From the IMG/VR virus record IMGVR_UViG_3300025084_000138, positions 1-29,953 of that record: DNA of 29,953 nucleotides. One strand, written 5' to 3'. The position numbers and the translations under genes were made by a program. The DNA is from a virus. Its lineage: Duplodnaviria; Caudoviricetes. The notes below the pieces were generated by a model, which worked only from the letters and a program-made list of their open reading frames with translations, made no database searches and had not been told where the DNA came from. Positions 1-29,953 of this stretch are shown here, in pieces (position 1 is the stretch's first letter; the number at the start of each line of letters is the position of its first letter).

Positions 1-920
1 CTTGCATTTGGTAATGAAGAACTTATTTGACTATATAGGCCTTCGAGTTTAACTGCCTTGGTTTTAAAGTTTTTTAATCTGGATTCAGCAGAACCAAAGA
101 AAGTGTGATTTGAAAATTTACTATAATCAATATTTAGATTTATATCTTTCTTTTGACGTTGTAATTCATTAATAATATTAGTACCAGATGAACCCGTTAT
201 GGCGTTATAATTTAAATAGTCATCGATAATTGTGGTGTCTTCGGTAGAATATCCTTCATCAATGTCTAATCCCAATCCGGATATTGCTAATTTTTCTCTA
301 TCTATAAAAAATATTGTTTCTGTTTGTGATGATAAAAATTTATTAACAATTCTAAAATCTTTACTTAAAGTAGAAATATTATTTGGTAATGGTTGATTTA
401 ATTTTAATATTAAAGTTCGTTTTTCATTAGTTATGATATCAAAAGCATAACCATTAATTGGAATTAATCTACCTTGACTTAATTCTAAAAAGGAATTGAA
501 ATTATAAGCGTCCGTATCTTCATTTAGGAATTGCAATACTTCATCTTTTATTCCGTCTGAAATTGTACTAGTTGACCCTAAAGATAATCTTATTTCTTTT
601 CTACTTGGTGATATTTCTGAAATATAAAAATCATCCGTGTCGGTGGTGAATCTAGTAATAAAATCAAATTGTAAATTATAATTGTTTTCAGAAAAACCAG
701 TTCTATCTAAGTACTCATTTGGTTTTAAAAATATTTGTCCATTCGATATATAAAAATCTAAATCTTGTTCTAAATCGTCATTTTCTAAAAAAGAACCTAC
801 ATCAGAAAACACAGATAGTTTAATTATATGAATATTAGACTCAAAATCCGGAAGTAAGTATGATTGACCATCCGATATTAATTCTAGTGTATCTTCGTTA
901 TATTGTTTTAATATTTCCAT
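1..920 (-). CDS. Partial hypothetical protein, probably structural; runs off the window edge
   Basis: ATG at 920 overlaps the stop of the preceding ORF (TAATG) and begins MEILKQYNED. The frame is open at both ends checked. It lies in the structural operon. Confidence 0.75.
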   Translation of the reverse strand, partial: MEILKQYNEDTLELISDGQSYLLPDFESNIHIIKLSVFSDVGSFLENDDLEQDLDFYISNGQIFLKPNEYLDRTGFSENNYNLQFDFITRFTTDTDDFYISEISPSRKEIRLSLGSTSTISDGIKDEVLQFLNEDTDAYNFNSFLELSQGRLIPINGYAFDIITNEKRTLILKLNQPLPNNISTLSKDFRIVNKFLSSQTETIFFIDREKLAISGLGLDIDEGYSTEDTTIIDDYLNYNAITGSSGTNIINELQRQKKDINLNIDYSKFSNHTFFGSAESRLKNFKTKAVKLEGLYSQISSSLPNA

Positions 921-3352
921 TAAAATGCCTGTTTATCTGTATTCTCTTCTATCCTTGGAGTTTGCATTACACCTTGCCTTTGTACTTTACCATCTTTAGG
1001 TTGATTTACTTTATAATCCCCTATTAGAATTGCCTTATCTGGAATTCCTGTTTTGTTTTGTATTGATAAATACTCTATATCTTGTGGATTTAAATCAACA
1101 ATACAATCTTCATTACTTATAAATATGTCGGTAGCAGAACTATTGATTGGTAAAGTATTAATGTTAAAATTATTATCCACGATTGATTGTTTATCATTCG
1201 TTATGAAATCATAAATATCAAGTGGTTTTTTATACATACGAGTTATGGATAAATCCAATTGACCTGGTGTTTCACCATATAATCCTTTATTAAAATTATC
1301 AATAAAGTCTCTACTGGATGCTCTTTCTAAATAATCATCTTGAATAAAGTTATCATCTTTTTTTATTCTCTCTACTGAATTATTGTATTTAGAATCTTCA
1401 TCTAATCCACCAATTGTTGCCTGTAATGGTATTTCTACTGCAACATCTTGGTCATAACTCATAGTGAAAGGATATTCACCCATATAAATCCCACTACTGA
1501 ACCCAGAATTTACTATGATTGTAGTATCTCCTGTGTATGCGTTTGTCCAAGATCCTGATATTGTTGTTGATATAGTATTTGTATTATTATCTGTAATATT
1601 AATACTATATCCAGATAGAGGTTGGATAAAAAACCCATCATAAGAAGATATAACAAAACTAGATTTTTGGTTTATTTCACCACTAGTTACAACATATTGG
1701 ACCTGGCCGGTGAATTGTCTTTCATCGACGTGGTGTTCGTAAAAGGTTTTCATCGGTAAAAAATTAAAATCAGTTCCACCAAATATTGAAAAGTCTTGAC
1801 TTAATAAATTACCATCGTTTATTACAATGTTTTTAGTCACAAGATAAGTTTGATATAAAAAGAATTTCCGTTTATCATATTTACAAACAATTATTTTTAT
1901 GGATTTCACACCAGGGTCATTATATGTATGATATACCGACTCTTCTATTGGCTGTGAGTATTCAACTTCTGATAATATGAATTTTTTTAAATTATAATTA
2001 TCATCTTCTGGACTATCTTCCATATCATATAAGTTAAAAAAATATGATTCTTTTATCTGCTCATCACTTAATAAACTTTTCTCATCACCCCATTGAATTA
2101 CCTGATAAGTAAAATGATTATTATTCACCAAATATGCCGAAGAAGATATTGGCAGAATCTGACTCTCTATAATATCCGCATCCGTGATGGAATCAGGGTT
2201 TTTATAAAAAATATCATATGTAGCATTTTCATCCATATGGGTTAAGCCATTATCAAAATCATCAGGTGGGTCATATAAGTTCAAATTTAGTTCAACTTTT
2301 ACAGGGTAAGTTGTATCAATCAATGATGCATCATCTATTCCCCTATAGTATAAAAAATGTCTTTTACCATTTTCACTTTTAGCGTTAACTGAAAAGTAGG
2401 TTTCTGGAACCAACCCAAGGTTAGGTAAGATTTGCAAGATTTGAATATTATAAGTAAAATGTGGTGCACCTAATGAAACCAAATGGGCAGCTGATGCAGA
2501 AGATGCTGCAGCCATATCAAGTTCCCAAAATCCAGAATTACTTGCGTTTGGTGGACGAGTCATGTTTCCTACAGTATGACTACTATCGGTATCTGGACTT
2601 TTAAAAATAAATGAAGATGGGAAAAAAAGTTCATATTTATCATCCCCTAAATCCTTCTCATAAGTCAACTCCACATCACCGCTATCAAATTCAAATACAA
2701 GGGGTGCGGTTTCTTCATCAACTCTTTCTTTTATAAATGCAGACGTTGAATTTAATATCCTGCTCCCTACTGATTGTGATATAAATTGTGGTGATGGCCA
2801 ATTTGGATCTATGGGTTCAGACTCATCTGGGTCATAGTTACCTTCAGGATATTCAATTGAGCTCGTATACCAAGCTTGGAAAATTGACAGATGGTAATTC
2901 CACCATTCAATGTTGGCTAGTCTTATGTCTTCATTTTGGGCTGGGGTGTATTCACCTTGAGAATTTGGCGTTGGAATGGTGGGTAGGGTGGGTCTCCACC
3001 GGCCTAACTCTACGATACTACCGACTATGATATCTCCGTCACCATCTTTAGAATACGTAATAGAACTAAGACCCGTGTTATTCGATTTCCAGTCGTCCAT
3101 ATTTGTTCTATTAACTGATTCAACATACACTTCTCTACCCTTTAGGTTTTGATGTAGACGTCCTGTGTTCGTAGTAATCACTTTAGCATCACTTACAATT
3201 GAATTCCAGTTTCCTAGTGATAACTGTTTTAAATTATCATTATCTAACCCTAATAATTTTATTCCATCTTCCACCGTGATGTTGGATCCAGTCTCTGGAT
3301 AAACACCAGGCATTTTCAATGATGGGTAATTATCGTATTTATTATAAGCCAT
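920..3352 (-). CDS. 810-aa putative virion structural protein with a PKD-like module
   Basis: Acidic, Asn/Asp-rich; has a WGD...HTYNDPG PKD-like motif; TAATG-coupled in the baseplate operon; C-terminus ends in QAF like the neighbouring gene. Confidence 0.65.
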   Translation of the reverse strand: MAYNKYDNYPSLKMPGVYPETGSNITVEDGIKLLGLDNDNLKQLSLGNWNSIVSDAKVITTNTGRLHQNLKGREVYVESVNRTNMDDWKSNNTGLSSITYSKDGDGDIIVGSIVELGRWRPTLPTIPTPNSQGEYTPAQNEDIRLANIEWWNYHLSIFQAWYTSSIEYPEGNYDPDESEPIDPNWPSPQFISQSVGSRILNSTSAFIKERVDEETAPLVFEFDSGDVELTYEKDLGDDKYELFFPSSFIFKSPDTDSSHTVGNMTRPPNASNSGFWELDMAAASSASAAHLVSLGAPHFTYNIQILQILPNLGLVPETYFSVNAKSENGKRHFLYYRGIDDASLIDTTYPVKVELNLNLYDPPDDFDNGLTHMDENATYDIFYKNPDSITDADIIESQILPISSSAYLVNNNHFTYQVIQWGDEKSLLSDEQIKESYFFNLYDMEDSPEDDNYNLKKFILSEVEYSQPIEESVYHTYNDPGVKSIKIIVCKYDKRKFFLYQTYLVTKNIVINDGNLLSQDFSIFGGTDFNFLPMKTFYEHHVDERQFTGQVQYVVTSGEINQKSSFVISSYDGFFIQPLSGYSINITDNNTNTISTTISGSWTNAYTGDTTIIVNSGFSSGIYMGEYPFTMSYDQDVAVEIPLQATIGGLDEDSKYNNSVERIKKDDNFIQDDYLERASSRDFIDNFNKGLYGETPGQLDLSITRMYKKPLDIYDFITNDKQSIVDNNFNINTLPINSSATDIFISNEDCIVDLNPQDIEYLSIQNKTGIPDKAILIGDYKVNQPKDGKVQRQGVMQTPRIEENTDKQAF

Positions 3353-4065
3353 TAAAATGCCTGTTCTGAATTATTCTTTTCTATACCATCAGGTATAATT
3401 AATGTATCTGTTTTTAATCTTAAATCATCACTAAGAGATACTTGAAAATCTTGATTATAATGAATTTTACTTAAATTTGTCTTATCAATCAAATCATCCG
3501 TAGTGGTTTGGTCGAAATCAATATTTAAAATTAAATTATTATCTTGTTCATTTAAATTTGTTATTGGAGCACTATCATCAGGGCCGTCCCAAGTTATTTT
3601 TCCACCATAAAATTTTGAGCCAGGTGCAAAATTATTTGTAAAATTTCCAAATTTGTCCAGGCTTGGGAGTTCAGGATAATAATAAAGTTTATTATTTGTT
3701 TTTGGGTTTAGCCCCCGCCACGATTGCGTAGACACTTCGTCTATAAGTATTTTCCAATAAGATGTTCTTGGAATTTTTGAGCCATCTATAGCGGATCCTG
3801 AACTTACAAACGATTCCAAAATTCCATCTATGTGTTGTGATGTGAATTTATAATGTTTTGGTATTATATTTTGCCAATACAATTTATGATCGGGATTATC
3901 ATATGGATTAATATTTTGATCTTCAGGTACAAATCCCAATTGTTGCCACATTGGTTTAACACCTTTGTACATTTTAGTCGTAGCAATATCTACATCATTC
4001 AAATCCGTATCCTTGAATGAGTCGCGAAATCGTTTATCTATAAATCCGTTATGTATTGTTGACAT
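3352..4065 (-). CDS. 237-aa putative structural protein, paralogous to the C-terminus of 920..3352
   Basis: Shares DIATTKMYK / DLSITRMYK and the terminal IE.N...QAF motif; AAGGA SD 8 nt upstream of the ATG. Confidence 0.7.
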   Translation of the reverse strand: MSTIHNGFIDKRFRDSFKDTDLNDVDIATTKMYKGVKPMWQQLGFVPEDQNINPYDNPDHKLYWQNIIPKHYKFTSQHIDGILESFVSSGSAIDGSKIPRTSYWKILIDEVSTQSWRGLNPKTNNKLYYYPELPSLDKFGNFTNNFAPGSKFYGGKITWDGPDDSAPITNLNEQDNNLILNIDFDQTTTDDLIDKTNLSKIHYNQDFQVSLSDDLRLKTDTLIIPDGIEKNNSEQAF

Positions 4066-4123
4066 AGTACTTATCCTTAAAAGTCATCGTGAAAAACAGC
4101 ACCAATAGTATAATTATTATTCA

Positions 4124-7100
4124 TTAGTAGAGACAACTTCCATCTGATCCAGAAGCATTTGGATTGTAATTTGAAGCCGTATTATCAGTACAACCAAGTG
4201 TTGCTCTATTAAACTGAATCTCAGGTGAACCATAAACCGTAGGACCACTTAATGTTCCTGATGTTCCAAATGGACTCATCATTCCAGCATCGTTAGTTTT
4301 CCAAAATGTCAATCTATGAGCTTCTGGATAAATAGTCGTCCCCATGAAATTCACAAAAGATTCCAATAGGTCATCACCATCCTCTACATAATTAACAACC
4401 ATAGTACTTGTACCAGATAAATTATTTTCATCCCAATCGATAGTTATAATACTCTCAAGTCCACCAAACATTTGAGCTAATGCTTGATATCCAGGTGAAA
4501 TTGCATCCCCATCATATATATAAGTTAATCTAACCTGTAATTCTTCACCAGCTGCAAGATGGCCATTCTCAGGGTACTCTGAGTCATAAAGTAGTGATAA
4601 ATCCCAAGTAAATGGTATTTCAACTTTTTCATTTGGTGAACCAAGCACATATGGTTCTACAAAATATCCATCAAATACTAATGAATCATTATTTGGAAAC
4701 GATATCACCGATTGTTCATCAAGTTCTATCCAATTAACTCTTAAAGTTCCCTCTTTGTCAGTATCCAGTTCTGATATTGATATTGTTTGATTGTTTGAAT
4801 TTTCATCATATACTATATAATCTGTAAAACCATCATCGGGTCCATATGGTTCAATATTTCCAAACAACCATCCTAAATTACTTGATACAATAATATCGTG
4901 ATTTAAAAATGGAGTTAAAAGTATGGTATAAACCCCCCACCGCTCAATTTCATCAGGGTCATTTACACTTATTGTACCGTGTGCTTCGTTTACAAATATT
5001 GAAAGTTTTACAGTTCCAAAAGGATCAATAAGTCTTGATGGTTGAATTGAATTCACATAAGTCCAGCCACTGCTATTATTACCGGATACATCACCATCAT
5101 ATACTTTTATCCTAGCATTCCATAAAAGTGGCTCATCTGGATTTACATTATTGGATGATGGTTGTAAATTATTATTAATAACACCACCACCTAAATACCT
5201 GAATAAACTACCAATCTCTGATGCATCAAAGTCGAATGAACTTGGTATTATTGTATCATCACCGAAACTACCAGAATAATTGTAAGTATATGTCTCCCCA
5301 TTTTCATTATCAATTTCAAGTTCAAAATGACCAAAATCATTATCAATACCAACATCATATAAATTCACTTGATCCCATGTAAATCTAAGTATGTTACCTT
5401 CAATATGTTGTACAGAAAATCCAGTTACGTCATTTGGTTCTACACTAAGATCGAATATAGGTCGTATCGTATTATTATCACTGTTATTTGGGTTAAGCAT
5501 TTCCGTTACTGTCTCATTGTCATTTTCGTCATATGTCACTATCGAATAAATGTAATCTCTGTGTTCAAATGGACCTTCATCATAGTAGTTGTATACAATA
5601 TTCAAGGGATCGTCTAACTCAGCTGGGTGAATAGTATTAATTAAATCTACAACAGTTGGTTGGTCAAGATTAATATATGTTCTATAAACTTCATATCGGT
5701 TGACATCAAGTGATTGTGATGGTCGTATAACACATAATATTTGTCCAACTGGAACACTCCCATCGGTTTCCGTATTGTGAACTTCGGCCGATCTTGGTGG
5801 AAGTGGTGGCGTATCATCCACATAACTAAACTGCATAGTCAATTCAAAATTATTTTTAATATCACCGACCATTTGTTCACGAAAGCGACTTGGGCTAGCT
5901 TCATCCGGCTGGATGAGATCATTGGTATTAAATACCCACCCATCAAAAAAATAATCATTAGAATCACTTAATTCATATGAATCATTTGATGCCGAAAGTT
6001 GATTTTTTAACAATATAGATATTGAAGTTCGTACATCAAACTCAAATGACACTTCAGTATCGTCACCAAACGTAAGTGTCTGGTCTTCAGTACCTGCACC
6101 TAGTACGTCCACTTCAATGGTAGTATTAAATGATAAACCGAAGGGGATATCAATATTAATAGTTCCGGTTCTTACGTAAACACAAGACCCATCATCTACA
6201 GTAGCATTCGAATTGTAATTAGAAGCAGATACATTCGTACAACCCAAATATGTAGAATTGACCCCATCAATCTCACCTTGATACGGTGATACTATACTTA
6301 ATAAACTATCATTTAATATACTATAATCGACTTTGCCCAATACGTTTAATATTTGTAATTTATCAAGTGTATTTAATTTTTCTATTACTTCTCCACTTGC
6401 TCTTTCAGGATCTTGATTCAATGGATTTATACCAACCATATTATATAGTGATTTTACAAATGCTGAGTCTTTGTTGATACCACCGATTGAGGCAAAATTA
6501 CTATAATCATGTAAATTCAATTCATAATTTGAAGATGGATTTAATAATATATTGGTTTGAAATTTTTCATAGTTTTGTATATTACTATTATCATAAACAT
6601 AAACTATTCCTGTTATAGAATAGAATCCAGGTTTTTCATAAAAGTGCTCAAATAAAACAGTACTTTCTAATAGTTTTGGTTCATCCTTATATTCTATTTC
6701 AGTACCATCTCCCCAATTTAATTTAAATAAATAATACCCTCTATCATCATCTGAAATATAAAAGTCAAATCTATTTTTACCACCACCACCAGTAAATCTA
6801 TTTCTTTCGGAAAAGATATCGATGTTACCTTGTTCAAGTCTACCATCGATTCTAGGTTGAAGATAATAATTTATCTTACCTTCTATTGCTAATTCATACG
6901 CTTCTTTGTATGTTGTTTGGATGGGATTTCCTTGCCAATCTAATACCATTCCATTTATGTTTTTATCATAATATCTATCTAAATGTATTATATCATCATT
7001 GTTTGGATTAATTACAAATGGTAAAGCATCAATAGAATAATTAAAGTTAGGTGATATATTAGATAGTAACGACTTTCTATCTACTATATCCCCATCTAGC

Positions 7101-7411
7101 GTAGGTAGAACAACAGTTTCTAATGTTTCTAGGTCATCTTTTAAATAAGATTGAAATGTAGATTCATTAAAATTATTGTTTTCCCAAAAGTCACGATTAT
7201 TTAGCGTGTATGTTCCGAGTGGTATTCTTCTATCATTACTTTGAGAAATTTCAGTACTACCGGAGTGGAAATTAGGGTTTTTATAAAGTAAATCACGACC
7301 TTGATGAGGTTGAAATACTTGTAATACTTCAGATGCATCAGGGTTACCATCAGTATAATATCCTACTGATTGTGGGACCGTTATCTCATCAGCTTTTGTA
7401 AACTTGGCCAT
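4124..7411 (-). CDS. 1095-aa putative structural/tail-associated protein with PKD-like and FN3/Ig-like segments
   Basis: WGDG...HFYEKPG motif; two GCT..ASNYN.NA...DGSC repeats; FN3-like patterns (YEVYR...YIYSIVTYDEN, FTWDQV...RIKVYD). Confidence 0.65.
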   Translation of the reverse strand: MAKFTKADEITVPQSVGYYTDGNPDASEVLQVFQPHQGRDLLYKNPNFHSGSTEISQSNDRRIPLGTYTLNNRDFWENNNFNESTFQSYLKDDLETLETVVLPTLDGDIVDRKSLLSNISPNFNYSIDALPFVINPNNDDIIHLDRYYDKNINGMVLDWQGNPIQTTYKEAYELAIEGKINYYLQPRIDGRLEQGNIDIFSERNRFTGGGGKNRFDFYISDDDRGYYLFKLNWGDGTEIEYKDEPKLLESTVLFEHFYEKPGFYSITGIVYVYDNSNIQNYEKFQTNILLNPSSNYELNLHDYSNFASIGGINKDSAFVKSLYNMVGINPLNQDPERASGEVIEKLNTLDKLQILNVLGKVDYSILNDSLLSIVSPYQGEIDGVNSTYLGCTNVSASNYNSNATVDDGSCVYVRTGTINIDIPFGLSFNTTIEVDVLGAGTEDQTLTFGDDTEVSFEFDVRTSISILLKNQLSASNDSYELSDSNDYFFDGWVFNTNDLIQPDEASPSRFREQMVGDIKNNFELTMQFSYVDDTPPLPPRSAEVHNTETDGSVPVGQILCVIRPSQSLDVNRYEVYRTYINLDQPTVVDLINTIHPAELDDPLNIVYNYYDEGPFEHRDYIYSIVTYDENDNETVTEMLNPNNSDNNTIRPIFDLSVEPNDVTGFSVQHIEGNILRFTWDQVNLYDVGIDNDFGHFELEIDNENGETYTYNYSGSFGDDTIIPSSFDFDASEIGSLFRYLGGGVINNNLQPSSNNVNPDEPLLWNARIKVYDGDVSGNNSSGWTYVNSIQPSRLIDPFGTVKLSIFVNEAHGTISVNDPDEIERWGVYTILLTPFLNHDIIVSSNLGWLFGNIEPYGPDDGFTDYIVYDENSNNQTISISELDTDKEGTLRVNWIELDEQSVISFPNNDSLVFDGYFVEPYVLGSPNEKVEIPFTWDLSLLYDSEYPENGHLAAGEELQVRLTYIYDGDAISPGYQALAQMFGGLESIITIDWDENNLSGTSTMVVNYVEDGDDLLESFVNFMGTTIYPEAHRLTFWKTNDAGMMSPFGTSGTLSGPTVYGSPEIQFNRATLGCTDNTASNYNPNASGSDGSCLY

Positions 7412-7416
7412 GATGT

Positions 7417-8667
7417 TTAATTAGCACCTTGCCCTTGATCCTGTTGATTTTCATCGTCTGTTGTCACTGTGGTTTCTTCCTTTACATTAACTCCCAACGA
7501 ACCAACTTTATATCCACGAGCTCTTAATAAATCACTACGACTTATTACCTCGACTTTACATTTTGCACCATATTGTGTACTTGCTGCTAAAGTATTATTT
7601 AACTCTCTATGATTTAACCAAACTTGTTTGTCACGAAGATAATTTGGTACTTCTGCCCATTGGGCTTGTTGATTAAATGTCCATTCTTCCATTATTGTTG
7701 GATTATAAGTTGCACAAATAAAAAACCATTCGTTTAAATCATCAGTTGGTATTTGTGTGTGGGCATTAAATGCATTTAAACTAATGTTCTCATCACCATA
7801 TAATACTGTTCCCGTTGAAACCGTATCGTGTCGGTCAACATCCTGAGTACCGAAATGACTATCGTATAGGTTACCCATATCATTGCCAGCGGAACGATTG
7901 CCTCGAACAACCAACCTAACCATTCTTCTATATACACCATCATCTTCTCGTGTAATGGTTTCTAATCTAAATCCATATGGACTTTCAGTTGATGTGGGAT
8001 TTGCAAAATTAAACAAAGTACCTCTGCCAGTTTTTCCAACAAACCTAACCCACATGGTTATTGTAAAACCAACTGTTAGAAATGAAGGACCTGGACCTGC
8101 GGTTTTCTGAAATTCCAGTAGGTTGTTTGAGTTTCTTAATATAATGGCTTGATTTGGTTTTCTTATTTTTAAAAACCCACTTGATTTATTTTCATACTCA
8201 GGTCGTTGATCTTCTATGACTTGAACGACATTATCAACATCACCTAAATAAGTGTTGAGTTTGTTTCGCATTGACTCAAGTGTTTTACCTACATTAGCCG
8301 GTCCATTTGGGGCAGCCTCAATAGTATGCCTATTTAATCTAGTAATATAAGCATTAGGATTGACTCCCAAATCAATACGAGATGTTCTATCTGCTACATT
8401 ATTCAATATCTTCTCACCGGCACCATCCCCATCAACATCAGCGAATTGTGGTACCTGACCAATTAAATCATTAAACTCATTAAAGAAATCATTGATTTGA
8501 TCTTGTCTCGTGGTTTGAGTTGGAAGTAATTCAAATATATTGGTATCCAATATTTCACGAGCTTTTTCTGGATTTATTTTAGTGCCAACTTGGGGTTTTG
8601 TTAATTGACTTAAATTTAATACATTTATGAAATATCTTTCCTTAATCACTATGTTTTGCACTGGCAT
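7417..8667 (-). CDS. Putative structural protein with a C-terminal LamG/concanavalin A-like domain
   Basis: GFTITMWVRF...GTLFNF and EWFFICATY motifs are typical of LamG-like folds. Confidence 0.6.
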   Translation of the reverse strand: MPVQNIVIKERYFINVLNLSQLTKPQVGTKINPEKAREILDTNIFELLPTQTTRQDQINDFFNEFNDLIGQVPQFADVDGDGAGEKILNNVADRTSRIDLGVNPNAYITRLNRHTIEAAPNGPANVGKTLESMRNKLNTYLGDVDNVVQVIEDQRPEYENKSSGFLKIRKPNQAIILRNSNNLLEFQKTAGPGPSFLTVGFTITMWVRFVGKTGRGTLFNFANPTSTESPYGFRLETITREDDGVYRRMVRLVVRGNRSAGNDMGNLYDSHFGTQDVDRHDTVSTGTVLYGDENISLNAFNAHTQIPTDDLNEWFFICATYNPTIMEEWTFNQQAQWAEVPNYLRDKQVWLNHRELNNTLAASTQYGAKCKVEVISRSDLLRARGYKVGSLGVNVKEETTVTTDDENQQDQGQGAN

Positions 8668-8672
8668 AATTA

Positions 8673-9278
8673 TTACCCCGTGGTTTCTTCGGTTTCATCT
8701 TTCACTATAATATCGTCATCAGGAATTATTGCTTCATACCGTATCACCTCTTCGGCAATAACTATATCAACCGAAGTTGTTATACCATTATAATGCATTA
8801 TATATTTTTTAAGCCTTAAAAATTGATTAGGTGGTAATGTATTACCATCAGAATAAGGTTCTTCATCCGGCTCAATAATATTAAACATCCCTTCTATTGT
8901 TTCTTTATCAGTAATGTCATTATCGAAAATATTCTGACATATTAGTTTAAAATCATCACTTTGACTATCCTGTAAATCTTCTATATTCTCTAATGTATTC
9001 CTATCTTTTTTATAAAATACTAATGGCTCATCTTCTGTTCTACCAGTTTGTTCATTACCATCACGAATGGTTGTTTGCATTGATAAAATTTGCTCATCCG
9101 TTAATGGATATTTAACAAACCAAAGTTTGTAAAATAAATCACTTACCATTTCTCTAACTTCTTGAATGGTTTCGATGGGAACTGGAACTACCTTGGTGCC
9201 AAGGTATACCTTGGTATCTGGATTCTGATCCTGTACGATATCGTTATCTACTGTGGGATCTGGTATGGGGGGTGTCAT
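8673..9278 (-). CDS. Hypothetical acidic protein (structural operon)
   Basis: 201-aa ORF with 2-5 nt gaps to its neighbours. Confidence 0.65.
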   Translation of the reverse strand: MTPPIPDPTVDNDIVQDQNPDTKVYLGTKVVPVPIETIQEVREMVSDLFYKLWFVKYPLTDEQILSMQTTIRDGNEQTGRTEDEPLVFYKKDRNTLENIEDLQDSQSDDFKLICQNIFDNDITDKETIEGMFNIIEPDEEPYSDGNTLPPNQFLRLKKYIMHYNGITTSVDIVIAEEVIRYEAIIPDDDIIVKDETEETTG

Positions 9279-9280
9279 AA

Positions 9281-10438
9281 TTATACCCTCAAGATAAATT
9301 CAAAATCGTCATCGTATATTATTTTTTGTCCATCATTATGATTAACTTTAATCATTATCTTATACGCACGATTCGGTTCAAAACCATTTAAGTCTTGTGT
9401 AAAATATGGAGACACGGTATCACAACTCATTGTCGTGTAGGCACTAAATGGCACCATAGATTCATTGGTTGCCATATCGATAATCGAATACGATGCAGAA
9501 CCTTCAGCAAAATAACTACCACTAACGGTTTGTACAGATGTACTGAAACTCTTATCGATATATCTTTTTCTCGCACCAAACCTAAACTTTACCTTTTCCG
9601 TTTCTTTATATGCTTCTCGTAAGTGTATAGGGTATAGGTAGTTCTCACTATTGCCCGAAAGGTCTAATGCCGTCAAACTACCCGTATTACTGCCTGTTGC
9701 TGGTAAATGATCATCCCACTTTAATTCAATCTTCGGTGAATATATTGTATTGGTTTGTCTTGAAAAGAATTTTAAATCTTCAAAACTACCAGTTGATTGT
9801 TCTCTACTACCTGATAGTCTTAATAATAATCCATAATTATTATTCTCCCCACTAAACCATTTTTTAGCAATAGAAGTTATGTTTATATTTAAATCAGGTG
9901 ATTCAGCTGAAAAAGATTGTGTTACCTCGTCAGCCTGTATATAACTACCCTCACCAAAAGAACTTCCTATGAAAATATTAGTGAAAGTTGAAACAATACT
10001 AGCGGATATACTTGATGAATAATCATTCCATTGAGTTTGAACACCATTTTTATTCTTTCTATAATCCCAACTCACACCATCAGTTGTTTTTGGAACATCA
10101 CCTTCTTTACCAACACCCTCATCCCACGATTGACTTAATGGATAAGCAGCAATCGTATAGGTTTCACTTAATCCACTTGTTCCCTTGGTTTCCCAAAGTC
10201 TTAAATTAGTTTTATAACTACTTGGTATACTGGATGCAGTTATATAGTTATTAATTTCATCCACATCAAACTGAATTAATACTCTTGTATTATAACTAAA
10301 GTCTTTATTGTTAAATACTTTCTTTAATTCAAGTATCTCATCTTGACCAGTATTCTTATCCTTGTAATCTTCTCCTGTAATTGAATTAGAACCACTATTA
10401 ATAAAAGCATCTTTAGTTGTAAAAAAATATCTATGCAT
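9281..10438 (-). CDS. Putative virion structural protein, DNRLRE-domain-like
   Basis: KDAFI...NTGQDEILEL...RVLIQFD, SWDEG.G, NYGLLL and FFSR...PKIELKW pattern. Confidence 0.55.
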   Translation of the reverse strand: MHRYFFTTKDAFINSGSNSITGEDYKDKNTGQDEILELKKVFNNKDFSYNTRVLIQFDVDEINNYITASSIPSSYKTNLRLWETKGTSGLSETYTIAAYPLSQSWDEGVGKEGDVPKTTDGVSWDYRKNKNGVQTQWNDYSSSISASIVSTFTNIFIGSSFGEGSYIQADEVTQSFSAESPDLNINITSIAKKWFSGENNNYGLLLRLSGSREQSTGSFEDLKFFSRQTNTIYSPKIELKWDDHLPATGSNTGSLTALDLSGNSENYLYPIHLREAYKETEKVKFRFGARKRYIDKSFSTSVQTVSGSYFAEGSASYSIIDMATNESMVPFSAYTTMSCDTVSPYFTQDLNGFEPNRAYKIMIKVNHNDGQKIIYDDDFEFILRV

Positions 10439-12369
10439 TATGTTACCTTCCCATATATATCTTGATTAGGATTTCTCAATTCAAATACAGCTGGAGTTAA
10501 TGATGGTCTTATAATTCCATTTTCTTCAGCACCATCAAATTCATAATGAAATCCATAACCACTTTCACCACCAGTACCGTCCCCATCTGCTTGATAACTA
10601 GTCATGTTTCTAGATGCATCTACTTGAAAAAGTTTTAATTCTTTAATCCCAATCACACCCTCTAATCCTAATATATGGTATTGTAAATCATTCATATTGA
10701 TTGATTGTCTGAATTGCATTCTCTCTACTTTAAAGAAATCCCTTATAGTATTGATGACTTCTATTTTTACATCAGTTGGATTAACTCTTCTATCAGCATT
10801 CACTTCAAACTTAACTCCAAAGTTTATTAAGTAACCGGAAAATAAAGTATCTCCACTACCTTCTAACTGGAATCCAAAATCTAATTGGTCGTTTATCATT
10901 TTGTATTGATTCAAATAAGTCATTATGTTACTTAATACTAATTCAGGAGTTTGAACTAATTGTTTATTTTGATTATACGATAAAGTACTTACAAACAATC
11001 CTCCAGTATCATCAAGTCTTTCCACATAACACTTGGCAATATTACCAAATTTAGCAGGAAGATTTAATATTCTGGCTTGATAATCTTGTCGAGTGACACA
11101 TCTATTTTGTGAAGAGAAAAATGCCTTGGCATTGTGTCGAATTTCTTCAACGGTTTGGCCATCAGTTCCACCAGTTGCAGGTTCATCATTCGTTACGGTT
11201 ATTCCCGTAGTTCCATCAGCTATAGTGGTCAATTCACCAACTTGTGCATTTGAATCAGGTCCGCCCCCTACTCTATATTTAACTGTTAAAATTGTATTGG
11301 TTGGAGTCTCACCCATATTTAAATTATTCGTTCCAAATAAAGTATTTGTAGGAGCATTAATTGAACTAAATGTATCTCCATTTAGAGTTAAACCGACTTG
11401 TTCTATCGTTGTAAATATACTTGAATTAGAAGAACCCGTTACGTTGTATTTATATAATCCATTACCAAACATTAATTTAGTCGAATTCGTATCCACATCA
11501 AAATTAGTTACGAACTTTTTATTTGTATTGATATAATCCAATGTATAGGGAATTGGTATTAATGAATTACCTGTAATACCTTCCCCTTGATCATAACCAG
11601 TTCCTCTGGTTGAATCAGCATCATTATAATATGTTTCTTTTAAAATTCTTTCCTGAGAAAGGTAATCAACCTCGTACCACTTTTCTCCCGATGAATCCGT
11701 GCAATTTAATATTTCAATCACATTATCTTCACCTAAATCTAATTCTAAAAATTTAGTAGGACTCGTAATGGTAAATGATTTTGTTTTAGTTTCAGCTGAT
11801 ATGGCTTGAACATATCTGGTTAATGTATAACCTGTAGTTAAGCCGTCTGTACCTATAATTGGAGCGCTAATGGGTGGTTCATCAAGTGTAGAACCCGATA
11901 TACTAAAGTCAATGACGCCAGTAGTTTCAAACAATAATGTACTATCTATATTGGATTGAATTTGTAATCCTGGTGAAATCTGATTTGGTACACTATTAAA
12001 ATCTGGAGGTCTTGCAGAAACATCATCATAACCAATATCTGTCGTTACTTTTAACTTAACAACTGATGGTGTTTTATTTGGTGTTTTATACCCGAGAAAT
12101 TCTGCTAATCGTCTTACATTTCTTTTTTCAGTTGCTGTTGATAATACATTTTCCTTATAATTGTAATCAACATAATAAGACAATACATCACCCACATAAC
12201 TACTTAATTCAATTAACATCATACCAGGAGATGTTTCATTAAAGTCTTTATAAGTATTGGGAAAATAAGACTTTGTGTATTCGATTAAATCAGCTTTAAT
12301 CGTAGAAAAATCCTTACTCGTGTAATTGATATTCGTTGGTTTAAATTTTTGTTTATCTGAATATGCCAT
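10438..12369 (-). CDS. gp6: Baseplate wedge subunit (T4 gp6 / baseplate J-like)
   Basis: DFSTIKADL...YKDFNETSPGMMLIELSSYVGDVLSYY, YRVGGG, GGTDGQTVEEIR and QNRCVTRQDY motifs; adjacent to a gp25-like gene. Confidence 0.9.
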   Translation of the reverse strand: MAYSDKQKFKPTNINYTSKDFSTIKADLIEYTKSYFPNTYKDFNETSPGMMLIELSSYVGDVLSYYVDYNYKENVLSTATEKRNVRRLAEFLGYKTPNKTPSVVKLKVTTDIGYDDVSARPPDFNSVPNQISPGLQIQSNIDSTLLFETTGVIDFSISGSTLDEPPISAPIIGTDGLTTGYTLTRYVQAISAETKTKSFTITSPTKFLELDLGEDNVIEILNCTDSSGEKWYEVDYLSQERILKETYYNDADSTRGTGYDQGEGITGNSLIPIPYTLDYINTNKKFVTNFDVDTNSTKLMFGNGLYKYNVTGSSNSSIFTTIEQVGLTLNGDTFSSINAPTNTLFGTNNLNMGETPTNTILTVKYRVGGGPDSNAQVGELTTIADGTTGITVTNDEPATGGTDGQTVEEIRHNAKAFFSSQNRCVTRQDYQARILNLPAKFGNIAKCYVERLDDTGGLFVSTLSYNQNKQLVQTPELVLSNIMTYLNQYKMINDQLDFGFQLEGSGDTLFSGYLINFGVKFEVNADRRVNPTDVKIEVINTIRDFFKVERMQFRQSINMNDLQYHILGLEGVIGIKELKLFQVDASRNMTSYQADGDGTGGESGYGFHYEFDGAEENGIIRPSLTPAVFELRNPNQDIYGKVT

Positions 12370-12374
12370 ATTTG

Positions 12375-12809
12375 TTATCCCCCAACACCACCGAGTGTCA
12401 CACTAACACTTTCTAATGAAGCTGATGTTCCTTTGATACTGAATGTTATGTTTATATTTACTTGGTTGTTATCGGTATTGATTTGTATATCTCGTAAATC
12501 TACAAATGGCAACCACCTTTCAAATGTATCAACAATGTTATTTTCAATTTCTATTGTAGTATCTTCTGTTATTTGCTCAAATAATAATCGTTTTAAATTC
12601 ATTCCCAATGTCGGTTGGAAAACTCTTTCACCCTGTTCGGTTTGTAATAATAATTTTATATTATTTTTAATCGACTCAACAGTAGTTTTGGTTGTCTTGA
12701 AATACCCATCTTGATTTGGTACACGTGCAAATGGGAAATCAATCCCAACACTTACTCGTTTATCTTTGTCTTCAATGAATTGATTTTTTCTTTTATCAAG
12801 TATTGGCAT
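12375..12809 (-). CDS. gp25: Baseplate wedge protein, gp25/GPW family
   Basis: IKNNIKLLLQTEQGERVFQPTLG...LLFE...ERWLPFV signature. Confidence 0.92.
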   Translation of the reverse strand: MPILDKRKNQFIEDKDKRVSVGIDFPFARVPNQDGYFKTTKTTVESIKNNIKLLLQTEQGERVFQPTLGMNLKRLLFEQITEDTTIEIENNIVDTFERWLPFVDLRDIQINTDNNQVNINITFSIKGTSASLESVSVTLGGVGG

Positions 12810-12810
12810 C

Positions 12811-13152
12811 CTATACCTCTACGGCTCTTTTTAATTGAACTTTACTTTGCATTGATTCTACCTTACCACCACCTAATGGATTATCAACACCTTGACCTTG
12901 ATCATCAATCTTAACGGTAATCATAGGTATCGTACCAGGTCCAACCGGTGTAACGGCAGGAACAGCACCTTGACTTGCATTTAATTTAGTTACAGTAAAA
13001 GTTTGAGCCTTAACCCATTTAACTATTGCATCAGTTAAACCTTGTGCCAACGCATCTGTCTTACCGTTATCTTCAAAGACATAATTTTCACCTTTATTAT
13101 TAGGTTCAATATTAGTTTTTAAAGCTTCAAATATGTCCGATTTAAGCCCCAC
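12811..13152 (-). CDS. Hypothetical protein (baseplate region)
   Basis: 113-aa ORF in the operon; LAQGLTDAI motif and a Gly/Pro-rich segment. Confidence 0.65.
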   Translation of the reverse strand: MGLKSDIFEALKTNIEPNNKGENYVFEDNGKTDALAQGLTDAIVKWVKAQTFTVTKLNASQGAVPAVTPVGPGTIPMITVKIDDQGQGVDNPLGGGKVESMQSKVQLKRAVEV

Positions 13153-13585
13153 GTTTAAATTTATCCTTTTCTTCTACTGATTTTAACATTTCGGAATAAT
13201 CCTTAGTTAATGCTTCTGCCAAATGGTTAGGTAGAGCTTCTGTATTATCCTGTACGGATTGAGCTTCTTCACCTTTACCTTCAACGGTTTTCCAATCATC
13301 AGTTTGAGCAGTTTCTTCAAGTAAAGAATTCAAAACATTGTTGTTTGTCTTTGGTACTGGAACACCTTTCGTAGTTGTGGTAATGTTGGTATCGGTACGG
13401 GGAGAATTATTCATCATGTTTTTTAAACTTGTATCCTGTGTCGTGTGAGTTCTAGCTTTATTTAGATCAACAGTATTACTCTTAACTACTACTTCTTTTA
13501 ACTCTTTACTAAGTCGAACAAATTTATAATCTAACTCTTCTCTTATTATATCTCTGATCATTTTCTTAAAAATAGATAACTTCAT
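13142..13585 (-). CDS. Hypothetical protein
   Basis: 147-aa ORF with GGAG SD; overlaps the next gene. Confidence 0.7.
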   Translation of the reverse strand: MKLSIFKKMIRDIIREELDYKFVRLSKELKEVVVKSNTVDLNKARTHTTQDTSLKNMMNNSPRTDTNITTTTKGVPVPKTNNNVLNSLLEETAQTDDWKTVEGKGEEAQSVQDNTEALPNHLAEALTKDYSEMLKSVEEKDKFKRGA

Positions 13586-13587
13586 TT

Positions 13588-14958
13588 TTACTCCTGTGTT
13601 GTTTTTTGTCTAACGTTCTGTTCTACATAATGGTATTGACTTAAAAATTTTGTTGGTCCTGGTATTGGTGTATTAGTTTCATCATCAACTTCTCTCGGTT
13701 GTAATGTATCAATCACCCTTTGTATATCAGGAAGCATTGGACTTGAATCCTGCTTAACAAGTGGAATAGGTACACCCTGTACTAATGCTCTTGAATTTTG
13801 TAATATATTCATAATATCCAATAATAATATTCTCAGCTCATCCCCCAATACCATTGGTTGAGCTTTATTCTTTGCTTCCTTTCCTATATAAATATTCTCT
13901 GATTCAATAACTGAAAACCCTTTATTCGTTATTGTTAAATTCTTACCAGCTCCAAAGTTAATATTACGAAATGCTGAAACTGTAAAATCATTATTTTGTG
14001 CATCAAATGTTATCCTATCAGAAAACATTATTATTTGATCAAAATCAGTTTGTTGTTCTGGAGTTGGCTCTACTGCTCCAAAGTTTATATTAAATACATT
14101 TTCATCACCAATACTATCATTACCAGCATTTATTGGAAAACCAATATAGCCAGTTTCTTTCACTACTTTATTTACTGATAATTGATAAGGTATTGTATTT
14201 CCTTCTTCATCTACTTCAGTTGATGGGAAATAATCAGGTATTGATCCTAATGATAACATACCTAAAACAGAACCATTATTTCCACTTGAACTATTATTTC
14301 TAAATATACTGTATGGATTTATAAATCTATAACCAAGTTGAATTGAATTACCATGTCTACCTTCAAGAGTTAAATCAGATACATTTGATTCTATTTCAGC
14401 ATCAGAACCAACATCTCCTATTCCAGTATCATATGGTCTATCTAAAATTATATTTTTTATTTTAGTAATTCTATTGATTGCTCTTTTTATAAAATTTATA
14501 TTGTATCCATCACTATTATCTTTTCTATCATCCAATACTACTCTATTTGGATTTAAATCTGATTGGTGTAATATATCAGGACTATAATTTGGATTATTTA
14601 AAGTGTTTATTGGCCCTAAGTAATAAAACTTACTACCTAAGTTCATATAGATTACCGAATCACCACGAGCTATTGAATCAGCAAAACCACGTAATAATGG
14701 TTGAGCCAAGAACATTCCTTTTAAATAATTTGATGGTAAATTAAAGTCAGAATGTCCACTATAAGTTGGTTTTAAAAGAATACATTGACTTACATCGGAT
14801 GGTGCACCACGTATGGGATAATCAAATGAATTCAAATCTTGTGATTCCAATACTACCTTTTCTACATGACCATGATGAAATGTAAATTCAGGTAAAGGTA
14901 CTGAATCTAAATTTACCTGACCAAGAACATTTGACCGTTGTGGGTGAGTGTTAGACAT
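13588..14958 (-). CDS. Probable baseplate hub/spike protein (gp5/gpV-like)
   Basis: N-terminal OB-like region (PLLRG...GDSVIY...YYLGPIN), EGRHGNSIQLG, beta-repeat C-terminus ending in IYIG...QPMVLGDEL; upstream of gp25/gp6. Confidence 0.6.
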   Translation of the reverse strand: MSNTHPQRSNVLGQVNLDSVPLPEFTFHHGHVEKVVLESQDLNSFDYPIRGAPSDVSQCILLKPTYSGHSDFNLPSNYLKGMFLAQPLLRGFADSIARGDSVIYMNLGSKFYYLGPINTLNNPNYSPDILHQSDLNPNRVVLDDRKDNSDGYNINFIKRAINRITKIKNIILDRPYDTGIGDVGSDAEIESNVSDLTLEGRHGNSIQLGYRFINPYSIFRNNSSSGNNGSVLGMLSLGSIPDYFPSTEVDEEGNTIPYQLSVNKVVKETGYIGFPINAGNDSIGDENVFNINFGAVEPTPEQQTDFDQIIMFSDRITFDAQNNDFTVSAFRNINFGAGKNLTITNKGFSVIESENIYIGKEAKNKAQPMVLGDELRILLLDIMNILQNSRALVQGVPIPLVKQDSSPMLPDIQRVIDTLQPREVDDETNTPIPGPTKFLSQYHYVEQNVRQKTTQE

Positions 14959-15353
14959 TACGATTTATACTTTTTTTTTATTTCACTTATATCAATATCA
15001 TCGGATTTTTTCTGTAATGATGCCGCGGCATCTTCAAGTGAATTCATCAATTCTTCTTTTTCATCTTCACTTAATAAACCAACATCGCTATCATCAACTA
15101 CTTGATGTTTGCTCATGATACGTTGGATTACGGTTGCTAGTTTTAATAAGTTATCATCGTTCTTGACACCGACATCAAGAAGTTCTTTTAGTATGGGACC
15201 CACGATAGCAATATCTTCGATACCTTGTATGTAACCATGTACCTCTTGGACTAAAAGCTCAATTTGAGTTTTCTTTAATTTAGAATTCTCGTATATCTCT
15301 TGAGATAAATCAGAGAAGTTCTTATCACCAAATATTTTAAAGTCTTTTTCCAT
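14958..15353 (-). CDS. Hypothetical helical protein
   Basis: Likely starts at ATG 15353 (MEKDFKIF), just after a TATTTAT motif; TAATG-coupled to the next gene. Confidence 0.7.
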   Translation of the reverse strand: MEKDFKIFGDKNFSDLSQEIYENSKLKKTQIELLVQEVHGYIQGIEDIAIVGPILKELLDVGVKNDDNLLKLATVIQRIMSKHQVVDDSDVGLLSEDEKEELMNSLEDAAASLQKKSDDIDISEIKKKYKS

Positions 15354-15390
15354 AACATTCAATAATAAATATAGAATGATTAGAAAGTTA

Positions 15391-16116
15391 TTACAAAGAA
15401 CCTGTGTTTATTAAGTTGTTTATATGACCTCTAATTAAAACTTCTTGTTGTATTTTTGGGTATATTCTACGAAACACATTAGATACTTGAGTTATTTTAG
15501 AAGTCTTGACATCTGTCATTTCTCTAATCATTATGTATAAAGCTTTCTTATTAAAGTTATCAATATTATCTTTATTTCTACAGAGAAACAATATAGATTC
15601 AGCTACGTCTTTATCATGTTGTTTGGGGAATAAACTTTCTAAATTATTTTCAAAATAAGTTAGTGTCTTTTTAAATACATCAATGGATGGTGATTTTTCT
15701 ATAACTTCATCATCTACTCCTACGTCATAGAGTCTATCAATATCATCATGAATTTTTAACTTCTTATAGTTAGCATTATTATTTAATATAAGATAATTCT
15801 TTGCTACTACGGAGAAATAACTAAATGCTTTACTTCCTTTAGTCTCATCAAACTTATGCATATTGATAACTAAATTAGAAACTACTTCTTCCTGTAGGTC
15901 TCTAAATCCATAACTGAAATAACTAAACTTAAAGGTGTTAATTATATTTTCTGCTAACTTTAAAAAAGCAGCATGAATTTTTTCGGTGTATATTCTATCT
16001 CTGACTATTGGGTTATCAGAATGATTATATCTTATAATGGCATCATGTACTGGTGTGCCAAAATATATTTTACTTTTTTTCTTTCTTTTCTTTTTTACTA
16101 CTTTCTTTGTTGCCAT
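15391..16116 (-). CDS. gp55: Phage sigma factor for late transcription (T4 gp55-like)
   Basis: FLKLAENI...F..Y...DLQEE......MHKFDETKGSKAFSYFSVVAKN resembles the gp55 core. GAGG SD precedes ATG 16116. Confidence 0.7.
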   Translation of the reverse strand: MATKKVVKKKRKKKSKIYFGTPVHDAIIRYNHSDNPIVRDRIYTEKIHAAFLKLAENIINTFKFSYFSYGFRDLQEEVVSNLVINMHKFDETKGSKAFSYFSVVAKNYLILNNNANYKKLKIHDDIDRLYDVGVDDEVIEKSPSIDVFKKTLTYFENNLESLFPKQHDKDVAESILFLCRNKDNIDNFNKKALYIMIREMTDVKTSKITQVSNVFRRIYPKIQQEVLIRGHINNLINTGSL

Positions 16117-16378
16117 CATCAACCTCGGTTTCAAATAAATTATTTAATTCGTTCCCAAGTTGTTTTATCTCATCGAAGAAAAAACCAACTTCATCATCGG
16201 ATTCGAATGTACCTTTATTATCTATTATTTTAAGTTGATGTTTTATATTTTCTATAGTATTGTTTATATTTAGTATTATTTCTTCATAGTTATTAATTCG
16301 TTTCAATGCATAAAAAGTTACTAAACTCATACAGAGTGCAATAATTCCTAATAAAACGGTTATTATGTAATGTAACAA
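16070..16378 (-). CDS. Hypothetical membrane-anchored coiled-coil protein
   Basis: N-terminal hydrophobic helix, then heptad-like sequence and FESDDEVGFFF. Confidence 0.7.
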   Translation of the reverse strand: MLHYIITVLLGIIALCMSLVTFYALKRINNYEEIILNINNTIENIKHQLKIIDNKGTFESDDEVGFFFDEIKQLGNELNNLFETEVDDGNKESSKKEKKEKK

Positions 16379-16516
16379 TTAAGATTCTTCTTCTATTATT
16401 TTTATTTCTTCTTCGACTTTATCAATCACTTCAGTAAGGTACGTTAAATCTTTATCTTCTTCAATTATTAATAATAAATCTCGCACTTCTTGTAGAAATG
16501 CCAAAAATTCATGCAT
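16379..16516 (-). CDS. 45-aa acidic hypothetical protein (not in the ORF track)
   Basis: MHEFLAFLQEVRDLLLIIEEDK...EEES*; TAATG overlap upstream; fills the gap exactly. Confidence 0.65.
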   Translation of the reverse strand: MHEFLAFLQEVRDLLLIIEEDKDLTYLTEVIDKVEEEIKIIEEES

Positions 16517-16821
16517 TAAGATTCTCCAATTATTTGATTCATTAATTGTTTAATATCGTCATCATCATAATCATCTCCACATAATTCATTATCAATTATA
16601 TTACGTAGTTTAGAATATTTGATTTTTACCGTATCAATCATTTCAATATCTTCACCTTCAACAACATCTAATATATCATTTAGATTATCATTTAATTCTA
16701 ATAATCTTTTTTTGACTTTATAGAACATTTCTTTATGTTGAGATTGTGCGAATTCTAATTCATCTAATCTAGTCATGATGGTAGTTAAAACAATTACGAT
16801 TTGTTCGTCTTGATTTTTCAT
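16516..16821 (-). CDS. Hypothetical acidic coiled-coil protein
   Basis: 101-aa ORF preceded by TATTTAT. Confidence 0.7.
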   Translation of the reverse strand: MKNQDEQIVIVLTTIMTRLDELEFAQSQHKEMFYKVKKRLLELNDNLNDILDVVEGEDIEMIDTVKIKYSKLRNIIDNELCGDDYDDDDIKQLMNQIIGES

Positions 16822-16889
16822 ATATATCCATAAATAGTGCCGTATTAATAAAATCGTTTAAAGTTTAAGTGTTATATCAATGTGATATT

Positions 16890-17090
16890 TTATTCATCAT
16901 CCGTATAATCGTCCATTTCGATAGTGTCTAATTCATCTTCATCGTAATATTCAAGATTGATTCGTTTATTCCTTTTATAATTAGGATCAGTTTTCATTGT
17001 TTTATTATCAAGTGATCTCATTTGTTTTTTATCATTATTAGTTAGCATACAATCCTTCATAAATTGTGCCATATCTATTTTTTTATTCAT
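16890..17090 (-). CDS. Hypothetical protein with an acidic tail
   Basis: 66 aa; GAGG SD. Confidence 0.65.
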   Translation of the reverse strand: MNKKIDMAQFMKDCMLTNNDKKQMRSLDNKTMKTDPNYKRNKRINLEYYDEDELDTIEMDDYTDDE

Positions 17091-17120
17091 TATTAACCTC
17101 TTATGTTTAAATAAATTTTA

Positions 17121-17218
17121 GGGGCATAGAAGAAAGGAAGAAAGAACTATGCCCCATATAGAACCTCTTAAAATGAGATTCAATTCTTTGGAGAACGATA
17201 ACCTATTTGTTTATCCGA
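17121..17218 (-). ncRNA. Candidate small RNA or structured leader with an anti-SD loop
   Basis: Directly downstream of a sigma70 promoter. Hairpins GAUAA/UUAUC, GAAUCUC/GAGGUUC and GGGGCAUAG/CUAUGCCCC, the last with a 17-nt all-pyrimidine loop. Confidence 0.5.
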
Positions 17219-17221
17219 TAT

Positions 17222-17260
17222 AATATACACATAAATTACATTAAAGTCAAGCATTATTTT
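17222..17260 (-). promoter_or_regulatory. Sigma70-type early promoter (copy 1)
   Basis: AAAATAATGC-TTGACT-17 nt-TATATT. Confidence 0.85.
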
Positions 17261-17712
17261 TTATTATTCATCATATCTTGTTTAGTTTTATTCTTATGGC
17301 AGGGACGGCATAAGGTTTGCATATTATTTAATCCATAGTATGACCAATCTAACTTATTGGCTTTAATTCCCTTTTGTTCCATCAATGGTTTAACGTGGTC
17401 CAAGTCCCAAGTACGTCTTGTACATTGTTTTCCGCAATCATTACACTTTCCTTTGTCTCGTTTCCATATATGTTTTCTTGCTTCTGTAGGGTGGTGTATT
17501 ATCATATAATCCGTGGCACAATCTTGATGCCAAGACTTACGAGTATTGTGTATTTTATTCTCTATAATCTTTTTACCACACCAACGGCATATTCCTTTCT
17601 CTTGTACATAATATGAATCAGGCTTTGGTGGTTTACGAAAGTCTCCATTCCATTTTTCCTTTTTCTTACCAAAGGTATGTTTTTTTCTTTTACCGAATCT
17701 ACTTAAAGGCAT
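17254..17712 (-). CDS. HNH endonuclease
   Basis: RDKGKCNDCG...DLDHVKPL...NMQTLCRPCHKNKT. Confidence 0.88.
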   Translation of the reverse strand: MPLSRFGKRKKHTFGKKKEKWNGDFRKPPKPDSYYVQEKGICRWCGKKIIENKIHNTRKSWHQDCATDYMIIHHPTEARKHIWKRDKGKCNDCGKQCTRRTWDLDHVKPLMEQKGIKANKLDWSYYGLNNMQTLCRPCHKNKTKQDMMNNKK

Positions 17713-18036
17713 TTATTTTATTTGTAAATCTTGTATCCACTTGGGAACATTGTTTTCCATATAATGTTGTATTACAAACGCTTCACATATATGAGAGAAG
17801 AACCAAGTAAAAGAAAGTATTGGAACATAAATCTGATAATCCAATCCCACCTTACTTATACCTAACCAAGTTAAGAATAACATTCCTATTGTTTTAGTTA
17901 AGAAACTTATACCAGTAAAACCCAGTGACATAGTATTACCACGTTGCATAACAACATAAGTTCCAATAATCAAATGTAGTAAGTTTAATACGATAGGTGC
18001 TAATACACCCAAGGTAACCATTAGTAAATAATTCAT
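17713..18036 (-). CDS. Hypothetical membrane protein (about 3 TM)
   Basis: Three hydrophobic stretches; coupled to the transglycosylase gene, so a holin-like role is possible but unproven. Confidence 0.65.
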   Translation of the reverse strand: MNYLLMVTLGVLAPIVLNLLHLIIGTYVVMQRGNTMSLGFTGISFLTKTIGMLFLTWLGISKVGLDYQIYVPILSFTWFFSHICEAFVIQHYMENNVPKWIQDLQIK

Positions 18037-18611
18037 TATAAATTCTTATATATTCTCTTTACATAAAAGTTGTTCTTAATATAATTTGAACTATACTTTT
18101 TCGTAATGGTAGGACCATGACTATAGGCCGTAAGTGTAGCATCCATGTCATCAAAATGATTATTTAAATGTGATAAGTATTTAATACCTACGGTAACGTT
18201 AATATAAGGATCAAATAAATCGTTTTTTGGTGTTTTGAATTCAGACATAGCAGTTTCGGGTAATATTTGCATTAATCCAATAGCACCACTCGTTGATATT
18301 GCTTTATGATCCCAACTTGATTCGGTTTGTATTACGGCTTTAACCATATCATAATCTACACCATATTCATCACATAATGCATTAGTATAAATTAATAAGT
18401 GTTTAAGTTTAGATTTATTCAAAGTTGAATTAATTTCATTAGCTTCCAATTCAAAGTCGCCTCTAATTAAAGGAGCATTTACCATACGAACAATGGTTTC
18501 TGTTTTGGTTTGAATTGTAGGTGGATTATGTGTGATTTCTTTATACAATACTACTGATAAAGAAGTAAATAATACACCTAATAAAAAGTGTAGTCGATTA
18601 TTATTTAACAT
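18036..18611 (-). CDS. Lytic transglycosylase (SLT domain) with N-terminal TM/signal
   Basis: AVIQTESSW...AIS..GAIGLMQILPETA...N...G.KYL...AYSHG. Confidence 0.92.
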   Translation of the reverse strand: MLNNNRLHFLLGVLFTSLSVVLYKEITHNPPTIQTKTETIVRMVNAPLIRGDFELEANEINSTLNKSKLKHLLIYTNALCDEYGVDYDMVKAVIQTESSWDHKAISTSGAIGLMQILPETAMSEFKTPKNDLFDPYINVTVGIKYLSHLNNHFDDMDATLTAYSHGPTITKKYSSNYIKNNFYVKRIYKNL

Positions 18612-18643
18612 ATGATTTCCCTTTCGTTTGTTAATGTTATTAA

Positions 18644-18708
18644 TAAATAGTGACTCGTCATCTTTAAGCCATTTATCTGTGAGGACTAAGAATTCAAGCC
18701 ACTATTTA
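18644..18708. repeat. Inverted repeat / stem-loop in the transglycosylase leader
   Basis: TAAATAGTGACTCG (18644-18657) and CAAGCCACTATTTA (18695-18708); pairs fully with G-U on the minus strand. Confidence 0.6.
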
Positions 18709-18711
18709 AAT

Positions 18712-19141
18712 ATTTGGAATTTAGGTAGGATGTGAGACTAACGATTACTCACAAATGCCAAAAGGTCTGATAAAGTTTACTACTCATACTAACATCCTTT
18801 CAGTTACGAAAGTTACTCCGAAAGATGGTTAATCCCGTTGAAGTGAACACAACTTCTGATGTTATGCCTTACCCCTTTATCATGGGTTATTAGGCAACAA
18901 TGGTAAGAATCTCGGTTATTAAACCACTCTCTTACAATGAGTTAGAAAAATCGTTGTTTTTCTTAGTATTATGACATTTCTTTCAGTTCACAGATGTCTC
19001 CGTTTTAACTACCCACATTCGAGCTATTAAAATCTCACCACAAGAAGAACTTACTGAACAATAACCCCTTTCTCTAAAAAAGAGTTTATTCTGTCAATCC
19101 CACACAAAGATAGCAAGTCTTTGTGCTTCCTATTTCCAAAT
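18712..19141 (-). ncRNA. Large (~430 nt) highly structured non-coding RNA candidate
   Basis: No ORF of 60 aa or more; dedicated promoter; ends pair (AUUUGGAA/UUCCAAAU); 12-bp long-range helix UGUGGGAUUGAC/GUUAGUCUCACA; at least 7 internal hairpins. Confidence 0.75.
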
Positions 19142-19235
19142 TGTCAAAAAACTATGAGTTGATGCCAGAAGTATCAGCAGTACCGATACTAGCAGTGATA
19201 ACTAAATATCCTAATCAACCCAAATCTTGTACCAT

Positions 19236-19264
19236 AATATACACATAATATTAATATATGTCAA
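19236..19264 (-). promoter_or_regulatory. Sigma70-type promoter (copy 2) driving the large ncRNA
   Basis: TTGACA-17 nt-TATATT. Confidence 0.85.
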
Positions 19265-19467
19265 GTCTTTTTTTTAAGTTTTTTAAAAAACTTTAATTCC
19301 TTTGATGTCATCATTTGTAACTTAGATAAGTTATCCATTATCTTACCTTTCTGCACCAAAGATATTTTATCTTCATCATATAACTTATTGAGTTTTTCTT
19401 GAGCCCGATAGTATCCGAACTCCATGAATTCTTCTACGATGATGTGGTAAATTGATTTGTTTTCCAT
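19261..19467 (-). CDS. Hypothetical protein
   Basis: 68-aa ORF. Confidence 0.6.
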   Translation of the reverse strand: MENKSIYHIIVEEFMEFGYYRAQEKLNKLYDEDKISLVQKGKIMDNLSKLQMMTSKELKFFKKLKKKT

Positions 19468-19534
19468 ATGAGAGAATTTTTTAAAATTTTTTGAGAGTCT
19501 TTTCGTTGGCTATTTCTTATATATATTGGCTTTA

Positions 19535-19825
19535 TTATTTCGCACTTATAGTATCATTCAATACTACAACATCAAATTCATATCTCTTCCACATTTCATT
19601 CAATTGTTTTAAAGTTGATTTAGTATAAACAACCGTATCGTCATTAAGAATCGTATCATGTAGGGCATCTACGTGTTCCCAATCACTACGTTTCCAGACG
19701 ATTTTACCATCCGAATTTTTCCTTTCAACATAATTACCCATATTTTCATAACCATTTTTCTCACACCAATCTTCAATGCGAGTTCTCAAGGATTTTAATT
19801 TATTTAATAATGTTTGTCTTTTCAA
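19535..19825 (-). CDS. Hypothetical protein
   Basis: 96-aa ORF with TTG start abutting the upstream stop. Confidence 0.65.
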   Translation of the reverse strand: MKRQTLLNKLKSLRTRIEDWCEKNGYENMGNYVERKNSDGKIVWKRSDWEHVDALHDTILNDDTVVYTKSTLKQLNEMWKRYEFDVVVLNDTISAK

Positions 19826-20065
19826 TTATAATGGATTTACTACAGGTGTATTCATAACTTCTTCTAGTTCTTTTCCAGATATAACTTTATCTTCATCCAA
19901 TAGAGTTCTTTCGATTTCATCTTTAAGATTATACACGTCATTTCGTGCACCATCTATATAAGACTTGCCTTCTGAAACACCTTCCCATTCTGGCAAAGAA
20001 TAGTAAGCGTCATCTAAATGACCTTCTATTTCTACTAACGTGTTTAATATTTCTTTTAATGTCAT
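19826..20065 (-). CDS. Hypothetical acidic early protein
   Basis: AAGGA SD directly after an early promoter. Confidence 0.75.
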   Translation of the reverse strand: MTLKEILNTLVEIEGHLDDAYYSLPEWEGVSEGKSYIDGARNDVYNLKDEIERTLLDEDKVISGKELEEVMNTPVVNPL

Positions 20066-20091
20066 TGTTTTTTTCCTTTTCTTAACACCTA

Positions 20092-20130
20092 ATAATACGA
20101 CAAAATAATGATAAAGTCAAGCATTATTTT
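20092..20130 (-). promoter_or_regulatory. Sigma70-type early promoter (copy 3)
   Basis: AAAATAATGC-TTGACT-17 nt-TATTAT, then leader TAGGTGTTAAGAAAAGGAAAAAAACAATG. Confidence 0.85.
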
Positions 20131-20380
20131 TAAGTTTTTTAAAATAATTTAAAACTTTATTTCGAGTGTATTTAATACTATGACTTAAAGGAATACGTCG
20201 GGTTCCCCTTTTCCACCAATGTAATCTACCATCACCACCATCAAATGCTTCCCACCTACATTTAGACCAGATACATTTCCATTGATATCTATCAGTATAT
20301 CTTTCAAATGGTTTCATAGTCCAACCACAATGACATTCTGGACTATGTTTATAATATTTTTTTAATAACAACTTAAACAT
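20117..20380 (-). CDS. Small Zn-ribbon-like protein
   Basis: PECHCG...M...WKCIWSKC. Confidence 0.6.
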   Translation of the reverse strand: MFKLLLKKYYKHSPECHCGWTMKPFERYTDRYQWKCIWSKCRWEAFDGGDGRLHWWKRGTRRIPLSHSIKYTRNKVLNYFKKLKNNA

Positions 20381-20799
20381 TATTTTTTAAGTCTTTTCTT
20401 AAATCTCTTATGCATTTTATTTAATGCCTGTTTTTGTTTGATACTTAAAGTACCACGATTTTTAACTTGTTTCTCTACACTATTTAAGAAATCTTCAGCA
20501 CCATATTCATAACTTCTTTCGTAATTACATTCATACAATAGTTTTTGAACCATCCTTACTTTCTGAACCGCTGTTTCTTTTTTTGTTTTATAATTAGGAT
20601 CATTTTTTTTAAAGAAATATTTAGCATAATTACTAATGGCATTGTTTATGGCAGTTTCTTGTTTCTCTGATAAACTATATCCCCCTGAAAGCTTATTATG
20701 CATATCAGCTACAAAACTCTTATAGCCATTATCATTAACCCAATAGGATTCATCTTTTAAGATGTGGTCTAATTGTTGTTTTCTTTTAACGTAATTCAT
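20380..20799 (-). CDS. Hypothetical protein with an internal duplication
   Basis: SFVADMHNKLSGGYSLSEKQ and DFLNSVEKQVKNRGTLSIKQ repeats. Confidence 0.75.
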   Translation of the reverse strand: MNYVKRKQQLDHILKDESYWVNDNGYKSFVADMHNKLSGGYSLSEKQETAINNAISNYAKYFFKKNDPNYKTKKETAVQKVRMVQKLLYECNYERSYEYGAEDFLNSVEKQVKNRGTLSIKQKQALNKMHKRFKKRLKK

Positions 20800-21161
20800 T
20801 ATAAGTAATTAGGACCTGTCCATGAATACCAATCAGAACCATCATAAAATATAGAACCTCTGACGTGTTTAGCTGGTGCTCTCCAAGTAGCAGCCTTGAA
20901 TACATCACCGGTAAAGTAAGGTATTCCTTTATGTACACCAGCTTTTTTAGCAACAAAACCCCAAACTGATGAGCCGTGTATTATCTTATCAAATTTCCTA
21001 CCAGTAGTAATTCTTAACTCATTCTTAAACCTATGAGAACTTTCTGTTTTAATCTTTAAAGTCAATTCATCCATATCACGAGGTGGTTCTATACCACTCC
21101 AAGAATCATAGTCATTACCAATCTCAATAAGTAGATTGTCTAATGCTTCTTTATATTCCAT
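20799..21161 (-). CDS. Conserved phage early hypothetical protein
   Basis: GRKFDKI...SVWGFV...GDVFKAATWRAPAKHVRGSI motif, recalled from T4-like marine phages; AAGGA SD. Confidence 0.75.
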   Translation of the reverse strand: MEYKEALDNLLIEIGNDYDSWSGIEPPRDMDELTLKIKTESSHRFKNELRITTGRKFDKIIHGSSVWGFVAKKAGVHKGIPYFTGDVFKAATWRAPAKHVRGSIFYDGSDWYSWTGPNYL

Positions 21162-21192
21162 TTGTTTATTTATTTCCTTTTCTTAACACCCA

Positions 21193-21231
21193 AAGATACA
21201 AAGAATAAATGATAAAGTCAAGCATTATTTT
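21193..21231 (-). promoter_or_regulatory. Sigma70-type early promoter (copy 4)
   Basis: AAAATAATGC-TTGACT-17 nt-TATCTT. Confidence 0.85.
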
Positions 21232-21331
21232 CATTTATTTTTCATTTCCAAAGAGTTCCTGTATAAAAGTTAACATTATTTTACCATTTCTTTAGTTAGT
21301 TTTTTCATTATATCTCCGAGTGTGAGTTAAT

Positions 21332-21772
21332 TTACAATAATCCCTGTTGTTTCATTTTATCTCTTATTTTATCTACATAATGTTTAGAATTTTTTAATGT
21401 TGTTGTAGTGCCTGTTTCCTTCTCGTATTCTACTCTGTAATGTTTGATAGCACCAATAATTTGATTTTGTTTTATCATACTCTCTAACTCTTGATCCAAT
21501 TTACTTCGCCAGTTCCAGTCAACATCACCGTTCCGTACCTTTATTCTAAACTTCCATATCTTATTAGCATCAACCATTATTTCTTTTATTTCATGTGGCA
21601 TCATCTCATCATATCTTTGCTCGACATCCACAAGTAGATTATGAGCCTCTATATTACTTGGTTGAAATAAATGGTTATCATCAGGTTGGTCTGGTTCTGT
21701 AGCTTTACATAACTTAACTAACCTATTTAATTTTTCGTACATCCATTCTTTTTTATTACTTGACGTTTTCAT
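21332..21772 (-). CDS. Hypothetical protein with a C-terminal ribosomal L7/L12-CTD-like motif
   Basis: IGAIKHYR...TG....LKNSKHYVD. Confidence 0.6.
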   Translation of the reverse strand: MKTSSNKKEWMYEKLNRLVKLCKATEPDQPDDNHLFQPSNIEAHNLLVDVEQRYDEMMPHEIKEIMVDANKIWKFRIKVRNGDVDWNWRSKLDQELESMIKQNQIIGAIKHYRVEYEKETGTTTTLKNSKHYVDKIRDKMKQQGLL

Positions 21773-21774
21773 AA

Positions 21775-21996
21775 TTAGCCACCTGACTCATCGTGTTTTT
21801 CAATCCAAATGTTTCCGTGACCATCAGACCCCCATTTTTTATGTAATTTTTTCTGTCCGTCGCTATCACTAAGATTAAATTGCTCTATCCAAAGAGACAA
21901 TGCACTTGGTGTTAATTTTTGAAATAATTCACCTCGATTTCTCCAAGTTAAATTTTGTATTTCACCATAGATGTATTTAGCTAATTTCTCACTCAT
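21775..21996 (-). CDS. Hypothetical protein (paralog of the upstream gene)
   Basis: KLAKYI...WIEQF.L...NIW motifs shared with 21998..22213. Confidence 0.7.
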   Translation of the reverse strand: MSEKLAKYIYGEIQNLTWRNRGELFQKLTPSALSLWIEQFNLSDSDGQKKLHKKWGSDGHGNIWIEKHDESGG

Positions 21997-21997
21997 C

Positions 21998-22213
21998 TTA
22001 TTCCTTATAATCTGAAACCCATATATTACATTGATATCTGTCTGACCACTCGGAGTGGCCTACACACTTTCTTAACTTAAATTGTTCTATCCAAAACTCT
22101 AATGTAGATTCTAGTGGCTTCTCTACAAATAACATATCCTTACCCAATCCTTTAACAGTACATCCACCCATCTCTTTGACTATATACTTTGCTAACTTTT
22201 TATTATCTATCAT
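21998..22213 (-). CDS. Hypothetical protein, 71 aa (start corrected)
   Basis: The ORF-track N-terminus overlaps a tRNA; MIDNKKLAKYI aligns with the paralog's start. Confidence 0.7.
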   Translation of the reverse strand: MIDNKKLAKYIVKEMGGCTVKGLGKDMLFVEKPLESTLEFWIEQFKLRKCVGHSEWSDRYQCNIWVSDYKE

Positions 22214-22222
22214 AATACCGAG

Positions 22223-22298
22223 TGGAGCTCCGGGGATTCGAACCCCGCTGATATCCTCCGTGCAAAGGAGGTGAACACCCCAAGCATTCCCGAGCCCC
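22223..22298 (-). tRNA. tRNA-Ala (TGC)
   Basis: Acceptor GGGGCTC/GAGCTCC with G3:U70, anticodon arm CCTCC-TTTGCAC-GGAGG, T arm CGGGG-TTCGAAT-CCCCG, A73; CCA not encoded. Confidence 0.88.
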
Positions 22299-22303
22299 AT
22301 ATT

Positions 22304-22768
22304 TTATAAATATATTCTATTTCCAGTATTTACCATTTGTTCATACCACAATCCTTCTCTGTCGTGCCACACATAGGGTGATTCTGGATTTTCTGTCCAT
22401 CCGAATTGCCCATACCACTCTAAATCTTTACGAAGTAGATTAGCACGATGTGATGAATGAAAATCTTCTCTACCTAACCAATGAGGAATGTCAATCATAT
22501 CCATATTGGGCTTGACATCATAAAACTTCATATTGTTATTATACCCACGACTAATCCATTCAGTAATTATTGTATTAGTATAGAGTTTAAGACATTCCAC
22601 ATAAGGTGTCCACATAATAGTAATAGGATGATTTCTCCAACCCTTAGCATCTGGATTTTGTATAGCATTTATTATCTGCATACCCTCGACTCGTTGTTTA
22701 CCAAGTCTACGCCAATCCAATACTTTAGCGGATTGACTAAATGATTCGTATGGTAGAAATGTCTGCAT
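22304..22768 (-). CDS. Pyrimidine-dimer DNA glycosylase/endonuclease V-like protein (MSMEG_6728 family)
   Basis: MQTFLPY..F..SA..LD..RLGKQRVE...GWRNHP...MW...P.WLG...HSSHRANLLRKD. Confidence 0.8.
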   Translation of the reverse strand: MQTFLPYESFSQSAKVLDWRRLGKQRVEGMQIINAIQNPDAKGWRNHPITIMWTPYVECLKLYTNTIITEWISRGYNNNMKFYDVKPNMDMIDIPHWLGREDFHSSHRANLLRKDLEWYGQFGWTENPESPYVWHDREGLWYEQMVNTGNRIYL

Positions 22769-22774
22769 AATGTT

Positions 22775-22858
22775 TTAAAGTTGTATCCATAAAATTAAGA
22801 GTAGTAAGAATATTACAAACCCCATAACCTTACAAGCAATTGATTCAAACTCATTCAT
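22775..22858 (-). CDS. 27-aa single-TM peptide (not in the ORF track)
   Basis: MNEFESIACKVMGFVIFLLLLILWIQL*; TAATG-coupled; fills the gap. Confidence 0.5.
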   Translation of the reverse strand: MNEFESIACKVMGFVIFLLLLILWIQL

Positions 22859-23382
22859 TAAAAATCTCCTGGTGCTACTTGGAAAGTATTTAAACCTAAG
22901 TCTCTCCACATCTTCACAACCTTGTCTCTATCATCAACTACAAGAAAGACATCATCAATATTTACGAAAGTATCTAACATCTCTTTTTTAAGAATTTCAT
23001 CAGGCATAAACCTCATTTCTTTAGTAGCTGGATTACCATCGGCGATGGGCCAGGAATCATCCTTGAACTTATCAGGTCTCATAACTAACAGATGAAATGG
23101 AACTCTATTGCGAGATAACCAAGACTTAGTAGTGAAGAACGACCTATCATTCCTACCTGAAAAGATAACGATTTTAAATCCATCTTCGGCAAGTAATTGA
23201 GCCATTTTAATTACTGGTTTATTAGGTGTATCTAAACTAATATTATCGGGGTCGAAGAATACATCCCAATCCATTTTATCATTGGTTAAGGATTTTGCTC
23301 TCCGAGCATCTATATTAGCTAGAGTACCATCAAGGTCAAATATAACTGTGTTCTTTTTCATAGCGTGTCCTGATTGTTTCAT
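22858..23382 (-). CDS. HAD-family phosphatase (T4 PseT/polynucleotide kinase 3'-phosphatase domain-like)
   Basis: FDLDGT, FSGR, LVMRP, D...K and VDDR..V..MWR..GL..FQVA.GDF; no kinase domain. Confidence 0.88.
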   Translation of the reverse strand: MKQSGHAMKKNTVIFDLDGTLANIDARRAKSLTNDKMDWDVFFDPDNISLDTPNKPVIKMAQLLAEDGFKIVIFSGRNDRSFFTTKSWLSRNRVPFHLLVMRPDKFKDDSWPIADGNPATKEMRFMPDEILKKEMLDTFVNIDDVFLVVDDRDKVVKMWRDLGLNTFQVAPGDF

Positions 23383-23573
23383 TTTAATTTCTTCCCAAAT
23401 TGATTACCATTTGCTTCACGAACTTTAGCCAATGAAACAAAGACTAAATAATTCCATTCGGCTTGAGTGAGTTTAGGTGGAACAAGTTCTCTACGAGGAC
23501 CCATGCGAACTTCAGGTAATGATAACTTACGGTTTAGTTCTTTTATTTGTTTAGTGTTTAATGTTTTTTTCAT
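23379..23573 (-). CDS. Hypothetical basic protein, probably leaderless
   Basis: ATG lies 5 nt after the -10 box; ATGA overlap with the next gene. Confidence 0.65.
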   Translation of the reverse strand: MKKTLNTKQIKELNRKLSLPEVRMGPRRELVPPKLTQAEWNYLVFVSLAKVREANGNQFGKKLK

Positions 23574-23578
23574 ATGTG

Positions 23579-23618
23579 AATATACAACACTTTACCTATA
23601 TGTGTCAAGTATTATTTT
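23579..23618 (-). promoter_or_regulatory. Sigma70-type early promoter (copy 5)
   Basis: AAAATAATAC-TTGACA-18 nt-TATATT. Confidence 0.8.
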
Positions 23619-23681
23619 TACTTTTATTATTATTTATTATAGACAGGCATGTTGTCTGTTGTAACTTAACGGAGAATAACC

Positions 23682-23906
23682 ATGAAGGAAGTAATAACAA
23701 TGATAAAAGGCTGGGTTGATGATGTAAGTCATTTAATGCTGTCTTTTGTAGCCATTGGTGCTGTATCTGAAGTTATCTTTGGAGCTGGTATCTTCGGCGT
23801 TAATGTTATTGGTAACCTGACATCAATCATAAACACATTCGGTGAGTCCGGATTTGCTGGGCTTGTCGCTCTGTTGGTGTTGGTGGGTTTATTTAAAGGT
23901 AAGTAG
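23682..23906 (+). CDS. Small Gly-rich membrane protein; the only convincing plus-strand gene
   Basis: GGAG SD, two hydrophobic helices, upstream TATTTAT, downstream hairpin. Confidence 0.85.
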   Translation: MKEVITMIKGWVDDVSHLMLSFVAIGAVSEVIFGAGIFGVNVIGNLTSIINTFGESGFAGLVALLVLVGLFKGK

Positions 23907-23916
23907 GTAGTAAAAA

Positions 23917-23950
23917 CGGGGATGGTGATATCCTACTTTCCACCATCCCC
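23917..23950. terminator. GC-rich hairpin between convergent genes
   Basis: GGGGATGGTG-13 nt-CACCATCCCC. Confidence 0.6.
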
Positions 23951-24141
23951 ACGGTTATTATGATGTATAATGATTGTATTCCCCAAAAAACATAATATTT
24001 AGGGAATACATTATATTAAGTATTTTTGTAGAAGGCGTAAAGTAAAAGTATAACAAATGCAAATATTCACCAGTCACTCATTTATTAATACTGAAGAATA
24101 ACGTGAGTATTAGATTTCGTACAACAGTGCTAAGTGCTAAT

Positions 24142-24489
24142 TTATTCATCATGTTGTTCATTTTGATATTTAGATAAATCTAATGTCGGTAATGGTTTTT
24201 CTATCTTTAAGTCCTTTAACTTACTATTGGCCACGACTAACTTAGAGCCTCCGACTATCTTACCATTCACTATATGATATATAAAGAATACTGTTTTCCA
24301 TATACCAACACGAATTATACGACCTGGTGAACCATCAATTTCAACGACATCATCTTCGTTATAATCATTGCCGAGAAATAACATTATACCATCTACTGAT
24401 TCTCGTATGGTATTATTAAACAATAGTAAAGCCACACCTGTAATGAGTAGCCAAGAGTATTCATTTATAAGGGATTTAAGTTCTTCCAT
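24142..24489 (-). CDS. MscS-like (mechanosensitive channel TM + beta-domain) mini-protein
   Basis: TM segment then DGIMLFLGNDYNEDDVVEIDGSPGRIIRVGIWKT, matching the MscS middle-domain pattern. Confidence 0.65.
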   Translation of the reverse strand: MEELKSLINEYSWLLITGVALLLFNNTIRESVDGIMLFLGNDYNEDDVVEIDGSPGRIIRVGIWKTVFFIYHIVNGKIVGGSKLVVANSKLKDLKIEKPLPTLDLSKYQNEQHDE

Positions 24490-24561
24490 AATGTTCTTTC
24501 CATTAATAAATATTAAAATGAGTTAATATAGATGAGAGAATAGGATGAATCAGAAGAAAAA

Positions 24562-24756
24562 TTATAAATATTTTTTTATCACATCAATGTATAGTTGTGT
24601 ACATTTACCAGGTATATCATGTATGATGGCTATATAGATAATCAATAGAAAGACCAATGGTTTAATAAAAGGATTAGGTTGAATGGATACTTCCAGTCCA
24701 ATAAGTGCACTTATTATTAGTTGTAAAGAAAGCTTTATTCTATCATATAGTTTCAT
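24562..24756 (-). CDS. Small hydrophobic hypothetical protein
   Basis: 64 aa with two hydrophobic stretches. Confidence 0.5.
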   Translation of the reverse strand: MKLYDRIKLSLQLIISALIGLEVSIQPNPFIKPLVFLLIIYIAIIHDIPGKCTQLYIDVIKKYL

Positions 24757-24775
24757 ATGAATAAGATTTAATTAT

Positions 24776-25222
24776 TTAAGGATTATTTAAATACTCGGTA
24801 TCATAGTATTGATTGGGTTCATTACCATTATCCCAACTACCGCTGATTGGAATATGAATTTGAATTATTTTATTATGTTTAGTACAGTATACGTTTAATG
24901 ATATACATTCTTTCGTATATAAGAATTCATGAGTAATGTATCCCCTGTCCATATTTAACGTATGGGTATTTAGGTTTCCATTTGAATTTAATAATTCAGC
25001 AAACCAATGATTTTTTTTCACTATTGAGTATTGTTCCATTGGAATCGAATAGCTATTCGAATCCGTATCGGTGGTTTGAGAGAGTAATGGATTGTGCATA
25101 AATGAAAATAATGCAATGATTAAATAAATTGACATAGGAGTGATGAGATTAACTGGATTGACTACGTGAATCAAATGGCGAATCCAGTGAATCAAATGAG
25201 ATATATTTAATGAATCATACAT
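24776..25222 (-). CDS. Hypothetical protein, possibly secreted; true start may be the internal MSIYLII
   Basis: The first ~20 codons are made of GATTCAC DNA repeats; a signal-like segment follows. Confidence 0.55.
   Translation of the reverse strand: MYDSLNISHLIHWIRHLIHVVNPVNLITPMSIYLIIALFSFMHNPLLSQTTDTDSNSYSIPMEQYSIVKKNHWFAELLNSNGNLNTHTLNMDRGYITHEFLYTKECISLNVYCTKHNKIIQIHIPISGSWDNGNEPNQYYDTEYLNNP
25166..25198 (-). repeat. GATTCAC repeat cluster A
   Basis: Minus strand reads CATTTGATTCAC-TGGATTCGC-CATTTGATTCAC. Confidence 0.75.
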
Positions 25223-25254
25223 ATAAATAAGTAGATAGAAATCATAAAACGGCT

Positions 25255-25695
25255 TTAGACTATTAAGTCTAACATCTCCAGTGCTTCCTCCCTGGTTAGT
25301 CCCGGATGACGTTTCATTGATGCGGAAACTATTCGTTCCTCTACCTGACTGCGTTGCTGACTGCGTTGCTTATGATATTCTTTCTGATACTCGTATAACC
25401 TTTCTTTACCACCATTTTCATAATAGTATCTTTTCTGAGAAGCTAATATCTTATCTCTGTTCTTAGACCAATACTTTTTATTTGTCTTTCTTATCCTTTC
25501 CTTATTTTTTTTCTTATATTCTAATCTAGAATTGCGGTATTGTTCATCATTAGTCCATAGTTCTTTTCTAACTGTACTTAAACAGGACTTACAATCCTTA
25601 TTTTTAGATTTATAAAATAACGATACATTAGTCTCGCCACAATGTCTACATAGTTTTTTAGTTTTAATCATTTGGTTTTCCAAGTTTATAGGCAT
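25255..25695 (-). CDS. Basic Zn-finger/helical-repeat protein like the N-terminus of HNH/EndoVII homing nucleases, with no catalytic domain
   Basis: CRHC...FYK...CKSC followed by Y...N.E/K repeats. Confidence 0.65.
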   Translation of the reverse strand: MPINLENQMIKTKKLCRHCGETNVSLFYKSKNKDCKSCLSTVRKELWTNDEQYRNSRLEYKKKNKERIRKTNKKYWSKNRDKILASQKRYYYENGGKERLYEYQKEYHKQRSQQRSQVEERIVSASMKRHPGLTREEALEMLDLIV

Positions 25696-25872
25696 TAATA
25701 AATAGTATTATTTTTTTTTTAACCAGAGAAATATTATTCTGTCAAATATGTCGTCAGACATAGCAATAAAAAAGCCATGGGTGAAAAATTGGTCGGGAAA
25801 TGCGCGCCAGTCTAGCGACCTTCAAGTAATACTTTAAGTCTTGGACTACCAAATGAAGATCGGTGTTGCACG

Positions 25873-25912
25873 AAAATAGGAGCCAGAAAAGGAAGAAACC
25901 AGCCCCTATTTT
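25873..25912 (-). other. Hairpin with a pyrimidine (anti-SD-like) loop
   Basis: AAAAUAGGGGCUGG-UUUCUUCCUUUU-CUGGCUCCUAUUUU. Confidence 0.6.
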
Positions 25913-25914
25913 AA

Positions 25915-25959
25915 ATCGATTCACCATTTGATTCACCTTATGTGAATCCAGTGAATCCA
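25915..25959. repeat. 45-bp direct repeat, copy 1 (four GATTCAC heptamers)
   Basis: ATCGATTCACCATTTGATTCACCTTATGTGAATCCAGTGAATCCA, identical to 29781-29825. Confidence 0.95.
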
Positions 25960-25964
25960 GGTGA

Positions 25965-26027
25965 GTCGCCCATCTCGGAGGCCTTTTAACCCATGTCAGA
26001 CATGAGAACCTCGGAGATGGGGCGATG
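25965..26027 (-). terminator. Long GC-rich stem-loop directly after the AAA+ gene stop
   Basis: UCGCCCCAUCUC-CGAGG...CCUC-CGAGAUGGGCGA with an inner CUCAUGUC-U-GACAUGGG palindrome; no U-tract. Confidence 0.5.
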
Positions 26028-26030
26028 TTT

Positions 26031-27218
26031 TTAGCTTTCAGAATCCATGTCGTGTTCTGTAAACAGCTCATCACTGGACTCATCTGAGACGAACTTCTGA
26101 ACGATTTGTTTAACGAAGGTACGTTCACTATCGACTCCGCCAGTATTGTCGTACTGAGGGTAGATTGTGATGTCTGCTGACTCCAGTAGTGAGAAGCCAT
26201 CAAACAGTAGTCCAGCAATCTCTACTGATGTTCTCGTGGAGACACCAGATGAAATTCTAGCATTCTCAGCCACGGCTTCAACACGAGTTAAATTAGTTAT
26301 ATTACTTATATTGTTTAACTCAGTTTCATCAACAGTAGGGAACATATATTTGAGTAATCCAAGCTCTTCTTCTTGATTCAATAAGTCCATTTCAATGATG
26401 GTGAATCTATCCATTAAGGCTTTATCAAGTTGACGAGTTGCCGTGTATTCATTACCTATATTAGCCGTAGCCACGAATGTAACACCATTAGCCACGTTGA
26501 TGGTAGTTTGTCCATCAGCTTCATCCAATCTCAAATATCTCTGACCTTGGTCGAGAACAGGCATTAAGATGTTCCATGCGTCTGGATGAGCTCTTGTTAA
26601 TTCATCAAGAAGAATGACAGCATTTGGTGTTTGAATGGCTTTAACGAATAATGATTCACTAAAGTAAGTACCGTCTTTTTTATTATAATGTACATTTCCT
26701 ATTAAGGTCGACCGTGGATCCTGGGTGGCTCCAAGGTTAAAGTAGTACTCTGGTCTATCCAAGGCTTTAACCAATGCTTTGGCAGCCATTGTTTTACCAC
26801 AACCGGCTTGACCAGTCATCATAATGTTCTTACCCCTTACGGCAGACCTTATCAAGTACTTCCACTTCAATTCTTTCATAATCAACCCTTTAGGTTTCAA
26901 ACCATAAGAGTTATTAATGAACTCCACTACTTCAGCATGTCCATCAGGTACTTCGACTTCAGCTGGTGGAGTAGGTATATTCTTTGAATGATACTCTTTT
27001 GACTCAAACTCAGCCATTGGCACTTTCCACCAATAAGTCCTTCCATTCTTCTCACGCATTTCCAAAGCCTTATTGGCTTTATATGTTGACTTTCGAGTAG
27101 AAGTAATAATGGCGTGAGTCCATTTATTACCATCGACATCGAAAGCGTTAAATCTATTCCCAGACATCTCTATCTTAACGATAGTTCCGACAGGGGGTTT
27201 AGTGGGTTTTGACTTCAT
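26031..27218 (-). CDS. AAA+ ATPase, MoxR/CbbQ-NirQ/CobS-like
   Basis: Walker A GQAGCGKT, Walker B ILLDELTRA, ATAN.G.EY, LDKALMDRF, STR sensor. Confidence 0.9.
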   Translation of the reverse strand: MKSKPTKPPVGTIVKIEMSGNRFNAFDVDGNKWTHAIITSTRKSTYKANKALEMREKNGRTYWWKVPMAEFESKEYHSKNIPTPPAEVEVPDGHAEVVEFINNSYGLKPKGLIMKELKWKYLIRSAVRGKNIMMTGQAGCGKTMAAKALVKALDRPEYYFNLGATQDPRSTLIGNVHYNKKDGTYFSESLFVKAIQTPNAVILLDELTRAHPDAWNILMPVLDQGQRYLRLDEADGQTTINVANGVTFVATANIGNEYTATRQLDKALMDRFTIIEMDLLNQEEELGLLKYMFPTVDETELNNISNITNLTRVEAVAENARISSGVSTRTSVEIAGLLFDGFSLLESADITIYPQYDNTGGVDSERTFVKQIVQKFVSDESSDELFTEHDMDSES

Positions 27219-27244
27219 TGTTTATTTCCTTTTTTTGACACCTA

Positions 27245-27283
27245 AAGATACACATAATAATTGAATAAGTCAAGCATTATTTT
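27245..27283 (-). promoter_or_regulatory. Sigma70-type early promoter (copy 6)
   Basis: AAAATAATGC-TTGACT-17 nt-TATCTT. Confidence 0.85.
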
Positions 27284-27291
27284 CATTTATT

Positions 27292-27537
27292 TTAGGCTAA
27301 TTCCAACATTGAAAATGGTACTCTATAAGTCATTCCATTCATATCAACTAAAGCTTTCTTGATATTCATCTTAGTGATGACTCCAGCAGTTCTTTTAGTC
27401 TTCTGAACTACCCATACTTTAGAACCAACAGCTAATGTGGCTTTACCCAGCATAGTCTTGCATTCGGATATGAACGCTGATAGTTCATTTAGTTCCGAAA
27501 GACTACTTACTTTTCTGATTTCATTTTTTAAATTCAT
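27292..27537 (-). CDS. Small protein with a C-terminal SH3/KOW-like beta-barrel
   Basis: VGSKVWV...GVITKMNIKKALV...YRVPFSML. Confidence 0.75.
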   Translation of the reverse strand: MNLKNEIRKVSSLSELNELSAFISECKTMLGKATLAVGSKVWVVQKTKRTAGVITKMNIKKALVDMNGMTYRVPFSMLELA

Positions 27538-27563
27538 CGTTTTTTTCCTTATCTTGACACCTA

Positions 27564-27602
27564 AATATACACATAATAATCGAACAAGTCAAGCATTATT
27601 TT
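27564..27602 (-). promoter_or_regulatory. Sigma70-type early promoter (copy 7)
   Basis: AAAATAATGC-TTGACT-17 nt-TATATT. Confidence 0.85.
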
Positions 27603-27619
27603 TATTTATATTCAATTTG

Positions 27620-27693
27620 AGAGCCGGGTGAGATTCGAACTCACGAAAAGCGGGTTTGCAATCCGCCCCATTAGACCACTCTGGCACCGACTC
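27620..27693 (-). tRNA. tRNA-Cys (GCA)
   Basis: Acceptor GAGTCGG/CCGGCTC, U73, anticodon loop TT-GCA-AA, T arm GTGAG-TTCGAAT-CTCAC; CCA not encoded. Confidence 0.9.
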
Positions 27694-27756
27694 GGCCTTG
27701 AAATCGGTGTTTAAAGGTTATGTTGTGTTGTTCAATTCTCATTTCACGCTAGCTAA

Positions 27757-27897
27757 CTAACTGCCAAACTTGTCAAAATACTTCTTTTTATTGGTTTTGT
27801 ACAGGTCCCAATCCTTCTTATCGTCAGAGAAGTCAGCCACTTTAAGCTTAAAGTACCGATTTCCTACCTTTACCTTCTTATACTTGGGCTTTTTCAT
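27757..27897 (-). CDS. 46-aa Lys-rich protein (not in the ORF track)
   Basis: MKKPKYKKVKVGNRYFKLKVADF...FDKFGS*; AAGGA SD; directly after a promoter. Confidence 0.7.
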   Translation of the reverse strand: MKKPKYKKVKVGNRYFKLKVADFSDDKKDWDLYKTNKKKYFDKFGS

Positions 27898-27943
27898 GCT
27901 TTATTCCTTATATTAGTACCCTATTCAATTCTCATTTCACCTA

Positions 27944-27982
27944 AATATAACACGAAAAACATATATAAGTCAAGCATTATTT
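27944..27982 (-). promoter_or_regulatory. Sigma70-type early promoter (copy 8)
   Basis: AAATAATGC-TTGACT-18 nt-TATATT with TGn extended -10. Confidence 0.85.
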
Positions 27983-27991
27983 GCATTTATT

Positions 27992-28231
27992 TTAATCTAA
28001 ATAATAATCTTCTAATTCCATGTCATCATAATCATACGAATCCATTGAATCATCTGGATGATTTATATCCCCCATTAAATGTCCAATGTAGTCGTCCTGT
28101 AGGGTAATGTCATCATCTTTCATTTGCTGTCGAAATTCATCCTTTTTGGACGATTTAGCACTATTGTCTTGGTCGATTGCTTTATTCATATCCAAGATAG
28201 CCTGTAGTTTTGGATCTATTTTTTTCTTCAA
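27992..28231 (-). CDS. Hypothetical protein with a very acidic C-terminus
   Basis: GGGAG SD plus TTG start overlapping the upstream stop. Confidence 0.65.
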   Translation of the reverse strand: MKKKIDPKLQAILDMNKAIDQDNSAKSSKKDEFRQQMKDDDITLQDDYIGHLMGDINHPDDSMDSYDYDDMELEDYYLD

Positions 28232-28494
28232 GTGGACTCCCGTTTAGTTTTATTAATTTTCTGCTTAAATTTCTTCGATTCACTCGATTCACTATGTGAA
28301 TCCATACCGCTTATATTGCTTATAATGACTATCGAGTCGCTTTTATAGATCGATGCCGAAGGACTTGCGAATCGAAGCTGTTTCTTTGGATTCTTCGTTG
28401 ACTTGCTGGATTTCACCATTGAGCGTACTGATAAACTTCCGGATAGAACTCGATCTCCCACTTTGGCTAATCCTTTTTTGATAATTTTCGCCAT
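28228..28494 (-). CDS. Hypothetical basic Ser/Lys-rich protein
   Basis: 88 aa; contains one MDSHSES repeat. Confidence 0.55.
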   Translation of the reverse strand: MAKIIKKGLAKVGDRVLSGSLSVRSMVKSSKSTKNPKKQLRFASPSASIYKSDSIVIISNISGMDSHSESSESKKFKQKINKTKREST

Positions 28495-28706
28495 GTTTAT
28501 TTATACAATCCATTCATAGCGTCATTGAAATCTGGATGTTCATCACAATACTTATCTAAAAAATCATCTTCATCATCATAACCATAAGAATCATAAGGAG
28601 GTCCTGGAATATCAGGTTCATCAGGGTCAATCGTATCGATCGATTCACTATGTGAATCCATTGAATGGTCATATGGTTCTTCTTTCGATTCACTATGTGA
28701 ATCCAT
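28284..28706. repeat. Three identical 22-bp palindromic sites
   Basis: TCGATTCACTATGTGAATCCAT at 28284-28305, 28640-28661 and 28685-28706. Confidence 0.92.
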
Positions 28707-28760
28707 AGGTTTTGTTTTACCTAAAACCTCATAAGCTATTTCTAAATTAACTAATGTCAT
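28497..28760 (-). CDS. Hypothetical acidic early protein
   Basis: AAGGA SD after a promoter; two MDSHSES repeats. Confidence 0.7.
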   Translation of the reverse strand: MTLVNLEIAYEVLGKTKPMDSHSESKEEPYDHSMDSHSESIDTIDPDEPDIPGPPYDSYGYDDEDDFLDKYCDEHPDFNDAMNGLYK

Positions 28761-28785
28761 TGTTTTTTCCTTTTCTTAACACCTA

Positions 28786-28825
28786 AATATAACACTAAAA
28801 ACATATATAAGTCAAGCATTATTTT
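28786..28825 (-). promoter_or_regulatory. Sigma70-type early promoter (copy 9)
   Basis: AAAATAATGC-TTGACT-18 nt-TATATT with TGn. Confidence 0.85.
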
Positions 28826-28847
28826 CGATTATTTTCATTAAATTTTC

Positions 28848-29055
28848 AGAGGGGATTAGTCGTCACAACCCCCTCTATATCTTAACTCACCGAATGACTG
28901 GTCCGTCAACCTCATTACAAGGTGTTTAAGAAGTCTTTATTTTTGGCCCGTGAGACTTTACGCCCTTAGTCTCTTTTCAATGTTATCTCTAGGTCGAGTC
29001 GGGCAGTATTCAAGTCATTTCGGTATCAATTCCTTTTTTTTATCTCTCTGTTTAC
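28848..29055 (-). ncRNA. Candidate ~200-nt structured small RNA
   Basis: Own promoter, no minus-strand ORF of note, nested stems, 3' GC-rich hairpin. Confidence 0.6.
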
Positions 29056-29060
29056 CCCTA

Positions 29061-29099
29061 AATATACACATAATAATTGAACAAGTCAAGCATTATTTT
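29061..29099 (-). promoter_or_regulatory. Sigma70-type early promoter (copy 10)
   Basis: AAAATAATGC-TTGACT-17 nt-TATATT. Confidence 0.85.
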
Positions 29100-29189
29100 C
29101 ACTTTTTTTCATTTATTTTCTTACACAAAAGCTTAATAATGAATAGTTCGGTAATGAATCCAAATACCTAGCTTGTGGTTGAATGCTCA

Positions 29190-29220
29190 AATATACCACA
29201 AAATAACGAGAAAAACAAGC
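29190..29220 (-). promoter_or_regulatory. Degenerate promoter copy
   Basis: GC-TTGTTT-17 nt-TATATT. Confidence 0.45.
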
Positions 29221-29485
29221 AAAAAAGACGAAATACCCCATAAAAAAAATATAATCGGGGTGTGCGTGCGTAGTATTATTTTGATATCTTTGTATATTAC
29301 AAATATATATATTTTGAGTTAATCATTATGATAAAAAAGGAATACTTACCCACTATCCCCCACTATTAACCACTTATGTTGTTTTATAAATTATATAAAA
29401 TGTATACTATAAATATTCTTGAATAAGTGCGTCCAATATGAGTAAAATGAAAAAGAAAACACTATATCTGCTACACTATAGTTTA

Positions 29486-29782
29486 TCATAAAGGGAAATC
29501 TCTCCAAGGCTTAATTATATAATGCCCTATAAAGGTTTTAATCTCAGGCTTACCTACCTTTCTCCTATATGTGTTTTCTAATCTGGTCCACGGACAATTT
29601 AATGTTTTGCTAAATGTTAAATGCATTATCCAAGCACATATTGGGAATGATACATAAAAGGGCTCATGAATTAAAACCAACGGCACAGATATACCAGTTA
29701 TGATTAAAAATACCCAATGTAATAATTGAATTATAAATAATAATATTCGATTCATCATTTGATTCATGCTTAGTCTATCCAT
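29486..29782 (-). CDS. Small membrane protein, DUF2784-like
   Basis: LHW.F...H......CPWTRLEN..R....P....FI.HY; start uncertain among several Met codons. Confidence 0.65.
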   Translation of the reverse strand: MDRLSMNQMMNRILLFIIQLLHWVFLIITGISVPLVLIHEPFYVSFPICAWIMHLTFSKTLNCPWTRLENTYRRKVGKPEIKTFIGHYIIKPWRDFPL

Positions 29783-29825
29783 CGATTCACCATTTGATTC
29801 ACCTTATGTGAATCCAGTGAATCCA
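29781..29825. repeat. 45-bp direct repeat, copy 2
   Basis: Identical to 25915-25959; a degenerate half copy lies at 29747-29767. Confidence 0.95.
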
Positions 29826-29827
29826 TC

Positions 29828-29953
29828 TCATTTGGCTCTTCTCCAAAACGATTTTGCCGGTGGCGGCGGTTTTTTATTTGTCCAATGTCCTTTTGTCAAT
29901 ACTACATCCTGATAGTCATACCATCTTTCATAGTCATCACCACCTACACCTGG
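29828..29953 (-). CDS. 3' end of a hypothetical protein starting outside the window
   Basis: Open frame ...PGVGGDDYERWYDY...KKPPPPAKSFWRRAK*. Confidence 0.55.
   Translation of the reverse strand, partial: PGVGGDDYERWYDYQDVVLTKGHWTNKKPPPPAKSFWRRAK

Follow-up and report, generated by a model that had tools for sequence, protein, structure and literature searches.

Conserved pyrimidine-loop hairpins in messages of uncultured marine phages and their fit to the ribosome-binding site of an AAA+ gene

Introduction

Do hairpins that display loops complementary to Shine-Dalgarno (SD) sequences act on phage translation at large, or on the messages that carry them? The question is raised by two hairpins, HP1 and HP2, on the minus strand of a 29,953-nucleotide stretch of a virus assigned to the Caudoviricetes (IMG/VR record IMGVR_UViG_3300025084_000138, positions 1 to 29,953), hereafter the window. 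A first-pass annotation, made from the letters alone, interpreted them as anti-SD small RNAs forming an early-to-late switch. The hairpins themselves are confirmed here as observed, and the interpretation is partly supported with a revised mechanism: the AAA+ message likely folds tail-to-head and limits its own translation, rather than taking part in a general early-to-late switch.

Results

Two hairpins with a shared loop sequence

Both hairpins fold at the coordinates and with the loops originally described, and an 11-mer is common to the two hairpins. It occurs three times in the window compared with 0.03 copies expected (0/100 shuffles), the third copy being at 7473-7483 on the plus strand. 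The features surrounding HP2 are:

25873..25912, minus strand: HP2, a 14-bp stem with an open 12-nt pyrimidine loop (25887-25898)
25770..26030, minus strand: structured 3' region of the AAA+ unit, with HP2 inside (fold z -4.4; conserved in the close clade)
26031..27218, minus strand: AAA+ ATPase (AAA_5, PF07728; CobS-like PHROG family, phrog_249), driven by an early promoter
27226..27233, minus strand: AAA+ ribosome-binding site (RBS), an 8-nt complement of the open HP2 loop
27245..27273, minus strand: early-type promoter of the AAA+ gene
20073..20082, minus strand: sibling early leader upstream of 20065, a 10-nt HP2 complement by sequence match
21174..21183, minus strand: sibling early leader upstream of 21161, likewise
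28767..28776, minus strand: sibling early leader upstream of 28760, likewise

HP2 is situated 118 nt past the AAA+ stop codon on the coding strand, in the 3' region of the AAA+ unit. The minus strand folds at -16.3 and the plus strand at -8.9, a gap due to G-U pairs, which favour the pyrimidine strand over the plus-strand GGA loops of CsrA/Rsm type that had been considered as the competing reading. The pyrimidine strand is also the one along which the genes run, and the CsrA reading was rejected. No early-family promoter was found near HP2, and the terminator scan called no U-tract terminator between HP2 and the AAA+ SD.

The 10-nt complement to three early leaders was recovered, and elsewhere in the window it occurs only as the reverse strand of HP2 itself; however, two of the ten pairing bases sit in the closing pairs of the stem, with the other eight in the open loop. 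Ranked as accessible RBS partners of HP2 in the window, 28760 and 20065 are the top two, followed by 8667, a late structural gene, and 21161. The earlier target list lacked the RBS of the AAA+ gene itself, which ranks 4 of 19, or 9 of 41 when accessibility is included. In the window, the sibling early leaders fit HP2 better than does this RBS.

Conservation among uncultured marine phages

Conservation of both hairpins extends over a large set of marine phages that are uncultured. The AAA+ loci analysed were those among the matches listed, several hundred further loci being in existence. Among the matches listed, the HP2 family was present behind the AAA+ gene in 52/80 related loci; by strand, 71 such hairpins in 80 loci were on the AAA+ strand versus 8 on the opposite one, and no hairpin was present in 19/79. 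A third hairpin site is located between gp32 and RecA. Stem covariation around a kept loop, suggested at the outset as a check, was found on the coding strand across relatives, with loops of 10-22 nt retaining a pyrimidine-rich CCU core while their stems were wholly replaced.

Plain terminators or 3' exonuclease barriers, their loops pyrimidine-rich by descent, would explain the many loci in which a hairpin with a GC-rich stem follows a stop codon by 10-50 nt, and the U-tracts present in some (L098-L101, L115). We consider this very improbable given the retention of the loop core, the lack of a U-tract in either window hairpin (loops of 12 and 17 nt, neither called by the terminator scan) and a fit between loop and own RBS that recurred in a hold-out set (below).

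The closest cultured relatives by late sigma factor are Flavobacterium phage immuto (42%) and Mel-JY01, whose gp32-RecA gaps of only 2 and 8 nt leave no room for a hairpin. A search of genome contigs found no relative of the late sigma factor. The AAA+ matches in MAGs were seven short contigs from mixed phyla, which we read as misbinned and rejected as an indication of host; widespread GGAG usage argues, by inference, against an SD-ignoring Bacteroidota host. Four metatranscriptome contig sets have pieces over the region, and one relative's contig covers 17000-17359, these contigs carrying neither strand nor ends.

The HP2 loop tracks the RBS of its own AAA+ gene

Across loci, loops paired better with the AAA+ RBS of their own locus than with permuted ones. 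In the discovery set (n = 46, leaving out L116, which has no leader) own pairs averaged -9.35 kcal/mol versus -8.16 when permuted (sd 0.23; 0/50000), with a longest perfect match of 8.04 versus 7.22 nt (1/50000). The identical pipeline applied to the hold-out set (n = 47) gave -8.61 versus -7.68 (0/50000) and 7.55 versus 6.86 nt (0/50000). Identical loop/RBS pairs were collapsed. The longest perfect matches reach 15 nt (L102), 14 (L544), 13 (L077, L568), 12 (L098, L059) and 11 nt (L052). These permutation p-values are inflated by kinship, because 36 independent sister pairs fell short of significance both in energy (14 better, 15 worse, 7 tied; Wilcoxon p = 0.43) and in match length (14 better, 8 worse, 14 tied; p = 0.29); per-position sister-pair tests had too few events (2 and 6 pairs).

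When every RBS of a locus was ranked, that of the AAA+ gene came first as partner in 14/44 loci (2.9 by chance). Locus-specific excess pairing was -1.27 kcal/mol for the AAA+ RBS versus +0.13 for the remaining RBSs of AAGG type in these loci (n = 42, p = 0.0017), which showed no tracking of the loop (excess versus zero, p = 0.35). Individual loci vary: in G005 the own RBS tops 218 partners (13 nt; next 9 nt), and in G006 a downstream gene is the best match to the loop. Two chance hairpins that lack the core (L041, L112) were left out of the excess-pairing, sister-pair, per-position and C-loop analyses, as were five unanchored rows from the last two. Of the two positions that follow AGG, the first forms a Watson-Crick pair in 79/86 rows (67.5 expected) and the second in 67/86 (54.5 expected), with a further 10 G-U pairs at the second. 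All 16 loops with C at these positions were paired with an RBS bearing G there, compared with 0/56 AA-type RBSs having such a loop; the C-loops occupy six separate places on the tree, and 10/16 of these rows have one A-C mismatch.

These patterns bear on a further explanation, generic mimicry, in which the loops would imitate the 3' tail of 16S rRNA and titrate a protein that binds the tail or pyrimidines (bS21, bS1), or else whichever SD is strong, with no chosen target. The HP1 and gp32-site loops do contain UCCUUUCU or CCUCCUUU, as present in the tail oligo of PMC7797042, and bS21 is encoded by one of five relatives searched. The gp32-site loop (truncated L394 left out) resembles the 16S tail and matches its own RBS over ~5 nt. 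Loops at the AAA+ site, however, vary with the AAA+ RBS, also away from the tail (L062, the L084 clade, L102, L544); 68/86 rows have UU where the tail has UC or similar, a departure towards the RBS, and the AAA+ RBS pairs with its own loops at -9.1 and with the tail at -6.9 (91 rows). We therefore regard tail mimicry as rather improbable.

An H-type pseudoknot with the downstream RBS was also considered and rejected. Covariation of the loop with the tract 3' of the stem looked good by eye (L056, 13 nt) and was weak in an initial set (p = 0.008 and 0.054), but was absent in the hold-out set (41164 and 48206 of 50000), and no such tract follows either window hairpin.

HP1 is part of a conserved leader

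The second element is surrounded by the following features:

17121..17155, minus strand: HP1, a GC-rich 9-bp stem with a 17-nt pyrimidine loop (17130-17146)
17161..17181, minus strand: middle hairpin of the leader, 7 bp (all cells paired, two compensatory pairs; absent in relative G001)
17121..17216, minus strand: conserved promoter-proximal leader RNA of ~95 nt, heading an operon whose far end is the late sigma factor (alignment A1; 5' end placed from the promoter)
17222..17250, minus strand: early-type, sigma-70-like promoter of a repeat family with ~10 copies
15391..16134, minus strand: late sigma factor-like gene downstream of HP1 (phrog_234, E 3.4e-6; start codon uncertain)
18036..18611, minus strand: SLT lytic transglycosylase (PF01464), the likely lead gene of the unit ending near HP1, with a candidate late-promoter motif ~35 nt upstream
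18618..18625, minus strand: SLT RBS

HP1 folds at -14.4 kcal/mol (z -5.5, 0/200 shuffles) with compensatory change at 6/9 stem pairs (33 sequences), and its loop is carried by 42/44 distinct promoter+GGTTAT segments. As first proposed, it belongs to a multi-hairpin RNA directly behind a promoter, of which it is the last element. No U-tract follows, and the RNA continues into an RBS and ORF 17090; by this anatomy HP1 is an mRNA leader and not a self-contained small RNA gene.

The SLT gene is probably late, and of the 41 starts compared with accessibility included, it is the one whose RBS pairs best with the HP1 loop (-9.0 kcal/mol). This pairing is no more specific than that of the plain 16S-tail oligo, each ranking the SLT RBS first in 19/23 loci, a parity that speaks for tail mimicry at this site. 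A specific HP1-SLT pairing was consequently rejected, being inseparable from SLT having the strongest SD nearby. HP1 is kept in L019, where no SLT was seen in the upstream 3.5 kb, and in G001, whose SLT RBS fails to match the loop. Also rejected was an internal 11-nt-class site in the 13588-14958 ORF: its pairing with HP1 is strong (-19.2), but the site degenerates in relatives.

SD sites in early and late genes

Had the hairpins acted as a switch that spares late genes, those genes would be largely SD-less, as had been supposed. Instead, in six relatives and the window, 30/39 genes preceded by the candidate late-promoter motif carry an SD core, and 8/12 genes of the structural block pair with the 16S-tail oligo about as well as, or better than, early leaders. 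A build-up of free anti-SD small RNAs that block SD-led translation of early (or host) messages generally, with late genes spared, is accordingly an unlikely explanation. The UUCC loop can also read GGAG by wobble, a late structural gene is third for HP2, only the AAA+ RBS shows excess pairing, early-type promoters precede both hairpins, and neither hairpin has a promoter-terminator pair of its own, as expected of a small RNA gene, although a small RNA could arise by processing. In favour of such RNAs are the three named early leaders among the best accessible partners of HP2 and an enrichment of AAGGAA in early RBSs (5/27, versus 2/39 late-motif and 21/628 other RBSs). AAAGGA is common to the early leaders of 26 loci, which pair with their own loops at -7.05 versus -5.33 for shuffled leaders; tracking of the promoter-proximal leader pool by the loop is weak (p = 0.059). 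Moreover, in one clade (6/140 loci) similar loops precede the AAA+ start by 130-409 nt, some with a U-tract behind them, and from that position pairing is plausible only in trans.

Discussion

We give about an even chance to the proposal that these are icaR-like anti-SD 3' elements that damp the lead gene of their own unit, with spill-over to sibling leaders. The likely target of HP2 would be the AAA+ RBS: an early transcript would be translated during synthesis and damped afterwards, or damping may occur in trans through accumulating 3' fragments. Spill-over onto the leaders of 20065, 21161 and 28760 is expected because the AAAGGAA core is common to early leaders, and would help early translation fade once the early promoters shut. 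HP1 probably belongs to this kind of element as well; its likeliest candidate partner is the SLT gene upstream, which has a strong RBS.

The precedent is the icaR mRNA of Staphylococcus aureus, in which, according to PMC3868564, the SD is paired by an anti-SD motif from the 3' region of that mRNA, with initiation blocked and decay by RNase III promoted; whether the action is in cis or in trans is left open there. Both icaR and the AAA+ message have the motif past the stop codon on the coding strand. In icaR, a single gene on the chromosome, the motif is UCCCCUG and lies 260 nt past the stop, whereas the phage loops are displayed on a replaceable GC stem at several loci. Complementarity of the icaR type to the own SD spans 8 nt in the window; it is permutation-significant in two sets and concordant at six tree positions, with independent pairs not significant.

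The same tail-to-head pairing could instead be protective or activating, shielding the 5' end from nucleases or aiding re-initiation, as in the hbs mRNA of Bacillus subtilis, where 5'/3' UTR pairing is described as modulating RNase Y cleavage in the leader (PMC5737220, consulted in part). Covariation does not give the sign of an effect, and the genes ahead of the elements (gp32, AAA+) should be abundant ones. Yet what is paired is the very SD core that ribosomes need, and the icaR precedent is repressive, making protection improbable. The hbs and phage cases both involve long-range pairing of the ends of one mRNA; hbs is not presented as an anti-SD loop in the account consulted.

The Cuckoo (alpha-r14) small RNAs of Alphaproteobacteria, as described in the consulted part of PMC4615179, similarly combine variable stems with a constant anti-SD loop. 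They are free-standing with 2-4 adjacent hairpins carrying CCUCCUCCC, whereas each phage element has one loop with a UUCCUUU core within an mRNA end. With an Rfam search of the hairpins returning no match at E<=1, membership in this family was rejected. In T4, the RegB protein is an endoribonuclease cutting GGAG, and hairpins in the gene e leader sequester the RBS by local pairing (PMC3014915, consulted in part). Like these, the elements proposed here would be phage controls that target the SD, acting on early or premature translation; they differ from gene e in having a partner 1.1-1.9 kb away and from RegB in being RNA.

A broader proposal, possible but doubtful, is that a whole group of large marine phages times gene expression by RBS-reading tails: AAA+, gp32 and lysis units would each end in a hairpin tuned to the lead RBS, complete messages would self-silence, and released tails would silence sibling early leaders and hold SLT off until late. 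Our literature search, which covered few subscription papers and placed supplements outside its scope, found no phage case of tail-to-head SD pairing, and tested examples in that same literature were few (icaR and hbs, from partly consulted sources). The family supplies ~90 loop/RBS pairs found in nature, in which compensatory steps via G-U intermediates are apparent, as a test set for the generality of per-transcript limiting of translation. If repressive, the pairing would be a protein-free way for phages to end early translation, and if the tails do read RBSs, an RNA-only stand-in for T4 RegB.

Conserved pyrimidine-loop hairpins

The 29,953-nt window comes from a large T4-like phage, and almost every gene in it is encoded on the minus strand. 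The phage's nearest relatives in culture are remote (Flavobacterium phage immuto, 42% in the late sigma). The principal features of the window are as follows:

1-16 kb: structural block that includes baseplate genes, and a late sigma-like gene
17-29 kb: early region with ~10 copies of a sigma-70-like promoter repeat
17121-17155 (-): HP1, hairpin with a 17-nt pyrimidine loop
18036-18611 (-): SLT, lytic transglycosylase gene
18727-18928 and 18934-19125 (-): two tandem manA-like RNAs (Rfam RF01745; 52.9 bits, E 5e-11, slightly below the 55.2 cut-off; second copy 20.9 bits), 3' of promoter 19236-19264 and 5' of SLT
22222-22298 (-): doubtful tRNA-Ala, inside an ORF, with a weak tmRNA-model match alone
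25873-25912 (-): HP2, hairpin with a 12-nt pyrimidine loop
26031-27218 (-): AAA+ ATPase gene
27619-27693 (-): tRNA-Cys

Both hairpins were reproduced on folding, as the first-pass annotation had described, and the 11-mer shared by their loops occurs three times in the window against an expectation of 0.03. The 10-nt complement of HP2 was likewise found at the three early leaders named there (upstream of 20065, 21161 and 28760); it is exact, but just 8 of the 10 HP2 bases lie in the open loop. These eight bases also complement the ribosome-binding site (RBS) of the AAA+ gene itself. Of 80 AAA+ loci, 52 have pyrimidine-loop hairpins no more than 900 nt from the AAA+ stop; their stems are unrelated, and 71 such hairpins are on the AAA+ strand against 8 on the opposite one. 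Six partial genomes carry one to four such hairpins apiece (14/16 intergenic), and a third conserved site, between gp32 and RecA, is present in 78 of 79 closely related loci, remoter gp32 loci having bigger structures or none. A search of Rfam with HP1 and HP2 returned no match at E ≤ 1, and the family is a real, conserved and uncatalogued phage RNA element.

Coding-strand sites complementing the shared loop over 11 nt also occur within structural-block ORFs, exactly at 7473-7483 and with one mismatch at 13872-13882, the latter decaying in relatives. Around HP2, a big conserved hairpin immediately follows the AAA+ stop (25966-26024, -), its stem constant and its inner hairpin variable in the close clade. 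A non-coding motif with a near-palindrome lies 3' of HP2 (25770-25860, -) and is kept in L039, L041-L050, L054, L055 and L117 even where HP2 differs; it could be a DNA site, e.g. an origin or packaging signal. One copy of a GATTCAC/GTGAATC repeat family (25915-25959, 29781-29825, 25145-25175, 28275-28305 and 28631-28706) adjoins HP2. A 45-nt copy recurs unchanged at a second place, the repeat is translated as MDSHSES in two short ORFs, and its members are possibly protein-binding sites.

Apparent covariation of the loop with the AAA+ RBS

Three candidate partners of the loop were compared across related loci: the downstream RBS, the promoter-proximal leader pool and the RBS of the AAA+ gene itself. 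A first, weak signal for the downstream RBS was gone in the hold-out, and the leader pool reached p=0.059. For the own RBS, none of 50000 permutations paired as well by energy (46 pairs), a result repeated in the hold-out (0/50000; 47 new pairs, the majority taken from metagenome contigs). It was the top partner within the locus in 14 of 44 cases (2.9 expected by chance); the other AAGG-type RBSs of the same loci showed no locus-specific excess pairing. Changes in loop and RBS cluster at the two bases following AGG. Each of the 16 C-bearing loops belongs to a locus whose RBS bears G, and these loops stand at six distinct positions in the tree, for which random placement among rows gives a chance of ~(28/86)^6 = 0.001, a rough figure that ignores branch lengths. 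Ten of these 16 rows contain a mismatch, and 12 further rows with G in the RBS and U in the loop look like wobble intermediates. The 36 independent sister pairs split evenly, not favouring the own RBS, per-position pair tests were underpowered, and within the window the sibling early leaders fit HP2 better than the AAA+ RBS does. The case for covariation is thus suggestive but short of proof.

In one clade (L525, L527, L529) the AGG of the AAA+ RBS and the CCU of the 3' loop have been lost together.

Under the preferred model, the stem would hold the anti-SD loop unpaired, and the loop would capture the RBS of the transcript's lead gene once the tail is transcribed, probably lowering initiation and quickening decay. 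RBS capture of this kind is described for the icaR 3' UTR (PMC3868564). Pairing might instead stabilise the transcript, as in hbs (PMC5737220). We give anti-SD tail-to-head pairing about an even chance. RNA contigs from four metatranscriptome runs overlie parts of the region, showing neither strand nor ends.

Action of the loops in trans is also plausible, because one clade has similar loops 5' of the AAA+ start that match its RBS over 7-9 nt (6/140 loci). Multi-motif non-coding RNAs 5' of AAA+ in L054, L109, L112, L115, L117, L498 and L502 carry one or two anti-SD loops and extra CUCCUC tracts, some ending in U-tracts, and are nearer to free-standing sRNAs than the hairpins of the window.

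The HP1 leader

HP1 closes a ~95-nt leader 3' of promoter 17222-17250, at the 5' end of an operon extending to the late sigma. Viral contigs were scanned with a pattern that excluded the loop, yielding 106 stretches; those with a promoter ahead had the loop, which is kept in 42 of 44 distinct promoter+GGTTAT segments. Stem covariation held up in an alignment of 33 sequences (98.9% of cells paired; compensatory change in 8/16 pairs) and was exceeded by 0 of 500 shuffles, which, as the sequences are related, is support and not a probability. The leader is kept where the next ORF is missing (L023, L131).

The HP1 loop fits RBSs of the late-sigma operon poorly (mean 3.3-4.8 nt) and that of the upstream SLT gene well (7.8 nt; 26 distinct cases). 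In 19 of 23 loci no RBS fits better than that of SLT, which is no more than a candidate target, because a 16S-tail oligo taken from PMC7797042 ranks it top equally often.

SD usage and the proposed early-to-late switch

The first-pass annotation read HP1 and HP2 as anti-SD small RNAs that close early translation while sparing late genes. By counts resting on crude gene calls, an SD site precedes 18 of 27 genes that follow early promoters, 30 of 39 that follow a candidate late-promoter motif and 384 of the 628 left unclassified. In the window, predicted pairing with the tail oligo is -6.1 to -8.4 kcal/mol for eight of 12 structural-block genes, against -6.2 to -6.5 kcal/mol for the five AAGGAA-type early leaders. 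GGAG is found in 22 of 39 late-motif RBSs versus 6 of 27 early ones.

The candidate late-promoter motif, of ATATTTAT type, occurs at 18638-18650, 15365-15373 and upstream of 16821 (-); it is 14-fold enriched 5' of genes across six relatives plus the window, with no enrichment in the window taken alone. Ribosomal protein bS21 is encoded in one of five relatives searched (G001:C1:128370-128519, locus L327); the adjacent gene, in the same orientation, is acidic and scaffold-like.

A general switch sparing late genes is unlikely, because SD use is broad, a UUCC loop can read GGAG through wobble, and HP1 and HP2 would both be early products. Damping of early units would follow naturally from the preferred model, in which the tail pairs with its own transcript's RBS.

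Follow-up and report, generated by a model that had tools for sequence, protein, structure and literature searches.

The window, that is, the whole stretch of 29,953 bases analysed here, is a fragment of a virus record with an estimated completeness of ~16%. Baseplate genes and a gene resembling late sigma factors are encoded on it, together with numerous small ORFs. Its closest cultured matches are distant, with proteins 31-43% identical to those of Microcystis phage Mel-JY01 and of immuto phages of Flavobacterium. No match to the window was found in 50,697 phage records, and its relative L155 gave a single 40-nt piece at chance level in a comparison with phage records. A tRNA-Cys at 27619-27693 is predicted by both ARAGORN and Rfam; a tRNA-Ala proposed by ARAGORN at 22222-22298 (minus strand) overlaps an ORF (21998-22300) and has no Rfam match at the gathering threshold. 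On the minus strand, an ORF-free gap of 649 nt (19260-18612), which an earlier note on this DNA had put at ~650 nt, separates a 68-aa ORF from a lytic transglycosylase gene (18036..18611, minus strand; Pfam SLT, E 3e-26). This gene is followed by a hydrophobic ORF of 107 aa, which has no family assignment, and by an HNH endonuclease gene (17254..18036, minus strand). These genes provide the context of the gap, and the transglycosylase gene is no obligatory partner of the RNA encoded there.

The gap is headed by a sigma-70-type promoter, TTGACA-17-TATATT (19236..19264, minus strand), which was correctly recognized in the earlier note and has 11/12 matches and a predicted start near 19229. It is among the two best of 47 promoter-like sites in 15000-23000, a region for which shuffles expect 48.8 sites. 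The promoter lies in the same position in the relatives L007, L191, L210, L214, L207, and L023 and is not found immediately upstream of the RNA in L017, L190, L181, L211, L215, L216, and L185. Promoter-like sequences of the type TTGAC(A/T)-17-TAT(A/T/C)(T/A)T recur in the window at 17250, 19264, 20120, and 21221 (minus strand), ahead of small variable genes. No terminator was found between the promoter and the same-strand downstream genes.

According to the aligned relatives, the conserved RNA begins with the leader GUUUUUUGA, which is itself conserved, and finishes with the closing stem P0 (18712..19151, minus strand); its folded part, ~430 nt, comprises 19141-18712. The range originally given for it, 18712..19229, contains this core and also a separable 5' RNA module (19153..19229, minus strand) that lies outside it. 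The 5' module is a three-way junction with a variable arm and double changes at 4/19 pairs (9 rows); it is absent from L155 and replaced in L185. A separate 3' stem-loop module (18644..18708, minus strand) has double changes at 7/20 pairs (11 rows), comes after the RNA at every full-length subfamily-1 locus examined and persists at the empty sites L003, L004, L005, and L008. It holds an inner UYUUAGUC/GACUUAAARA helix, with copies at L003:344-418, L023:1006-1082, and L155:1651-1727. Neither module has an Rfam match. Other swappable non-coding modules are located upstream of the RNA (L190, L181, L200, L211, L215, L216, L218, L185, L188, L203) or between the RNA and the 3' module (L214, L181, L023). 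Some are tandemly repeated, and together they form a shuffled RNA array at the site of the RNA.

At gathering thresholds, Rfam reports only a tRNA in the window. In E-value mode, the two best of 7 matches at E <= 10 in 18500-19400 are both to manA (RF01745), namely 18928-18727 with 52.9 bits (E 1.6e-12) and 19125-18934 with 20.9 bits (E 0.005), both below the gathering cut-off of 55.2. The earlier note had suggested a compact ROOL/GOLLD relative or a new large RNA class and had named ROOL, GOLLD, RNase P, tmRNA, and intron models for comparison; none of these matches at E <= 10, and the place of the proposed classes is taken by the two sub-threshold manA matches.

Relatives were found in motif scans of viral contigs, in which overlapping sets contained 6/10, 6/6, 9/16, and 8/19 true matches with chance matches as the remainder, and among metagenome contigs, in which 26/48 matches were true (21 full-length, 5 partial) and several were identical or near-identical to the window. 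No homologue was found among 120 loci of cellular genomes (51/64 parts scanned). For subfamily 1, 15 full-length rows were picked to span the variants; they comprise 13 distinct cores that are 65-99% identical to the window. In the 120-pair structure derived from these same 15 rows, 98.6% of 1799 cells are paired, and double changes occur at 41/120 pairs compared to 2-9 in slid-partner controls. A tree-based count gave 47 parsimony double-change events over 117 pairs compared to 1-3 in controls, many of them on two long branches. Since the structure was read from the rows in which it was counted and many events fall on two long branches, the real test is a second subfamily, described below. 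With both subfamilies considered, it is close to certain that the locus encodes a folded double manA RNA.

The fold is nested, consisting of one manA with a second manA core inside its P8 arm. Helices are numbered according to our mapping from the Rfam structure, 30 ordinary manA RNAs, and the contacts given in the text of a preprint on manA cages. P0 encloses P1 and a single P2, and P2 encloses P3a, the P4a junction, P8-I, and P9b. The P8 arm contains, in this order, an inner hairpin (loop L8a), a junction closed by P8-II (P9a, P3b, P4b), and the strand J8. P0 corresponds to the closing stem of the earlier note (19141-19134/18719-18712 with UAGG/CCUA), which is paired in 94% of cells (15 rows), and the hairpin CACAAAGA/UCUUUGUG, also drawn there, is P1, which is present in a single copy (19102..19126, minus strand) with double changes at 6/9 pairs. 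The 5' part of the outer manA (core a, 18955..19101, minus strand), which is supported by the weaker Rfam match and by covariation, is composed of the P2 5' strand GGGAU, P3a, the P4a junction with P5a (loop RUGGU), P6a, and P7a (loop RACA), the P8-I 5' strand (18977-18970), and the beginning of the inner P8 hairpin (18944..18963, minus strand). The inner manA core (core b, 18783..18941, minus strand) lies within the stronger Rfam match. It is closed by P8-II (18941-18937/18787-18783), contains P9a, P3b, and the P4b junction with P5b (loop GUUGUG), P6b (loop UAACC), and P7b (loop GUAACU in the window, RUAACY across rows), and has no P2 of its own. The 3' part of the outer manA (18727..18762, minus strand) supplies the P8-I 3' strand (18762-18755), P9b (18752-18732), and the P2 3' strand AUCCU (18731-18727). 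P2 (GGGAU/AUCCY) is 100% paired in subfamily 1, and its strands are 367-391 nt apart.

The linear order P3-P4-P8-P9 is thus present twice, and the P8 strands pair crosswise: P8-I is paired in 89/90 cells and P8-II in 75/75, compared to 44/75 and 36/75 for the unswapped alternatives. From this crosswise pairing, a tandem duplication with a strand swap is inferred, by which core b would have become nested in an otherwise whole manA. The two cores are connected by pairings with compensatory changes. A cross-core pseudoknot (18768..18882, minus strand) joins loop L3b (18882-18875) to J8 in the outer P8 arm (18775-18768) by 8 bp that are 100% paired in subfamily 1, 4 of them with double changes. 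Across the P8 arm, a kiss forms between loops L8a (18956-18951) and L9b (18746-18740); it reads AACGAUU/AAUCGUU in the window, and its 3 core pairs hold in 43/45 cells of subfamily 1. Candidate L5 kisses join UGGU of L5a to ACCA of L6b and GUUGU of L5b to either GUAAC of L7b or ACA of L7a, the partner being ambiguous. They are complementary in all rows with no double changes (0/9 pairs in subfamily 1, 0/5 in subfamily 2). A symmetric second pseudoknot, L3a-J8a (19077-19069/18950-18942), is 90% paired in subfamily 1 and was dropped, because the inner P8 hairpin takes up that strand in subfamily 2 and L3a is closed internally.

Subfamily 2 was reached through the manA alignment in supplement 5 of PMC2864571. 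In this file, five ocean rows carry core-b loops, begin at a P9-like hairpin set in the P1 columns, and have gaps in place of the P2 5' strand. These rows look like the rear halves of double manA RNAs, and a core a would be expected upstream of them. Two Photobacterium rows of the same alignment have the loops GUUGUG and GACAU, as do L5b and L7a here. A motif built on the five ocean rows found 49 viral loci, of which 44 are matched by the core-b model (58-81 bits) and 5 are chance. Directly upstream, the core-a model matches in 40/44 loci (38 at E < 0.002), and the other 4 have <125 nt of upstream sequence. In an alignment of 22 rows, in which the columns beneath the search motif are invariant by construction, the same topology recurs with 99.7% pairing and double changes at 33/86 pairs compared to 1-5 in controls. 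P8-I has 8-10 bp in 22/22 rows and P8-II is present, P2 shows one double change, and L3b-J8 has 6 bp, 2 of them with double changes. The L8a-L9b kiss occurs as ACGA/UCGU, GCGA/UCGC, or AUGA/UCAU in 22/22 rows. The RNAs have the same ends as those of subfamily 1, starting with the GUUUUUUGA leader and stopping after AUCCC.

Covariation in two subfamilies bears out the central claim of the earlier note, that the phage encodes on the minus strand a large non-coding RNA of ~430 nt with an elaborate fold, and several of the smaller helices in the note are supported as well. Each of the hairpins that it lists can be drawn in the window. GUAAGA/UCUUAC and UGCCU..ACCC/GGGU..AGGCA were retained against 15 relatives, and AGAAAAA/UUUUUCU is 92% paired in subfamily 1 and has a counterpart that covaries by eye in subfamily 2. 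The proposed 12-bp long-range helix has 0 double changes, 14/180 broken cells, and strands that are used by P1, P2, and P9b. GACAU/AUGUC and CAUCUUUCGG/CUGAAAGGAUG can be drawn in the window and are only 66% and 56% paired, respectively, across 15 relatives. The loop-loop pairing GUGAAC/GUUCAC has one pair broken in 8/15 rows by a change that is compensated inside hairpin P5b. Taken together, the five contested helices, AGAAAAA/UUUUUCU among them, reach 78.9% pairing with 0 events. Of the three GAGUA copies regarded as loop-E-like, the only one kept is at 18785 (14/15 rows), so that the loop-E reading is unsupported. Folding energy, which the note had proposed as a test against shuffles, is weak and does not resolve the strand (z -1.84 for minus, -2.25 for plus). 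In a shuffle test of 7 relatives the sense strand reached -2.6 to -5.7 and the window antisense beat the window sense; folding energy was rejected as evidence.

The kinship with manA was followed through both cores. Core b exceeds the manA cut-off in the relative L190 (55.8 bits), and the rear half of subfamily 2 does so in 12/12 loci (60.9-67.9 bits), although these scores are not fully independent because the Rfam seed contains core-b-like rows. In the other direction, a core-b model finds the manA of 30/30 ordinary loci at the right place and above all background (13.9-25.5 bits, next 11.0). The likeness of core a is fainter. Rfam lists the front half of subfamily 2 at E <= 0.1 in 1/12 loci, and manA matches core a of L185 without P1 and P2 at 24.2 bits (E 1.1e-4). 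A model of ordinary manA and core b, from which core a was excluded, matches core a in 12/12 loci at 12.4-27.3 bits, two of them at E 2-3e-4, against a background of up to 13.4 bits; core a of the window is a weak match (13.9 bits, E 0.1, second of 13 matches). The core-a model finds neither core b nor ordinary manA, the core-b model misses core a, and sequence-only profiles of either core find no single manA RNAs at E < 0.01.

The manA order of P3 with its GAAUAA internal loop, a P4 junction with three hairpins, P8, and P9 occurs twice, and both P1 and the closing helix P2 of manA are present. The RNA is a doubled manA that descends from manA; having two cores as opposed to a single one of ~190-200 nt, it is a variant and no ordinary member. 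The doubling appears to be a trait of this lineage, and ordinary manA gave one match each in 44/44 records tested (of 120 loci, picked by an ordinary-type motif). As manA is described in the text of PMC2864571, the likeness covers the order and shape of P1, P2, P3 with the GAAUAA loop, the P4 junction with P5-P7, P8, and P9, the L5 loops GUGGUG/GUUGUG, an ACCA loop, the occurrence in marine phages, and a promoter just upstream. In contrast to manA, the double RNA has ~430 nt instead of ~190, P3-P9 twice within one P2 with the second set placed inside the P8 arm, P0 as an additional closing stem, the ACCA loop on P6b, and gathering scores that neither half reaches in the window. Genes for mannose, nucleotides, ibpA, or photosynthesis, which neighbor manA, are not found downstream of the double RNA. 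A literature search, which covered subscription papers thinly and extended to the cage preprint without its supplement, found no description of a doubled manA.

The earlier note had tied the RNA to a unit of transglycosylase, membrane protein, and HNH genes, which is not borne out by its distribution. Of 16 relatives of the transglycosylase gene, 2 have records that begin inside it. The RNA is present in 3 of the others and missing from the site in 11, so that it is absent at 11/14 informative sites; these 11 fragmentary records are also without a manA match. The genes next to the RNA are of five kinds, namely the SLT transglycosylase, an 80-aa unknown, a second unknown, tRNA-Gly (L023), and a gp32-like SSB. 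In the loci L017 and L023, a POPDC-family membrane protein gene (L017:2573-3016) and a Mom-family gene (L023:119-901) follow the transglycosylase gene and tRNA-Gly, respectively.

Part of the stretch is contained in 20 sequencing runs, of which 17 are recorded as RNA, from 13 marine studies. In 8/8 runs examined, which were chosen because they contain the stretch, near-identical contigs lie on the element, and in 6/8 a single contig spans both cores (18758-19100, 18713-19129, 18635-19116, 18719-19113, 18731-19124, and 18728-19126). The evidence consists of contigs without a DNA control; it shows presence in RNA libraries with ends that agree with the fold, and not strand, level, or a single transcript. 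For the same reason it is uninformative that, in the 8 runs, no contig covers 19229-19154 and none covers the three downstream genes except one 45-nt piece. In run X20, one contig joins across a 300-nt skip (19826-20127), which likely reflects a strain without that ORF.

The explanation preferred here, with a probability of roughly 0.55, is that the locus produces a stand-alone double manA transcript of ~430 bases that is predicted to assemble with its own copies into a closed particle made of RNA alone. The particle would be a long-lived decoy or scaffold, optional for the phage. The RNA would have arisen when manA P3-P9 was duplicated in tandem, after which the P8 strands were swapped and the cores underwent complementary losses: the L8 hairpin survived in core a and the L3 contact in core b, with the L3 contact gone from core a and L8 and P2 gone from core b. 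It would be trimmed from a longer, modular transcript. The L5-type kisses would then act between molecules, and copies would join by loop-loop pairings to form the particle, which might serve the phage in the infected cell. It is very probable that the molecule functions as RNA in its own right rather than switching the gene behind it. That it multimerises is a prediction by analogy that is somewhat favored, and the role as decoy or scaffold, the likeliest use in view of the patchy presence and the early-type promoter, is tentative.

The analogy refers to single manA RNAs of <200 nt, for which the text of a preprint (bioRxiv 10.64898/2026.07.01.735769) describes pentamer-based 8-, 10-, and 60-mers in vitro that are held together by L5-L7', L8-L9', and L3-L8' kisses and GNRA contacts; larger particles, possibly 120- or 180-mers, are mentioned in that text and a biological role is not given in it. 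All three kinds of kisses known from the manA_A0F1 60-mer, the manA_pho decamers, and the 8/10-mer of manA_6FAB have counterparts in the double RNA, and together with the existence of these cages this leads to the prediction of a two-core cage subunit. Two of the kinds covary in the double RNA, while the L5 kind shows invariant complementarity alone. The cage subunits are identical single chains, whereas the double RNA, known from its sequence, joins two unlike cores in one chain. ROOL and GOLLD, as presented by Kretsch et al. 2025 (PMC12286853), are likewise large, ornate, phage-borne, apparently dispensable, sometimes located beside tRNA genes (as in L023), and possible cages. The double manA RNA differs from them in being shorter, having a repeated manA core, and matching neither model.

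The main alternative is that the RNA acts as a monomer or a small oligomer, complete in itself, with its kisses satisfied within the molecule; it would bind a protein of the host or the phage and form no cage. Covariation is silent on whether a pairing is formed within or between molecules, and the doubling may have turned contacts inward; both covarying tertiary pairings join parts of one chain across the nested arm, P0 seals the ends, and core b is without P2. This alternative is nevertheless considered unlikely, because three loops of the L5/L7 type per core set are invariant, seemingly beyond the need of internal closure, and all manA variants in the text of the preprint (10.64898/2026.07.01.735769) formed closed oligomers. 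A tandem riboswitch or another cis-acting leader of the downstream genes would fit the position of the RNA between a promoter and same-strand genes, the one RNA contig that extends to 18635, and the classification of manA as a cis-regulatory or riboswitch candidate by Weinberg et al. 2010 (PMC2864571). Absence at 11/14 sites and the unrelated next genes argue against a riboswitch, as do a closed fold with no visible expression platform, the separate module and ~100 nt that lie between the RNA and the start codon, and close relatives that express the same gene without the RNA. Variable downstream genes, a promoter that is not always directly upstream, and interchangeable modules fit an optional RNA gene rather than a switch, and the leader reading is improbable.

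The remaining readings have little weight. An RNA of the virion or of DNA packaging, for which phi29 pRNA is the analogue, would agree with a phage-encoded family that multimerises by loop-loop pairing and is absent from the cellular-genome loci. The neighbors of the RNA, however, are small variable genes and RNA modules instead of head genes, and its absence from most closely related sites, albeit in fragmentary records in which it could lie elsewhere, makes such a role very unlikely. The notion that the RNA is a compact relative of ROOL/GOLLD, or forms a new and unrelated class, and that core a resembles manA by chance draws on the sub-threshold Rfam matches in the window and the weakness of core a. 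It is hardly tenable in view of the lack of any ROOL/GOLLD match, the core b scores over the cut-off in L190 and subfamily 2, the manA match to the L185 core a, and the success of the model blind to core a. An element that splices itself or moves with the help of the nearby HNH endonuclease would account for filled and empty sites and for an HNH gene 1 kb downstream. No intron or ribozyme model matches, no gene is interrupted, and no contig joint skipping the RNA occurs in the 8 runs; moreover, other RNA modules come and go at the same place, which fits recombination and leaves this reading with next to no likelihood.

If the self-joining double manA RNA is the right explanation, it could be that its two unlike cores, with their different loop codes, occupy positions that are not equivalent in a cage of larger size or different shape, used as a marine-phage compartment or decoy. 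This extension is speculative and rather doubtful at present. If true, 60 chains could for example provide 120 cores, or rings could be built of alternating cores, and the RNA would be a counterpart of pseudo-equivalent virus capsid proteins, the duplication having hard-wired both cores into one chain. Annotation of the Rfam type either catches the rear half alone or misses the RNA under the cut-off. With its predicted contacts, the double manA RNA is a ready target for cryo-EM. The manA family has long been filed as cis-regulatory, as a riboswitch candidate in the text of PMC2864571. The widespread doubled and nested form argues that it is a family of structural RNAs and would show how RNA assemblies may grow by domain duplication and strand swapping.
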